A DNA stretch of 64,000 bases, from assembly GCA_024402535.1 (NCBI GenBank), contig JAKSTN010000008.1, positions 12,012 through 76,011 on the forward strand. The letters run 5' to 3'. Every line of letters begins with the position of its first letter. Positions within the stretch are counted from its first letter, which is position 1. Below are positions 1 to 64,000 of the stretch, piece after piece. The notes under the pieces are model-generated. The model saw only the letters and a list, made by a program, of their open reading frames with translations. It was not told the origin of the DNA and ran no database searches. Source of the stretch: Treponema sp. GTDB taxonomy: Bacteria; Spirochaetota; Spirochaetia; Treponematales; Treponemataceae. The translations under genes were made by a program, and so were the position numbers.

Positions 1-349
1 GCCCATGAGCAATGCGGAAAATCCGGCAATCAAGCAAAAACTTTTTCTCAAAAGCTTCAGGCATTTCATCTTTATTTCTAAATAAAAGAAGCTGCAGTGA
101 ACTTTGAATTTCTTTCCCGGATTCCGTTTTTATAATCACAGAAAGAAAAACACCATTTTCATTCAGAAAAATATTTTCAAGATGAACGCCAGAAATTTCT
201 TTTGCAGAAAGATTTTCGCTAAGCTCTATCCATAAAGGATATTTTTTGAAAACACCAGCTTTTCCCTGAAACGAAAGACAAAGTTCATTCTGCAGAGCAA
301 TGAGCTTAAGCTCATCACTCTGATGCAGAACAAGAACATTCTTTTCCAC
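1..349 (-). CDS. Hypothetical protein, 5' part (runs off the window edge)
   Basis: My own translation: GTG at 349, 6 nt after the topA stop. The frame VEKNVLVLHQSDELKLIALQNEL...CRIFRIAHG stays open to position 1. Not in the ORF track; no family recognised. Confidence 0.55.
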   Translation of the reverse strand, partial: MEKNVLVLHQSDELKLIALQNELCLSFQGKAGVFKKYPLWIELSENLSAKEISGVHLENIFLNENGVFLSVIIKTESGKEIQSSLQLLLFRNKDEMPEAFEKKFLLDCRIFRIAHG

Positions 350-355
350 TACAAA

Positions 356-2506
356 CTACTCGTCAGCTTCAAGAGGCATTGTTTCGGCCTCTTCGCCAGC
401 TGTATGGAGATAATCACAATCAGGATTGATACAAGATTTATAGCTTCCGTTTTTCTTGTCAAACTTTTCAACCAGGAACCATCCGCATTTTGGACAGTAC
501 TGATCAATTGGTTTAAAGTGAGAAATGAAAGTACATGTCGGATAGTTTGTACATCCGTAGAATTCACGGCCACGGCCTTTAGATTTTCTTGTAACAATTT
601 CACCGTCACAACCAGGACAAGGACATTTTGCCAGTGGAACTGATTTTGTGTTGTGACACTCTGGGAATCCTGAACATGCCAGGAAGAATCCGAAACGGCC
701 AAGTTTCTTAATCATTGGTTTTCCACAAAGATCACAAGTCTTATCTGTTTCTTCATCAAGGAACCCCTTGATACTTTCTGTTGTTTCAAGAACTTCGTCA
801 CAGCGGTTTTTGAAAGGTCCGTAGAAATCCTTGATCATGTCGTTCCAGACAATATTGTCTTTTTCTACTTCATCCAGAGTATTTTCAACTTCTGCAGTAA
901 AGTTTACGTTCAGAACATCAGGGAATGATTCAACAAGGATTTTTGAAATCATACGACCAAGCTGTGTTGGACAAAGCTGTTTGTTTGAACGGGTTACATA
1001 ATAACGGTCCAGAAGAACAGAAATAATTGGAGCATATGTTGAAGGACGCCCGATTCCTTTTTCTTCAAGCATCTGAACGATGGAAGCGTCGGTGTAGCGT
1101 GCAGGTCCTGAAGTGAAGTGCTGTTCAGGATGGAATGTTCCGCTTTCCAGCTGTTCACCTTCTTTCATTGCAGGAATTGAATTTCCTTTTTCTTCTTTTG
1201 ATGAAAGAACCTTGATTACTTCATAGAAACCTTTTTCTGTAATCTTTGAACCGGCTACACGGAATACTGCATCACCGCTGGTGATTTCGTAACTTGTAGT
1301 CATGGTCTTTGCGTTGTTCATCTGGCTTGAAACAAAGCGTTCCCAGATGATTGAATAAAGGCGCAGCTGATCGTGACTCAGGTATTCTTTAATTGAGTCC
1401 GGTGTATATTCTGTATATGTAGGACGGATACCTTCATGGGCGTCCTGTGCCTTTTTATCAGTTTCATAGCTGATTGGTTCTGCAGGAAGAGTTGCAGGAT
1501 AATTTTTTGAAAGCCATCCGCGAACATCATCCAATGCTGTCTGAGAAATACGAACAGAGTCTGTACGCATGTAAGTGATAAGACCTACACGGTTTGTTCC
1601 AATGTTGATACCTTCATAAAGCTGCTGAGCAATCTGCATTGTTTTACGTGAAGTAAAGCCTAGACGGTTGGCAGCGGCCTGCTGAAGTTTTGAAGTTGTA
1701 AACGGAGCCTTTGGACGAACTGTTTTCTCTGTCTTTTTAATAGAAGAAACTACACAGTCAGAGTTCTTGATCTGTTCGATAATTTCATTAACCACAGCTT
1801 CATTTTTCAGTTCAGGTTTTTCACCCTTATATTTTACAAGCTGTGCTGTGAAAGAAGTCTTTCCTTTTTTGAAGTCTGCTTCAAGAGTCCAGTATTCATC
1901 TGGAATGAATTTTTCAACTTCTTCTTCACGTTCACAGATAAGACGGAGTGCTACCGACTGAACACGTCCAGCTGAAAGTCCGTTCTTAACTTTTGTCCAG
2001 AGAATAGGACTTAAGTTATAACCTACAAGACGGTCCAGAACACGGCGTGCTTTCTGTGCGTTTACAACAGATTCAATAATATCACGCTGATTTTCAATTC
2101 CTTCTTTTACTGCAATCGGTGTGATTTCCGGGAAAACAACACGACGGATTGGTGCTTCAGTTTTATCTTTAAGTGCATTATTCAGATGCCAGGCAATAGC
2201 TTCCCCTTCACGGTCAGGGTCGGATGCCAAAAGAACAAGATTTGCTTTTTTTGCGTCTTTCTGAAGTTCCTTAAGAAGTTTTGCCTTACCACGAACAGTG
2301 ATATATTCAGGCTGAAAGTTGTTGTCTACATCAATAGCCATACGGCTTTTTGGTAAATCGATAACATGACCGATTGAAGCCTTAACTACGTATCCAGGAC
2401 CAAGAAACTTTTCGATAGTATCAGCCTTGTGAGGCGACTCCACGATAACCAGAGTCTGAGGTGTTTTGTCCTTAGCTTTTTTAGAAACAGCTTTTTTTTC
2501 TGCCAT
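356..2506 (-). CDS. topA: DNA topoisomerase I (type IA)
   Basis: Toprim LVIVESP and ASDPDREGEAIAW, SAGRVQS, catalytic GLITYMRTDS, GIGRPSTYA and C-terminal Zn ribbons (CDLCG, CSGFPEC, CPKCG). Confidence 0.98.
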   Translation of the reverse strand: MAEKKAVSKKAKDKTPQTLVIVESPHKADTIEKFLGPGYVVKASIGHVIDLPKSRMAIDVDNNFQPEYITVRGKAKLLKELQKDAKKANLVLLASDPDREGEAIAWHLNNALKDKTEAPIRRVVFPEITPIAVKEGIENQRDIIESVVNAQKARRVLDRLVGYNLSPILWTKVKNGLSAGRVQSVALRLICEREEEVEKFIPDEYWTLEADFKKGKTSFTAQLVKYKGEKPELKNEAVVNEIIEQIKNSDCVVSSIKKTEKTVRPKAPFTTSKLQQAAANRLGFTSRKTMQIAQQLYEGINIGTNRVGLITYMRTDSVRISQTALDDVRGWLSKNYPATLPAEPISYETDKKAQDAHEGIRPTYTEYTPDSIKEYLSHDQLRLYSIIWERFVSSQMNNAKTMTTSYEITSGDAVFRVAGSKITEKGFYEVIKVLSSKEEKGNSIPAMKEGEQLESGTFHPEQHFTSGPARYTDASIVQMLEEKGIGRPSTYAPIISVLLDRYYVTRSNKQLCPTQLGRMISKILVESFPDVLNVNFTAEVENTLDEVEKDNIVWNDMIKDFYGPFKNRCDEVLETTESIKGFLDEETDKTCDLCGKPMIKKLGRFGFFLACSGFPECHNTKSVPLAKCPCPGCDGEIVTRKSKGRGREFYGCTNYPTCTFISHFKPIDQYCPKCGWFLVEKFDKKNGSYKSCINPDCDYLHTAGEEAETMPLEADE

Positions 2507-2527
2507 TTTTATTCCCCTATATAAAAA

Positions 2528-3649
2528 TCAGTTGAAAAGCTCCAACTGCTGAATTTTATTTGAACTGCGGGTCCCCGGTGCTTCCGAAAGACACTTGCAG
2601 TAATCTTCAAAATCATTTATTACCGGAGCGCCGTCCTGAACAAACTGTTCACAGCATACTTCCAGCTTGTGTTTTGTTATCAATTTGTTGTTATACTGAT
2701 TTTTAAGATTTTTTTTAACCCCTTCATTGATTTTTTTTGCAAAATCTCCAAAACAAGCCTTATGAAACATCACATCACGGCCTAATTCCAGTGCAAAATC
2801 GGCTGTAATCAAGGAACCGGAGCCGTTTGGAGCTTCAATTACCACTGTTGCAGGCGATAAAGCCGCAATAATCCGGTTCCTCTGGACGTAATGCCAGTTT
2901 CCAAAATCAGTAAAAGGTGCGTACTCACTTATCAAACACCCGCCGCTTTTTATAATATTCTCTGCAAGTTTAACATGAACGCCGGGTAAAATTTCATCTA
3001 TGCAGCAAGGAAGAACTGCTACAGTCTTTCCAACATTTAAGGAAGCCACACAATCATCTTTATCAAGAAGACTGAAACTAGCATCCAATGCTCCTTTATG
3101 AGCAAATCCGTCAGCGCCTTTTGCAAGACCCGAAATAACAGAAATACCTGAAGAAGCGGCAGCCTTTGCAAAACCAAATGCCGCTTTTCTTCCTTCAGGA
3201 GAAAGCTGCCTTGTACCTACAACAGAAACGCTTTTCTGGCTGAATGCCTCTAAAGCTCCTCTGTAAAAAATCATATACGGAGGATTAGAAATAGTCCTGA
3301 GCATTGCAGGATAATCAGAATCTGTAAATTTCAGAAATCCAATTTTCAGTTTTTTACAGACTTCATATGCCCGTTTGGCCTGGCGAAGGTTTTCTTTCCC
3401 GTTCCATTTTGCTTTAGGAAAAGACCTCATTACGACACAGCTTATTTCATCAAGAGTCAATTCTGAAAGTTTTTCAGGTCCGCCTTCATTTACAAGTTTA
3501 CCATAAAGAATTTCTTTTTCAGGCGTATTCAGAAAAGTGATACGTGCGAGAGAAAAATCTAGTAATATCTGAAGGTCTGTCTTAGTTTCCGTAGCTTGCT
3601 TCCAGTACTGTTCTTTTATTATTTTCTGCATCGGCAATCTTGTCTGCAT
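2528..3649 (-). CDS. dprA: DNA-processing protein DprA/Smf (start uncertain)
   Basis: YPAMLRTISNPP, SVVGTR, VISGLAKGADGFAHKGAL, RNRIIAALS and VIEAPNGSGSLITADFALELGRDV; lies directly upstream of topA. Confidence 0.93.
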   Translation of the reverse strand: MQTRLPMQKIIKEQYWKQATETKTDLQILLDFSLARITFLNTPEKEILYGKLVNEGGPEKLSELTLDEISCVVMRSFPKAKWNGKENLRQAKRAYEVCKKLKIGFLKFTDSDYPAMLRTISNPPYMIFYRGALEAFSQKSVSVVGTRQLSPEGRKAAFGFAKAAASSGISVISGLAKGADGFAHKGALDASFSLLDKDDCVASLNVGKTVAVLPCCIDEILPGVHVKLAENIIKSGGCLISEYAPFTDFGNWHYVQRNRIIAALSPATVVIEAPNGSGSLITADFALELGRDVMFHKACFGDFAKKINEGVKKNLKNQYNNKLITKHKLEVCCEQFVQDGAPVINDFEDYCKCLSEAPGTRSSNKIQQLELFN

Positions 3650-4316
3650 TTTTTGTTACAGACATGATCTTGTCATACATTTCAACTGATTTTTCAAAAT
3701 CCAAAACTTCATAATAAGCACGGGCCAGAACAAACATAGCATCTGTATGGCGGATATCTATTGTAAGAAGTTTTTCAAGCAAAGGGATTGCCAGTTCACT
3801 TTCATCAAGTTCAAAAACATAAAGAACTGCAAGTCCGTACATTGCATTTGTATAGCGGTCATCTATTGCAAGAGCTCTTTTATAGGCTTCTTCTGAAAGT
3901 TTCAGATAATTATATTTCTGTTCTAAGGAACCAGTGCCGCCAAAATCCAGAGCAGCATGACTCATATAGCCGCCGCAAAGTCCCACATAATAATAAAGGT
4001 TCTGATTATTAGGATAATATTTCAAAGCTTCCTGAAAACATTTTAAAGCTTCACCGTACATTTTGCTGTCAACGTAACGTGTTCCAAGAAGACGGTACCA
4101 CATACCAATCTGACTATTAGCAAGCTGCGTTTCAGCAACACGTTTTTCATATTTTCCGATAGCTTCTTTAAGTTCTTCAACAGTAACAGGATTTGAAACA
4201 CCTTCTTCCATTTTCATATGGCGCTGAATTGATTTATTCGAAACGCCGCATGAAACGAATGATATTATCAATAATCCGCAGGCTAAAATGCCTGAAACTT
4301 TTTTAGAAAAAATCAT
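3582..4316 (-). CDS. TPR-repeat lipoprotein
   Basis: Probable start ATG at 4316 after a GGGTGGG SD-like run; the track's extension overlaps the K/E tail of the HD gene. Lipobox FVSC; TPR helices such as YGEALKCFQEALKYYPNNQNLYYYVG. Confidence 0.85.
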   Translation of the reverse strand: MIFSKKVSGILACGLLIISFVSCGVSNKSIQRHMKMEEGVSNPVTVEELKEAIGKYEKRVAETQLANSQIGMWYRLLGTRYVDSKMYGEALKCFQEALKYYPNNQNLYYYVGLCGGYMSHAALDFGGTGSLEQKYNYLKLSEEAYKRALAIDDRYTNAMYGLAVLYVFELDESELAIPLLEKLLTIDIRHTDAMFVLARAYYEVLDFEKSVEMYDKIMSVTKNADKIADAENNKRTVLEASYGN

Positions 4317-4335
4317 ATCCCACCCCAAAGATTTT

Positions 4336-6174
4336 CTATTTATCAACCTTCTTTTTGGAAGGCTTTTTTTCAATTTTTTCAACTTTCTCAGTTTTTTCAA
4401 CTTTATTAGTCTTTTCAGTTTTCTCTTTTTTTTCAGGAACTTTCTCAGAAACTTTCGAGGAAGTTTTCTCATTTTTTTCTGATTTCTCAGAATTTTCTGA
4501 AGTTTCAGCATTCTTTGTCTGAGCTTCTTTTTCCTGATCAGGATACTGAATTCTCGAATGATAGTATCCGGAAAGAATCTGAAGGAATGCTTCACGAATT
4601 TTTGCAAGGTCACTGAAAGAAAGATTACAGTAATCAAGCTGCTTAGTATCAATCTTATGCTGGAAAAGACGCATCATAAATGCTTCAAGGCTCTTTTCAG
4701 ACTTATCTTCATGAGTTCGGCAGGCAGCTTCTACTGTGTCAGCGAGCATTACCACAGCCGACTCACGGGTTGTAGGCGGATTACCACCGTAAGAATAATC
4801 TCCAGGATTTGCATTTGCATTTTCCTTAAGTGCAACATTGTAGAAATAAGCAATTACACTGTTACCATGGTGTTCTGAAATAATATCAATAACACACTGA
4901 GGAAGATGAAGCTGACGTGCTTTTTCAACGCCCTTACGAACATGCATTCGAATTACTGAAGCTGAAAGAGACGGATTCAGCTCATTATGTTTATTTTCAC
5001 CGTCTTTCTGATTTTCAATAAAATATTCACTCTGGTCAATTTTCCCGATATCGTGGTAATAAGCACCTACACGGGCCAGAAGACAGTTTGCCCCGATTTC
5101 ACGACAGGCATTTTCTGCAAGCTGTGCAACCATCATAGAATGCTGATAAGTACCGGAGGCCTGAATAAGCATGTTCTGCATAAATGCATTATTCAAGTCG
5201 CTTAAATCCATAAGACGGAAAACAGATGCCGTATTCAAAATGATTTCCAACGGTGTAATAAGCCCCATGGTAAGAAGTCCTGAAAGGAAACCGTTTAGAG
5301 CCATACCAAAGTACACTTTTCCCATTGTAGAAAGAGATTCATTAAATATTACGGCAAGAAGAATAGTAAGAACCACATTACCGATTGCAAGAAGAATGGA
5401 AACAAAAATCATATCAATTCTTCTTTCTACTTTGCGGACTATGGCACAGGCATAAAGTCCTGAAAGAATTGTAAAAAGACAAGGCACAAGTTCCCAGTCA
5501 GCACCGCTCAGAACGCCCAAACCTGCAATAAATGAAAAAATAATTGCAGGCAACTGACCGTAAAGAATTGATAAAAGAACAACTGCAAGTCCAGTCGGAA
5601 TAATTATACAAAGCGAGTACGGCGTACTGAAAAATGCAAATTTACGGAAAATTGCAGCGGAAGCATAAATGATTACCAGCCAAATCACCTGAAAAACAAC
5701 TTCACGGACAAGAATCTTTTTATCTTTATAAATGAAAGCAAGAAGCAGATACCACAGAAGTCCCATTATAAATAGAAACAGCTCTGAATTGGCATAAGAC
5801 CGTTTATCAAAATAAACAGGTGATGAAGCCATTTTCTTGAGTTTTTCATAACTTTCTTCGGTTACCGGAAAGCCCTTCTTCAAAACCTTTTCGCCTTTCT
5901 GAACAAAAACAGGATTAAATTCATCTGGCGGAAGTTCTTTGTCTGCAATTATAGTGCGGTCGGAAATCTGTCCTATTTCAAAATCTTCAAGTACAAAGGA
6001 TGCTACGCTTTCTGTTGTAGAAACTTTAAAGAAATTAATAAAAGAAACAGCAATGAATCCCAGCAAAAAAATCAAAAGAAAAAGATATTTTCTCTTGATG
6101 TAATCTCCACAGCCACTAAAAAACTGGGCTAAAAGAGAATTTCCACTTTTTTCAATCTTCGATTTCATTTTCAT
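4336..6174 (-). CDS. 7TM-HD (HDIG) membrane phosphohydrolase, PgpH-like
   Basis: About seven TM helices followed by GTYQHS, YYHDIGK, EHHG and MLADTVEAA; directly downstream of phoH; K/E-rich low-complexity tail. Confidence 0.88.
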   Translation of the reverse strand: MKMKSKIEKSGNSLLAQFFSGCGDYIKRKYLFLLIFLLGFIAVSFINFFKVSTTESVASFVLEDFEIGQISDRTIIADKELPPDEFNPVFVQKGEKVLKKGFPVTEESYEKLKKMASSPVYFDKRSYANSELFLFIMGLLWYLLLAFIYKDKKILVREVVFQVIWLVIIYASAAIFRKFAFFSTPYSLCIIIPTGLAVVLLSILYGQLPAIIFSFIAGLGVLSGADWELVPCLFTILSGLYACAIVRKVERRIDMIFVSILLAIGNVVLTILLAVIFNESLSTMGKVYFGMALNGFLSGLLTMGLITPLEIILNTASVFRLMDLSDLNNAFMQNMLIQASGTYQHSMMVAQLAENACREIGANCLLARVGAYYHDIGKIDQSEYFIENQKDGENKHNELNPSLSASVIRMHVRKGVEKARQLHLPQCVIDIISEHHGNSVIAYFYNVALKENANANPGDYSYGGNPPTTRESAVVMLADTVEAACRTHEDKSEKSLEAFMMRLFQHKIDTKQLDYCNLSFSDLAKIREAFLQILSGYYHSRIQYPDQEKEAQTKNAETSENSEKSEKNEKTSSKVSEKVPEKKEKTEKTNKVEKTEKVEKIEKKPSKKKVDK

Positions 6175-7093
6175 ACGCCTTTACAATTTTACGCACAAGC
6201 GGATTACGGACGACATCGTCAGCCGTAAGTTTCATAAATCCAATATCTTCTATATTACATAAAAGTTTCATTGCGTCAATAAGCCCGGACGGTACCTTCT
6301 TTGGCAGGTCAATCTGAGTCTCATCGCCTGTAATGAAAACTTTTGAGTTTTCGCCCATTCGGGTAAGGAACATCTTCATTTGACTTTTGGTTGTATTCTG
6401 AGCTTCATCAAGAATGATTACAGCATTGTTCAGCGTTCGTCCCCGCATATAAGCCAAAGGTGCAACTTCAATAATGCCTGCATCGGTAAGCTTTCGGACT
6501 GTTTCCGGAGGAACGATTGCCTCCATGGCATCTTTCAAAGGTTTCAGGTATGGATCAATTTTCTGAGTAAGGTCACCAGGAAGGAAGCCAAGAGATTCTC
6601 CAGCTTCAACTACAGGACGTGTAATAATGAGTCTTCCCTTCTGATGATTAAGAATAAGGCGCAATGCTTCCGCAACGGCAAGAAAAGTCTTTCCGCTTCC
6701 TGCAGCCCCAGAACAGAAAACCATATCCTTTGTCTGAAGAAGATGAATGTATTCTGCCTGCCCCTGGGTTCTAGGGTAAACCTTACGGAATGCTCCTGGA
6801 ACAAAAACCGAAACATTTCCCATATCCGGTTTTTTCTGTGTATTCAAAACAGACATTACAATGTCATCACTATTTTTACCGCCGTCGTTCAGTTCATCAA
6901 TAATACGGTCAATGACAAACTGAAACTTCTGTCTTACAGCATAATCATCGGTATCAATGGAAAGTTCATTTCCAGTACAGAAAACAGAAACTCCAAGGCT
7001 CTGTTCTATAAGCTGCAGGTTTGAATCATTTGTACCGCAGACACAAGAAAGTATATCGCTGTCAGGTATAACAATAGTAAATTCGTTTTCCAT
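6152..7093 (-). CDS. phoH: PhoH-family ATPase
   Basis: Walker A GAAGSGKT, ITRPVVEAGESLGFLPGDL, APLAYMRGRT, ILDEAQN and GDETQIDLP. Confidence 0.93.
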   Translation of the reverse strand: MENEFTIVIPDSDILSCVCGTNDSNLQLIEQSLGVSVFCTGNELSIDTDDYAVRQKFQFVIDRIIDELNDGGKNSDDIVMSVLNTQKKPDMGNVSVFVPGAFRKVYPRTQGQAEYIHLLQTKDMVFCSGAAGSGKTFLAVAEALRLILNHQKGRLIITRPVVEAGESLGFLPGDLTQKIDPYLKPLKDAMEAIVPPETVRKLTDAGIIEVAPLAYMRGRTLNNAVIILDEAQNTTKSQMKMFLTRMGENSKVFITGDETQIDLPKKVPSGLIDAMKLLCNIEDIGFMKLTADDVVRNPLVRKIVKAYENEIED

Positions 7094-7102
7094 TTATCTC
7101 TC

Positions 7103-10100
7103 CTAATCCAGTTCCCATGAACCGTTCTGAAGTTTATTTCCGTCTTCGTCGTAATCAATGCCCTTGCCGCCTTCTTCCAAACGTCTTGTAACAAGAGTTT
7201 CATCAAACTGATAGACACGGGCAGTTTTAATACTTTCCATTGGATTCCATACAACAGCAAGGCTTAAATACGGTGTAAAGTCATACCATTTCTGGCCTTT
7301 AATATTTTTAAGAACCGGTTCCATTTTCCATTTAAACTGGAATTTCCAATCATGGAGTTCATGATCAAGTGCAACGTTAAGGCTCTTAAGTTTAAAACCA
7401 GAAGCCTTTCTTTTTGATTCATCCCAGAAGCTGAAGGAATTCCAAATATCTTTCACAACATTTTTTTCACCCTGAATATCAATTCCGTTTCGGAATTTTT
7501 CAGGAAGATATCTGTAAATAACTGAGTTTCTTGAACTTGAACTGAAAGTAAGATTTAAGAATTCATTAAGCTTAAATGTTATTCCAGGATTAAAAGTAAA
7601 GTAACTATTTGTAGGTCGAACAAGGTCAGCTACCAGACTTGTAGCAAGCGTTGGTGTAAGAGAAATTCTGTTTTTCCAAGAATAGAAAGTTTTACTTGGA
7701 ACTGAATAAGAGAAGTTGAAATTGAACGGTATAAATTCTTTATGAGGACGTTCAAGTTCTTTTCCCTCTTCTGTTTCATAAGTTTCTTTTTCCTGAACCC
7801 AGCCTTCACCCCAGGAAATTACGTTTCCTTCTTCGTCAGTTTCATCAGCTTTGAATTCATACTTATTCGTATACTGCATCGTGTAAGAAAGGCTGAATGT
7901 TTTCCAGCTTAATGAAGTCTTGAAATTATCAGGGCCGTTAATATCTTTTTTATTTACATTAACATAATCCTCTTTTTCAGGATCTTCCCATTTATAAGTA
8001 AATGATTCTGAAAGAGAAATATTTGAACCAAAAAGCGGATAAGAAAAAGATGCAGTCTGCTGAATTGGATTACGAACCATCTGCCGTTTTTCATCCTCTT
8101 TTCCTTCATTAGTAATTTTTTCATAAATGCTGGAACTGAGTCCAAGATTTACATAAGGGAAACCTAAAGAAAAACTTCCAGAAAATTTCTTATCCTGTGG
8201 AGGAAGTGCCGAAGTGAAAACTGCTTTCTGAGAAAACGCCTTTTCCTTTTCATTGGCTGCAAGAGTCAGACTGATATTATGTACACTGATAAGATTCTTT
8301 TTATTTTCTTCCCAGGATTCATCATCTTCATCCCAGATCCATGATTCTTCCCACCAGGAATCTTTATCGGCTTCTTCAAAAGGAACTTCGCCTTTGTAAT
8401 AAGCATTAAACTCATCACTATCAGAAAGAAATTTTCTCCTGAAAAGTTTTATGTTCGTATCATATGAAACGCCGGTTTCACTGAACATAGGCACATATAC
8501 AAATGGTCTGAAAGAAATTGTATTTGTATTATCAAGGTCTTTTTTCTGAGCATTATAATCAGTACGTTTCAAAGACCTGATTTCCTGATCTGTGTACCCC
8601 CAGGCTTTATCTGTATATTTACCTTTTTCGTCCTTGTACTCTTCGGCATACTGTTCATCATCTTTACCATGAATATCCCAGTGATCCTGCCACACAGGAT
8701 TATATGAAAGCTTGTTTGTCATGCTTAAAAATGAATCAGCATAGCTTACAGTCTGTGAAAGATTCACAGGCATTTTTATGTTATACATTTTTGACTTAAC
8801 GTTTTCCCATTTGAAATCTTCAGAGGTTTTAAGAATATTGGAATCCGAAGGATAAGCGTAGGTTGTATTTACAGTTGAGCTGAAGGTGTATCCAAGATTA
8901 TATGAAAAACCAGTAATAGATTTTGAAGAGGAATTTGATGAAAATGCAATTTTCGGAAAATTATAATTATCCTGCATAAATGTATCAGGGATTTCTTCTT
9001 CAACAGCAGTTTCTGGTTCTGTATTTTCGCTGTCAGGATTCTCATTATCTAAGTTCTCAGTTTCAGAATTTTCAGCTTCCAAAACTTCTTTTACTGAGGC
9101 AACTTTTTCACTTTCCTCCATAAAATTTTCAGGCTTATTCAAATCAAATGCAGGCTTCTGCACATCAGTTTTTTTCGTAGAAGTTGATTTCTGGAAAGGA
9201 TACTGAAAAACTGTTCCTGAAATAGAAACCGATCCGTTCACAGGCGTAACCTGAGACGGATAGTAAAAACGCCTGCGTGGAGAATTTGAAAACCATTCAG
9301 AATTTTCTATAAGTTCAAGTCGTGGATCAATTTCAGCAGTTTCCTCAGATTCTTCCGCATCCACGCTTGTTTCAGTTTTTTCAGTTTCATCAGATTCTTC
9401 AGAGTCTTCATATTTTTCTGGATGACGAATCCTTTCATAAAGTTCTTTCTCATTCGCAGCCATTGAAGAAATATTTACAGAAGCGTTTGCCGACAAAGAA
9501 AAAGAATTTATAAAAGGCCTCATAAAAGAAGGAAGCGACGGTGAAAAAGATGATGAAAGACTCCATGTGAATGAAGAAGTTTCTGTTACAGTTTCTTCCT
9601 TATCTTTATCTGTCTGAAGAAGTTCTTTTATCGTACTGATCCAGTTCATATCTTCACTGCGGTTCCCCATTTCGTAACCAAAGTACGGATCTGAATAAAC
9701 CGGCAAGCTGACTGAAAGTCTGAAGGGTTTTGAAAGAGCAAGCTCAAGGTTTCCTTTATATCGGAAAGGAAGTGATACGCCCATAAAATTAGAGTCATCC
9801 CAAATTGTACTTCCCATTGATGAAATATTTGTAAATTTATTTTCACCTTCAACAGGGAAGACAGTATTAGTAAACCCAAGGTCCGCATTGAAAACAAACT
9901 TTGTAATGTACTGATTGTTTGGTGAAATATTTGATTCAAGACCAGTTACCCATCCGTAATTAGAATACCAGTCTCCTAAAACTTTCACATAATTTGAAGT
10001 GTTTCCAGAATAATCTTCATCAAGATTATGAAGCACAATACCTTCCCGTTTCTGTTCTTTAAGCGTAGTAGGTCTCATGAAGTTATAAAGAGAATCCAGA

Positions 10101-10876
10101 GCCTTATCTGCATCTTCAGTTTCGCTTGTAGAACCTGAAGATATAGAAGAAGAAGTATTCAAAGGCTTTCGTCCGTAAAGATAAGTTGTTGTATTGATGT
10201 AATATCCCTGGCGGTGTCTGTAGCCAATTACAGGATTAAAAATCAGTTCGTCTTTTGGATAATAAAATGCCGGAAGATAAAGAACCGGAACCTGCCCTAC
10301 GTAAAGCAGAGCATTCAAAAAAGCAAATTCACCGCCGCTTAAAAGCCACATACGGCTTGCATTGATTTTCCAGTGAGGTTCATCATCATCACAAAAAGTC
10401 ATGGACGCATTACGGAAAGCCAGAACGTTCGATTCAGATTTTCCGAACATATCAGAAAAAACTACAAGTGTTGAGCCAGACGGAAGATTAATGGCATCAC
10501 TTTTAGTCTGAATAACACGGCCACCGTCAAAAACACCTTCAAGGGTGGACGTATTCATGACAAGAGAATTTGCTGTAACATTTTCATCTCCAGAAGCACT
10601 TCCTGTTGAAACCAGATGAACGTTTCCATCAGCATAAAGCATTTTTGTTACGCGGTCGTATGAAACAATATCAGCATTAATTTTTGTATTCACTCCGCCC
10701 TTTGTTACAGAAAGCTCAACATTACCGTCAAGAAAAATTGATTCATTCCCGGTCTCTTCACTTTTTCTGTATTCAGTTTTCTGTGCGTTTTCAATTGTAA
10801 TGGTTGTAATTTCCTGCGAAAAAACAAAAGCACATGAGAGAAAAACTAAAATCAAAAAGAAAAAACTTTTTTTCAT
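7103..10876 (-). CDS. lptD: LPS-assembly outer-membrane protein LptD (spirochaete type)
   Basis: Signal peptide; N-terminal beta-jellyroll-like region; TFCDDDEPHWKINASRMWLL...LYVGQVPVLYLPAFYYP motif; long beta-rich C-terminus; adjacent to uvrA as recalled for Treponema. Confidence 0.83.
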   Translation of the reverse strand: MKKSFFFLILVFLSCAFVFSQEITTITIENAQKTEYRKSEETGNESIFLDGNVELSVTKGGVNTKINADIVSYDRVTKMLYADGNVHLVSTGSASGDENVTANSLVMNTSTLEGVFDGGRVIQTKSDAINLPSGSTLVVFSDMFGKSESNVLAFRNASMTFCDDDEPHWKINASRMWLLSGGEFAFLNALLYVGQVPVLYLPAFYYPKDELIFNPVIGYRHRQGYYINTTTYLYGRKPLNTSSSISSGSTSETEDADKALDSLYNFMRPTTLKEQKREGIVLHNLDEDYSGNTSNYVKVLGDWYSNYGWVTGLESNISPNNQYITKFVFNADLGFTNTVFPVEGENKFTNISSMGSTIWDDSNFMGVSLPFRYKGNLELALSKPFRLSVSLPVYSDPYFGYEMGNRSEDMNWISTIKELLQTDKDKEETVTETSSFTWSLSSSFSPSLPSFMRPFINSFSLSANASVNISSMAANEKELYERIRHPEKYEDSEESDETEKTETSVDAEESEETAEIDPRLELIENSEWFSNSPRRRFYYPSQVTPVNGSVSISGTVFQYPFQKSTSTKKTDVQKPAFDLNKPENFMEESEKVASVKEVLEAENSETENLDNENPDSENTEPETAVEEEIPDTFMQDNYNFPKIAFSSNSSSKSITGFSYNLGYTFSSTVNTTYAYPSDSNILKTSEDFKWENVKSKMYNIKMPVNLSQTVSYADSFLSMTNKLSYNPVWQDHWDIHGKDDEQYAEEYKDEKGKYTDKAWGYTDQEIRSLKRTDYNAQKKDLDNTNTISFRPFVYVPMFSETGVSYDTNIKLFRRKFLSDSDEFNAYYKGEVPFEEADKDSWWEESWIWDEDDESWEENKKNLISVHNISLTLAANEKEKAFSQKAVFTSALPPQDKKFSGSFSLGFPYVNLGLSSSIYEKITNEGKEDEKRQMVRNPIQQTASFSYPLFGSNISLSESFTYKWEDPEKEDYVNVNKKDINGPDNFKTSLSWKTFSLSYTMQYTNKYEFKADETDEEGNVISWGEGWVQEKETYETEEGKELERPHKEFIPFNFNFSYSVPSKTFYSWKNRISLTPTLATSLVADLVRPTNSYFTFNPGITFKLNEFLNLTFSSSSRNSVIYRYLPEKFRNGIDIQGEKNVVKDIWNSFSFWDESKRKASGFKLKSLNVALDHELHDWKFQFKWKMEPVLKNIKGQKWYDFTPYLSLAVVWNPMESIKTARVYQFDETLVTRRLEEGGKGIDYDEDGNKLQNGSWELD

Positions 10877-10900
10877 AAAATCAAATCAAAAAGTAAATAT

Positions 10901-13753
10901 TTACTTTCTCTCACTCCCTTTTTCAAGCACTTCTTTAAGGAAGCGCCCTGTATGACTTTCTTCGCATTTTACAACTTCTTCCGGTGTTCCTGTAACAAGA
11001 ATGTTACCTCCACGGAAACCGCCTTCAGGACCAAGGTCAATAATATGGTCACATTGTCCTATAACATCCAGATTATGTTCAATCATGAGAACAGTATTTC
11101 CCTGGTCAACTAAACGTTGAATAACAGACATAAGCTGTTTTACGTCGGCAAAGTGAAGCCCTGTTGTTGGTTCGTCCATAATGTAAAGTGTCTTACCGGT
11201 GGATACACGGGCAAGCTCATTTGCAAGTTTTACGCGCTGAGCTTCACCGCCAGACAAAGTAAGTGCCGACTGTCCAAGCTGGATATAACCGAGACCTACA
11301 GACTTCAATGTTTCAAGTTTTCTTGAAATATGAGGAATGCTTACAAAGAAATCGCAGGCTTCATCTATAGTCATATTAAGAACATCGTTGATATTTTTGC
11401 CTTTGTAACAGACTTCAAGAGTTTCACGGTTAAAACGTTTTCCGTTACAAACATCACAGACAATGAATACGTCAGGCAAAAAGTTCATTTCTATAAGGTT
11501 AGTTCCGGCGCCCTGACAGGCTTCACAGCGTCCGCCTTTAACATTAAAACTGAAGCGGCCTTTGGCGTAACCACGGCTCTTTGAATCAGGCAGGCTTGCA
11601 AACAGATCGCGGATTGCGTCAAACACTCCGATATAAGTTGCAGGGTTTGACCGAGGCGAACGCCCGATCGGTGACTGGTCAATATTGATAACTTTATCGA
11701 TATGTTCAAAGCCGCTTACTTCAGTACATGCGCCAACATCATATTTTGTGCGCATCACTTTATTTGAAAGTGCCGGGTAAAGAATATCGCTCATCAAAGT
11801 TGATTTACCGGAACCAGACACACCGGTAATACAGGTGAAAGTTCCAAGAGGAAAATCAACATCAACATTTTTAAGGTTATGTTCCGAAGCTCCACGGATG
11901 GAAATGAATTTTCCGTTTCCTTTACGCCGTTCCTGAGGAATGTCCATGCGGAGAGTTCCTGCAAGATACTGTCCTGTAAGACTTTCAGGAACTTTTGAAA
12001 CTTCTTCCGGAGTTCCCGCTGCAACCACCTGACCGCCGTGAACACCGGCTGCAGGCCCGATATCAATAAGGTAATCGGCAGTGCGGAGAGTCTGTTCGTC
12101 ATGTTCAACAACGATTACAGTGTTGCCGTTATCACGGAGAGCTGTAAGAGTATCTATAAGGCGCTGGTTGTCTCTCTGGTGAAGGCCGATACTAGGTTCG
12201 TCAAGAATGTACATTACGCCGCACAAGGCCGAACCGATCTGTGTTGCAAGGCGGATTCGCTGTGCTTCACCACCCGACAAAGTTTCGGCGGCTCGTTCAA
12301 GTGTCAGGTAATCAAGCCCAACATTCTGAAGGAAGCGGAGACGGCTTTTAATTTCTTTCATAACCTGAGAAGCGATTTTTGCTTCACTTTCAGAAAGTTC
12401 CAGTTTGTCAAAAAATTCAATGGAATCAGAAACTGAAAGTTCCGTTACTTCGATAATGCTTTTACCGCCAACAGTAACACCAAGAGCTTCGTTACGAAGA
12501 CGGCGGCCGTTACAGCAGGTACAGGTCTGATGAGTCATGAACTTTTCAAGATTTGTCTTCATGGCGTCACCCCAGGCTTCCACATACCGGCGGCGCATAT
12601 CATTCATAACACCTGGCCATGGCTCATTGTATTCGCTCATACCGGTACCGCTCTGCTTGTAGTAAATCCAGTGAAGGGGCCTGTCGCTTCCGTTCATGAG
12701 CATGTCATACTGTTTTTCAGTAAGCTGATTAATCGGCGTGTCCAGGCCGAAACCATATTCATCGGCAAGAGCCTGAAGACGTGTCATATTCCACTGGCTT
12801 GTCGGCGAGTAAGGTCCAAGGCCGTGTTCTGCAATGCTTAAAGAGTCATCAGGAATAATCAGCTTTTCACTGAACTCCATTTTTTCACCAAGACCTGTAC
12901 ATTCAGGACAAGCACCAAAAGGATTGTTGAAAGAAAAAAGGCGTGGCTGAAGTTCCGGAATGGAAATACCACAGTCAGGACATGCGTTCTTCTGACTGAA
13001 GAAAACTTCGGTATCACTTTCTTCGCCAGGTTCACGTTTTGTAACAATGATGATTCCGTTACTTGCAGTAAGAGCAGTTTCAATTGAATCCGAAAGACGT
13101 GATCTTATTTCTTCGCTTTTCACAATGCGATCAATAATGATTTCGATTGTGTGCTTTTTCTGTTTATCAAGTTTGATTGGGTCGTCAAGGCTTGCCACAA
13201 CGCCGTCAATGCGGGCACGGACAAACCCCTGCTTTTTTGCATCATCAAGAATCTTCTGATGCTCACCTTTTTTTCCGCGGATAACCGGAGAAAGGATCTG
13301 CATCTTTGTGCCGTCTTTCCAGTTCATGATTGAATCAATAATCTGGTCCACGCTCTGTTCACGGATTTCCCGTCCGCATTCAGGACAATGTGCGTGACCG
13401 GTTCTTGCAAAAAGAAGACGATAATAGTCATAGATTTCTGTAATGGTTCCCACAGTTGAGCGCGGATTTTTATTTGTGGATTTCTGTTCGATTGATATTG
13501 CAGGAGAAAGACCTTCAATCAAATCAACATCAGGCTTGTCCATAGTGCCAAGAAACTGACGTGCGTATGAAGAAAGGCTTTCCATGTAACGGCGCTGCCC
13601 TTCTGCAAAAAGAGTATCAAAAGCAAGGGAACTTTTTCCCGAACCTGAAAGCCCAGAAATAACAACAAGCTTGTTGCGGGGCATGGTAACGTCAATATTT
13701 TTTAAGTTATGTTCGCGGGCACCGCGAATTACAATCTTTCCAGAATCAAACAT
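10901..13753 (-). CDS. uvrA: Excinuclease ABC subunit A
   Basis: Two ABC cassettes ([18 protein letters not shown], two LSGGEAQR) and Zn fingers. Confidence 0.99.
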
Positions 13754-13762
13754 ATTATATAG

Positions 13763-13791
13763 ATTATACCGAAAAAAAACGCTCCTTTCAA
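13763..13791 (-). promoter_or_regulatory. Sigma70-type promoter of uvrA
   Basis: TTGAAA-17 nt-TATAAT on the minus strand, ending 9 nt before the ATG; no SD. Confidence 0.7.
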
Positions 13792-13835
13792 AAGAATATA
13801 GAAAAAAAGCGATATGAAAAAAAAATTAGAAATAT

Positions 13836-13865
13836 TTGACATTTTTGATATTAATTAGGTACAAT
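13836..13865 (+). promoter_or_regulatory. Sigma70-type promoter of the OMP-lipoprotein operon
   Basis: TTGACA-18 nt-TACAAT, about 105 nt upstream of the ATG; SD AAGGAG before 13971. Confidence 0.7.
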
Positions 13866-13970
13866 ATAGATGTATGTCAAAAAGATTGATTCACTTTATT
13901 ACGAATCATAATCTCTGCCTTAGTGTGGAGGATAAAATCTAAAACTACATAAAAATTAAAGGAGATTTTT

Positions 13971-15659
13971 ATGAAAAAAATTTCAAAAGTTCTGCTTTCA
14001 AGCGGAATGGCTGCATGTATGATGGCAGGCCTTTTTGCCTCTCCTACAAATACAGCCACTAAGGGGCTCTTCGCAACAGAAGGTGACCAGTACATGGATG
14101 TTCTCGGATTCTCAAATGTAGATTTCGAAAAACTTTTCGTAAACGTTAATGTCAGCGAAAGCGACCTCAATGCAGGAACAGCATTCAATGCATTTGGACT
14201 TTATTTCGGAGCTGCTTACGACGGAAACATTTTCGGTGGGAAGAGCAATGACTTTGTTGCAACTTCTACAACACAGACAGAAGGAACTAATCTCAACGCA
14301 AAAGATTCTAAATCTGTAGAAACAAAAATTACAGAAGGTAAAGCAAGTTCTTGGAATGCTTCAAACAAATTCTCAATTCTTGCAGGAATTGGAAACATGG
14401 GTATCAAAGCAACATTTGATACTTCTGGAACAAAGACTTATGACAATGGTGCAACAGCTGCAAATACAACAGTTCTTTCAACAGAAGAAACAACTGGTGA
14501 TGTAAGCTACAAAGAAACTGGTGATGTAAACACAGACAAAGGTAATGTTACTCGCAAAGCAAACAAAACAAACACAATTGTTTATAAACCTGCTGTAGAA
14601 TTTGGTATGCCTATTGCTATCGGAGACAATGAACTTGCTCTTAAAGCAGGCCTGGAAGTAGACATCAATAATAATACTTCATCGAATAACACAAAAACTT
14701 ACACATGGTACAACAATAAAACAGGAGAACTTGTTTCTGAATCAACTACAGATATCGAAGATGAAAGTTACATTCGAATTATCCCAAATGTTTCAGTTGG
14801 AATCTTTGATGCAGGTTTCGAATATGAAGGAAAATTTGATGTAAGAACAAATTCGGTAAAAGCTGCAGACGGTTCTAAAATCAAATCTAAGGGACATTCT
14901 AATGGTTCAAACACTGTAAACTATGTAACTGAAGAAGATGGTTCAAAAACAACTGTAAATAAAACTGATTTCAGCTACAAAACAAAGAATGCTAACCAGA
15001 ACCATAAAGTTACACTTACTTACGGAAAATCAGCTGAACTTAACGAAAAACTGACTGTTGCATTCAACACAAAAGCAGTAGTTAATATGAACTTCAAAAA
15101 AGAAAGTGATAACGCAAAAAGTATAGTAACAGTAAAAACAATTGATTACACAGATGCAGTTGCTTCTGCTACAAGTGGAAACTATGTTACAAAAGTAACA
15201 ACTACTAAAACTACACCTTCTAACGAACTTACTTCTACATCAACTGTAACTGTATCACCTACACTGAACCTTGCAGCTCAGTATGCTCTTAAACCAACTG
15301 TAACACTGAACCTTGGTTACCGTGCAACTTGTGATGCATATAAATTTCAGTCTGAAAAAGTTACAAAAGAATTAGCTTCAGCAAAAGAAACAACAGTTAC
15401 TGTAACTGAATACAAAGACGGAAAAACTGAAACAAACACTGTACCAAGTGTAAATACTGATACAAAAAAAGAACATAACAATGTTATGAACACATTCACA
15501 AACATTGCTTCTTCTGCTTCTGCAGGTGTAACATTCCAGATGACAGACAACATGCTTCTTGATTGTTCATTCGGTGCTTCAGCAGTAAAAAGCAATGGTA
15601 TTGCTAACATCACAACAATGTTCAATGGCATGACTATTGCTGCAACAGTTAAATTCTAA
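13971..15659 (+). CDS. Outer-membrane beta-barrel protein, possibly TDE2508-like
   Basis: Sec signal peptide (AGLFA); N-terminal TATKGLFATEGDQYMDV resembles Treponema TDE2508-type OMPs (from recall); amphipathic strands; ends IAATVKF; T/K/N-rich. Confidence 0.72.
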   Translation: MKKISKVLLSSGMAACMMAGLFASPTNTATKGLFATEGDQYMDVLGFSNVDFEKLFVNVNVSESDLNAGTAFNAFGLYFGAAYDGNIFGGKSNDFVATSTTQTEGTNLNAKDSKSVETKITEGKASSWNASNKFSILAGIGNMGIKATFDTSGTKTYDNGATAANTTVLSTEETTGDVSYKETGDVNTDKGNVTRKANKTNTIVYKPAVEFGMPIAIGDNELALKAGLEVDINNNTSSNNTKTYTWYNNKTGELVSESTTDIEDESYIRIIPNVSVGIFDAGFEYEGKFDVRTNSVKAADGSKIKSKGHSNGSNTVNYVTEEDGSKTTVNKTDFSYKTKNANQNHKVTLTYGKSAELNEKLTVAFNTKAVVNMNFKKESDNAKSIVTVKTIDYTDAVASATSGNYVTKVTTTKTTPSNELTSTSTVTVSPTLNLAAQYALKPTVTLNLGYRATCDAYKFQSEKVTKELASAKETTVTVTEYKDGKTETNTVPSVNTDTKKEHNNVMNTFTNIASSASAGVTFQMTDNMLLDCSFGASAVKSNGIANITTMFNGMTIAATVKF

Positions 15660-15679
15660 TTATAGGGAGAAAGTAAATT

Positions 15680-17239
15680 ATGAAAAATACAAAACTTTTT
15701 TCTGCAATTCTGTGTGGATCTATGATTCTTGCAGGTTGTAAAAACGCTTTCACAGGAACTGAAGGTTCTTTTGATGATGCTGTAAAAGCAAAATACAATA
15801 ACTCAACAGACACAGTACAGATTTCATCAGGACAGTCTGCTGTAACAATTTCTGTTTCAACCCCTATAACATGGGACTACATTGATACAGATAATAACGA
15901 TAAAAACGATACATACGTACTCGTACTTACAGCCTCTCAGTCATTGAAATCTGCAAGTGGTTTCAAAATGGAAAAATTCAGAGAAGCAGCTGATATTGAT
16001 TCTCCAATTACATTTGAAGCATACCCTGAAGCATCATTCGCTCTTGACCCTGAAAAAGATGTTACAGGAACAAAAGTTTACGTTTCTGTAAAAACAGGTG
16101 AAGGAAAAGAAGCTCCTGTAGATTACCTTATTACAGTTGATGCTTCTGCAATTGATACTGTAACAGGTGCAAAACTTGACGCTGATGGCGATAAGTTCTG
16201 GGGTGAAGCTGAAGACAATGCATATTTTTCAGATAAAATTACATTAGTATATGGAGGATATGCAAATTACGTTTCACCAATAGGATATTTTGTAACACCT
16301 GCTGCTACAGCAGATATTCCAGCTCTTTCAGCATCTTATGATGATGAAAAAGCTAAACTCATTTATTCTGCAACACTTGATACTGATGCAAACAAAGCTG
16401 TTTTAGATTCTTACTATGCTTCTTTTGAAAAATATGATGCAGTAAATGACACATGGGTTGCAGCAGATGTTACAAAAGAATATACAAGCGTATCTGACAC
16501 TGCAGCTGATGTAACACCTGGCGAATACAAAGTTTTGGTAAACGTTGCACGCGGTATTCCTGTTCGTTACACAACAACAGATGCAAACAAAGTTGTTGTA
16601 AATGTTAACCTTGACAAAAAAGACATTGCACTTCCTACAACAACAAATAAATATGCAGTACCAGCTATCAATCAGGTTGTAAACGCTAACAGTACAAATA
16701 CAACTTCACTTTCTTCTATCGCTGCAAAATATCTTAAACCAGATACAGACAAACTCGAACTTTCTCTTTCATCAGAAGGAAACGGTGTATTCTACATTAA
16801 TGCAAGCAAATTCCTTCCTACTGAAGGAAAAACATGGGTTGCTGATAAAGATGTTACATCAAAACTCACTTCAATTACAAAGATCGCAGGTGCAGATAAA
16901 TCATCTGTAAAAGTTTATGTAAAGAAAACATCTACTGTAACTGCTATTAGCGGGGAATCAACAAAAGTTGTTTCTTATACAGAAATTACTCCAAAAGAAG
17001 TATCAACACCAGACAACGGATCTAAACTCCGCATCGTTCTTGATGATGCAGAACTTACAGCAACAACTAACCTTGTTGTAACATGTTCTGAAAACGTAAA
17101 GGTTTCTGGTAAAGGTACAACTACAAAAACTGGCGAAGCTCCTGTAGAAGGAACATTCGACAACATTGCTATTGGACATACATCAGTAGCAAAAACAACT
17201 GTTACAGCTAAAGGCTGGACAGCAATTACAAATTACTAA
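15680..17239 (+). CDS. Surface lipoprotein, function unknown
   Basis: Lipobox LAGC; T/A/D/K-rich beta character; acidic GAKLDADGDKFWGEAEDN motif; 20 nt after the OMP stop with its own SD. Confidence 0.82.
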   Translation: MKNTKLFSAILCGSMILAGCKNAFTGTEGSFDDAVKAKYNNSTDTVQISSGQSAVTISVSTPITWDYIDTDNNDKNDTYVLVLTASQSLKSASGFKMEKFREAADIDSPITFEAYPEASFALDPEKDVTGTKVYVSVKTGEGKEAPVDYLITVDASAIDTVTGAKLDADGDKFWGEAEDNAYFSDKITLVYGGYANYVSPIGYFVTPAATADIPALSASYDDEKAKLIYSATLDTDANKAVLDSYYASFEKYDAVNDTWVAADVTKEYTSVSDTAADVTPGEYKVLVNVARGIPVRYTTTDANKVVVNVNLDKKDIALPTTTNKYAVPAINQVVNANSTNTTSLSSIAAKYLKPDTDKLELSLSSEGNGVFYINASKFLPTEGKTWVADKDVTSKLTSITKIAGADKSSVKVYVKKTSTVTAISGESTKVVSYTEITPKEVSTPDNGSKLRIVLDDAELTATTNLVVTCSENVKVSGKGTTTKTGEAPVEGTFDNIAIGHTSVAKTTVTAKGWTAITNY

Positions 17240-17262
17240 TTCTTATAAATAGTAATTTATGG

Positions 17263-17297
17263 AAAAAAGCGCTTCCTCACGGAAGCGCTTTTTTTTG
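17263..17297. terminator. Intrinsic terminator, probably bidirectional
   Basis: AAAAAAGCGCTTCC-TCAC-GGAAGCGCTTTTTTTTT: perfect stem flanked by A and T runs. Confidence 0.88.
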
Positions 17298-17340
17298 TTT
17301 TATTTTTGAACACTTAAACTCGGGGAAATTTGAAACAAAA

Positions 17341-17495
17341 AAATCACCTACCATTGCTGTGTTGTTTTCGAAATCGTAAGTCCATGAAAACATGAAGCGC
17401 AACGGAAATTTTCCACCCACCCTTATTGTGTTGTTTTCGAAATCGTAAGTCCATGAAAACATGAAGCGCAACGGAAATATTTCACCTAACTTTTT
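17341..17495. repeat. Tandem repeat, 69-bp period, about 2.25 copies
   Basis: Identical 52-mer TGTGTTGTTTTCGAAATCGTAAGTCCATGAAAACATGAAGCGCAACGGAAAT at 17358-17409 and 17427-17478. It is flanked by three related 17-mers: aaatcacctaccattgc, tttccacccacccttat and atttcacctaacttttt. Confidence 0.95.
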
Positions 17496-17737
17496 TATAC
17501 AGGTGTTGAGGGATGACAAAAATAAATCACATCAATCAAACAGAAAAAACTTATTTTTCAAAAAAATACTCTGTTTTCCTATAAACTCTCAAATCAAACT
17601 GCCCTAAACAAAACTAAAAACTCAAAAACTTTGTATTAAAATAAGACGTTTTTTTAAAACTTAATCAAACAACACCACTCTGGACTGAAACAGAACTATC
17701 CCAGTCATGAACCCTTATTTCGTTTTTTTTCACATAG

Positions 17738-17831
17738 TTTGCTATAATTCCACTTAAACCCAGCAATTTTATAGTAAAATCGAGTTCTCATCCAACTCTT
17801 TTACGCTCATTTCCCAACCAGCAAAGCCTTT
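17738..17831 (-). repeat. Diverged copy of the Rpn gene 3' end and downstream flank
   Basis: 94 bp aligning without gaps to 17927-18020 with 13 mismatches (counted by eye). It encodes KALLVGK-stop versus KALLAGK-stop in the intact gene. Confidence 0.88.
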
Positions 17832-17995
17832 CATTATCAAAAAACAGCTATAAATACACATTTTCATAAACATTTATAGTCAAACAAACAGAAAAACAGT
17901 CAACAAAAGGGCTATAAAATGCCGATTTTGCTATAATTCCCCTCAAAATCAGCCATCTTATAGTAAAATCGAGTTCTCACTCATCTATTTTACGC

Positions 17996-18904
17996 TCATT
18001 TCCCCGCAAGCAAAGCCTTTAATCTGGCAATTTCTGCATCCTTCTCTTCAAGCGCGGCATCTTTTTCTTCAAGCGCTGCTTTTTTTTCTTCCAGTTCAAC
18101 TTCTTTCTGTTTTATTAAAATTTCATCTTCGGCTCTTTGAGCTGCGGCACCCTCGCGGTAACCGTCATCATGAAAAACTTTTTTTGCTTCTTCTTCATCA
18201 TATTCTGTTAAACTCATTGCCTTTATCCTTGCCCTATGCTGATCGAAATAACCATTCAAAAATCTCTTCTTAACTGCTTCATCAAGTGCCGTTTCAACTG
18301 CAGATTCAAGATCTTTTCCAGCCCGAAGATTTTCTTTTACCATAGTAACATACTCTACATAATCTTGTAAGGCTTTACATGACTTTACAAGTTTCTCATT
18401 TTTTCCTTTATTTATATTAAGTACAGTACAAGTCCATTCATAGCATTCATCAGTTTTTCTGACAGGGATTTCGAATGAATCGGAAAGTTTTAAAACCATT
18501 CTTTCCCCTATATCTTTTTCACCATTGTAAAAAACAATATAGTTGGGTGTTGCTATTTTAATTTTTGAATTCGAATATATCTTAGAGTTGTGATACTTAA
18601 CTCTTAGGAGTTCAGAAAAATACATTAAGCCGCGTAACGGAAGATTTGGTGAATATGTGGACTGATGTTCATAAAGACTCATCTGATTATTCAATATAAA
18701 TGAAATATCATTTTTCATCTTCATGTAAATAACATCTTCTAAAGTAGTTATCTCAAGATCTTTTTCATTAGTGTAATTTGAATCATTCACCGCATTATAT
18801 AATGACAATAACCAGTCTTTGTGTTCTTTATCATTGAAAATTGCCCTGAATAAACGATCCTTATATTTCAGCGTTGTTCTTATTTCACTTGTCGTATTAG
18901 CCAT
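17996..18904 (-). CDS. Rpn-family PD-(D/E)xK nuclease / putative transposase
   Basis: YKDRLFRAIF, KNDISF, LYEHQSTYSPNLPLRGLMYF and P..IVFYNG motifs; coiled-coil tail with LEEKDAA heptads; SD GGAGG. Confidence 0.85.
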   Translation of the reverse strand: MANTTSEIRTTLKYKDRLFRAIFNDKEHKDWLLSLYNAVNDSNYTNEKDLEITTLEDVIYMKMKNDISFILNNQMSLYEHQSTYSPNLPLRGLMYFSELLRVKYHNSKIYSNSKIKIATPNYIVFYNGEKDIGERMVLKLSDSFEIPVRKTDECYEWTCTVLNINKGKNEKLVKSCKALQDYVEYVTMVKENLRAGKDLESAVETALDEAVKKRFLNGYFDQHRARIKAMSLTEYDEEEAKKVFHDDGYREGAAAQRAEDEILIKQKEVELEEKKAALEEKDAALEEKDAEIARLKALLAGK

Positions 18905-18995
18905 TTTAGCCTCCTATAAAACCATTTGTGATAAGAAAACCACACTATATATATAGATTTTTTTTGTTAAAAAAGGAAAAAAGATAAGAATAAAA

Positions 18996-19032
18996 AGAAA
19001 AAAAACGGCGGTTTCTGGAAGAAACCGCCGTT
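18996..19032 (-). terminator. Intrinsic terminator of guaB
   Basis: 12-bp stem AACGGCGGTTTC/GAAACCGCCGTT with a 5-nt loop, followed on the minus strand by a T run. Confidence 0.88.
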
Positions 19033-19061
19033 CGATTAAGTTTTAATTACTAAATTAATGC

Positions 19062-20567
19062 TTAGTTAGCTTTGATGCTGTTTTTTACAACTACGTCGTG
19101 AGCGCCGCCTTCACGGAGAGAAGCTGCACTAACAAGTGTAATCTTTGCTTTTTCCTGGAGTTCAGGAATTGTAACAACACCACAGTTACACATTGTGTGG
19201 ATAACTTTTGCAGTTGTTGTTGCAACGTTGTCATGAAGTGAACCGGCATATGGAACGTAAGAGTCAACGCCTTCTTCAAAGGCCATTCCTTTCTTTCCAC
19301 CAAGGTCATAACGCTGCCAGTTGCGGGCACGGTTTGAACCTTCACCCCAGTATTCTTTTACGTAGTTACCGTTTACGATAAGTTTATTTGTTGGAGATTC
19401 ATCAAAACGGGCAAAGTAACGTCCAAGCATTACAAAGTCAGCACCCATAGCCAGAGCCAGAGTGATATGATAGTCATGAACGATACCACCATCAGAACAG
19501 ATAGGAATGTAGATACCTGTCTTTTTGTAGTATTCATCACGGGCTTTAGCAACTTCGATTGTAGCTGTTGCCTGACCACGACCAATACCTTTCTGTTCAC
19601 GAGTAATACAGATTGATCCACCGCCAATACCAATTTTAATAAAATCAGCACCAGCTTCTGCCAGGAAGTTGAAACCGTCAGCATCAACAACGTTACCAGC
19701 CCCAACTTTTGCGTTAGGCCATTTAGCGTGAATGTCCTGAAGCGCACGTCTCTGCCATTCAGTAAATCCTTCTGATGAGTCCAGTGTCATAACATCAACA
19801 CCGGCTGCAAGAAGAGCAGGAACACGTTCCATGTAGTCACGTGTGTTGATACCGGCACCAACGATATAACGTTTCTGACTGTCAAGAAGTTCATTTGGAT
19901 TTTCTGTATGAGCTGCAGCATCTTTACGGAATACGAAAGCAACGAGACATCCGTTATCATCTACAACTGGAAGCTGGTTGATTTTGTTTTCCCAGATCAT
20001 ATCATTTGCTTCTTCAAGAGAGATTCCTTCTTTTGCAAGAATCAAATCTTTAAGAGCAGTCATATATTCTGAAACTTTTGCATTTTCTGCAACGTGTCCC
20101 ATACGGAAGTCACGTTCTGTAATAATACCAACAAGTTTTCCGTCTGCTTCACCATTTTCTGTAACAGCTACTGTCGAATGTCCTGTAGCTTCAATCTTTG
20201 CAACAAGTTCATTAAGAGTTGCATCTGGACGAATGTTTGTATCAGATGAAACAAAACCTGCTTTGTAAGCTTTTACACGGGCAACCATAGCTGCCTGATC
20301 TTCAATTGTCTGTGAACCGTAAATGAATGAAATTCCACCTTCTTTAGCAAGAGCTACAGCCAGTGTGTCATTTGAAACAGCCTGCATAACAGCACTTGTC
20401 ATTGGAATGTTCATTGTAAGAGGACAACTTTCACCTTTTGCTTTGTTGTATCTAACAACAGGTGTCTTCAAAGAAACATTTGCAGGAATGCAGTCTGCAG
20501 ATGTAAAGCCAGGTACCAGAAGGTATTCGTCGAATGTGTGTGATGGTTCTTCAAAAAAGTAAGCCAT
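19062..20567 (-). CDS. guaB: IMP dehydrogenase
   Basis: CBS pair, [13 protein letters not shown] (catalytic Cys), CSDGG, MLGRYF and EEGVDS; ATG at 20567 with SD AGGAG. Confidence 0.97.
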
Positions 20568-20715
20568 GATTTCTCCTAAAAAAAAGGCATTTGAATTGTA
20601 CAAAATCCAAAAGTGCTTTTTTTTTACACCCCCAACGGAGGTGCTCTATGTATTAATAGAGGGATCAGCCAAAGCAGATCCAATATTTACTTGGATATAT
20701 GAAATGTATTTATTT

Positions 20716-20744
20716 AATATATAACATTTCATTTTTAATTGCAA
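20716..20744 (-). promoter_or_regulatory. Candidate guaB promoter
   Basis: TTGCAA-17 nt-TATATT, overlapped by the 9-bp inverted repeat ATGAAATGT (20699-20707) / ACATTTCAT (20724-20732). Confidence 0.55.
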
Positions 20745-20762
20745 GTATGAATCTGGATTAAA

Positions 20763-20857
20763 GTCATGCTGAATTTATTTCAGCATCTGGATCCTGAAAC
20801 AAGTTCAGGATGACAGATGATCTGCCAGGATGACAGAATTGTCTAATTCAGCACGAC
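20763..20857. repeat. REP/BIME-like palindromic cluster
   Basis: GTCATGCTGAATTTATTTCAGCATCT (20763-20788), an inverted GATCCTGAAACAAGTTCAGGATGAC (20790-20814) and partial copies, just downstream of purA. Confidence 0.8.
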
Positions 20858-20874
20858 CTCAAACCTAATTCAAA

Positions 20875-22152
20875 CTATCTGTAAATAATATCTTCGCGTG
20901 AAGGTCCGTTAGAAATCATTGTGATTGGGAAACCAATATGTTTTTCAATGAATTCAATATAGTTACGGCAGTTTTCAGGAAGATCTTCATATTTCTTGAT
21001 ACCGCGAATATCGCATTTCCATCCTGGAAGTGTTTCAAGAACAGGCTTACATTTTTCCAGTTTAGAAGTAACTGGGAAGTCTGTAATGATTTTTCCGTCC
21101 AGTTCGTATCCTGTACAAACAGGGATTTCATCAAGGTAACCAAGAACGTCAAGAACTGTAAGAGCAACATCTGTTGCACTCTGCAGGCGGCATCCGTATT
21201 TAGAAGCAACACAGTCATACCAACCCATGCGGCGTGGACGACCAGTTGTAGCACCGTATTCACCACCGTCTCCACCACGACGACGAAGTTCATCAGCTTC
21301 ATCACCGAAGATTTCTGAAACGAAAGCACCAGCTCCTACAGCAGAAGAATATGCTTTTGAAACTGCAACGATTTTCTTGATTTCATATGGAGGAACTCCG
21401 GCACCGATTGCACCATAAGCAGCCAGTGTAGAAGAAGAAGTAACCATAGGATAAATACCATGGTCTGTATCTTTCATAGTTCCAAGCTGTCCTTCAAGAA
21501 GAACTGTCTTGTTGTTCTGCAGAGCTTCCCATAGGAATGCTGATGTGTCACAAACATATGGTTCAACCATTTTTTTGTAAGTCATCAATGTTTCATAAAG
21601 TTCATTTTCATTGATTGGATCTTTGTGATAAAGGTTTACCAGAATAGCATTTTTGATTTCTGCTACTTTCTTGATGTGAGTTTTGAGAACATCTTCATCA
21701 CCAAAAAGTTCACTTACCTGGAAACCGATTTTGGAATATTTGTCTGAATAGAAAGGAGCGATTCCCGATTTTGTAGAACCGAAACTTGCTTTACCAAGGC
21801 GTTCTTCTTCGTATTCATCAAATTTAATATGATAAGGCATAACAATCTGAGCGCGGTCAGAAACCAGAAGTTTTGGAGCTGGAACACCTTTTGATACAAC
21901 TTCATTGTATTCCTTGAAAAGACGTGGAATATCAAGAGCAACACCGTTTCCGATAATGCTTGTTGTATGTTCGTAGAAAACTCCGCTTGGAAGTGTGTGC
22001 AGAGCGAATTTACCGTATTTGTTTACGATTGTGTGTCCTGCATTGGCACCACCCTGAAAGCGAACAACGATGTCTGCATCCTGAGCCATCATGTCTGTGA
22101 TTTTTCCTTTTCCTTCATCACCCCAGTTTGCACCGACGATTGCTTTTACCAT
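20875..22152 (-). CDS. purA: Adenylosuccinate synthetase
   Basis: GANWGDEGKGK, QGGANAGHT, EGQLGTMKD and YGATTGRPRRMGW. Confidence 0.98.
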   Translation of the reverse strand: MVKAIVGANWGDEGKGKITDMMAQDADIVVRFQGGANAGHTIVNKYGKFALHTLPSGVFYEHTTSIIGNGVALDIPRLFKEYNEVVSKGVPAPKLLVSDRAQIVMPYHIKFDEYEEERLGKASFGSTKSGIAPFYSDKYSKIGFQVSELFGDEDVLKTHIKKVAEIKNAILVNLYHKDPINENELYETLMTYKKMVEPYVCDTSAFLWEALQNNKTVLLEGQLGTMKDTDHGIYPMVTSSSTLAAYGAIGAGVPPYEIKKIVAVSKAYSSAVGAGAFVSEIFGDEADELRRRGGDGGEYGATTGRPRRMGWYDCVASKYGCRLQSATDVALTVLDVLGYLDEIPVCTGYELDGKIITDFPVTSKLEKCKPVLETLPGWKCDIRGIKKYEDLPENCRNYIEFIEKHIGFPITMISNGPSREDIIYR

Positions 22153-22272
22153 TTTAAGGCCTCTTTATATAATTTTTTGAATCCATTTTCTAAAGAATTC
22201 TCATATATTCTATCAAAAATCACAAAATGAATAAATATCCTATTTTCAGAAACCTCGTGTTATAATATTTTT

Positions 22273-23703
22273 ATGACAATTTCAAAAACTACAAAATGGT
22301 CCTATTGTGTTGGGGCTACCGGCCGTGACGCTGCTTACACTCTCGTAAGCATGTTTATCCTCACTTATATTCAGTACACCATGCATCTGACAGTAAGTCA
22401 GTTTGCAGTTATTTCCGCCGTTATGGTTGCCTGCATGATCTGGGATGCAGTAAACGACCTTCTTATGAGTGCAATAATCGAAAACTCAAAGTTCAAAAGC
22501 GGAAAATTCCGGCCTTTTATTTTATGGGGAGCAATACTGAATTCCATAGTGATTATATTGATGTTTCTTGTACGTCCTTCAGGATGGTCCTTCGTAATCT
22601 TTTATTCATTTATTTATCTTTTATGGGGAATGACCTACACCGTAAACGACATTGCTTACTGGGGCCTTTTACCAAGCCTTACAAGCGACCAGAAAGAGCG
22701 TGAAAACCTTGTTTCAACAATGGGTATTTTTGTCTGCATCGGGCAATTCCTGGTTGCGGGAATTGTTCCTGTTGTAATTGCGGGGAACGCCGTAAAGGCT
22801 TTCAGAATCATTGCTCTGATTGTTGCTGTAGCCTTCACACTTTGTCAGACACTCACATACAAAGGCGTTACAGAAACAGAACGAACAGAAAATAAAAATG
22901 ATGTTTCACTTAAAGCAATGGCAAGAATTCTTGCTCGTAACGACCAGCTTTGTCATATCGGAGTAAGCTATATTCTTTTCTGTCTTGGCCAACAGCTATT
23001 ATTTTTACTTGCAGTAAACTTTTTCTATTTTGAATTCGGATATTCTTCAAGCGGAGACCTTGTCACTATTTTTACAGTAATGTACGGGCTTGGAACCCTT
23101 GCCGCCCAGTTCATTTTCCCTCTCCTTACAAAAAAACTTTCTCGAACAAAAATCATTTCTATCTGCATGATTCTGCTTTTTGCAGGTTACTTTATTCTTC
23201 TTGCCGTTGGATACGTTCTTCCTAAAAGTCTTATTTTGATTGATGTTACAGGCTTTATTATTTTCCTTTCACAGGGAATCATAAATCTTGCAATGATTGT
23301 AATGGTGAACAACACAATCGAATATGATGAACTGAACTACGGGGAACGCCACGACTCTATCATTAGTGCAATCAGATCATTTGCCTCAAAACTTTCAGGA
23401 GCTTTAAACCAGGGCTGTGCAAGCCTTATTCTGATTGTTTCCGGAATCTACGCCGTAAGCCAGAACATTTCAAAGCTGGAAGTAGATATTTCTACAGGTG
23501 CCATAGGCCGTGAAGAAGCTTTGAAAATGGCAGACAATTTTATTTCAGAAGTTCAGCCATACCAGACTTTGATTCTCCGACTTGGCATGGTTCTTATTCC
23601 ATTACTTGTAATGTTCATTTCTTATATCATCATTCGGGCAAAATACAAAATTGACGAAAAAGAATATGAACGAATCTGCAATGAACTGAAAAACAGAAAA
23701 TAG
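22273..23703 (+). CDS. GPH-family (MelB-like) sugar:cation symporter
   Basis: About 12 TM helices; WDAVNDLLM, SGKFRPFIL, NDIAYWGLLPSLT and NTIEYDELNYGERH motifs. Confidence 0.9.
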   Translation: MTISKTTKWSYCVGATGRDAAYTLVSMFILTYIQYTMHLTVSQFAVISAVMVACMIWDAVNDLLMSAIIENSKFKSGKFRPFILWGAILNSIVIILMFLVRPSGWSFVIFYSFIYLLWGMTYTVNDIAYWGLLPSLTSDQKERENLVSTMGIFVCIGQFLVAGIVPVVIAGNAVKAFRIIALIVAVAFTLCQTLTYKGVTETERTENKNDVSLKAMARILARNDQLCHIGVSYILFCLGQQLLFLLAVNFFYFEFGYSSSGDLVTIFTVMYGLGTLAAQFIFPLLTKKLSRTKIISICMILLFAGYFILLAVGYVLPKSLILIDVTGFIIFLSQGIINLAMIVMVNNTIEYDELNYGERHDSIISAIRSFASKLSGALNQGCASLILIVSGIYAVSQNISKLEVDISTGAIGREEALKMADNFISEVQPYQTLILRLGMVLIPLLVMFISYIIIRAKYKIDEKEYERICNELKNRK

Positions 23704-23712
23704 GAAACGATT

Positions 23713-26004
23713 ATGGATATTTCATCAAAAGCAAAAGACATTCTTTCAAAACTTTCGGTTGAAGAAAAAATCTCTCTTCTTTCCGGAAGCGATGTTTGGC
23801 ACACAGTCGGAATTGATCACGCAGGGCTTCCGTCCATCATGGTAAGCGACGGTCCACACGGGCTCCGTAAGCAGGTGGCAAGCCAGGACAATTTCGGCGT
23901 CGGCGAAAGCATAAAGTCCACATGCTTCCCGACGGCAAGTCTTTCTGCCTGCTCTTTTGATGAAAATCTTCTTTACAGGATGGGACAGGCCATAGGAACA
24001 GAATGCCGTAAGGAAGACGTTTCTGTTTTACTTGGCCCTGGTGTAAACATGAAACGAAGCCCATTATGCGGACGTAACTTTGAATACTTTTCTGAAGACC
24101 CGGTGGTTGCAGGAAAGATGGGTGCCGCTTTCATAAAAGGTGTTCAGTCTGTAGGAGTCGGGACAAGCCTTAAACACTTTGCGGCAAACAATCAGGAAAA
24201 AAGACGCATGAGTGTAAGTGCCGTAATTGATGAACGGACACTTAATGAATATTACTTAAAGCCTTTTGAAATTGCCGTAAAGGAAGCAGAGCCGTGGACT
24301 GTCATGTGTTCCTATAACAGAATAAACGGAACTTATTCAAGCGAAAACAAAAAACTTTTAAAAGACATCCTAAGAACCCGCTGGGGCTACAAAGGAATGA
24401 CCGTTTCCGACTGGGGCGCCGTTCATGAAAGAACCGCCGGTGTAAAAGCAGGTCTAGACCTTGAAATGCCGGGAAACGGCGGCGTAAACAACGCTAAGGT
24501 ATTAGAAAACTTCAAAGCTGGAAAAATCACAGAAGATGAAATCAACACCTGTGCCTTGAGAGTTATTGAACTTGTCCTCAAAGCCAACGAAGAAAAGCCT
24601 GAAGTATTTTACCAGAACCTTGAAGCAAACAACCACAAACTTGCAGTAGAAATTGCGACAGAAAGTGCTGTCCTTTTGAAAAATGAAAATAATCTTCTTC
24701 CACTTTCAAAATCAGAAAAGATTGCAGTTCTCGGAGAATTTTCTGAAAAGCCAAGATATCAGGGAGCCGGCAGCTCAAAAATAAATCCTCATAAAATTGA
24801 TATTCCTCTTAAGGAACTGAAGAAAGAAGGATTTGATTTTGAATATGCAAAAGGCTATGACCTTTTAGAAAAAGAAGATTCTGCAAAGCTTATAGAAGAT
24901 GCCGTAAACATTTCAAAAGGAAAAGAAGCCGCCCTGATTTTTGCAGGTCTTCCTCCAAGTTATGAAACAGAAGGTCTTGACCGCACCACAATGAAGCTTC
25001 CTGAAAATCAGATTAATCTCATTGAAGAAATCTGCAAAGTAAACGAAAACGTAATTGTAATTCTTATGTGCGGAGCTCCGGTTGAACTTCCATTCCGGGA
25101 CAAAGTAAAATCCATTCTCCTTATGTATCTTTCGGGAGAAGGATGTGGAAAAGCAGTTACAAAACTTTTATCGGGCGAGAAAAATCCTTCGGGAAAACTT
25201 TCTGAAACATGGATTAAAAAAGATGAAGACTGTCCGGCTTATAAAAATTTCCCGGGCGACAGACTGAACGTAATTTATGAAGAAAGTATTTTCACAGGCT
25301 ACAGATATTTTTATACAAACGGAAAGCCAGTAAATTATCCATTCAGTCATGGACTTTCCTACACAAATTTTGAATATTCAAATTTAATTGTTGAAGGTAC
25401 AAAAATTTCTTTTGATGTTACAAACACAGGAACTGTAAAAGGCAAGGAAACAAGTTTTGTCTTTGTTTCTTTCCCGGAAAGTACTGTGATTTCACCAAGA
25501 CTTAATCTTGCAGGATTTTCAAAAAACGAACTTGAACCAGGTACGACAAAAAAAGTTGAAATCAGAATTGATGAACGTGAACTTTCATATTTTGATGTAG
25601 AAAATGAAGCATGGAAAAAACATGACGGAAAAATCATTTTCGGAATCGGGGGCTCAATAGAAAAGCTGATTTACTCAACTGAAATGCTGGAAGCAAAAGA
25701 AATCCCTGATCAGGATTTTGAAAAACTTTTGGGACACCCGTTACCAAAACCTGCCGGAAAAGCTAAACGTCCTTTCACCATGGACAACTGTCTTTCTGAT
25801 GTTCAGAGTTCCCCATTCGGAAGACTGTTCACAAAAATCACGCTGAAGATTATGAACGGAACAATCACAAGCGAAGAAGGCCAGGACCAGATGATGAAAG
25901 CTGCAATGCTTGAAATGCCTTTCTTCAGCCTGTGGGTTTCAAGTAACGGAATGATAAGTGAGAAAACGATGAAGCTACTTCTCTGGTGTTTCAATCACCT
26001 TTAA
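23713..26004 (+). CDS. GH3 beta-glucosidase
   Basis: SDGPHGLRKQ, PLCGRNFEYFSEDP, KHFAANNQE, VMCSYNRING, VSDWGA (nucleophile) and ETEGLDR. Confidence 0.93.
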   Translation: MDISSKAKDILSKLSVEEKISLLSGSDVWHTVGIDHAGLPSIMVSDGPHGLRKQVASQDNFGVGESIKSTCFPTASLSACSFDENLLYRMGQAIGTECRKEDVSVLLGPGVNMKRSPLCGRNFEYFSEDPVVAGKMGAAFIKGVQSVGVGTSLKHFAANNQEKRRMSVSAVIDERTLNEYYLKPFEIAVKEAEPWTVMCSYNRINGTYSSENKKLLKDILRTRWGYKGMTVSDWGAVHERTAGVKAGLDLEMPGNGGVNNAKVLENFKAGKITEDEINTCALRVIELVLKANEEKPEVFYQNLEANNHKLAVEIATESAVLLKNENNLLPLSKSEKIAVLGEFSEKPRYQGAGSSKINPHKIDIPLKELKKEGFDFEYAKGYDLLEKEDSAKLIEDAVNISKGKEAALIFAGLPPSYETEGLDRTTMKLPENQINLIEEICKVNENVIVILMCGAPVELPFRDKVKSILLMYLSGEGCGKAVTKLLSGEKNPSGKLSETWIKKDEDCPAYKNFPGDRLNVIYEESIFTGYRYFYTNGKPVNYPFSHGLSYTNFEYSNLIVEGTKISFDVTNTGTVKGKETSFVFVSFPESTVISPRLNLAGFSKNELEPGTTKKVEIRIDERELSYFDVENEAWKKHDGKIIFGIGGSIEKLIYSTEMLEAKEIPDQDFEKLLGHPLPKPAGKAKRPFTMDNCLSDVQSSPFGRLFTKITLKIMNGTITSEEGQDQMMKAAMLEMPFFSLWVSSNGMISEKTMKLLLWCFNHL

Positions 26005-27333
26005 GGTTTTTCGGCGGAATCCAAGGTAACGGCCCCAGGCTGTTACTCCGCTTAAAAGCCAGACAACGCCTACTGACCACCAGATTCCCCATACGCCGAA
26101 GAAAGGAATCATTGTCATAAGAACCGGGAAAGTAAAGCGACCGATAACTTCAATAATGCCGTTGTATAAAGCAAAGAAACTGTCCCCTACGCCGTTCAGA
26201 ACTCCACGGACTGTATAAATAAGCCCAAGGAAGAAATAGAACCAGCTTGTTATTCTCAGTGACATTGCCCCCATTTCAATTACATCAGGTTCATTGATGA
26301 AAATACTTGTAATTTGTTTTGCAAAAATCTGCATAACCACAAGCATGCTTATTGTAAAAATCACCATAAGTTTCATGCCTTTTCTGTATCCTTTAAGAAG
26401 GCGTTCATATTTTTTTGCACCAAAGTTCTGACCGGTAAATGTTGAAAGAGCGGCGCTTAAAGTCTGATAAGGCTGGTGGATAAGCTGTTCAACGCGGCTT
26501 GTAGCAGTGAAAGCAGCCACCGCAACAGCACCAAAAGTATTTACAACTCTTTGCAGTGCCATTGTAGAAATTGCGATAAGTGAAAACTGAAGTGAAAGCG
26601 GCACTCCGATTTTTACGGAACGTCTGATTACTTCAGGATTCACTTTCATATCAGCTTTAGAAAGTTTGAAATATTCATTTGTCTTGAAGGCAAAAACAAT
26701 GCAGCAGGCTCCAGAAATAAACTGTGAAATTAAAGTAGCAACACCAGCTCCAAAAACTCCCATATAGAAAGTCTTAACAAAAAGAAGATCAAGGAATGTA
26801 TTCAAAATACATGAAAAAATCAGAAAGTATAAAGGAGTTTTTGAATCCCCAAGAGCACGAAGCATTGAAGAAATGTAATTGTAAACAGAAACGAAAACAA
26901 GACCAATACAGGTGATACGAAGGTAAGTAAAAGCTTCAGGGAAAATATCAGATGGTGTATCAAGAAGACGTAAAAGTGGTCCCGAAAGAAAGAATGCTGC
27001 AATGCCTACAACAAATGGGAAAGCAATCATAATATAGCCCACGTTCGTAATACAGCTTTTTACATTTTTAGTGTCGCCGCTTCCAAAATTCTGGGAAGTA
27101 ACAATTCCACCGCCGGCACCGATTCCATTACAAAGTGCAAAGAAGAAAAATCCCATTGGACCTGTAACACCAACAGCTGCAAGGGCATCTGCACCTACAA
27201 GTTTCCCGACAATGATGGAATCTACTATATTATATAACTGCTGGAACAGGTTCCCAACAAGCATTGGAATACTGAAACGAATAAGAAGGCTTGTTATGCT
27301 GCCTTCTGTCATATTCAAAGTTGAGTTTTTCAT
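25975..27333 (-). CDS. MATE-family efflux transporter
   Basis: PMLVGNLFQQLYNIVDSIIVG, LRALGDSKTPLYFL and GQNFGA; 12 TM helices. Confidence 0.93.
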   Translation of the reverse strand: MKNSTLNMTEGSITSLLIRFSIPMLVGNLFQQLYNIVDSIIVGKLVGADALAAVGVTGPMGFFFFALCNGIGAGGGIVTSQNFGSGDTKNVKSCITNVGYIMIAFPFVVGIAAFFLSGPLLRLLDTPSDIFPEAFTYLRITCIGLVFVSVYNYISSMLRALGDSKTPLYFLIFSCILNTFLDLLFVKTFYMGVFGAGVATLISQFISGACCIVFAFKTNEYFKLSKADMKVNPEVIRRSVKIGVPLSLQFSLIAISTMALQRVVNTFGAVAVAAFTATSRVEQLIHQPYQTLSAALSTFTGQNFGAKKYERLLKGYRKGMKLMVIFTISMLVVMQIFAKQITSIFINEPDVIEMGAMSLRITSWFYFFLGLIYTVRGVLNGVGDSFFALYNGIIEVIGRFTFPVLMTMIPFFGVWGIWWSVGVVWLLSGVTAWGRYLGFRRKTLKVIETPEK

Positions 27334-27399
27334 ACCATGGAATACTAATAAATCGTAATGACGAAAACTATAACGAATTTCCCCAAGTTATAACAAAAA

Positions 27400-27505
27400 G
27401 ATCCCGAAACAAGTTCGGGATGACGGAAAAATTCGGGATGACGAAACAAGTTCGGGATGACGGAAAAATTCGGGATAAATTGTCACCCTGAACTTGTTTC
27501 AGGGA
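27400..27505. repeat. REP-like cluster with internal tandem duplication
   Basis: GATCCCGAAACAAGTTCGGGATGACG, then repeated TTCGGGATGACG units (37-bp period), then an inverted TGTCACCCTGAACTTGTTTCAGGGA; same family as 20763-20857. Confidence 0.85.
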
Positions 27506-27531
27506 CTGAAAACTTCGAAACAAGATTCAGC

Positions 27532-28305
27532 TTACATACAGGTGTATCCGCCGTCTACAGGAACCATGATTCCTGTAACGTAGCTTGAGCTTGGAGAAGC
27601 AAGGAAGATTGCGGCTGAATCAAGTTCGCCTTCGTTTCCGTAGCGTTCTTCCGGAATCATAGTTTTTGCATTTGCCTGGAAGAAATCTGAATCCAGGGTT
27701 TCTTTTGTAAGCGGTGTGTAGAAATAACCCGGACAGATTGCATTAACTGTGATATTGTATTTTCCCCATTCTGCTGCAAGTGCACGTGTAAGATTTACAA
27801 CACCACCTTTTGCTGCATGATATGGTGAAGAACCTGCCACTTTGTTTCCAACAAGACCGTACATTGAAGCAATATTGATAATGCGACCATATTTGTTTGG
27901 AATCATTGATTTTTTTGCAGCAGCACGAGCAACCTTAAATGTTCCGAACAGGTCAATGTTCATTTCGTGTTCAAACTGGTCGTCTGTAATGTCTTCTGCC
28001 GGAGCAACAGCACCTGTTCCGGCATTGTTAATAACGATATCAATTTTTCCGAATTTTGCAATTGTTTCATCAATTGCAGCTTCAACATTTGCAGTGTCAG
28101 TAATGTCACACTGAATAGCAAGTGTTTCAACTTTAAATTCATCAGCAATAGCTTTTGCTACTTCTTCAATTTTGTCCTTGCGGCGTGCCATTACGACAAT
28201 CTTAGCTCCCTGATTTGCAAGAGCTTTTGCCATCTGTACACCAAGACCGCCAGAAGCACCTGTTACAACTGCGACCTGTCCTGTAAGATCAAAATAATTT
28301 TTCAT
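27532..28305 (-). CDS. SDR-family oxidoreductase (gluconate 5-dehydrogenase-like)
   Basis: TGASGGLG, NNAG, catalytic YHAAK and VNAICPGYF; likely start at MKNYF. Confidence 0.9.
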   Translation of the reverse strand: MKNYFDLTGQVAVVTGASGGLGVQMAKALANQGAKIVVMARRKDKIEEVAKAIADEFKVETLAIQCDITDTANVEAAIDETIAKFGKIDIVINNAGTGAVAPAEDITDDQFEHEMNIDLFGTFKVARAAAKKSMIPNKYGRIINIASMYGLVGNKVAGSSPYHAAKGGVVNLTRALAAEWGKYNITVNAICPGYFYTPLTKETLDSDFFQANAKTMIPEERYGNEGELDSAAIFLASPSSSYVTGIMVPVDGGYTCM

Positions 28306-28375
28306 AAATACCCCCAAAAATTATTTGAAATACTAGTTAATTCAAAATCCTCAATTACATTGTCTTTATTGTTTT

Positions 28376-29836
28376 CTATTTTGTTTCGAACAAATCAAAA
28401 TAGGGTTGAATTGATTCAATTTTATAATTACCTTCACCAAAGTAATCCATAAAGATTTGGTTGTAAAGTTCGCGCGATTCCTCTGGAACCTGGAAAGTAA
28501 TTATACTACAACCTTCAAAAGCTCCTTCTTTAATTTCAAGCCACGGATATTTATTTCCTTCCTTAATAGAAATTTCATGCTGAAATCTTACATATTTCAA
28601 ACCAGAGCAGTTTTTAAAGAAACCTGACGGAAGTATAAAATAACCAGAAGATTCAAAAGTAACACCATATAAATATGGATTATCTTTAAAAGATGATGTT
28701 TCGTCAAAATATTCTGGCATCGTTACATCAACTTTTATACCTTTTTTTATAATTAAATCATTAAGTTTAGAAACTGGGAAATAATCACTTGCTTCTTTTA
28801 AATTATTTATTTCAAGAACTCTTTCATCATTTTTACTGCAAGTAATTAAAAGTTTTGAAAGTTCTTTTAAGCTAATTGGATTATCGCTGTTAAATTCTTC
28901 GTAACAGATTTTTTCATCTATGGTACTATCATAAAAAGTAACTTCATCTGGAAGAATTTCAACAAGATTATCCGGATATTCAAACAATGCTTTTGTATAA
29001 TATGAAGTTACGTGTTCGTCGGAATCCACATATATATTATTAGAAGTTTCAAAATCAATTTTCAGGCGGTAATAACCTGGTAAAAGATTTTCTCCCTTTA
29101 AACAAAAATTAAAAACTTCAACTTTATATGTAATTTCTTTTCCTTCATAATCTTCGCTAATTTCTTCAACAGTAGCCTTAGTACATTCAACATGTACACC
29201 ATCTTCATTTTCATTATTAAAAACATATTCCTGCTCAACAGAAAGACCAGTTAATGAAGCAACTACATATTTTTTTGGATTAAAATCGGGGTTCGATTCG
29301 TCATAATAAGCAGAAAAGTTTTTAGCAGGAATTGTAAACAAATACTGAAAGCTTCCAGTTTCTTCATCATTCATTTCTCTAGCCATAAGAATATTACATT
29401 CTGAAAATGGCTTATTTTCTGTTGGAACATCTACTGTAACATCAGTTACACCAACAATTGTTGAAGCCAGAACTTTTTCTCCACTCTGTCCTTTATAATA
29501 CCTGAATGCCTTTACAGAAACTGTATAACTTCCGATTGGGAGAACGAATTTCTGATTTGAATTATCAAGTTTCTGGAATTCTTTACCAAAAGAAATCTGC
29601 CAGTCTGTATATTCAGAAAAATTAAATTCCGGACGAATCATTCTGGCCGTAGTCCCGGCAATATTAAGAACCAAAACACCTGTCTGGACTTCAGTTAAAT
29701 CTTCTCCATTATCAACATAAACAACAGGAGTTTCTTTTTCTGAGTTTTTAATAAGATTGTCTTTCTGATTCATAAACTCGCAGGAGGCTAAAAGTAAAAC
29801 TCCTGAAACTAAAGCAAACATTTTTCTAATTTTCAT
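28376..29836 (-). CDS. Hypothetical lipoprotein
   Basis: Lipobox LASC; 486 aa; AT-rich; the C-terminus has BspA/LRR5-like fragments (LPSGFFKNCSGLKYV, IKEGAFEGC). Confidence 0.75.
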   Translation of the reverse strand: MKIRKMFALVSGVLLLASCEFMNQKDNLIKNSEKETPVVYVDNGEDLTEVQTGVLVLNIAGTTARMIRPEFNFSEYTDWQISFGKEFQKLDNSNQKFVLPIGSYTVSVKAFRYYKGQSGEKVLASTIVGVTDVTVDVPTENKPFSECNILMAREMNDEETGSFQYLFTIPAKNFSAYYDESNPDFNPKKYVVASLTGLSVEQEYVFNNENEDGVHVECTKATVEEISEDYEGKEITYKVEVFNFCLKGENLLPGYYRLKIDFETSNNIYVDSDEHVTSYYTKALFEYPDNLVEILPDEVTFYDSTIDEKICYEEFNSDNPISLKELSKLLITCSKNDERVLEINNLKEASDYFPVSKLNDLIIKKGIKVDVTMPEYFDETSSFKDNPYLYGVTFESSGYFILPSGFFKNCSGLKYVRFQHEISIKEGNKYPWLEIKEGAFEGCSIITFQVPEESRELYNQIFMDYFGEGNYKIESIQPYFDLFETK

Positions 29837-29841
29837 TACAA

Positions 29842-30837
29842 CTACTCCTTTTCGCCTGCGGCGATAAGTATTTTTTCAACATAACTTTTTCCCCAGTAAT
29901 CACAGAACATTTCCCATGCCTGAGGCTTGATTTCTTCAATACAGAAATATTTAAAATACCTGTATGTAGAAAGCACATAAGTATTACATTGGCGTCTGAC
30001 AGCATCTTTCTGTCCATCTGACAATTCCAGATTCTCATTTTCAATTGAATCAAAAATGATTGAAAATACAGAAGAAACAGAACAAACTTTTTCCCACCTG
30101 ACCAGATCTTCAATTTTCTGACCGGAAGAAATTCCTGTATCTACAGAATAAACATAAAGTTCATCTATTATTCCTACATATTTCTTTGCAAAATAAGTTA
30201 CAAAAAAATAAATAAGATAGTCTTCCCCCCACACGCAATAACATGGAGGTATTTTCTCAAATGCATCCAGGAAAACCTGACGCAGAACAAGCTTTCCCCA
30301 AACGAAGAAATTGATTTTATGATTGATCACCGAAAAATCAAAAACTTCTTTTCCTAAAAGTTCACCTTCAAAAAGAAGATTAGCCTTCTCTTCCATATTT
30401 TTTTTATTGTTCAAATCTACTTCGCTATGTTCAGAATCTGCATCTTTTGCAAAAACTACTTCGGCACCGCACTGAACAATATCTGCATTTTTTCCTTCTG
30501 CAAGCTTTGCCAGGACTTCAAGACATTCCGGTTTAAGAACATCATCTACATCAAGACAAAAAATATATTTTCCTTTCGCCTCGTAAACCGCATTACGCCT
30601 TGCATCAATACAGCCCATATTGCGGCTGTTCCTGAAATAATTTATTTTCTGTTTATATTTACGGCTGAAAACTTTGCAGATTTTTTTACAGTTCCAGCCT
30701 TTTTCATCAAGCCCGGGAGAACAGTCATCAACCACGATTATTTCAAAATCACGGAAAGTCTGGGCAGCTAAACTTTCCAGGCACCGCCACAAAAACTGTT
30801 CTCCTTTATAAACCGGTATACAGACAGAAATCAGCAT
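29842..30837 (-). CDS. Family 2 glycosyltransferase
   Basis: ISVCIPVY, IIVVDDCS, RNAVYEAKGKYIFCLDVDD (DxD) and FFVWGKL. Confidence 0.92.
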   Translation of the reverse strand: MLISVCIPVYKGEQFLWRCLESLAAQTFRDFEIIVVDDCSPGLDEKGWNCKKICKVFSRKYKQKINYFRNSRNMGCIDARRNAVYEAKGKYIFCLDVDDVLKPECLEVLAKLAEGKNADIVQCGAEVVFAKDADSEHSEVDLNNKKNMEEKANLLFEGELLGKEVFDFSVINHKINFFVWGKLVLRQVFLDAFEKIPPCYCVWGEDYLIYFFVTYFAKKYVGIIDELYVYSVDTGISSGQKIEDLVRWEKVCSVSSVFSIIFDSIENENLELSDGQKDAVRRQCNTYVLSTYRYFKYFCIEEIKPQAWEMFCDYWGKSYVEKILIAAGEKE

Positions 30838-30840
30838 AAA

Positions 30841-32787
30841 TTAGAATACAGAATTATCAATAGGGGCAAATTCAGATTCAAAATTACCTGCCTGATACAA
30901 ATGATTTTCAACATTTAATGATGAACCATATGTGTTTACATCAAAATAATATCCATACTCGCCATTTCTATTTACAAGAATTGAATCCATATCAGATAAA
31001 TTTACAGTTCGGATTAACGCCTTAGACTCAGAATTGGAATCAACAAAATCCAGTTCCTTACGTCTTACAGCATAGATTCTAACTGGAAGAATACTTTCAC
31101 TGTAATCACCACTATCAGTTTTTACAGTTTCATTGTTACTTAAATGTCTTATACTCTCTTCTATTATAGCTGTAGCAGACCTGTCTTTATAAAGAACTGA
31201 GAAAGAGAATCTCTGACAGTAAGGATCATCAGACCTAATATTTTCACAACGAAGAGCATAAATACATTCATTTTTTACAATTAAATCGGTAATTTGATTA
31301 TTCACAGAAACAGTACCACTTCCACCACTTTTACCCAAGATTTCACTAAGAAGATTAGATCCATTTACATCATGGTCATAATACTCATAAATGTTTTCAC
31401 ATTTTCCCTTTTCAGTATTAACAATATTATTTTCAACAGGGAATTTTACAATTTTATAAAGATAGTCATAAACATTTACAGTTTTCTCATTTTCATCATA
31501 ACCATAATTTTCTTTATAAATATGATCAGATTCAATTTCATAACCTGCTACGTATAAATGTCCGTTTTCATAAGAAACAGAAGTACAAACAGTCATATAA
31601 TCTGATACATTAATATTTGAAGGCTCTGATTCATTTTTTCTTATCAGCCAAAGATTATTCTTATCTTTTTCAGAATCAAAATAAAAACCAAACTTGTCTT
31701 TTTCATTACCGTCTTCACCAAAAGTTCGCGAACTAGTTATAAAATAAATGCAATCTCCATCAGAAGCCATTCGAGGTATAAAATATTCATCTGTAGAAAT
31801 TGTAGCAAAAGCTTCTTTTTTAGATGCAGAATAACCATTAAAAATGTTAAATTTATACTGATCTAATTGACAACCTTCGTTATTAAACTCTGCAGTGTAG
31901 AAAGAATAATTATTATCAAAACAAGATGCAGTTAATGGACTTACCCCTGAAACATATCCATATTTTTCAAAATCTGAATCAGCTCTCAATTTCCATTCTG
32001 TAGATTCCTTTTTTGTATCAGTATCAGTAGGATAAGAACCCCCTTTACTTTTATTATAATAAACATGATATTCAGGCATAATTCCTACTTCCATAGAAGC
32101 CTCCCCCCATACTCCATTACATTCAATTTCAACCTTAAGAGTATGCAAACCGGTTTCTACAGATTCAAGTTTTGAAGTATTGATAGCACAGGTTTCACCT
32201 GTTTCATGTGTTTTATTTTCAACTTCTTCACCATCCCAATACCAGATATAAGATGCACCCGGGAATTTTAATGTGGAATATTCGTAATCAAAATCATCTA
32301 CTTCAAGAACATGTTTTCCTGTAATAGAAATATTTGCCGGGTCAAAAACAGAAACTTCAACATTTCCTTCTTCTGCTTCAGATATAATTTTTGATAATTC
32401 AAGAGAAACCTTTGTTACTTTTCCAGCAAACACTTCTACATGTTCTTTTGAAGCCTCATAAAGAACATCAGATAATTCTGTATCTTCTAAAGCAAAGGCC
32501 TGAAGCTTAATAAAATAAATCCCAGGATTTACTTCTACTTTCAATTTTTCTCCACTTTTCCCTGTATTGAAAACAGAATCATTTTCATCAGCTTCATTTG
32601 AAACAGTAAGAAGAAAATTATAAATTGTCTGTTGGTTTTCTGTTTCGATTTCACGTCCTAACGCAGGACCATCGGGTAAAACTATTTCAATGAAAGATAA
32701 ACCATCAACTTTTGAATTGGACTGAGAACAAGCTGAAATAAAACCTGTTGCAAGCAGACACATTACAAGAGGCAAAAACTTTTTCAT
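30841..32787 (-). CDS. Hypothetical lipoprotein
   Basis: Lipobox ISAC; 648 aa; AT-rich; beta-rich acidic body. Confidence 0.75.
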   Translation of the reverse strand: MKKFLPLVMCLLATGFISACSQSNSKVDGLSFIEIVLPDGPALGREIETENQQTIYNFLLTVSNEADENDSVFNTGKSGEKLKVEVNPGIYFIKLQAFALEDTELSDVLYEASKEHVEVFAGKVTKVSLELSKIISEAEEGNVEVSVFDPANISITGKHVLEVDDFDYEYSTLKFPGASYIWYWDGEEVENKTHETGETCAINTSKLESVETGLHTLKVEIECNGVWGEASMEVGIMPEYHVYYNKSKGGSYPTDTDTKKESTEWKLRADSDFEKYGYVSGVSPLTASCFDNNYSFYTAEFNNEGCQLDQYKFNIFNGYSASKKEAFATISTDEYFIPRMASDGDCIYFITSSRTFGEDGNEKDKFGFYFDSEKDKNNLWLIRKNESEPSNINVSDYMTVCTSVSYENGHLYVAGYEIESDHIYKENYGYDENEKTVNVYDYLYKIVKFPVENNIVNTEKGKCENIYEYYDHDVNGSNLLSEILGKSGGSGTVSVNNQITDLIVKNECIYALRCENIRSDDPYCQRFSFSVLYKDRSATAIIEESIRHLSNNETVKTDSGDYSESILPVRIYAVRRKELDFVDSNSESKALIRTVNLSDMDSILVNRNGEYGYYFDVNTYGSSLNVENHLYQAGNFESEFAPIDNSVF

Positions 32788-32859
32788 AGAAACCCCACAT
32801 TAAAAAAACATTTTAATACATTTTATAATTTCTTTAGGATTGTAACAAGAAAAAGAAAG

Positions 32860-33441
32860 TTATTCGTATTCTTCGATGATTTCTTCTGCAATTTCCCGAC
32901 GGGAACGACGACGGTCCATAGAAAGTTTTTCGATATGTTTATGAGCATCAGCTTCAGACATTTTTTCGTTTTCAATAAGAAGCCATTTTGCTTTATTAAC
33001 AATACGAATATCCTGCATTTTATCCTGAAGAGATTTCTTTTCAATTTCCATTTTCTGGATTCTGAAAGTCATTGCACTAAGCATACGGCATGCAGTATAA
33101 AAAATTTCAGGACTTACAGGTTTTGGAAGAGTGACAACCCCTTCTTCTTCAACCTGGCTTGATGCCTGTTCATACATATCATTCTGAACCAGAAGCATGA
33201 TTCCCATATTTGTATCAGCAAAACTATCCGCAAACATTACTCCGTGTTCATCACTTAAAGGTGAATCTACAATGAGAATATCTACTGGAAGTTCGAGAAG
33301 TTTTCGACGGGCATCACTTCCGCTGGTTGCATGAAATACAGGCGAAAAATCTGCAGGCGGCATAATGCTTTTTATCATCTGATAAAAGCTGTCGCTTTCT
33401 GAGACAATCATTACTTTTCGCGGTGTCTTTAATTTTGCCAT
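32860..33441 (-). CDS. ANTAR-domain protein with atypical receiver domain
   Basis: C-terminal ANTAR helices IVNKAKWLLIENEKMSEADAHKHIEKLSMDRRRSRREIAEEI; REC-like N-terminus (VDSPLSDEHG, LPKP) lacking the acidic pair. Confidence 0.9.
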   Translation of the reverse strand: MAKLKTPRKVMIVSESDSFYQMIKSIMPPADFSPVFHATSGSDARRKLLELPVDILIVDSPLSDEHGVMFADSFADTNMGIMLLVQNDMYEQASSQVEEEGVVTLPKPVSPEIFYTACRMLSAMTFRIQKMEIEKKSLQDKMQDIRIVNKAKWLLIENEKMSEADAHKHIEKLSMDRRRSRREIAEEIIEEYE

Positions 33442-33456
33442 TTGGAAAACCCGAAA

Positions 33457-34674
33457 CTAATTACTTGCTGTAAGACAATCAATCATACTCTGAGGCAGAG
33501 ATTTCTTAATAAACTCACTTCCTCGTGCTTTATCAATTGCCGAAGAAAGAGATTCCGGAAGCTTCTTCAACTTAGATGTAATTTCAGTTGGAGCTGTGTA
33601 CATGTTCATTTCAACAGGATCTGGAAGAGGAAGGTTCTTTTCTATTCCGTCAAGTCCTGCAAGAATAATAAGTGCATAAGCAACGTAAGGGTTTGTACAA
33701 GGATCCGGTGAACGAACTTCAATTCTTGTTTCTTCGTCGCCACGGGTAGCAGGTACACGAATCAACTGAGTTCTGTTCTGTCTTCCCCAGCCTACATATT
33801 TAGGTGCCTTGTCTGAACCAAGTCTTTCGTAAGAGTTCAGAACAGGATTCAGGAAAGCAGTCATTTCTTCAATGTGTTCCAGAATACCAGCCAGGAACTG
33901 AGGAAGGACATCTTTTCCGTCTTTCGACTTTACAGATAAACTGATATGGAAACCGTTTCCGCTTTTTCTGCTTAAAGGTTTAGGACTGAAATCTGCAGTA
34001 AGACCGTTGCGTACGGCACAGGTTCTGACAACTGTCATAAGGTTTATAATATTGTCAGCTGTTTTCATAGGACTGGCACGACGGATATCAATCTGATTCT
34101 GCCCTGGTCCTTCTTCGTGATGAGAAGATTCAGGATGAATATCCATCTCTTTAAGAGTAAGTACAATTTCACGGCGGATATTTTCGCCTTTGTCCGCAGG
34201 AGCAACATCAAGATAGCCTGCATTATCAAAAGGATTTTTTGTAGGATTTCCTTTTTCATCATTCTGGAAAAGATAAAACTCACATTCAGAACCGATTTTT
34301 ACATTAAGACCTGCAGCCTTCACTTTTTCCTGTGCCTGCCACAGAATAAAGCGGCCGTCACGTTCAAAAGGAGTTCCATCAGAATTTCGTATTTCACAGA
34401 ACATACGAACAACTTTTCCGGTTGTGCTTCTCCATGGAAGAACTGTAAGACTTGAAGGAATAGGTACAAGGAAAAGATCCGAATGGTCTGGAGTTGCAAA
34501 ACCGTTTATTGCAGAACCATCAAAAGAAATACCATACTCAAAGGCCCGGTCAAGTTGTTCCGGTGTAATTGCAAGATTCTTAAGATTTCCTAAAAAATCA
34601 CAAAAAGCAAGACGTATAAACTTAACATCTTCCTGTCTGATAAACTCAATTACTTCTTCTTTTGAATAGTCCAT
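33457..34674 (-). CDS. Glutamine synthetase type I-like protein with substituted catalytic residues
   Basis: FDGS, GSECEFYLF, HHEEGPGQ, GFH, NRTQLIRVP and RIEVRSPDP show the GS fold. At 405 aa it is shorter than canonical GSI (see findings). Confidence 0.9.
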   Translation of the reverse strand: MDYSKEEVIEFIRQEDVKFIRLAFCDFLGNLKNLAITPEQLDRAFEYGISFDGSAINGFATPDHSDLFLVPIPSSLTVLPWRSTTGKVVRMFCEIRNSDGTPFERDGRFILWQAQEKVKAAGLNVKIGSECEFYLFQNDEKGNPTKNPFDNAGYLDVAPADKGENIRREIVLTLKEMDIHPESSHHEEGPGQNQIDIRRASPMKTADNIINLMTVVRTCAVRNGLTADFSPKPLSRKSGNGFHISLSVKSKDGKDVLPQFLAGILEHIEEMTAFLNPVLNSYERLGSDKAPKYVGWGRQNRTQLIRVPATRGDEETRIEVRSPDPCTNPYVAYALIILAGLDGIEKNLPLPDPVEMNMYTAPTEITSKLKKLPESLSSAIDKARGSEFIKKSLPQSMIDCLTASN

Positions 34675-34746
34675 TTCAATTTCTCCAAAACATGCAGTTA
34701 TTTGATTTTATTATATTTTTTTTCTATAATTACTTCCATATATATT

Positions 34747-35721
34747 ATGAAAAAATTTGTATTTTATCTAACAGTAATTTTCTCACTCCTTTCTATGTCC
34801 TGTGCATCAAACAAGATTGTAAATACACTCTCTACAGGACTTGCAGGAGCAAACGAAAAAGGCATTCCTAATAAACAGAAAAAAGCAAAAAAGAATGCCA
34901 AACCAGATGCAATGTTTGCCATCACAAGTGACAGCGATATTACTCTTGTCGGTGACTTTTTCCCTACTGCCTTAAAAATGTATGAAATCCTTCAGAGCCA
35001 GAATCCTGAACACCTTGGACTTATGAGTCAGACAGGTTCTCTAAATGTAATGTATGCCAATGCATTCGTTCAGTCTCCTGCAGAACTTCTTCCTATCGAT
35101 CAGTTTGACAAACAGAATGAAGAATTCATCCGTGCTGAATATCATTATCTTAAAGGAAGAGATTTCTGTCTGAACGCTCTGGATGGCCGCCACAAAGGTT
35201 TCAAAAACCTGATTGAATCAGCTGATGAAAATCAGATTTCAGAAGCAGTAGATATGCTCGATAAGAATGATGTTACAACAGCTTACTGGCTTGGTGCCGG
35301 ATGGCTTGGTGCATTCTCTCTGGATCCGCTGAACCCGGAACTTCTTGGAAATCTTTCTGCTCCTGTTGCTGTTCTTGAAAAAGCACTTTCTCTCAAAAAC
35401 GATTATGTTGATGTTTATGAAGTTCTTGCACGTTTCTATGCCGCAGCTCCAGAAGGATTTGGCGGAAATATGGAAAAAGGTATGGAATACTGTGAAACCG
35501 CAATGAAACTTACAGGCGGAACAACACCAAACCCTTACATCATAAAAGCAGAATGTTTCTGTATTCCTACAGGTGATGAAGAAGGTTTTGTAGATAATTT
35601 ACGCAAAGCCCTTAACATAAATCCGGATGATAATCCTTCAACAAGACTTACAACTACTATCAGTCAGAAGAAAGCAAAAAAACTTTTGGATTCCAAAGGT
35701 GACTACTTTCTTGAATGGTAA
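34747..35721 (+). CDS. TRAP-T transporter T component (TatT) lipoprotein
   Basis: Lipobox SMSC; DSDITLVGDFFPTALKMYE, YANAFVQ and YWLGAGWLGAFSLDP; first gene of a T-P-QM operon. Confidence 0.85.
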   Translation: MKKFVFYLTVIFSLLSMSCASNKIVNTLSTGLAGANEKGIPNKQKKAKKNAKPDAMFAITSDSDITLVGDFFPTALKMYEILQSQNPEHLGLMSQTGSLNVMYANAFVQSPAELLPIDQFDKQNEEFIRAEYHYLKGRDFCLNALDGRHKGFKNLIESADENQISEAVDMLDKNDVTTAYWLGAGWLGAFSLDPLNPELLGNLSAPVAVLEKALSLKNDYVDVYEVLARFYAAAPEGFGGNMEKGMEYCETAMKLTGGTTPNPYIIKAECFCIPTGDEEGFVDNLRKALNINPDDNPSTRLTTTISQKKAKKLLDSKGDYFLEW

Positions 35722-35739
35722 TATTTAAGAGGTGAAAAA

Positions 35740-36762
35740 ATGAAAAAAGCACTTATTACAGCAATTATCTCAGCAGTTACTCTTTTTTCCGCTGCTGCAC
35801 AGACAACACTTAAAATTGCAACAATCGCACCATCCCGCTCAGTTTGGGATATTGAATCAAAACGCATTTCCCAGGAATGGGCAAAAATTACAAACGGACA
35901 GGTAAAAATGCAGTTCATGAATGCAACTGCAATGGGCGGAGAAACAGAAGTTGTTTCAAAGCTTAATTCTGTTCGCCCTGGTCAGAAAGCTCCTATCGAT
36001 GGCGCAGTTTTCACAAACATTGGTATTTCAGCTCTGGCTCCAGACACAAATATTTTCACTCTTTGTGCACCTTTCCTTTTCCGCAACCAGGAAGAAATTG
36101 ACCTTATTTACGAAACATTCAAACCTCAGATTTCTAAAGCACTTTCAGAAAAAGGTTATGTTCTTATTGGTAAGTTTATTGTTGGATGGGCATACTTTTA
36201 TACAAAGAAACCAATTCACAACAGTGCAGATCTTAAATCACAGAAACTTTCAGTTGGTGGAATGGGACTCTCAGACCTGACTGATTCTTTCAAAGCTGCA
36301 GGCTACAAAACAGAAGATGTTCCTGCTAATAAAATGCTCCAGAGCATGAAAACTCCTGGTGGCCTTGAAGGATTCTACACAATTCCTATGTATGGCTATG
36401 CAGGTCAGTATTACAAAGAACTTCCATATATTCTGAACATTCCACTTTGTCCAATCATCTGTTCTTTTATTATCAATGAAAAAACATGGAACAGTTTCTC
36501 TGAAGCTCAGAGAGCTGAAATGACAGAATGTATCAAGAAAGCAGAACAGACTTTTGTTGAAGAACAGAAAAATGCAGATGCTGAATATCTTGACCTTTGC
36601 GTTAAAGGCGGATGTACTCTGGTAACACTCAATGACAGCGAATTAAAGGCTATGGAAGAAAGCCTTAGAAAAGACAGCGAAGTTATGACATCAACAGGTA
36701 TCATCGACAAAAAATTCTATGACGATATTCAGAAAGTTCTGAAAGAATACCGCGGAGAGTAA
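35740..36762 (+). CDS. dctP: TRAP substrate-binding protein (DctP/TatP)
   Basis: Signal peptide; TLKIATIAPSRSVW and GGETEVVSKL, typical of the DctP family. Confidence 0.88.
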   Translation: MKKALITAIISAVTLFSAAAQTTLKIATIAPSRSVWDIESKRISQEWAKITNGQVKMQFMNATAMGGETEVVSKLNSVRPGQKAPIDGAVFTNIGISALAPDTNIFTLCAPFLFRNQEEIDLIYETFKPQISKALSEKGYVLIGKFIVGWAYFYTKKPIHNSADLKSQKLSVGGMGLSDLTDSFKAAGYKTEDVPANKMLQSMKTPGGLEGFYTIPMYGYAGQYYKELPYILNIPLCPIICSFIINEKTWNSFSEAQRAEMTECIKKAEQTFVEEQKNADAEYLDLCVKGGCTLVTLNDSELKAMEESLRKDSEVMTSTGIIDKKFYDDIQKVLKEYRGE

Positions 36763-36783
36763 ATATTTCTTTGGAGTTCCCCA

Positions 36784-38637
36784 ATGCTTAGAAAAATTGA
36801 AGACTGGATTTCATCAGGGCTGGTTTTTATACTTGCAGTTATTCCTCTTGTAATTAAATTTATTCAGGGCCCGTTAAACATTCCTGTTATGGGTGCTGAT
36901 TCAGCAATGGTCAATTTTGTTTTCCTTTTCTCATGCATTGCCGGAATCGTAACCTGGCGAGATGATCGTCATCTGAACCTTGCTTCTTTTACAGACCGTT
37001 TCCCTATTTGGTTTCAGAAAGTTTCAAAAGAAGTAATGACTTCTGTTACGGTCTGTATTCTTACAGCCCTTTTTCTTGACTGTCTCTGCCAGATTTCAAA
37101 CTCACTTCAGTTTACAGAAAGCTTTTGGGGAATAAGTACAAAACTTATTTTTGCTTTCCTGCCTCTTTGCTACCTTTCTATGATAGCAATGAAAATTTAT
37201 TCAAACATTTCTGAAAGCGAAAAAAAATCTACATCATGGATTTCAGCATGTGTAGGAATTATCCTTTCATTCTTCATTTCCCAAAGTTCAATTACAGGAA
37301 TTCTTTATTTCCTTTTTGGCATAGAAAACGTTCCGGCATTATATGCTATCAATGAATGGTGGATTTCTTTCTCACATGCCACAATTTGGATTTTTGTAAT
37401 TTTCCTGATTTTCCTGGCATTCCTTGGTCTTCCACTTTTCCTTGTCCTTGGTGGTATTTCATATATTCTTTTTTCACAAAGTGGCGGGTACGTTGATGTA
37501 ATTCCACTTGAAACTTACAGAATTCTTACAGACCGTAATATTGCTGCTATTCCACTTTTTACAATTGCAGGCTACATTCTTTCGCAGTCCAGCGCAGGAA
37601 AACGTTATGTTGAAGTTTTCAAAAGCCTTTTCGGATGGTTTCGTGGTGGTACTGTAGTTGCTGCCGTAATCGTTACAACATTCTTCAGTACATTTACAGG
37701 CGTTTCCGGAGTTACAATTCTTGCTCTTGGTTCCCTTCTTACAGTGGTACTTACAGGAAACGGCTACGACCAGGACAGAGCAGAAAGCCTTGTTACATCA
37801 AGCGGAGCAATCGGGCTTTTGTTCCCGCCTAGCGCAGCAATAATTATGTACGCATCAACAAACTATTTTTCAGTTGATGTATTTGAACTTTTCAAAGGTT
37901 CGGTTTTACCAGGTCTTCTTCTTGCAATTTCAATGATTGCAGTAGGAATCTATTTTGACAGACAAAAAGAACGCCCTCCTTTTTCATTTAAAGAAATTGG
38001 AAAATCTATATGGCATTGTATCCCAGAACTTTTAATGCCGTTTTTCATCTGTATTTTCTATTTTAATGGCATTTTTGACCTTTTCGAAGTTTCAGCTTTT
38101 TCTGTAATTTACGCCTTTGTTGTTTCAACTTTAATCAGAAAAGACTTTGACTTCAAAAAATCTGTGGAAGTCATTTCATCAAGTGTTCCGGTTTCCGGTG
38201 GTGTTCTCTTCATTCTGGGAGCAGCCAGCGGCATCAGCTACTTTATGCTTGATGCAAACATTCCATATATCCTTACAGAATTTATAAGTCAGTACGTTCA
38301 CTCTCCATATGTATTCCTCATCCTTATGAACATTTTCCTGCTCATAATCGGATGTCTTATGGATATGTTCAGTGCAATTCTGATTGTATCTCCTCTGCTA
38401 CTTCCAATTGCAGAAAACTTTGGAATAGCCCCTGTACAGGCAGCAGTTATTTTCCTTTTGAATCTTTCAATTGGATTTTTAACACCACCTGTTGGAATGG
38501 ATCTTTTTATTGCATCCTATGCTTTCAATAAGCCGCTTCCAAAAGTAATTAAAGGAATGCTTCCATTTTTTATCGCCCAAATAGTAATATTGATACTTGT
38601 AACTTATGTACCTTTTTTTACTCAAGTTTTTCTATAA
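36784..38637 (+). CDS. TRAP fused small/large permease (DctQM)
   Basis: N-terminal 4-TM Q region, then AIPLFTIAGYIL, SGAIGLLFPPS and IGFLTPPVGMDLF. Confidence 0.9.
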   Translation: MLRKIEDWISSGLVFILAVIPLVIKFIQGPLNIPVMGADSAMVNFVFLFSCIAGIVTWRDDRHLNLASFTDRFPIWFQKVSKEVMTSVTVCILTALFLDCLCQISNSLQFTESFWGISTKLIFAFLPLCYLSMIAMKIYSNISESEKKSTSWISACVGIILSFFISQSSITGILYFLFGIENVPALYAINEWWISFSHATIWIFVIFLIFLAFLGLPLFLVLGGISYILFSQSGGYVDVIPLETYRILTDRNIAAIPLFTIAGYILSQSSAGKRYVEVFKSLFGWFRGGTVVAAVIVTTFFSTFTGVSGVTILALGSLLTVVLTGNGYDQDRAESLVTSSGAIGLLFPPSAAIIMYASTNYFSVDVFELFKGSVLPGLLLAISMIAVGIYFDRQKERPPFSFKEIGKSIWHCIPELLMPFFICIFYFNGIFDLFEVSAFSVIYAFVVSTLIRKDFDFKKSVEVISSSVPVSGGVLFILGAASGISYFMLDANIPYILTEFISQYVHSPYVFLILMNIFLLIIGCLMDMFSAILIVSPLLLPIAENFGIAPVQAAVIFLLNLSIGFLTPPVGMDLFIASYAFNKPLPKVIKGMLPFFIAQIVILILVTYVPFFTQVFL

Positions 38638-38698
38638 ATAAATTTTTGTTTTGAAATCGCTTTTGTTCTAGTGTAAAATTAACTTAGAGGATAAGTTT

Positions 38699-40585
38699 TT
38701 GTACAACATTTTAGGTGAATTCTGTGCGTTCATAACATCTCTTGTTTTTGTAGTTTATATACTCTCTGCATTTTACCTGAAGAATCTTCGCAACCTTCTT
38801 TTTTTCCTTTGTGCAGTTTCTGTAATGCTTTTATCAGGAACCGATATGCTTTCGGTTTTTTGTATTGAACGATACCCCCTAATATCAGCAAACACAGGAA
38901 TGATAGTATCTTTTATCTTTTTCCTTTTTCTTTCACTAACCCCTTTCATTTTCTGTTATTACTGTTATTTCACTATTTCTTCGACTCATAAATATTTTAA
39001 ACTTTATGTATCAACAACAATTCTTATATATTTAATATATTTTGGCCTTTTAATCGCCAATTTCTGGACAGGTTGGATTTTCAGTTTTACTGAAGAAAGT
39101 TATATTAGAGGTCCTTTAAAATCTGTCCCGTTTTTGATTACAACCCTAGTTATTTTCATTACGGAAATAGTGATTTTTAAGAATCATAAGACTATGTCAC
39201 GGCGTATGTTTGTTGTATTTATACTTTACCCTGCCATAACACTTATGCTTTCCCTTTTTCAGCTTATTCACCCCTCATACCTTATGTCGGGAACTTCAGG
39301 TTTAATTCCACTGATTTTAATTTATGTTGCAATTCAAACTGACAGAATTGAAATTGATTTCAAGACGGGATTAAAAACTGAACAGCATCTGATGAGAATG
39401 ATGAAGAAAAACCACAATCATTATCAGATGGTTTTTCTTCATCTTGATAATCTTGGAGTACTTCAAGAAAAAGTTGGCACAACAGAACTAGATATACAAC
39501 TTTTATATCTTGTGAGACTTTTCCGTCTTTATGTTTCAGGAGACATTTACAGAAGCGGATCTAAATTTATTTTTGTAACGAACAAATTCATTCCTGCGGA
39601 ATCCAGCCTTCAGCTTGTTTTCTTCAGGTTCAATACAACATACAAAGGTCTTGCTTCTCCTGTAGACTTTGAATATACAGCAACCGCCCTTTCAATTCCT
39701 GAGCACGCAAGCACTTATGATGAAGCATTAGAAATTTTCAGAATATTCACAAATCAGTTTGAAAAAACTTCCAAAATGTTTTTCCGGGAATGTGACTACA
39801 ATTTCATGGAAGGTTACAAAAGGTATAAAAAAATTGTTGAAATTCTTGAAAGCGAACTGACAATGGAATCTGAAAAATACCAGGTATATTTTCAGCCCAT
39901 TATGTCAATTTCCGAAAACAAATTTCTTTATGCAGAAGCACTTTCCCGTCTTAAAGATACTGAACTTGGAGACATAAGTCCTGCTGAATTTATTCCTGCC
40001 GCAGAACATTCCGGTCTTATAGAGAAACTTGGAAGACTGAATTTTGAACGTGTTTGTCAGTTTATAAGTCAGAACAAAGAAACTGTAAAAGCTGTTTCAG
40101 TAAACTTTTCTGTCGCACAGATGATGAATCCCAATATTTCCCAAAACATATTCAGGCTTATTGAAAAATATAATATTTCCCCAGACAGTATTATTATTGA
40201 ACTTACAGAAAGTATCATTATTGATGATTATGAAGTTGTCTGGAAAAGAATGAAAGAACTTACAGAATATGGAATTAAATTCTATCTTGATGACTTTGGA
40301 ACCGGTTACTCAAACTTTGCCAATGTTTTAAGACTTCCATTCAGCCTCATAAAATTCGACAGATCTTTTGTTTTGAGTATGGAAAAAGACAAGAAAATTG
40401 AAATACTTATGAAAAACCTGATTTCAACATTTAAAGATTCAGGGCTTCATATTCTTGTTGAAGGTGTAGAAACCGAAAAGCAGGATATGCTTGTAAAAGC
40501 TGCAGGTGTTGAATATATACAGGGATTCCTTTATTCAAAGCCAGTTCCAGAAAATGAATATCTAAAAATACTTCAGAATCAGTAA
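38699..40585 (+). CDS. Membrane-bound EAL c-di-GMP phosphodiesterase with degenerate GGDEF-like domain
   Basis: N-terminal TM bundle; YFQPI, AEALSRL, SVNFS, IELTES, LDDFGTGYS, EGVET and QGFLYSKP intact; no GGDEF motif. Confidence 0.9.
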   Translation: MYNILGEFCAFITSLVFVVYILSAFYLKNLRNLLFFLCAVSVMLLSGTDMLSVFCIERYPLISANTGMIVSFIFFLFLSLTPFIFCYYCYFTISSTHKYFKLYVSTTILIYLIYFGLLIANFWTGWIFSFTEESYIRGPLKSVPFLITTLVIFITEIVIFKNHKTMSRRMFVVFILYPAITLMLSLFQLIHPSYLMSGTSGLIPLILIYVAIQTDRIEIDFKTGLKTEQHLMRMMKKNHNHYQMVFLHLDNLGVLQEKVGTTELDIQLLYLVRLFRLYVSGDIYRSGSKFIFVTNKFIPAESSLQLVFFRFNTTYKGLASPVDFEYTATALSIPEHASTYDEALEIFRIFTNQFEKTSKMFFRECDYNFMEGYKRYKKIVEILESELTMESEKYQVYFQPIMSISENKFLYAEALSRLKDTELGDISPAEFIPAAEHSGLIEKLGRLNFERVCQFISQNKETVKAVSVNFSVAQMMNPNISQNIFRLIEKYNISPDSIIIELTESIIIDDYEVVWKRMKELTEYGIKFYLDDFGTGYSNFANVLRLPFSLIKFDRSFVLSMEKDKKIEILMKNLISTFKDSGLHILVEGVETEKQDMLVKAAGVEYIQGFLYSKPVPENEYLKILQNQ

Positions 40586-40594
40586 CCTCCCAAA

Positions 40595-40685
40595 AATGTT
40601 ACTATAAAAAGAAACATTTCTATTGACAGCATAAACGTTTCTGTTTATAGTAACATTATGATGTTTCTCTAAATAGAAACATCAT
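40595..40685 (+). promoter_or_regulatory. trp operon promoter inside inverted repeats
   Basis: TTGACA (40623-28)-17 nt-TATAGT (40646-51); 25-bp inverted repeat 40595-40619/40633-40657; 11-bp palindrome 40658-40685. Confidence 0.75.
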
Positions 40686-40701
40686 TTTTGTGGAGGACAA
40701 A

Positions 40702-42171
40702 ATGACAAAACGTACGGACTGTGTTTATATTTCACTTCCTAGTGACAGATACACACCTTTTTCTCTTGCAAAAAAAATCGGGGCAAAAGCAATCCTCGAA
40801 AGTGCAAGATTCAACCAGGGAAAAGATAGATATTCCATTCTTATGACAGAAGAAGCTTTTCATATTCTTCAGGATGATGAAGGCATTGCTTTTATGATTG
40901 ATGGACGCCGTGTTCCATTTACAGAAAAAACAGTTGCTTCTTCAGGCGGCCAGATTGAAATGATTGCACCAGGTTCTACTGTTCCACATACACCAGATAT
41001 TCTTGATGCCCTTCTTTACGTTGCAGAAGAAAACGAACTTCCTGTAAAAGATATTCCTCTTCCAGCTTCCGGCGTTGGATACCTTTCTTATGAATTCTGT
41101 GCAAGATGTGACACAATCAATCTTGCTCCACAGACAGACGAATTAAAGATTCCTGAAAGTGAATTTGTTGTTGGTCACCTTTATGTTGTTTTTGACCATT
41201 TCTCTGAAAAACTCCACATTTTCGGATTGAACTATACAGAACATCAGATTGATCTTGAAAAAGCTGTTGAAAACCTTAAGAAACGTCTTAACGATCTGGA
41301 CTTCAGTTACCTTTCTGAACCGGAAGAAAATATGCCTTATCGCATCATGACTGATCTTGAAGTTTCAGAAAAAGAATATAAAGACAAAGTTGTAGCATTG
41401 AAAAAAGAAATTGTTGCAGGAAATATTTTCCAGGCTGTTCCTAGCCGCAGACTTCAGATTGAATGTGAAAACTCAGCAATGGAAATTTACAGAAGACTCC
41501 GTTCAATCAACCCAAGTCCTTACCTTCTTTTCATTGATTTTGGTGACAGACAGCTGGTTGGTTCAAGTCCTGAAAGTCTTGTTCGCGTACGCGACGGCAT
41601 TGCATCAATTCGCCCTATTGCAGGAACAAGACGCCGTGGTAAGGATGCAGCAGAAGATGAAGCACTCAAACAGAATCTTCTGGGTGATCCAAAAGAAAAA
41701 TCAGAACATCTTATGCTTGTAGACCTGGCCCGTAATGACCTTGGACGTGTTTGTGAAGCTGGCACTGTTGAAGTTACTCGTTACATGGACTGTGAATACT
41801 TCAGCCATGTTATGCATCTTGTAAGTGACGTTCAGGGAAAAGTTCGTAAAGACTTCAAACAGATTCAGGTTCTCCGTTCAGCCTTCCCTGCAGGAACTGT
41901 TTCAGGTTCTCCAAAAATCAGTGCAATCGAAATTTTAAGTCGTCTTGAAAAAGTTCGCAGACGTTTCTATGCCGGTGCTGTGGGATACATTCAGACAAGC
42001 GGAGATCTGGACTTCTGTATTGGAATCCGCTGTGCATTGAAACAGGATGCTACATGGACACTTCAGGCCGGTGGCGGAATTGTTTACGACAGTAACCCTG
42101 ACCGTGAATGGGAAGAAACAAATGAAAAGCTCGGCGCACTTAAAGCCGTTGTTACTGGTGAAAAAAAATAA
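40702..42171 (+). CDS. trpE: Anthranilate synthase component I
   Basis: ILES, GNIFQAVPSRR, NPSPY, RPIAGTRRRG, EHLMLVDLARND and FPAGTVSGSPK; SD GGAGG. Confidence 0.96.
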   Translation: MTKRTDCVYISLPSDRYTPFSLAKKIGAKAILESARFNQGKDRYSILMTEEAFHILQDDEGIAFMIDGRRVPFTEKTVASSGGQIEMIAPGSTVPHTPDILDALLYVAEENELPVKDIPLPASGVGYLSYEFCARCDTINLAPQTDELKIPESEFVVGHLYVVFDHFSEKLHIFGLNYTEHQIDLEKAVENLKKRLNDLDFSYLSEPEENMPYRIMTDLEVSEKEYKDKVVALKKEIVAGNIFQAVPSRRLQIECENSAMEIYRRLRSINPSPYLLFIDFGDRQLVGSSPESLVRVRDGIASIRPIAGTRRRGKDAAEDEALKQNLLGDPKEKSEHLMLVDLARNDLGRVCEAGTVEVTRYMDCEYFSHVMHLVSDVQGKVRKDFKQIQVLRSAFPAGTVSGSPKISAIEILSRLEKVRRRFYAGAVGYIQTSGDLDFCIGIRCALKQDATWTLQAGGGIVYDSNPDREWEETNEKLGALKAVVTGEKK

Positions 42172-42184
42172 GGAGTGATTAAAA

Positions 42185-43783
42185 ATGATTTTAGTAATTG
42201 ATAACTACGATAGTTTTACATATAACGTTGTTCAGAGTCTTCAGCGCCTTGCTCAGGAAGAGGTAAAAGTAATCCGATCAAAAGAAATTACTGTAGAACA
42301 GATTGAAGAAATGAATCCTTCTCGCCTGGTAATCAGTCCGGGTCCTGGAACACCAAGTGAAGCCGGAGTTTCTATTGAAGCAATCAAATACTTTGCAGGA
42401 AAGATTCCTATTCTTGGCGTTTGTCTTGGACATCAGGCAATTGGTGAAGCCTTTGGTGCAAAAATTGTTCAGGCTAAAAGAATCTGCCACGGCGTGGTAG
42501 AAGAAATGGATACAGACGGACGCGGTGTATTCCGCATCATGGGTAAAAAAGGAAAATTTACTCGTTACCATTCACTGGCAATTGATGAATCAACACTTTC
42601 TCCGGACTTTGAAGTAACAGCCCGTTCACAAGACGGCGAAATTATGGGTGTACGCCACAAGACAATGATTATTGAAGGCGTTCAGTTCCACCCTGAATCA
42701 ATTGCATCTGAAAACGGCGACGATATTTTCAGAGCTTTCTTAAGCTACCGTCGTGAAAATCTGAACGTACCAGGCCTTTTGAACAAGCTTGTTGCAAAAG
42801 AAGACCTTACAGAAGAAGAAGCTTCCCTTTTCATGGAAAATCTTGCAGACGGAACTCTGGATGAAAAAGTTACATCTGCAGTTCTTATGGGACTTGCATG
42901 TAAAGGTGCCGCTGTTTCTGAAATCGTAGGATTTGCAAAAGCACTTAAAAAAGTTCAGAAACCACTTCCAGTTGATTTTACAAACCATGCTGAAATTGTT
43001 GGAACAGGTGGTGACGGAAAAGGTTCTTTCAACATCAGTTCCCTTTCATCTATTGTTGCAGCTAGCTGCGGACAGATGGTTACAAAACATGGAAACAGAG
43101 CTGTCAGTTCAAAATCCGGTGCTGCTGATTTCTTTGAAAACCTTGGGGTCAACATCATGGCTGATCCTGCAAAAACATGCCAGCTTGTTCAGGAAACTAA
43201 TTTCGGCTTCCTTATGGCAACTGTTTACCATGCAGCAATGCGCTTTGCAGCTCCTGTTCGAAAGGCAATGGGTATCAAAACAATCATGAACATTATGGGA
43301 CCTCTTCTGAACCCCGCTGGAGCTGAATACGAAGTTCTTGGTGTTTACTCTAAGGACCTGATGTCAACTTACGCTCACGCTGCAAAACAGCTTGGTGCAA
43401 AACGTGTAATGGTAATTACAAGTGACGACGGATATGATGAAATCAGTCCATGCGCAAAAACACATGTATTCCAGATTAACGGAGACGGAAAAGAATATCA
43501 GTATATAATTGATCCTAAAAACTTCGGTCTTGAAAACATGAACGAAGAAGAACTTATGGGTGGTGACGGAAAAACAAATGCCGAACTTGCTCTTGAAGTT
43601 CTGAACGGCAAAGGACGTCCGACAATCCGTGCGGCCGTTGGACTCAACGCCGGTGCTGTCCTTTACCTTTCTGGAAAAGCTAAAACAATGAAAGAAGGTT
43701 TTGATATGGCAGTTAATGCAATGGATTCAGGCATTACACTTAAAAAACTTGAACAGATTGTTGAAGTTTCAAAAAGCCTTTAA
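42185..43783 (+). CDS. trpGD: Fused TrpG glutamine amidotransferase / TrpD anthranilate phosphoribosyltransferase
   Basis: IDNYDSFT, GVCLGHQ and GVQFHPES, then GTGGDG, KHGNRAVSSKSGAAD and DGYDEIS. Confidence 0.95.
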   Translation: MILVIDNYDSFTYNVVQSLQRLAQEEVKVIRSKEITVEQIEEMNPSRLVISPGPGTPSEAGVSIEAIKYFAGKIPILGVCLGHQAIGEAFGAKIVQAKRICHGVVEEMDTDGRGVFRIMGKKGKFTRYHSLAIDESTLSPDFEVTARSQDGEIMGVRHKTMIIEGVQFHPESIASENGDDIFRAFLSYRRENLNVPGLLNKLVAKEDLTEEEASLFMENLADGTLDEKVTSAVLMGLACKGAAVSEIVGFAKALKKVQKPLPVDFTNHAEIVGTGGDGKGSFNISSLSSIVAASCGQMVTKHGNRAVSSKSGAADFFENLGVNIMADPAKTCQLVQETNFGFLMATVYHAAMRFAAPVRKAMGIKTIMNIMGPLLNPAGAEYEVLGVYSKDLMSTYAHAAKQLGAKRVMVITSDDGYDEISPCAKTHVFQINGDGKEYQYIIDPKNFGLENMNEEELMGGDGKTNAELALEVLNGKGRPTIRAAVGLNAGAVLYLSGKAKTMKEGFDMAVNAMDSGITLKKLEQIVEVSKSL

Positions 43784-43804
43784 TCAAAACTATTGGATTA
43801 CAAA

Positions 43805-45370
43805 ATGGCAAACATACTTAAAGAGATCTGTGACAGAAGGCTAAGCGATATAGCGAAGAAAGGATACTCCCTTGGGCATGAAATACCTGAAACAAGAAAC
43901 AGGCCCGTTGTTCCTTTTCTTCCGAATCCTGGAACAATTCTTGAAGTAAAACGGGCAAGTCCAAGTAAAGGCGATATTATGCCTGACCTGGACTCCGTTC
44001 AGACTGCAGGAAATTATGTAAATGCTGGAACCGCTGCCATCTCTGTTCTGACAGAAGAAAATTATTTCAAAGGAACACTGGAAGATCTTAAAGCTGTAGC
44101 TGAATACGTTAACTCAAACGGTAACAAGGCCGCAGTTTTAAGAAAGGACTTTCTTCTTGAACCTGAAGAAATTGAAATTGCATACCGCTGTGGAGCTGAT
44201 GCAGTTCTATTGATTGCTCGTATTCTTGAAACTGAAAAACTTTTAGAAATGACTTCAAAAGCATTCAGTCTTGGGCTTTCAATTCTCCTTGAACTCCGGG
44301 ACGAAGAAGCAGTTGAAAAGGCTTTCAAAGTTCTACGCTTAGCAAAAGAAATGAATGCTGAAGATAAAGTTGTTCTTGGAGTAAACTCCCGGGACCTTAA
44401 GACTTTCACAATCGATCTTCTCATTCCTTTGAAAATTAAATGTATGATCGAAAAGAGATTCGAAAGTCTTCCTGAAAATGAAAGACCTTCGAAAATCCGT
44501 GTCATTTCAGAAAGCGGAGTTCTTTCACCTGAGGCTGCTTATTTTACAGGAAGCCTTGGTTTTGACGGAATACTTATTGGCGAAGCCGTAGCAAAAGACA
44601 GTCTTGCAGCCTGTGAATATGTGAAAGGATTTCTGTCTGGTGCAGAAGCAGCTTCTGAAAACAAAGAAACATATTCAAAAGATTTCTGGAAAAAGATTGC
44701 AGGTAAAATCAATAAATATGAAAAAGATGGCAAAGGTCGTCCTCTTGTAAAAATCTGTGGAATCACAAATGAAGAAGATGCAGAAAAAGCCGCTTTAAGC
44801 GGAGCCGACTTGCTTGGTTTTATCTGTGAAGAAAAGTTCGGCCGCCATGCAGACCTTTCAAAAATCGAAAATATAAGGAAATGTACTGTAAATGCATGTA
44901 CAAAAGCCGGCATTGAAGCCCCATGCTTTATTGGTGTAATTACAATGCCTGAAAGTCCTGAAGCACAGAAAGTTTATGAACTTCTTTCAGAAGGAATTTT
45001 TGATGCAATTCAGTTCCATGGATGCGAAGGAAATCTTCAGAAAGGATACAAAGCATTCCGCTTTGGTTCAGAAGACCAGCTTTCAAAACTCAGCGAAAAC
45101 TACAATTCAGGTAATATGAGACTTCTTCTGGACGCTTATATTCCAGGCGTTGATGGCGGAACTGGTTCTCTTATTCCGGAAAGCCTTGTTCAGAAAGCTT
45201 CCGAAAAAGGAAAACTCTGGATGGCTGGTGGAATTAATCCTGAGAATGTATACAATATCATACACAAGTTCAATCCGGAAATGATTGATATTTCAAGCGG
45301 AGTTGAGAAAAGCATTGGAATAAAAGACCACGACCTTATAGACAAACTGTTTAAGGAGATAAACAAATGA
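43805..45370 (+). CDS. trpCF: Fused indole-3-glycerol-phosphate synthase / PRA isomerase
   Basis: EVKRASPSKG, SVLTEENYFKG, LRKDFLL, GVNSRDL and SESG, then VKICGIT, LDAY..GGTG and AGGINPEN..DISSGVE. The start may instead be TTG at 43793. Confidence 0.93.
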   Translation: MANILKEICDRRLSDIAKKGYSLGHEIPETRNRPVVPFLPNPGTILEVKRASPSKGDIMPDLDSVQTAGNYVNAGTAAISVLTEENYFKGTLEDLKAVAEYVNSNGNKAAVLRKDFLLEPEEIEIAYRCGADAVLLIARILETEKLLEMTSKAFSLGLSILLELRDEEAVEKAFKVLRLAKEMNAEDKVVLGVNSRDLKTFTIDLLIPLKIKCMIEKRFESLPENERPSKIRVISESGVLSPEAAYFTGSLGFDGILIGEAVAKDSLAACEYVKGFLSGAEAASENKETYSKDFWKKIAGKINKYEKDGKGRPLVKICGITNEEDAEKAALSGADLLGFICEEKFGRHADLSKIENIRKCTVNACTKAGIEAPCFIGVITMPESPEAQKVYELLSEGIFDAIQFHGCEGNLQKGYKAFRFGSEDQLSKLSENYNSGNMRLLLDAYIPGVDGGTGSLIPESLVQKASEKGKLWMAGGINPENVYNIIHKFNPEMIDISSGVEKSIGIKDHDLIDKLFKEINK

Positions 45371-46632
45371 CATATTCAACAGATGGATTTTTTGATAACT
45401 ACGGAGGCAAATACGTAGCAGAAGTTCTGCGTCGTCCGCTGGACGAACTTGAAGTTGCCTTCAAAAAATATATGGCAGATCCTGAATTCATTGAGGAACT
45501 GAACATTATTCGCCGCGACTACATTGGCCGCGAAACACCACTCTACTATGCACCTACAGCAACAAAGCTTCTTGGCGGTGCCCAGATTTACATCAAACTT
45601 GAAGGTCTTGCAAATACTGGGGCACACAAAATCAATAACGCCATCGGTCAGTGTCTTCTTGCAAAGCGCATGGGAAAACAGCGCATTATCGCAGAAACAG
45701 GTGCTGGTCAGCACGGTCTTGCTACAGCCGCAGCCTGCGCAAAACTCGGGCTTGACTGTACAATCTACATGGGCGAAATTGACGTAAAGCGCCAGCAGCC
45801 TAACGTTGCCACAATGGAAATGTACGGTGCAAAAGTTCACGCAGTAAAATCTGGAAGCCGTACACTGAAAGATGCAGTAAACGAGGCAATGCGCGACTGG
45901 GCAGCTCACCCTGATACAACACATTATGTTCTTGGTTCTGCTCTTGGCCCTGCTCCATTCCCTGATATCGTTCGCGAATTTCAGAGTGTTATCGGATACG
46001 AAGTTGAAAAACAGTGCAAAGAAAGAAACATTGATGTTGCTGCAATGGTTGCCTGTGTTGGCGGCGGTTCAAACTCAATCGGATTCTTTGCTCCGTTCAT
46101 CGACAAAAAAGAACCACGTCTTATCGGTGCAGAAGCCGGCGGCATTGGACCTGGAGTTGGTGAAAACGCCAGCCGCATGACAGGTAATGCAAGTCGTGAA
46201 GGTATTGTTCAGGGGTATAAAAGTCGCTTCCTTCTTGATGAAGACGGACAGGCTCTTCCTACCCGTTCTATTTCAGCCGGTCTTGACTACATGGGAATCG
46301 GGCCACAGCTTGCAGCTCTTGGTGCCTCAGGCCGCGTAGAATTCACTTCAATTCTTGATAAGGAAGCACTGGAAGCAATTCAGTTCTTTGCAAAGAATGA
46401 AGGTGTTCTTTTTGCCATGGAAAGTGCCCATGCAGGGGCCGCTGCAATGAAGATTGCAAAAGAACTTCCAAAAGACAAAGCGGTAATCATCAATATGTCA
46501 GGACGCGGAGACAAAGATCTCTTCATTACAAGTCCTGTATTCAGAAAGCAGGAATGGATTGACTTCCTTAAAGCCGAAGTTGAACGCCTTGAAAGCGATT
46601 CAGAAATCCACTCATCAAAGGTAATGAACTAA
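45367..46632 (+). CDS. trpB: Tryptophan synthase beta chain
   Basis: TGAHKINN (PLP lysine), ETGAGQHG, CVGGGSN and SISAGLDY. Confidence 0.98.
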   Translation: MTYSTDGFFDNYGGKYVAEVLRRPLDELEVAFKKYMADPEFIEELNIIRRDYIGRETPLYYAPTATKLLGGAQIYIKLEGLANTGAHKINNAIGQCLLAKRMGKQRIIAETGAGQHGLATAAACAKLGLDCTIYMGEIDVKRQQPNVATMEMYGAKVHAVKSGSRTLKDAVNEAMRDWAAHPDTTHYVLGSALGPAPFPDIVREFQSVIGYEVEKQCKERNIDVAAMVACVGGGSNSIGFFAPFIDKKEPRLIGAEAGGIGPGVGENASRMTGNASREGIVQGYKSRFLLDEDGQALPTRSISAGLDYMGIGPQLAALGASGRVEFTSILDKEALEAIQFFAKNEGVLFAMESAHAGAAAMKIAKELPKDKAVIINMSGRGDKDLFITSPVFRKQEWIDFLKAEVERLESDSEIHSSKVMN

Positions 46633-46649
46633 TACAGGGGAATAAAGCT

Positions 46650-47402
46650 ATGAACAAAATTAAATTAATGAGCCACCTGGTTGCAGGTTATCCTACAGAT
46701 GAACTTTCACTTACAGCAGCCCGCGCCCTTGTAAAAGGCGGAGCTGATATTCTTGAAATCCAGCTGCCATTTTCTGATCCAAGTGCTGATGGCCCTGCCA
46801 TCCAGGACGCCTGTACAAAAGTTCTTGAAAGAAAATACCGTACAGCTGACGGTCTTGCCTTTATTGAAAAACTCCACAAGGAGTTTCCAGACACTCCAAT
46901 TTACCTTATGAGCTACGGAAGCCTTATTTATACTCCTGGCGTTGAAGCTTTCTGTAAGAAAGCCGCAGAAGCCGGTGTAAAAGGTATGATTATTCCGGAC
47001 CTTCCATTTGACCACGACGAAGGCCTTACAGCTGCCTGTAAAGCAAACGGTATGGAAAACATTCCAGTAGCTGCTCCAAGTATGAGTGATGAACGCCTTG
47101 CAAAACTTGCAAATGCAGGTTTCAAGTACATTTACGCTGCCCTTAGAGCTGGAATTACAGGAACAAATACAACAATTGATGACGCAACACTGAAATTCCT
47201 TGAAAAAGTTGGAGTCGGCGGAAGCAAGATTTACGGCGGATTTGGTATTTCAAACGGCGAACAGTCTGCAGCCCTTGCATCCAGCGTTGAAGCTGTAGTT
47301 GCAGGTTCTGTTTTTGTCCGCATCATCAGTGAAAACCAGAATGACGCAAAAGCACTTTCTGAAAAAGTTGAAGCAAAAGCAAAAGAAATTACACATTCAT
47401 AA
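46650..47402 (+). CDS. trpA: Tryptophan synthase alpha chain
   Basis: LEIQLPFSDPSADGPAIQ, IIPDLP, GITG and GFGIS..VAGS. Confidence 0.96.
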   Translation: MNKIKLMSHLVAGYPTDELSLTAARALVKGGADILEIQLPFSDPSADGPAIQDACTKVLERKYRTADGLAFIEKLHKEFPDTPIYLMSYGSLIYTPGVEAFCKKAAEAGVKGMIIPDLPFDHDEGLTAACKANGMENIPVAAPSMSDERLAKLANAGFKYIYAALRAGITGTNTTIDDATLKFLEKVGVGGSKIYGGFGISNGEQSAALASSVEAVVAGSVFVRIISENQNDAKALSEKVEAKAKEITHS

Positions 47403-47406
47403 ATTT

Positions 47407-47433
47407 CGTCCTGTTCAGATTTAACTGGACAAC
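47407..47433 (+). terminator. Hairpin after trpA (terminator or degenerate CGTC-type REP)
   Basis: CGTC-C-TGTTCAG-ATTTAA-CTGGACA: 7-bp stem including one G-U pair; weak U tract. Confidence 0.4.
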
Positions 47434-47487
47434 TGGAGTTTGAATTTGTTATCTTAAAATATAACAACTTTTTACAAGGATTATATT

Positions 47488-48138
47488 TTGCAAAGCAAAT
47501 TCAAACTTCAGAAACGGGATGTACTTTTTACTGCAATCTGTTTCGGCTATAACTGTCTTGCCTATTATTTCGGTCGTCTATTAAGTTACTGGCGTCCTCA
47601 TCACAATTTTTCAACCTTCCTTGATAATTCCATTCTTTTTCTACCTGGTTTTATTATTATTTACCTTGGCTGTTATGTTTTCTGGGTGTCAAACATGTAC
47701 TTGGCTTCAAAACAGGAACCGTTAAAACGGAAACAGTTTCTTATTGCTCATATTGCCGCTGAAAACATTGCTTTTCTCTTTTTTGTTTTCCTCCCAACTA
47801 CAATTATCCGCCCTGAAGTAAGAGACAGTTTTGTACCATTTATAGATTTCCTTGTAAAGCTTACTTACGCAGCCGACAGCCCGGACAATCTTTTTCCATC
47901 TCTTCACTGCTATATGAGCTGGATGTGCTGGATTGCTGTCCGTTCAAACCCTGAAATTTCAAAAAAATACAAATGGGCTTCTTTCATTATGGCCGTCCTG
48001 GTCTGCATGTCTACTGTTCATGTAAAACAACATGTCTTTGTTGACGTTCCTGCCGGCATTATTCTTGCTGAAATATGCAACTTTATTTCAGGAATCTTCG
48101 TCAAAAAGAGAGCCTCTCTCACCGGCAAGAACTCGTGA
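47488..48138 (+). CDS. PAP2-superfamily membrane protein
   Basis: FFVFLPTTIIRP, NLFPSLHC and STVHVKQHVFVDVPAG match the PAP2/AUR1-like C2 and C3 motifs. Confidence 0.82.
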   Translation: MQSKFKLQKRDVLFTAICFGYNCLAYYFGRLLSYWRPHHNFSTFLDNSILFLPGFIIIYLGCYVFWVSNMYLASKQEPLKRKQFLIAHIAAENIAFLFFVFLPTTIIRPEVRDSFVPFIDFLVKLTYAADSPDNLFPSLHCYMSWMCWIAVRSNPEISKKYKWASFIMAVLVCMSTVHVKQHVFVDVPAGIILAEICNFISGIFVKKRASLTGKNS

Positions 48139-48294
48139 AACAGTTTCTTCTGATGTCTCTTCAATTTTTTCCTCAAACCCTGTAAGGGCTGCAAAAGGCA
48201 TAAACTGGGCAGCCCTCTGCTCCATACTAAGGCGTGGATGACTGTCTGATACATGATGTGGCATATCAATAAGATCTGCATAATCATTACGCAC
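48088..48294 (-). CDS. Small YolD-like partner of the Y-family polymerase
   Basis: YADLIDMPHHVS..HPRLSMEQRAAQFMPFAALTGF is the N-terminal motif recalled for YolD-like proteins; its GTG start overlaps the polymerase stop. Confidence 0.78.
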   Translation of the reverse strand: MRNDYADLIDMPHHVSDSHPRLSMEQRAAQFMPFAALTGFEEKIEETSEETVSRVLAGERGSLFDEDS

Positions 48295-49786
48295 GGTGGC
48301 CTCCTATCTGGGCATTCCGGGTCAAAGTTGTAGCTTCACTTTGAAGATCCATGCCTTTAAACACGGCGCTTTTTCCGTACCGCTTTTTCATTTCCAGAAC
48401 AGATTCCTGAACAGCTTTGTCTTTTTCAAGCTCGCGTTTCATAAAATCATGAAACTTCTTTGTTTCTTCAACATCGCAGAACAGATCTCCCTGAACAATT
48501 TTTTCTTTTTCAAGTTTTTCTGCGGCACTTTCTGTAATAACATTTGCAGCACAAATATTTATACGCCTTACAAGAAGATTTTTATCATTATTTATCCGCT
48601 CATAAAGATTATCAGCCATGGAAGAAATCATCCGTATAGAGCTTGTCCACATATCAAAGTTACCACGTCCACCTACAGAGCCTGGAACTTCACGCCCCCA
48701 GTGATCCGTTTCAATTTTCAATTCCGAATTTCCCGAATACATTTCCCGTATCCCGGCGTTACGAAGATTCGCAATATCATAGCCCAGATACAATACAATC
48801 TGATTTGTAACAAGGTGCTTTGATACAAGTGTCATGGCAAGCTCTTCTGCCATTTCCTTTACAACAAGTCTTGTATTTTCGTAATTATAACCATGTGGCA
48901 GAACCTGACCGTTACTGAGACTGTGATTTTTCGGTGTATAGGCTTTTACATCACTTATGCGGCAGTTTTCATAGCCCCAGGCATGATCTATGAGAAACTC
49001 AGCATTTATACCGAACTCTTTATAAAGAAGATCTTCATTATAAAAGTCTCCCACCACCTTACCTGGAACAGGCTTTTTTCCCACAGAACAGCGGGCAATA
49101 TCCCCCATTGTGTAAAGTTCATATTTAGCAAGCCGCTTTGCAGTTCCCGGTCCAATCCGCCAGAAATCCGTTATGGGGATATGATCCCAAAGCTTTTCAC
49201 GGTAAGACCGTTCATCAAGTTCTGCTATGCGCACCCCATCCTTATCGGCCGGAATATGTTTGGCCACAATATCCATGGCGATTTTTGCAAGATACATATT
49301 GGTTCCGATTCCGGCTGTTGCCGTAATACCGGTCTGTGAAAGAACATCCTGAATCATTCGCATGGCAAGTTCATGTGCCGTGCAGTTATAAAGAGTCAGA
49401 TAGCCTGTGGCATCAATAAAAACTTCATCAATTGAATAAACGTGAATATCGTCAGGAGAAATATAGTTCAGATAAATACCATAAATCTGGCTGCTGACCT
49501 TTATGTATTCCGCCATTCTAGGCGTTGCGGCAATGTATTCAACAGGCGGCCACACATTTTCATTAATCTTATTTATTATTTGATTAACTTCAAAAAGCCG
49601 TGGCCGGCCTGGAACACCCATTGCTTTAAGAGCCGGTGATACTGCAAGACATATAGTTTTGTCGCTCCGGGAAGTGTCTGCTACAACAAGATTTGCCGTA
49701 AGGGGGTCCAGACCGCGGTAAACGCATTCAACAGAGGCATAAAAACTCTTCAAATCTATAGCAATATACTGGCGTTGCTCATTCAT
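48287..49786 (-). CDS. Y-family DNA polymerase (UmuC/ImpB-like)
   Basis: YIAIDLKSFYASVEC, YSIDEVFID, GIGTNMYLAK, FWRIGPGT and C-terminal RNAQIGGHRA. Confidence 0.93.
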   Translation of the reverse strand: MNEQRQYIAIDLKSFYASVECVYRGLDPLTANLVVADTSRSDKTICLAVSPALKAMGVPGRPRLFEVNQIINKINENVWPPVEYIAATPRMAEYIKVSSQIYGIYLNYISPDDIHVYSIDEVFIDATGYLTLYNCTAHELAMRMIQDVLSQTGITATAGIGTNMYLAKIAMDIVAKHIPADKDGVRIAELDERSYREKLWDHIPITDFWRIGPGTAKRLAKYELYTMGDIARCSVGKKPVPGKVVGDFYNEDLLYKEFGINAEFLIDHAWGYENCRISDVKAYTPKNHSLSNGQVLPHGYNYENTRLVVKEMAEELAMTLVSKHLVTNQIVLYLGYDIANLRNAGIREMYSGNSELKIETDHWGREVPGSVGGRGNFDMWTSSIRMISSMADNLYERINNDKNLLVRRINICAANVITESAAEKLEKEKIVQGDLFCDVEETKKFHDFMKRELEKDKAVQESVLEMKKRYGKSAVFKGMDLQSEATTLTRNAQIGGHRA

Positions 49787-49907
49787 TTGTATAGTATATT
49801 AAAACTACACAAATCAAAAGTCAAGTTATATTTAATAAATTTGTATAGTATAAAATAACTTTCGAATTCGAAAATTGCACAGTATAATAAATTCAGGAGA
49901 CTGTACT

Positions 49908-50801
49908 ATGAAAAAAGTTCATATATTAACCCCGCTAATATTATTAACAATCACCCTTTTCACACTTTCAAGCTGCTCAAAAGGCCTGGAACCACTAAAA
50001 GCAAAATCTCCAGAAATAGAAATACACACAGGGGAAGAATCAGGAACTGTAAAAGTTCTTACTGATATAAAAAACAATGAACTTTTACCTTTTTCATTTG
50101 CGAAAGTTCAGTTTCTTCCAGCAGAAGGCTACACTCTCACAAGTTTCCTTATACTGAATGCTGAAATAATAAATCAAGTCTCAGATTCTCCTGAGGAAGT
50201 AACCGTCTTAATAAAAACAGACAGTGATCCTGAAGTAAAAATAGAAGCTTATTTCAGTTCCACAACCCTATCCTGTTCAGCCTCTGAGTTTTTTTACGAT
50301 GAAGAAGACACTATAACAATAAAAGTTTCATCAAAACCAAATAATAATTGTTATGTAAGGATGAATGGTAGCGATTACACCTATAAGATCTTAAATGACA
50401 GCATTCAAATTCCCAAAAACAATATGAAAATAGGAAAAAATGAAATATATCTCTGGGATAATTATTATAATTCAAAAGCTTCAAACATTTTGAATATAAA
50501 CCTTTCCATAAAAGACCTGCCGAAAGGCTATGAACCTGTAACATTAAAATCAGTTTCATCAACTTCTTCATATTTTTCATTAAAAAATACATTTGGAGAC
50601 CGCGTTTATTTAAATTATTTTTATGAAAATCACCCGGAAGAAATAAAAGATTATATTATGAACAATATTTCATCTTCGACAGAAGTAATAATCTACTTCC
50701 CGAAAATTCCAAAACCAACAGAGGAATCGGGAACTCTTATCATCTGGATAAATGATCCCGTCCTTAAACTTTATTCCAATAAAATAACAATAAAAAAATA
50801 G
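49908..50801 (+). CDS. Hypothetical lipoprotein
   Basis: ATG at 49908 with SD AGGAG; lipobox LSSC; AT-rich. Confidence 0.78.
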   Translation: MKKVHILTPLILLTITLFTLSSCSKGLEPLKAKSPEIEIHTGEESGTVKVLTDIKNNELLPFSFAKVQFLPAEGYTLTSFLILNAEIINQVSDSPEEVTVLIKTDSDPEVKIEAYFSSTTLSCSASEFFYDEEDTITIKVSSKPNNNCYVRMNGSDYTYKILNDSIQIPKNNMKIGKNEIYLWDNYYNSKASNILNINLSIKDLPKGYEPVTLKSVSSTSSYFSLKNTFGDRVYLNYFYENHPEEIKDYIMNNISSSTEVIIYFPKIPKPTEESGTLIIWINDPVLKLYSNKITIKK

Positions 50802-50821
50802 AAACTTAAAAGAGGAACAAA

Positions 50822-51697
50822 ATGATAAAAAAAATAAAATACATATCAGTTATAATTTCTTTAGTTCTATTTTTCACAGGATGTTCATTCAAAACTAGAA
50901 CATCGACAATAGTTGTTCAAAAAACAGAACACGGAAAAATTTCAGCAAATATATACAAAGAAAATCAAGTAACAATAAATGTAAATCCAGAGGAAGGTTA
51001 TAAGCTTTTACAAAACTCTTTGACTGTATCAGAACACAATAATAAATATACTCCGCAAGAAATGAAAATAAATAAAATTTCAGAAACAGAATACACTTTT
51101 GATTTGAAATTTTATGAAGACATGGATTGTACTTATTATATTGCAGGAGAATTTATTCCTGAAAATCAAAAAGAAACTTATTCAGAAAAAAAATCATACT
51201 CAATCGAATATTCATCACAATATTCAAAAATCAGCAACGCTCCCAAGACAGCCAAGGAAGGAGAAAAAGTAATTTTCGAAGTAGACTTGTATTATAATTC
51301 TTATAGCATAAAAACAGATGATGTGAAAATTACAGGAGAAGATGGAGCTTCATACCCTGTAACTTTCGAAGGCTTCAATATTTCCGGAAATTATTTATAT
51401 TCCTTTTCTATGCCATCCCAGAATGTTTCAGTAAAAATAGAAGAATATGATGCAAGATCAAAAAATGAAACATATAAAGTAAATCTTATGCCTGTAGAAA
51501 ACGGAAAAATCAGTGCAGACCAGGAAGCATACAGCTATGGAACTTCGGTAAGCATAAACGTAACTCCTGATTCAGGTTATAAGATAAAAGAAAACTCATT
51601 TATTGTTTTCAAAGATAAAAAAATAATTACCAGTAAATATGAATTCTCTATGCCACCACATGAAGTAAATGTATATGTAGAGTTTATTAAGGAATAA
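50822..51697 (+). CDS. Lipoprotein with InlB B-repeat-like Ig modules
   Basis: Lipobox FTGC; recurring HGKISA...VTINVNPEEGYKL, NGKISAD...VSINVTPDSGYKI and FSMPSQNVSV/FSMPPHEVNV modules. Confidence 0.75.
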   Translation: MIKKIKYISVIISLVLFFTGCSFKTRTSTIVVQKTEHGKISANIYKENQVTINVNPEEGYKLLQNSLTVSEHNNKYTPQEMKINKISETEYTFDLKFYEDMDCTYYIAGEFIPENQKETYSEKKSYSIEYSSQYSKISNAPKTAKEGEKVIFEVDLYYNSYSIKTDDVKITGEDGASYPVTFEGFNISGNYLYSFSMPSQNVSVKIEEYDARSKNETYKVNLMPVENGKISADQEAYSYGTSVSINVTPDSGYKIKENSFIVFKDKKIITSKYEFSMPPHEVNVYVEFIKE

Positions 51698-51699
51698 TC

Positions 51700-53502
51700 A
51701 TGAAAAAAATATTTTATATAATCACTCTTTTTTTAATCCCATTCTTCTGTTTCTCACAGGTGAAACAGTATGTCTGTGCAGTTCATGAAATATTTTACGA
51801 TCAGGCCATTGAAGACATGAAGGAATACGCATCAAACTTCAGAAAAAGCGGATTAACTGGATTTGCAGACTCAATGGAAGAATATATTGATGGTGGAAGT
51901 TTCGGTTCAGGTTTTGTTTATGTAGATAAGAACGGTAAAAATTATATCATTACAAACCGTCACGTTGTAGAACAGGCAAAAACCTTAAAAGTTGATTTTT
52001 TAAATGAAGATAATTCATTAACATCTTACGAAGGATTAACAATTGTTTCTGTTGGTCAGGACCTGGACCTTGCAATCCTTGCATTCCCAGAAAATCAGCA
52101 GCCATTCACAAACGGATTAAATCTTTATACAGGAAATCTGGAGGATGGAAATACCGTTTACACTGCAGGCTTTCCGGCTTACGATGGAAAGCCTTCCTGG
52201 CAGCTTGGAACAGGAAATGTAACAAATGCAAAAATGACAGGGACAAAACTTGTAAACCCTGAAATCACATATCTTATTCAGCATTCCGCTCAGGTTGATG
52301 CAGGAAATTCCGGTGGTCCACTTTTAAGAAAAGGAAAAAATAATACATATTATGTTGTGGGTATAAACACATGGAAAGCCATAAACCGTCAGGCCACAAA
52401 CTTTTCAATTCCTGCAAAAGCCGTTCAGAACTTTATTGAGGAAAGCCTTTCACCAGAAAAAAAGACAAACGAAATTGAAGAAATTACTGCACGGGCAAAA
52501 ACTTTTCAGAAACTCATTTCAAATCCGAAAGCAACTTATGAAGAAATCATTCCATTCATATCTATGGAATATGTTTCAAGAGAAGGAAAATACACACTTG
52601 ATTACGTATTAAAACATGCAGATGAAACAAATAAAAAAACAATCACATCAGCTTTTTTTAATGAATCCCCTTTAGAAGGAATGCGATACGCCATTGCCTG
52701 GTATATTTACAATGAATACCATAAAGGAGAATATCCAAACTCTTATAACATAAAAAAAGAATCTGAAAATACGGATGAAAACCTAACCTTTGAAGGACCA
52801 GAAAAGATTCCAGACTCACACAAATGGAAAGTTACATATAATTTAAATACAAAGAAAGGTCAGGCAGAAGCCGTATGGGTCGATATGTATGGAGTCTGGC
52901 AACTTGATTCATTTGCAAACGCAAAAACAAAGAAAAAAGCCCAGAAAAAAAGAACTGCAATAGCAGAAGAAGAAAAAAGCAGACTTGGAAGTCTTGAACT
53001 ATATCTCCCGTATAAAGTTTCTTTTGCCTTTAGAAAAGGTTCTCAGATTTCAAAATCACCTTTTATATCCCCATTCTATTTTGATATAGACGTGAAAATC
53101 AATAATTTCATAACAGCAGAAACTTCTTTTGAAGGTGACATTACACCAGTAAAAATTGTTTCAGGTATAAATGATTATAATCCAATGACTTTTATGGGAG
53201 GACTTTTAGGAATAAAAGGCCAGCTTCCGGTTTTGGTTTCAAACAACGCAATCATTCCTTTTATCTCAGTAAAAGGTGGAGCTAAGTATTCCGTAAATCC
53301 TACAAACGAAAAAGCAAATATTTTTGCAACATTGGAAGCAGATGCAGGGGCAAAAGTTTTACTTGGAATTGATTCAACCATAATGCCATACCTTGAAGGA
53401 GGCTATTTATACAACTACAATTTTATTCCAGAAAAAAACAGAAAGACAGTTTTTGAAGATTCTTTCTCATGCGTTTATTTTGGTTTAGGTTTTGCATTCT
53501 AG
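51700..53502 (+). CDS. Trypsin-like (S1C) serine protease with C-terminal beta-barrel-like domain
   Basis: Signal peptide; catalytic triad motifs TNRHVV, DLAIL and DAGNSGGPL; amphipathic C-terminal strands ending YFGLGFAF. Confidence 0.85.
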   Translation: MKKIFYIITLFLIPFFCFSQVKQYVCAVHEIFYDQAIEDMKEYASNFRKSGLTGFADSMEEYIDGGSFGSGFVYVDKNGKNYIITNRHVVEQAKTLKVDFLNEDNSLTSYEGLTIVSVGQDLDLAILAFPENQQPFTNGLNLYTGNLEDGNTVYTAGFPAYDGKPSWQLGTGNVTNAKMTGTKLVNPEITYLIQHSAQVDAGNSGGPLLRKGKNNTYYVVGINTWKAINRQATNFSIPAKAVQNFIEESLSPEKKTNEIEEITARAKTFQKLISNPKATYEEIIPFISMEYVSREGKYTLDYVLKHADETNKKTITSAFFNESPLEGMRYAIAWYIYNEYHKGEYPNSYNIKKESENTDENLTFEGPEKIPDSHKWKVTYNLNTKKGQAEAVWVDMYGVWQLDSFANAKTKKKAQKKRTAIAEEEKSRLGSLELYLPYKVSFAFRKGSQISKSPFISPFYFDIDVKINNFITAETSFEGDITPVKIVSGINDYNPMTFMGGLLGIKGQLPVLVSNNAIIPFISVKGGAKYSVNPTNEKANIFATLEADAGAKVLLGIDSTIMPYLEGGYLYNYNFIPEKNRKTVFEDSFSCVYFGLGFAF

Positions 53503-53514
53503 AAAATGACAAAT

Positions 53515-54507
53515 CTACTTTATGAACGAAAGTTTCTCTTCCAAAAGTTTTGATTTTCCGTCAATTTCAGATTTTATGAAATCTTCAATAAGCTGACCAT
53601 TTTCGCCATCATTCTCATCAAAAATAATATTGTCTCCATATACGGGCGCAAAAATTATGCTGATAAAATTATGTGCAAGTGTCACAACGGCGTCTTCAAG
53701 GAATTTGAAATTTTCCATATCTTTAAGAGAGGCCTGATATTCTTTGTTCTTTTTCTGTGCAATTTTATTGGCAGTCTGAACAGAACCGATATCATTTTTC
53801 ACATTAATTGATTTTATATTTTCATCATTATCAAGATTTACAGTTCTGATTTCACTTATAGGAGTTTCTGTAATATTTTTTGAGGCACCAATAAAAATTG
53901 GCTTTATTCCGGAAACAGAAATTTTTCCATCTTCAAGTTTTTTAATCCGGATTTCCTTTATATCAACTCCAAACTTTGCTTCAATTTCATGATTACACAC
54001 AAGAAGAACCTGATCATAATAATAGTTTGCACGGACACCCATTCCCTTATTAATATCTCCAAGTTTTTCTGTATAAACTGAAGTCTGTTTTAAATCAGTT
54101 TTCAAAAGAGCAAGTTCCGCAATCTTTTCAAACTGCATGGCAGAAATTTGGGAACAGCGGAGATTATTAAGTTCCTGGTTCAACTGATTGATTTCAATTT
54201 TCAGCTTATGATTTTCTATATCAAGTTTTCCGCTTTCCAGTTCAAGAAGCAGCCGTTCCTGATTACCTTTATACTTTGAAACCGAAATCAATTTATCAAA
54301 AGCGGCTGGAATAGGAAATGCAAAAATCACGCCAAGGATTGTAGAGAAAACTATGCAGAGTATAGAATTTACTGATTTTCGTGAATTGAATTTTATGGCA
54401 AAAAGAAGAATAACAGCAATTATAAGTGCCAGACAGACTGCTATTGTAACAATACATGTTGTCTGAATAACAGATTCCTGAAAACTTGCAAAAAACTTTT
54501 CAAACAT
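53515..54507 (-). CDS. Membrane-anchored coiled-coil protein, DUF4230-like
   Basis: Two N-terminal TM helices, a coiled coil and HEIEAKFGVDIKEIRI, which resembles DUF4230 (from recall). Confidence 0.6.
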   Translation of the reverse strand: MFEKFFASFQESVIQTTCIVTIAVCLALIIAVILLFAIKFNSRKSVNSILCIVFSTILGVIFAFPIPAAFDKLISVSKYKGNQERLLLELESGKLDIENHKLKIEINQLNQELNNLRCSQISAMQFEKIAELALLKTDLKQTSVYTEKLGDINKGMGVRANYYYDQVLLVCNHEIEAKFGVDIKEIRIKKLEDGKISVSGIKPIFIGASKNITETPISEIRTVNLDNDENIKSINVKNDIGSVQTANKIAQKKNKEYQASLKDMENFKFLEDAVVTLAHNFISIIFAPVYGDNIIFDENDGENGQLIEDFIKSEIDGKSKLLEEKLSFIK

Positions 54508-54545
54508 AAAAAAACTCCTGACATATTATTATACATCAGGAGTTT
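54506..54545 (-). terminator. Hairpin overlapping the SD of the 54507 gene
   Basis: Minus strand AAACTCCTGA-N14-TCAGGAGTTT followed by TTTT-ATG. Confidence 0.55.
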
Positions 54546-54576
54546 GTAAATTCATAACAAAGTTTGAAATGAATTA

Positions 54577-54963
54577 TTAGAAACGTGAGAAGTGAACCCC
54601 ACTGAAAGTAAGGTCTGAACCTTTCAGTTCATATTTTCCTTTCATAAGAGGAACTTCTGTTGTTGTTCCAAGAACTTCTATATTTGCTTTAATTGTAAGG
54701 TAAGTATCATCAGCTTCCCAAGTAATTTTTACTTTTGTGTCATCGCTAAGATCATACCCACCAACCTTTTCAGATTTTTCACCATTAATTTCATAGTAAA
54801 AAACTGCAGATTTGTTTGCTTTAAGAGTGAAACAAGTTCTTGTACCAGCTACTTCATCACTCTTCCAAGTTCCAGCAAGTCCGGCTTCAAAAAAGTTACA
54901 TGAAACCAGCATAACAGAAACCAAAACCATAAGAACGGCTAAAAGACCAATCTTTCTTTTCAT
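54577..54963 (-). CDS. Small lipoprotein
   Basis: ATG at 54963 with SD AAGGAG; lipobox LVSC; LAGTWKS motif reminiscent of lipocalin-like folds. Confidence 0.8.
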   Translation of the reverse strand: MKRKIGLLAVLMVLVSVMLVSCNFFEAGLAGTWKSDEVAGTRTCFTLKANKSAVFYYEINGEKSEKVGGYDLSDDTKVKITWEADDTYLTIKANIEVLGTTTEVPLMKGKYELKGSDLTFSGVHFSRF

Positions 54964-55000
54964 AAGATAACTCCTTAATAATTGTGTGTTATAACTATAA

Positions 55001-55028
55001 ATTATATCAATTTTCTCCACTTTGTCAA
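55001..55028 (-). promoter_or_regulatory. Sigma70-type promoter of the small lipoprotein
   Basis: TTGACA-16 nt-TATAAT with an extended -10 TG. Confidence 0.65.
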
Positions 55029-55057
55029 AACTCTTTACTTTGGAGAAAATACACACG

Positions 55058-55157
55058 TGGGGGTCACCTCACTTCGTTCGGCCGGCACTTCCGGGTTCCA
55101 CTACGTTCAGTCCTCGTTATCGCTCGGACCGCTTCGCGCCCTCCAGCGCCTGCCCCA
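55058..55157. repeat. GC-rich structured intergenic element (MITE-like)
   Basis: About 64% GC (64 of 100 bases at 55061-55160) in AT-rich flanks; TGGGG...CCCCA ends; CTCACTTCGTTCGG and CGCTTCGCG motifs; abuts the paaK stop. Confidence 0.65.
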
Positions 55158-55160
55158 TTT

Positions 55161-56396
55161 CTAGAAACGTTTGTCTTCAATGCGCTTTGTTTTCTTTTCA
55201 GAACGTGGCAGGTCTCCTATTCCCACAACCTTGATTTTTGGAGTCAGGTTGAACTTGCTCTTGCACTTAAGTGCCATTTCCAGAGCCAGTTCTGTTCTGT
55301 CTGTTCCGCCTTCACATTCAACAAAGATTGTCATTTCATCTTTTCCATCAATGTGTTCAATTTCTGCACGGTATTCACTTGAAGCGCCTGGGCATGCACG
55401 GATAACTTCTTCGATTGAACTTGGGAAAATGATATTTCCCTTAACTTTTACCATGTCGTCGCTGCGACCCATAATCTGGCTGATTCTTGGATAAGGACAT
55501 GTGTCGCCTGGTTCACGAGGAATGAAACTTGCCAGGTCATGTGTTCTGAAACGGAACAATGGTGCACCTTCTTTTACCAAAGTAGTAAGAGTGATTTCAC
55601 CAATCTCCCCTTCCTTTACAGGTTCACCAGTAATAGGATCCAGGATTTCAGTATAGATGTAATCATCAAAAATACGCATTCCGTCTTCACCTGGAAGATT
55701 TACGCCAATACCAGGACCGTAACATTCTGTAAGTCCATAAATATCATAAAGTTCAATACCAAGAATATTCTGAATTCTCTGGCGCATTTTTTCGCCCCAG
55801 CGTTCTGAACCGATTACACCCTTTTTAAGGCAAATCTTGTCTTTAAGGTTACGGGCTTCAACCTGTTCTGCAAGAAGCAGAGCATAAGAAGATGTAGCAC
55901 AGATAACTGTAGATTTCATATCCTGCATCATCTGAAGCTGCTTTTCTGTGTTACCAGGGCCCATAGGAACTGCCATTGCACCAAGCTTTTCACATCCAGC
56001 CTGGAAACCAATACCTGCAGTCCAGAGCCCATAACCCGGTGTAATCTGGATGCGGTCTTTTTTTGTAATGCCTGCCATTTCATAGCAGCGGGCAAACATT
56101 GTAGCCCAGTCATCTACGTCTTTTCTTGTATAAGGAATGATTACAGGAGTTCCTGTTGTTCCGCTTGAAGAATGAATACGTACGATTTCTTCCTCCGGAA
56201 CAGTTGCCAGTCCCAGTGGATAGGCGTCACGAAGATCCTGTTTTGTACAGAAAGGAAGTTTTTCAAAGTCCGCTTGAGTCTTGATATCTTCAGGATTAAT
56301 ATCCTTGAAGCGTTCTGTGTAGAAAGGATTTCCAAATTCCTTCACACGTTTGATCTGTGCGCGAACAAGATCCAGCTGTTTTTCTGTAATCTGCAT
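55161..56396 (-). CDS. paaK: Phenylacetate-CoA ligase family protein
   Basis: HSSSGTTGTP, YGLWTAGIG, DIYGLTECYGPG, GRSDDMVKVKG and LPRSEKKTKR; likely ATG at 56396. Confidence 0.9.
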   Translation of the reverse strand: MQITEKQLDLVRAQIKRVKEFGNPFYTERFKDINPEDIKTQADFEKLPFCTKQDLRDAYPLGLATVPEEEIVRIHSSSGTTGTPVIIPYTRKDVDDWATMFARCYEMAGITKKDRIQITPGYGLWTAGIGFQAGCEKLGAMAVPMGPGNTEKQLQMMQDMKSTVICATSSYALLLAEQVEARNLKDKICLKKGVIGSERWGEKMRQRIQNILGIELYDIYGLTECYGPGIGVNLPGEDGMRIFDDYIYTEILDPITGEPVKEGEIGEITLTTLVKEGAPLFRFRTHDLASFIPREPGDTCPYPRISQIMGRSDDMVKVKGNIIFPSSIEEVIRACPGASSEYRAEIEHIDGKDEMTIFVECEGGTDRTELALEMALKCKSKFNLTPKIKVVGIGDLPRSEKKTKRIEDKRF

Positions 56397-56486
56397 ATAG
56401 TTACCCTCAAATATATCTTTTTTTGTTTCTATCAATAGTAATATACAATAATAAGGCAGTCAAGAAAAAAGACTTTTTTACACTCA

Positions 56487-56522
56487 ATATACCTTGACAG
56501 ATGAGGTATATACGATTATGAT
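56487..56522 (+). promoter_or_regulatory. Promoter and candidate operator of the PadR operon
   Basis: TTGACA (56494-99)-17 nt-TATGAT (56517-22); perfect inverted repeat ATATACCT-N9-AGGTATAT over the -35. Confidence 0.7.
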
Positions 56523-56564
56523 ACAACTCATAAGTCGATTTATATTTTTGCTACAGGAGGATTT

Positions 56565-56897
56565 ATGCTGAATTCTTCGGACCTTCTTAGAGGTTTGACA
56601 GATACACTGATTCTTGCGTGCCTTTTTGATCATGATTCCTATGGCTATGAAATCAATAAAACGGTAACAGCAAGTTCTGATGGTTCCTTCAACTTCAAAG
56701 AAGCTACGCTTTATACCTCTTTCAGACGGCTGGAAGAAGGCGGATATATTTCGTCCTACTGGGGCGGCGAAGAAACCGGAGCCCGCAGGCGATATTACAC
56801 TATTACAGAAACAGGAAAAAAGTTTTTCCTGGAAAACAAAGAAGACTGGAACAACATTAAAGCCTTGATTGACGGCCTTCTGGAAACAAAGAAATAA
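56565..56897 (+). CDS. PadR-family transcriptional regulator
   Basis: SYGYEI, EATLYTSFRRLEEGGYISSYW and RRRYYTITETG. Confidence 0.93.
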   Translation: MLNSSDLLRGLTDTLILACLFDHDSYGYEINKTVTASSDGSFNFKEATLYTSFRRLEEGGYISSYWGGEETGARRRYYTITETGKKFFLENKEDWNNIKALIDGLLETKK

Positions 56898-56913
56898 AAA
56901 GGAGATGAAGTAT

Positions 56914-57585
56914 ATGAATGTAAAAATTAAAAAACACGTGGACACACTTTTCAGCCATGTTCCTTACAGCAAAAAAGCCCAGGAACTTAAAGAAGAAATC
57001 ATGGCCGATATGGAAGCCCATTACAATGACTGCCTTGCCGACGGAGAGAGTGAACAGATGGCATTCAGATCAGCCTGCGATTCACTGGGAGACATTGAAC
57101 AGGTAATAGAAAATCTGATTCCAGAAAAAGACATTATGGAAAAAATTGACCGCTACAAACGATTCCGCGCCATTATGACTTCCATTGCGGTTTTCCTTTA
57201 TATTTCAGGTGTGGCCCTTATTGTTGCCCTTACCTCCATTCCTGCCCTTATGGGGAAAAATCCAGCACTGCTTTCTGTTATAGGAACTGTTATATTCCTG
57301 GTACTGGCAGCTTTTGCTACCGGCATGATTATTTTTTCCCGCATGGTTATTCCACAGGATGTAGTTCCTTACATCCGTAAAACTTCCATGACAGAACAGG
57401 AAAACATCGATACGTCTACAACACGTGGCCGTTTTTTGAAAGCATACTCAGAAAGCCACTGGGCATTTGTAACCATCATTTACTTTATTGTAAGTTTTAC
57501 AACTCATGACTGGGGCGTAACCTGGATTATTTTCCTCATTGGCGCCGCCCTGGACAAATGCGTAAAAGCCTTCTGCCAAGAATAA
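56914..57585 (+). CDS. HAAS/DUF1700-like membrane protein
   Basis: N-terminal helical domain (ELKEEIMADMEAHYND...SLGDIEQ) followed by TM helices; ATG at 56914 is correctly spaced from the SD. Confidence 0.75.
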   Translation: MNVKIKKHVDTLFSHVPYSKKAQELKEEIMADMEAHYNDCLADGESEQMAFRSACDSLGDIEQVIENLIPEKDIMEKIDRYKRFRAIMTSIAVFLYISGVALIVALTSIPALMGKNPALLSVIGTVIFLVLAAFATGMIIFSRMVIPQDVVPYIRKTSMTEQENIDTSTTRGRFLKAYSESHWAFVTIIYFIVSFTTHDWGVTWIIFLIGAALDKCVKAFCQE

Positions 57586-57606
57586 TTAATACAGGGAGAC
57601 TTAAAA

Positions 57607-58464
57607 ATGAAAGGAAATAAAATAAACGGTATTTTGTGGCTTATAATAGCATTATTATTAACAGGTATGCTGATCCGCGGACTTTCAGGAAAAAAATTGC
57701 ACAACAAAAAATCATGGATCTGGCATATTGGTCCAAAAACAAAAGCAAATGTTGAAGTAGACTTTGATGAATATAATATTTCAAGTGATGATACTCTTGA
57801 TGAATATATTTCCAGCGAAGACTTTACCGTATATACATTTGATGCAAAAGAAATTGCTAACATAGACATTAATTCAGTAAGTGAAAAAATGTTTGTTATC
57901 GCCTCTCCTAATCAGACTGACATTCAGATTAGCATTTCAAATACAATTGATGTAAGAAAATATTTCAAAGTTTACAAAATCGGGGATACTGTAAAAGTAG
58001 AAAGAAAATCTACAACAGGCGTTACAATTCATGCTTTTAATGACACAGAAATTTATGTGAGAATTCCTGACAAAACTTTCAACAGCATCACTTTAAATAA
58101 TGTAAGTGGAAGAATCGAAGCCGAAAACATTAAGGCACGTAAAAATGAAATTAACTGTGTAAGCGGAAAAATTGAAATCTCAAACTGTGAAGGAAAACTT
58201 AGAAGCTCAAACGTAAGCGGAAAAACTGAAATAACTGTTCATGAACTTAAAAACACAATTCATGCAGAAACTGTAAGCGGAAAGCTGGAACTTTACCTTC
58301 CAAAATCTGCAGATTTTTCTGCAGATTTTGAAACAGTTTCAGGTTCTGTAAAAACTGATTTTACAAAAACCGGAAAAAAAGAAGGCACTATTTCAAACGG
58401 AAGCCGTACTTACGACCTCCAGCTTGAAACAGTTTCAGGTTCTATCGAAGTAAACGCTATCTAA
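57607..58464 (+). CDS. DUF4097 (Toastrack) beta-strand repeat protein
   Basis: N-terminal TM helix, then repeated NVSGRI, CVSGKI, NVSGKT, TVSGKL, TVSGSV and TVSGSI units. Confidence 0.88.
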   Translation: MKGNKINGILWLIIALLLTGMLIRGLSGKKLHNKKSWIWHIGPKTKANVEVDFDEYNISSDDTLDEYISSEDFTVYTFDAKEIANIDINSVSEKMFVIASPNQTDIQISISNTIDVRKYFKVYKIGDTVKVERKSTTGVTIHAFNDTEIYVRIPDKTFNSITLNNVSGRIEAENIKARKNEINCVSGKIEISNCEGKLRSSNVSGKTEITVHELKNTIHAETVSGKLELYLPKSADFSADFETVSGSVKTDFTKTGKKEGTISNGSRTYDLQLETVSGSIEVNAI

Positions 58465-58466
58465 AA

Positions 58467-59033
58467 CTATTTAATATAATCAACAGCTTTCACATTCAGC
58501 TCGTAGAACTCAGGTTTTACGAGCATTTTTATTGCCCTTTTCAAATCGTCTTTTGAAAAAAGTCCTGTCTGAGTTGCGGCTCCAAGAAGAACCATATTTA
58601 CAACCTTACTTGAACCAAGTTCATGGCAGGCAGCTTCCGTATCTACTGCTACAACTTTTGACGCATTTTTTTCCAGAAAAGAAATCATGTCATCTTTTGA
58701 AAAACTTTTACCCGAAAGACTTGCAGTAACCGGCTGAACAACATTTTTGTTTACGATTACCATTCCGCCTTTTTTAAGATATTCAAAAGAACGAACTGCT
58801 TCGCAGGCTTCAAAAGCAATGATGATATCTGCCTGACCTTTGGGAATAAGAGGCGAATAAACATCGTTACCAATGCGCACATGACTTACAACACTGCCCC
58901 CACGCTGAGCCATACCAATTGTCTCGGCACTGAGAACATGTTCCCCGTTACAAAGAGCTGCCTGGCTTAAAACTTTTGCGGCCAGAACAGTCCCTTGCCC
59001 GCCGACTCCACATATTAAAATATTCTTACTCAT
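58467..59033 (-). CDS. iorB: Indolepyruvate:ferredoxin oxidoreductase beta subunit
   Basis: CGVGGQGTVLAAK, ETIGMAQRGGSVVSHVR and NMVLLGA. Confidence 0.93.
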   Translation of the reverse strand: MSKNILICGVGGQGTVLAAKVLSQAALCNGEHVLSAETIGMAQRGGSVVSHVRIGNDVYSPLIPKGQADIIIAFEACEAVRSFEYLKKGGMVIVNKNVVQPVTASLSGKSFSKDDMISFLEKNASKVVAVDTEAACHELGSSKVVNMVLLGAATQTGLFSKDDLKRAIKMLVKPEFYELNVKAVDYIK

Positions 59034-59046
59034 AACGCTGTTTCCC

Positions 59047-60936
59047 TTAATTTATAGCCTTTACAGGACATACGCCAGCACAGAGGCCGCAGCCGGTACA
59101 AAGGCTTTTGTCAATTTCAACTTTCTTGGAACCTGCCATAACGCTTAAAGCAGGACAGCCCAGTTCGCGGATACATTTCTGACATCCTATACATTTTTCT
59201 GTGTCCACTTTTTTTGCAACAGGTTTTGGAAGCCCAAGCTTTCCGCAGATTGCAATACAAGGAGATTTAAAAATTACAGCAGAAACTCCAGAAGCTTCGT
59301 CACATTTTTTTACGGCTTCTACAGAAGCTTTCTGATCAAAAGGATCTACTATAATTACAGGACTTACCCCAACCGCTTCCAAAGTTTTTTCTATAGAAAC
59401 TTTATCTACAATTTCGCCCATCATGGTAACACCTGTTCCAGGATGTGGCTGATGTCCTGTCATGGCAGTTGTGGAGTTATCAAGGATACAAACAGTCATT
59501 TTTGCCTGATTGTAAACCGCATTGATTACGCCGGTAATTCCAGAAGCAAAGAATGTTGAATCCCCGATAAAGCTGAAGCAGTGACGGTCAGGTTCGTTAT
59601 GATAGAACCCTTGAGCCATTGTAATGTCGGCACCCATACAAAGACAGGTATCACACATATCCAAAGGTTTTGCATTTCCCAGTGTGTAACAACCGATGTC
59701 GCCGCAATAAACAGTTTTTTCGTTTTTCATGGCCTGTTTTACGGCATAGAAACTTCCACGGTGTGGACAGCCTGCACAAAGAACAGGAGGACGAACAGGA
59801 AGTTCTGGAAGATCTGATGAAGCTGCAGTTTCACCACCAAGAATTTTCTGAATGATTTCTACAGAAAGTTCTCCGGCTTCTGGAACTGTCTTATCAAGCT
59901 TTCCGTGGATTTTTACATTAAGTCCGTTTTTACCTGCAACAAGAAGAAGCTGTTTTTCGATTACAGGATCCAGTTCTTCGAACACTGTAATTTCCGGATG
60001 AGCTTTCATAAAGTCCAGCGCAAGGTTTTCTGGGAATGGATAAGGTGTCCCGATTTTTAAAACAGAAGCATCATTCATTCCGAGGATTGAAAGAGCTTCT
60101 TTAAGATACTGATAACTGATGCCGCCTGCGGCAAAGGAGCAGGCGTTGCGGGCGGCGTCTGAGCCCGCAGAGGGGGTGGTCCGTTCGCTTACGCTCACTA
60201 CCGAGTTTTCTTCGAAAACTCGTGGCGCATGATAAAAACTTCCCCCTCCACTTACAAAATTCCATTTACTTTTAGAAAATTCTTCAGGAAGGATTTTTTC
60301 ATTGCGCTCAAAAATGCGTTTATGATTCATAAAGCTTGCACGTGGGAAAATTACCCAGCGGGCAGAATCTTTTTCGAACTTTCCTTTTTCTGGAGCCTGA
60401 ACCAGTTCCGGCATTTCCATACTTTCATAAGCGTGGTCTACGCGGGTGGTAGGTCTGAGGATTACAGGAGTATTGTATTTTTCAGAAAGCTCAAATGCTT
60501 CCTGCACCATTTCGTAAGCTTCCTGTGGAGTTGAAGGATCCAGAACCGGCAGCTTTGAAAATTCACCGTAGGTACGGGTGTCCTGTTCTGTCTGACTTGA
60601 AATCGGGCCCGGGTCATCTGCAACAACAATAACCATGCCGCCTTTTACACCAACGTAAGAAAGGCACATTACAGGGTCGCTTGCTACATTGAGCCCTACC
60701 TGCTTCATTGTTACCATTGTTCGGCTTCCCGCATAACTTGCGGCAGCGGCAACTTCACAGGCAGCTTTTTCGTTAATAGACCATTCAACGTAAGTTCCGG
60801 TCTCTTTTCTGTATTTTGAAATGAATTCAATAATTTCGCTTGAAGGTGTTCCAGGGTAACCTGCAACAAGGTTAACGCCTGCTTTAAGGGCACCAAGTGC
60901 GATAGCCTGATTCCCCATAATCATCTGTTTGTTCAT
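59047..60936 (-). CDS. iorA: Indolepyruvate:ferredoxin oxidoreductase alpha subunit
   Basis: GNQAIALG, GYPGTPSSE, VRPPVLCAGCPHR, GDIGCYTLG, TPP motif GDSTFFASG and two C-terminal 4Fe-4S motifs. Confidence 0.95.
   Translation of the reverse strand: MNKQMIMGNQAIALGALKAGVNLVAGYPGTPSSEIIEFISKYRKETGTYVEWSINEKAACEVAAAASYAGSRTMVTMKQVGLNVASDPVMCLSYVGVKGGMVIVVADDPGPISSQTEQDTRTYGEFSKLPVLDPSTPQEAYEMVQEAFELSEKYNTPVILRPTTRVDHAYESMEMPELVQAPEKGKFEKDSARWVIFPRASFMNHKRIFERNEKILPEEFSKSKWNFVSGGGSFYHAPRVFEENSVVSVSERTTPSAGSDAARNACSFAAGGISYQYLKEALSILGMNDASVLKIGTPYPFPENLALDFMKAHPEITVFEELDPVIEKQLLLVAGKNGLNVKIHGKLDKTVPEAGELSVEIIQKILGGETAASSDLPELPVRPPVLCAGCPHRGSFYAVKQAMKNEKTVYCGDIGCYTLGNAKPLDMCDTCLCMGADITMAQGFYHNEPDRHCFSFIGDSTFFASGITGVINAVYNQAKMTVCILDNSTTAMTGHQPHPGTGVTMMGEIVDKVSIEKTLEAVGVSPVIIVDPFDQKASVEAVKKCDEASGVSAVIFKSPCIAICGKLGLPKPVAKKVDTEKCIGCQKCIRELGCPALSVMAGSKKVEIDKSLCTGCGLCAGVCPVKAIN
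60121..60250. mobile_element. GC-rich palindromic element within iorA (boundaries approximate)
   Basis: 70% GC over 60121-60200 (56 of 80 bases); several hairpins; corresponds to an apparent in-frame peptide insertion. Confidence 0.6.
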
Positions 60937-60969
60937 GTTTTGATTATATCATAAACGCAGACAAAAATC

Positions 60970-61638
60970 TTAAACCTCGTATCCCCGGTTGATGATAGCT
61001 TTTCTTTTTGTTTCTGCAAGACCAAATAAAACACTTAATAAAGCAGTAAGTTCTGCCATAAGATTTTGAAAAAAACGTTTCTTTTTTCCCTGACGTGCAC
61101 GGGATGCCAGACGGACTTTATTCCACGTCTCAAAGACTTCCGGGATAAAAGTTACGGCAAGAGAGATAACAAAAGCCAGATTAAATTTTTTCATAAATGG
61201 AAAAACTCTACAGACTGTTTTATGACAGCCTTCAAAACTTTCCCTGATTTCAAGGCTTGATGTTGTTTCAAAAATGAGCTGACATGCAAAACTCGCAAAG
61301 AAAAAACGGATTGTATAAAGACCGCCGGCAAGAAGTCCGTTCTTATAGTCCGGATAGATTCGAAATGCAGTAACAAGGACACCGAACCATAAAACCCACC
61401 TCATTTGTATTACACTGGAAATTGTTCCATCCCCAAGCAAAAACAGTAAAATGCATATACAAATGCAGTACAAAAGCTGGAATAATACCCATTTTTGAAG
61501 GATTTCTTCAGAACTTTCCATCTGCCCGCCAAGAAAACATGTAACACAGAATACCATCATAAAAAGGATTTTATAAATGGCAGGAATTTTATGAAGGATA
61601 GAATTTCCTTTACGATAACAGAAAAGCTTTACAGCCAT
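60970..61638 (-). CDS. ECF transporter T component (BioN/EcfT)
   Basis: SILHKIPAIYK, TM helices, FIPEVFETWNKVRLASRARQG; follows the ECF ATPase. Confidence 0.82.
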   Translation of the reverse strand: MAVKLFCYRKGNSILHKIPAIYKILFMMVFCVTCFLGGQMESSEEILQKWVLFQLLYCICICILLFLLGDGTISSVIQMRWVLWFGVLVTAFRIYPDYKNGLLAGGLYTIRFFFASFACQLIFETTSSLEIRESFEGCHKTVCRVFPFMKKFNLAFVISLAVTFIPEVFETWNKVRLASRARQGKKKRFFQNLMAELTALLSVLFGLAETKRKAIINRGYEV

Positions 61639-62351
61639 ACAAGCCCCTTCAGTTTTTCTTCAGTCGGTTCGGTTCCGGATCCGAGCGGATTTCTGATGCT
61701 CCATTCTTCAAGATTCTGTTTAAGTCCTTCCAATGGAGTTCCGTCAAAACGGATTTGACCTTTATCAAGAACAATCATTCTGTCACAAAGTCCAAGAACT
61801 TTTTCTGTTTCGTGGGTCAGAATAAGAACAGTCTTTTTTTCTTCTTTAAGCTGTTTCAAAATACTACAGACATTTTTCACACCAGGAAAATCAAGATTTG
61901 CAAAAGGTTCATCAAAAATTATCAGATCCCGGTTCATGGCAACAATGCCTGCCACAGCAAGACGGCGTTTTTCACCACCGCTCATGGTTCTTGCCTGAGA
62001 GTCTTTTTTATGAAGGATTCCGCACTGGGACAAAGCTTCTTCAACTTTTCCTTTTATTTCTGATTTTTTTACACCCTGATTTTTTACACCGAAAGCAACA
62101 TCTTCATAAGGTGTTTCACCAAGAATCTGGCAGTCCGCATCCTGAAAAACAAGACCTGCATCCCCTTTCACAACGATACGTCCTTTTGACGGAGCATCAA
62201 GTCCTGCAATAAGGTTCATGAGAACTGTTTTTCCAGACCCGTTGGAACCGGCTATAAGAACAAACTCCCCTTCCGAAACAGAGAAGCTTACATCATGCAA
62301 AGCTTCACTGTTATCAGAAAAAGTTTTGAAAACTTTTTCAACTTTTAGCAT
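61629..62351 (-). CDS. ECF transporter ATPase (BioM/EcfA)
   Basis: GSNGSGKT, LVFQDAD, MSGGEKRR and IFDEPFANLD. Confidence 0.9.
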   Translation of the reverse strand: MLKVEKVFKTFSDNSEALHDVSFSVSEGEFVLIAGSNGSGKTVLMNLIAGLDAPSKGRIVVKGDAGLVFQDADCQILGETPYEDVAFGVKNQGVKKSEIKGKVEEALSQCGILHKKDSQARTMSGGEKRRLAVAGIVAMNRDLIIFDEPFANLDFPGVKNVCSILKQLKEEKKTVLILTHETEKVLGLCDRMIVLDKGQIRFDGTPLEGLKQNLEEWSIRNPLGSGTEPTEEKLKGLVWL

Positions 62352-62950
62352 ATCATTCCCTGAACGCGTTTTCTAAGGCTTCCGGTAAGAATTACGTTAA
62401 GTGTTGTTTTAATAATCATTCCTGGAATGAAAGGAATAACACAGGCTTTTACTGCAACATCCATTCCTTTTCCTGTTACACGGATAAAGCCGCCAAGACC
62501 ACAGGCAAAGAGAACTGCTTCAGCAAGAACAGCAGCACATACACACATTATCCATTTTTTTACAGTCGGGTGTTCTTTGTTTGGATTCAGAAGGAATCTT
62601 AAGAAAAGACCTGCTGCAAGAGCACCAAGCATATAACCGATAAGGAAACCGCCTGTAGGTCCCGAAATAATTACCTGAATCCCTGCTTTTCCAGAATAAA
62701 CCGGAAGGCCGATGGCACCCAGAATCAAAAATACAAATACGCTCAAAGTTCCCCACACTGGTCCAAGCAGCATGCCTGAAAGCAGTGCCAGCATATCCTG
62801 AAGAACGATAGGAACTCCCCCAGGAAGCGGAATATGGAAAAAGGCTGCACAGCTTATAAGGGCTGCAAAAAGGGCTGCCATAATCATACCTTTAAGACAT
62901 TTCCCTTTTGATACATTTTCTTCACTTGTAATAACTTTTTCTTCGCTCAT
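62345..62950 (-). CDS. bioY: Biotin ECF S component
   Basis: VPIVLQ, LGAIGLPVYSG, GPTGGFLIG and PFIPG; ATG at 62950 with SD GAGG. Confidence 0.93.
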   Translation of the reverse strand: MSEEKVITSEENVSKGKCLKGMIMAALFAALISCAAFFHIPLPGGVPIVLQDMLALLSGMLLGPVWGTLSVFVFLILGAIGLPVYSGKAGIQVIISGPTGGFLIGYMLGALAAGLFLRFLLNPNKEHPTVKKWIMCVCAAVLAEAVLFACGLGGFIRVTGKGMDVAVKACVIPFIPGMIIKTTLNVILTGSLRKRVQGMIC

Positions 62951-62962
62951 TTTAAACCTCAC

Positions 62963-63937
62963 TTAAAGCAAATAACTTTCTCCCGGAGTAAGACGCATAA
63001 CATCTCCCCCAGAATTTTTTATCAGTCCAAAACCGCCGTCATCGGCACCAATAAAGGTACCCTGAAAACCGTCTGAACTGTTACGCACTGTTTTATTGAT
63101 GTCCGAACAGTAATAGTTCCATTCGGCCACCAGAATTTCTGGATACTTAATCACCTTGTTTTCAATTTCCTTATACATGGTCATAAAGGTTTTAAGAAAA
63201 TCTTTACGGCTGAAAATTCCAGTCAGATTTATACCGATTCCAAGGTTTATCCATTTTGTTCTGTTTCCGCTTACAAATACTTCGTCCAGAACTCCCCCGA
63301 CTTTTTCCTTTTCATCCCATATCTCATTAGGCCATTTCAAATGAAAAGATTTTCCGGTTAATGCCTTTAAGGTATTTGCCGCTGTTACCTGGGCTGCCAG
63401 TACCATGCGGCTGGCCTTTGAAGAAGGCAATGAAACTTCCGTTACAAGAGTAAAAGCAAGGCTTCCTTCCTTTGCGTTCCATTTGTTGCCCTTACGGTCT
63501 TTTCCGTCTGTCTGGCGGTCACAGATTACTATTACCGGCTTCCGCCCAAGGGCTGCAGCACGGCGTCCATAAGAACCTTCTTTTCCTGTATCTTCTGAAG
63601 CTTCAGGATTCATCATTCTTTCAAAGGCTATTTTTCGCCCTTCATCCATTGTGGAAGCAGTTTCCTCAACAAAAACCACCTGAGCTTCATTTTCTCCGAA
63701 TTCAAAAGGCATTACTGAATCTTCCCGCTCATGAACCAAGCGGTATCCTGTTTTTCCCGATTCAATCTGATATCCCGAATTCTGAAGTGCCTGCACAGCT
63801 TTCCACACAGAAACCCTGGAAAAACCCGTGATTTCAGCAAGATCTTCCCCGGAAACAGCAGTTCCTGGTTCTTTTTTCGCCATATCACGAAGTATTTTGA
63901 GTACCTGATTTTTTGTAGAAGGTTTTTCGTTACCCAT
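62963..63937 (-). CDS. birA: BirA-like HTH-biotin ligase with divergent motifs
   Basis: N-terminal HTH (SGEDLAEITGFSRVSVWKAVQAL..GY), QTDGKDRKG, KWPNE, KVGGVL and LGIGINL; likely ATG at 63937. Confidence 0.82.
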   Translation of the reverse strand: MGNEKPSTKNQVLKILRDMAKKEPGTAVSGEDLAEITGFSRVSVWKAVQALQNSGYQIESGKTGYRLVHEREDSVMPFEFGENEAQVVFVEETASTMDEGRKIAFERMMNPEASEDTGKEGSYGRRAAALGRKPVIVICDRQTDGKDRKGNKWNAKEGSLAFTLVTEVSLPSSKASRMVLAAQVTAANTLKALTGKSFHLKWPNEIWDEKEKVGGVLDEVFVSGNRTKWINLGIGINLTGIFSRKDFLKTFMTMYKEIENKVIKYPEILVAEWNYYCSDINKTVRNSSDGFQGTFIGADDGGFGLIKNSGGDVMRLTPGESYLL

Positions 63938-63959
63938 TAATAAATACAGGGTAACGAAA
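63925..63959. promoter_or_regulatory. Candidate BirA operator overlapping the birA start
   Basis: Perfect 11-bp inverted repeat TTTCGTTACCC-N13-GGGTAACGAAA. Confidence 0.7.
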
Positions 63960-64000
63960 TTCACATAAAAAGGCAATATTTACCCGTAAATCTCCACTTT

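Follow-up and report, generated by a model that had tools for sequence, protein, structure and literature searches.

Adjacent genes for a glutamine synthetase (GS) and an ANTAR antiterminator are known from clostridia as glnA-nitR. In C. saccharobutylicum NCP262 and C. thermocellum (Clo1313_2031/2030), a receiver-plus-ANTAR gene comes after a GSI-alpha-type gene on one strand, and the pairs are linked to GS and GOGAT genes and to antitermination in nitrogen assimilation (PMC6316151, PMC4676874). The C. thermocellum genes are arranged as Clo1313_2038 (GSIII), 2036-2032 (GOGAT), 2031 (GS-I) and 2030 (ANTAR) (PMC9888227, PMC4676874), and deletion of Clo1313_2031, in the words of the title of Rydzak 2017, "deregulates nitrogen metabolism". 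No paper found in a literature search describes the GS partner of an ANTAR protein as a sensor. Two other systems, AmiC-AmiR and NasS-NasT, consist of a receiver-like ANTAR protein that acts independently of phosphorylation and an adjacent ligand-binding partner that controls it (PMC3795266, PMC12591593). In B. subtilis a GSI-alpha enzyme is itself a nitrogen sensor, acting on TnrA and GlnR by protein-protein contact, and archaeal GSI-alpha enzymes (M. mazei GlnA1 and M. thermolithotrophicus GS) are activated by 2-oxoglutarate (2-OG).

The pair described here comes from a gut Treponema and was analyzed within a 64-kb window, meaning the whole stretch of DNA under study (64,000 nucleotides). 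Its features are collected in Table 1.

Table 1. Features of the GS-like/ANTAR pair, in window coordinates (Bs, B. subtilis GS).
Feature	Coordinates	Strand	Description
Receiver and ANTAR antiterminator gene	32860..33441	(-)	193 aa; Pfam ANTAR 9.6e-16, Response_reg
ANTAR RNA-binding domain	32875..33033	(-)	residues 137-189; match to PF03861
Degenerate receiver domain	33100..33414	(-)	residues 10-114; S14, E15, D59, Q86, K107
Spacer, GS-like stop to ANTAR start	33442..33456	(-)	15 nt; the two genes are in one frame
GS-like gene	33457..34674	(-)	405 aa; GSI-alpha fold, short "K-flap" family; Pfam Gln-synt_N and Gln-synt_C
Altered "E-flap", R284-L-G-S-D-K289-A-P291	33802..33825	(-)	RLGSDKAP versus RLVPGYEAP; loop one residue shorter
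Metal-site n1 ligand change	34093..34095	(-)	codon CAG = Q194; equivalent of Bs E196; GQNQ versus GQHE
Upstream region	34675..34760	(-)	short, AT-rich; RBS GGAG; without leader hairpin or terminator

The GS-like and ANTAR genes are an obligate pair. An ANTAR gene lies directly downstream of the GS-like gene, on the same strand, in 56 of 56 genome loci from Treponema, Lachnospiraceae, Oscillospiraceae and Holdemanella, mostly across gaps of 0-70 nt, and the pairing recurs in all 71 ANTAR-seeded metagenome loci with room upstream (71/71). The GS-like gene is represented in metatranscriptomes, and one metatranscriptome contig (33420-33659) covers the junction of the two genes. Two apparent fusions were set aside: the tail of P0241 is unrelated sequence, and P0216, the one GS::ANTAR chimera, may be an artefact. 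In Firmicute relatives the layout is identical to that of glnA-nitR, the pair closing a split-GOGAT operon with a type III GS adjoining and divergent. The window pair stands alone, away from nitrogen genes: the GOGAT/GSIII linkage is not seen in the 64-kb window, and no GS, GOGAT or amtB gene was found there or in 12 same-family loci from Treponema. As to the separate GSIII or canonical GSI raised in the preliminary description, a distinct type III GS is adjacent to the pair in many relatives, and the window has no nitrogen gene. The likeness to C. thermocellum is one of gene layout, and Clo1313_2031 may belong to either the short or the long family; in contrast to glnA-nitR, the subfamily of the window protein is short: its flap carries Lys, N240 and the C-terminal helices are missing, and there are two deletions.

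Pfam matches to Gln-synt_N (1.5e-24) and Gln-synt_C (1.9e-81) assign the GS-like protein to the GS fold, and its score against TIGR00653, the NCBIfam GlnA equivalog, falls below the cutoff (339.4 versus 429.15 bits). The AF2 model has a pLDDT of 91.4 and a TM of 0.95 to M. mazei GS (8s59), and the archaeal GSI-alpha enzymes M. mazei GlnA1 and M. thermolithotrophicus GS are the best matches in both sequence and structure. Residues are numbered according to B. subtilis (Bs) GS (PDB 4lnf, Met1) and were assigned from alignments to the Bs and M. mazei enzymes, with the DNA checked as well. The 148 representatives from an exhaustive search were compared by motif extraction, a MAFFT alignment being too noisy and misplacing the gaps of the window protein.

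Both the alignments and the DNA bore out the three substitutions first noted, namely E196Q, a replaced flap and N240S. At the flap, the Glu described as catalytic across all GS types (PMC11800386, PMC11957540) is replaced by K289 (codon AAG, 33808-33810; Bs E304, Mm E307), and Lys is present in 175/177 and 70/72 members of the K-flap family. The Asp that precedes this Lys in the window protein was ruled out as a compensating acid: the position is variable across the family, so no acid makes up for the lost Glu. S238 occupies the N240 site, and loss of N240 is family-wide, as are E304K, two internal deletions and a C-terminal truncation. E196Q is present in the window protein as Q194 but occurs in only 11/177 sequences, all from one small subclade of Treponema (the window protein, L001-L005 and P0001-P0005). 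The other five of the six metal ligands are kept (E132, E134, E189, H245 and E333); with D53, R298, R316 and R335 they make up the list of retained residues given in the preliminary description, which holds throughout, and R321 is kept too. The reported deletion after the H245 strand is real, but at 12-13 residues it is smaller than the ~15 first given; it removes Bs 253-259 and 267-271 and is seen in 99% of the family. The C-terminal helices are missing as claimed: the protein ends 7 residues past Bs 414 (of ~444), so that ~30 residues are absent. In M. mazei GS, helices H14/H15 form the inter-hexamer interface (PMC11957540).

These features recur in ~250 homologues from two phyla, in which the ORF is intact and ~100 columns are invariant or near-invariant, so they are not due to chance. 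The several catalytic lesions and truncations might on their own suggest a decaying paralogue without a function of its own, its adjacency to the ANTAR gene a historical leftover. That reading is effectively refuted by the conservation and runs against the confident AF2 model, the metatranscriptome presence and the strict synteny; it is scarcely credible.

Apart from the flap Glu and N240, nearly all catalytic and ligand-binding positions are invariant in the K-flap family, which fits a sensor that still binds ligands and equally an enzyme with altered chemistry. The protein could still be an enzyme: a GS of low activity, or a gamma-glutamyl ligase using another amine acceptor. The ANTAR protein would then be a co-transcribed regulator of the nitrogen regulon with a different source of input (a small ligand, a PII protein or, in Treponema, acetyl phosphate or an orphan kinase modifying D59). 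The almost invariant metal ligands, ATP- and glutamate-binding Arg residues and Asp50' loop Asp/Ser favor such an enzyme, and the classical clostridial glnA adjoining nitR encodes an active GS (Stutz 2007, as cited in PMC6316151). A sister family points the same way. Its members are full-length (439 aa), carry E/D at the flap in 117 of 120 sequences and have a complete catalytic set apart from N240, and in 3 of 3 contexts they too are followed by a pseudo-receiver ANTAR gene. Pairing alone is therefore uninformative on loss of catalysis, and the expectation that loss of the flap Glu would track with ANTAR adjacency fails, since this family keeps the Glu and is ANTAR-linked nonetheless. Against an active enzyme stand the Lys at the catalytic flap in 99% of the K-flap family with no compensating acid, the further loss of one metal ligand in the window clade, and the score under the GlnA equivalog cutoff. 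Given these losses, the GS-like protein has, judging from its residues, most likely ceased to produce useful amounts of glutamine, and we regard a persisting enzyme as unlikely.

The ANTAR partner bears on the same question. Its ANTAR domain is intact, as previously described, scoring 57.8 bits against a cutoff of 27.3 and covering positions 2-54 of the 54 in PF03861, and K141, K152, H167, E171 and K172 are invariant in the domain alignment. The closest PDB relatives are Rv1626, AmiR and a EutV-like regulator. The receiver only just passes its cutoff (Response_reg, 30.7 versus 30.2 bits). It had been described as lacking the acidic pair and the conserved Thr/Ser; the Thr/Ser site is indeed Q86 and the degeneracy is family-wide, but one acid of the pair remains (S14-E15), and the phospho-acceptor Asp59 and the beta5 Lys107, which had gone unmentioned, are kept. 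The window protein accordingly does not carry the full set of residues of a phosphorylatable receiver (acidic pair, Asp, Thr/Ser, Lys). Among 57 family members the phospho-acceptor (D57 position) is Asn in 39, Asp in 12, Leu in 4 and Ser in 2; the D12 position is never acidic and the T87 position is never Thr. By these residues the receiver is a pseudo-receiver family-wide. The window receiver keeps Asp59, Glu15 and Lys107, so that phosphorylation is possible in Treponema, and the retention of D59 and K107 is a further point for an enzyme whose ANTAR neighbor takes its input elsewhere. No histidine kinase lies within ~15 kb of the window pair, in agreement with the preliminary description, and in relatives' loci the families that recur among 90 downstream neighbors include no kinase. 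With Asn, Leu or Ser in place of the phospho-acceptor Asp, most ANTAR partners would need another input, and the GS-like gene is the sole conserved neighbor, which argues against that same alternative and for the GS-like protein as the input. As in AmiC-AmiR and NasS-NasT, the family has an obligately adjacent putative ligand-binding partner. In those systems the partner has a periplasmic-binding-protein fold, whereas the window partner has a GS fold and would be oligomeric, and contact between the two proteins is suggested by analogy.

The candidate ligand is indicated by a second pocket. An archaeal-type 2-OG pocket is complete at the subunit interface of the GS-like protein: the motif F24/R26/R87/R172/R173/S189 is kept in 173-177 of 177 family members (F19, R21, R82, R167, R168 and S184 in the window protein), and neither of the two clashing residues of the B. 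subtilis enzyme is present (Y20 is F; E36 is S/A). This F/R/R/R/R/S motif free of clashing residues is shared with M. mazei GlnA1 and M. thermolithotrophicus GS. The archaeal proteins differ in being active enzymes with a Glu flap, C-terminal helices and a 2-OG-driven dodecamer, whereas the window protein is without the flap Glu and the helices and has an RNA-binding partner.

The preliminary description had instead proposed glutamine sensing by analogy with B. subtilis. The protein would then resemble the feedback-inhibited B. subtilis GS and capture the ANTAR protein as that enzyme captures TnrA and GlnR. GS is already known to control regulators by binding them directly (PMC6316151, PMC10799026), a protein-protein contact like the one proposed for the window pair, and most of the amino-acid pocket is retained (E134, E189, G241, H245, R298 and R335). 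The B. subtilis glutamine lock, however, requires both Arg62 and Glu304, and substitution of the Arg abolishes glutamine inhibition (PMC10799026). Neither residue is present here: position 62 is T in the window protein and D/G/S/T in the family, and position 304 is K. N240, a contact to the alpha-amino group of glutamate or glutamine, is not conserved; the TnrA and GlnR tails bind dodecamer or tetradecamer forms, and the GS-like protein has no inter-ring helices. The output also differs: the regulator here is an antiterminator that binds RNA, and that of B. subtilis is a DNA binder of the MerR type. When the C. thermocellum gene was deleted, nitrogen-assimilation genes reportedly rose although glutamine also rose, a phenotype that would fit an inhibitor active at nitrogen sufficiency. 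With R62 and E304 both absent and the 2-OG pocket conserved, the analogy is weakened; glutamine sensing of the B. subtilis kind appears improbable, and the signal is probably 2-OG rather than glutamine.

The targets of the pair are suggested by RNA elements in its relatives. In Firmicutes, 52 attenuators, each a conserved ANTAR-type hexaloop hairpin overlapping a terminator, precede GSIII, GOGAT or the pair itself. The hexaloop has G/A-C closing pairs and the loop A-A-N-G-R-C, the stem covaries, and the folding energy of the terminator is -36 to -39 kcal/mol (z ~ -8.5). Besides these 52, attenuator-type single hairpins occur at two further loci, L137 and L138, and at L138, a Treponema relative, the same attenuator lies upstream of GOGAT, whose leader is at 7262-7370. 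The elements resemble the classical dual-hairpin targets of EutV/EutW (Ramesh et al. 2012, PMC3369931) in hexaloop A1/G4, terminator overlap and association with nitrogen-metabolism genes. In contrast to EutV/EutW, there is no kinase partner and each terminator has one hexaloop hairpin, often in 2-3 tandem repeats, rather than a P1/P2 pair. No Rfam family matched the attenuator loci at E <= 0.1, and nothing in the 64-kb window reached the Rfam gathering thresholds. The dual-hairpin scan initially advised gave 5 matches in the window versus 3.3 in shuffled sequence, none near the pair, and overall background levels in relatives' loci. An unbiased single-hairpin/terminator scan returned 34 hits in Firmicutes and 0 in both the window and the Treponema K-flap-family loci. 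With filters off, the best window match of a covariance model (R1; 55822-55848) is antisense within a gene, with a 7-nt loop and no terminator; R1 matches in Treponema clade-2 loci fall within a Mem_trans ORF, and were likewise rejected. The proposal of antitermination of nitrogen genes finds its counterpart in the relatives, Treponema L138 included; the 64-kb window and 12 Treponema loci of the K-flap family yielded no attenuator. The relatives' attenuators support a tie between the pair and antitermination of nitrogen-assimilation genes; the targets in the window Treponema would lie elsewhere in its genome.

We consider it somewhat probable that the pair comprises a sensor derived from GS, with 2-OG as its probable ligand, and an ANTAR antiterminator that the sensor gates independently of phosphorylation. 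The two proteins would form one signaling module of the kind known from clostridia as glnA-nitR, in which the GS-like protein receives the signal and the ANTAR protein is the RNA-binding output. The GS-like protein keeps its nucleotide, metal and glutamate pocket together with the 2-OG pocket. Gone are Asn240, the flap Glu, the ring-joining C-terminal helices and a surface hairpin, with one metal ligand lost as well in the Treponema subclade. It would report nitrogen status, most probably as 2-OG and perhaps also through occupancy of the old active site, and may pass its state by direct contact to the degenerate receiver, on the pattern of AmiC-AmiR and NasS-NasT, presumably acting as an inhibitor. 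Once freed, the ANTAR protein would bind the hexaloop hairpin in nascent leaders so that the overlapping terminator could not form, and type III GS, GOGAT and related genes would be switched on.

Many abundant gut and rumen anaerobes, among them Lachnospiraceae, Oscillospiraceae, Holdemanella and Treponema, are without the textbook NtrBC or TnrA/GlnR systems, and their nitrogen sensing is poorly understood. We suggest only tentatively that a GS paralogue turned dedicated 2-OG receptor, controlling the ANTAR protein by way of a receiver that needs no phosphorylation, together with the single-hairpin attenuator RNA, is the main GS/GOGAT switch in many gut Clostridia and Treponema. The attenuator RNA, which has no Rfam match, could be used as a genome-wide marker of the regulon. 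A sensor role for the GS-like protein would explain the deregulation of nitrogen metabolism on deletion of the C. thermocellum "type I GS". If true, it would also extend the 2-OG pocket of archaeal GS to bacterial signaling, and would provide a clear case of an enzyme becoming a receptor, in which the full-length sister family with its Glu flap survives as an intermediate.

Among solved structures, those of the GSI-alpha enzymes from M. mazei and B. subtilis were closest to the glutamine synthetase (GS)-like protein of the window (E ~1e-100). Against the NCBI GlnA equivalog model the protein scored 339 bits, under the 429-bit cutoff. Alignment to B. subtilis GS and a check of the DNA recovered every GS substitution listed in the preliminary description, whose overall observation was confirmed. 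In B. subtilis numbering, E196 is replaced by Q194 (codon CAG), N240 by S238, and the flap RLVPGYEAP by RLGSDKAP, with K289 at the position of the flap glutamate E304. A total of 12-13 residues are deleted (253-259 and 267-271), about 30 are absent from the C-terminus, and the remaining catalytic residues are retained. AlphaFold2, given 60 relatives, produced a confident model (pLDDT 91.4, pTM 0.93) that superposed best on active M. mazei GS bound to 2-oxoglutarate (2-OG; TM 0.95). The nearest loci are from animal-gut Treponema MAGs (86-92% identity).

Features of the window and of related loci.
Feature	Position	Strand	Details
GS-like gene	33457-34674	-	405 aa; both glutamine synthetase domains, Pfam 1.5e-24 and 1.9e-81
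Receiver+ANTAR gene	32860-33441	-	193 aa; ANTAR 57.8 bits; Response_reg 30.7 bits vs cutoff 30.2
TRAP transporter	34702-38637	+	TatT, DctP and fused DctQM; divergent from GS-like gene
trp operon, complete	40690-47402	+	trpE, trpG-trpD, trpC-trpF, trpB, trpA; two fusions
Low-GC stretch	28000-32800	-	GC 0.32 vs ~0.38-0.42 elsewhere; directly 3' of ANTAR gene
Lipoprotein-like ORFs	28376-29836; 30841-32787		no Pfam match
Large ORFs	7103-10876; 13971-17239	-; +	1257, 562 and 519 aa; no Pfam match
Attenuator examples	L024:2485-2555; L027:1794-2001; L138:7262-7370	+; -; +	loci L013-L056, L137, L138
Borderline Hpt ORF	L008:2632-2982		24.2 bits vs cutoff 24.6; L006-L011
HD-GYP-like gene	L008:7774-9156		L006-L011

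A genome scan for GS-like genes yielded 56 loci, distributed over Treponema, Lachnospiraceae, Oscillospiraceae, Holdemanella and other taxa. The ANTAR gene lies immediately 3' on the same strand in all 56, with gaps mostly of 0-70 nt (15 nt, in the same frame, in the window). A reciprocal search seeded with the ANTAR protein matched at least 587 metagenome relatives; the 80 best gave 71 loci with sufficient upstream sequence, and the GS-like gene was upstream in 71 of 71. The flap Glu is replaced by Lys in 175 of 177 and 70 of 72 GS-like sequences. Throughout these two sets position 240 is hardly ever Asn, both deletions and the short C-terminus are shared by 99%, and the other catalytic residues are near-invariant. 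The residue preceding the flap Lys is variable, so there is no compensating acid. E196Q is confined to the window, its relatives' loci L001-L005 and the proteins P0001-P0005, and is a local quirk. One relative, P0216 (365 aa), joins GS-like residues 1-263 to ANTAR residues 61-193 in one chain, either by a natural in-frame deletion or as an assembly artefact.

An exhaustive protein search (981 representatives below 1e-30) showed the short Lys-flap proteins nested inside a wider divergent group. The top matches of the search were the giant proteins P0121 (4424 aa) and P0122 (2757 aa), with 12 and six GS-like repeats, respectively, and signal-peptide-like N-termini. A large sister family, of about 439 aa, found in Desulfotomaculum, Peptococcaceae, Christensenellales, Oscillospiraceae and a Treponema, is full length without the deletions and retains all catalytic residues; it is also without N240. 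Its flap residue is Glu/Asp in 117 of 120 sequences, and its gene is followed by an ANTAR gene in three of three contexts, with Asn at the receiver phospho-acceptor position. Given this family, ANTAR linkage is not defined by loss of the flap Glu and does not track with it; the GS-ANTAR partnership is older than that loss. The family in the window looks like a further step toward a non-catalytic partner.

Alignment of the window receiver to Rv1626, a EutV-like regulator and CheY bore out part of its proposed degeneracy: the acidic pair is S14-E15 and the Thr position is Q86, but the phospho-acceptor Asp59 and Lys107 are still present. None of 57 ANTAR partners has an acidic residue at the first acidic position or Thr at the Thr position; the phospho-acceptor is Asn in 39, and Asp only in the 12 Treponema-clade proteins. 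No kinase family was recurrent among 90 downstream neighbours of the pairs. Because Treponema clade 2 (L006-L011) retains the receiver Asp, phosphorelay input is conceivable there. These loci also carry a small borderline Hpt ORF about 3.4 kb upstream and an HD-GYP-like gene directly 3' of the ANTAR gene.

In Firmicutes the pair forms the end of a split glutamate synthase (GOGAT) operon (GATase_2, Glu_synthase, optional Fer4 and Pyr_redox_2, GXGXG), beside a divergently transcribed type III GS (GSIII). The same layout is seen in C. thermocellum (Clo1313_2038 and 2036-2030; PMC9888227, PMC4676874), and the GSIII/GOGAT/GS/ANTAR layout of the Desulfotomaculum sister-family locus is identical. In the window the pair is surrounded by genes for an EAL protein, lipoproteins, a glycosyltransferase and a TatT-type TRAP transporter, together with the trp operon, purA and guaB. 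The TRAP transporter also neighbours the pair in L002, L003 and L005. A family-2 glycosyltransferase and the two large lipoprotein-like ORFs are encoded in the low-GC stretch, and no terminator lies between these genes and the pair.

Leaders in the Firmicute loci contain a sigma-70-like promoter and then a hairpin with G/A-C closing pairs, whose hexaloop A-A-N-G-R-C has the A1/G4 signature of ANTAR targets (PMC3369931). A long U-tract terminator uses the 3' half of this hairpin as its own 5' arm. Whereas the classical ANTAR target is a P1/P2 hairpin pair, each attenuator unit is a single hairpin, and no Rfam family matches it. Among 52 instances in relatives' loci, 19 precede GSIII (often two or three in tandem), at least 10 precede GOGAT, and four lie directly ahead of a GS-like gene that has no GOGAT operon in front of it, tying the module to antitermination of GS/GOGAT genes, in line with the proposed antitermination of nitrogen genes. 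The stem covaries: both sides change in five of seven pairs and 91.7% of cells are paired, values biased toward structure by pre-selection of the instances for the stem. Full leaders fold as terminators at -39.4 and -35.8 kcal/mol (z ~-8.5); the small hairpin alone gives -6.7 and -8.6 kcal/mol. Regular-expression, covariance-model and unbiased scans found no attenuator in 12 same-family Treponema loci or in the window. The sister-family Treponema locus L138 carries one (23.7 bits) ahead of a GATase_2/GOGAT gene; treponemes thus use this RNA, and the ANTAR targets of the window are probably elsewhere in the genome.

Glutamine had been put forward as the signal, by analogy with B. subtilis GS. 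In that enzyme, glutamine inhibits by bridging Glu304 and Arg62, and replacement of the Arg abolishes inhibition (PMC10799026). In the GS-like family position 304 is Lys and position 62 is D/G/S/T, which weakens the analogy. The allosteric 2-OG motif of M. mazei GS (F24, R26, R87, R172', R173', S189'; PMC11957540) is retained in 173-177 of 177 family and 118-120 of 120 sister-family sequences. The corresponding M. thermolithotrophicus motif is F18, R20, R88, R174, R175 and S191. The B. subtilis residues that clash with 2-OG, Y20 and E36, are Phe and Ser/Ala in the family. Judged from these residues, 2-OG is more likely to be the signal than glutamine. 2-OG reports nitrogen limitation. Since it also drives oligomer assembly of M. 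mazei GS, whose ring-to-ring interface consists of the C-terminal helices absent from the GS-like protein (PMC11957540), the most economical model would be a 2-OG-dependent change of state by which the GS-like protein frees or traps the ANTAR protein.

Two gut metatranscriptome runs contain parts of the pair. In one (X10), a 240-nt contig identical to the window (33420-33659) crosses the GS-like/ANTAR junction, consistent with co-transcription, with DNA carry-over possible. A second identical X10 contig (34569-34796) covers the 5' end of the GS-like gene and continues into the divergent intergenic region. As to the direction of control, the single genetic datum comes from C. thermocellum: nitrogen-assimilation genes reportedly go up in a glnA deletion although glutamine goes up; a GS-like protein that inhibits the antiterminator would fit. 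This glnA is linked to the GS-like family by synteny and could be of the short or long type. The study that deleted this 'type I' glnA (Rydzak 2017) says in its title that loss of the gene 'deregulates nitrogen metabolism'.

Adjacency of glnA and nitR, and antitermination by NitR, have already been described in clostridia (PMC6316151). Neither a partnership of GS and ANTAR proteins nor a degenerate partner of the GS type is mentioned in a 2025 antiterminator review or a 2025 GS-regulation perspective, and no paper on such a partnership was found in the literature searched. The preliminary interpretation is partly supported. The two genes constitute a genuine module, widespread and strictly paired, in which both the GS and the receiver are degenerate; it is classed as an extension of known kinds: glnA-nitR, partner-controlled ANTAR proteins, and GS as a regulator.
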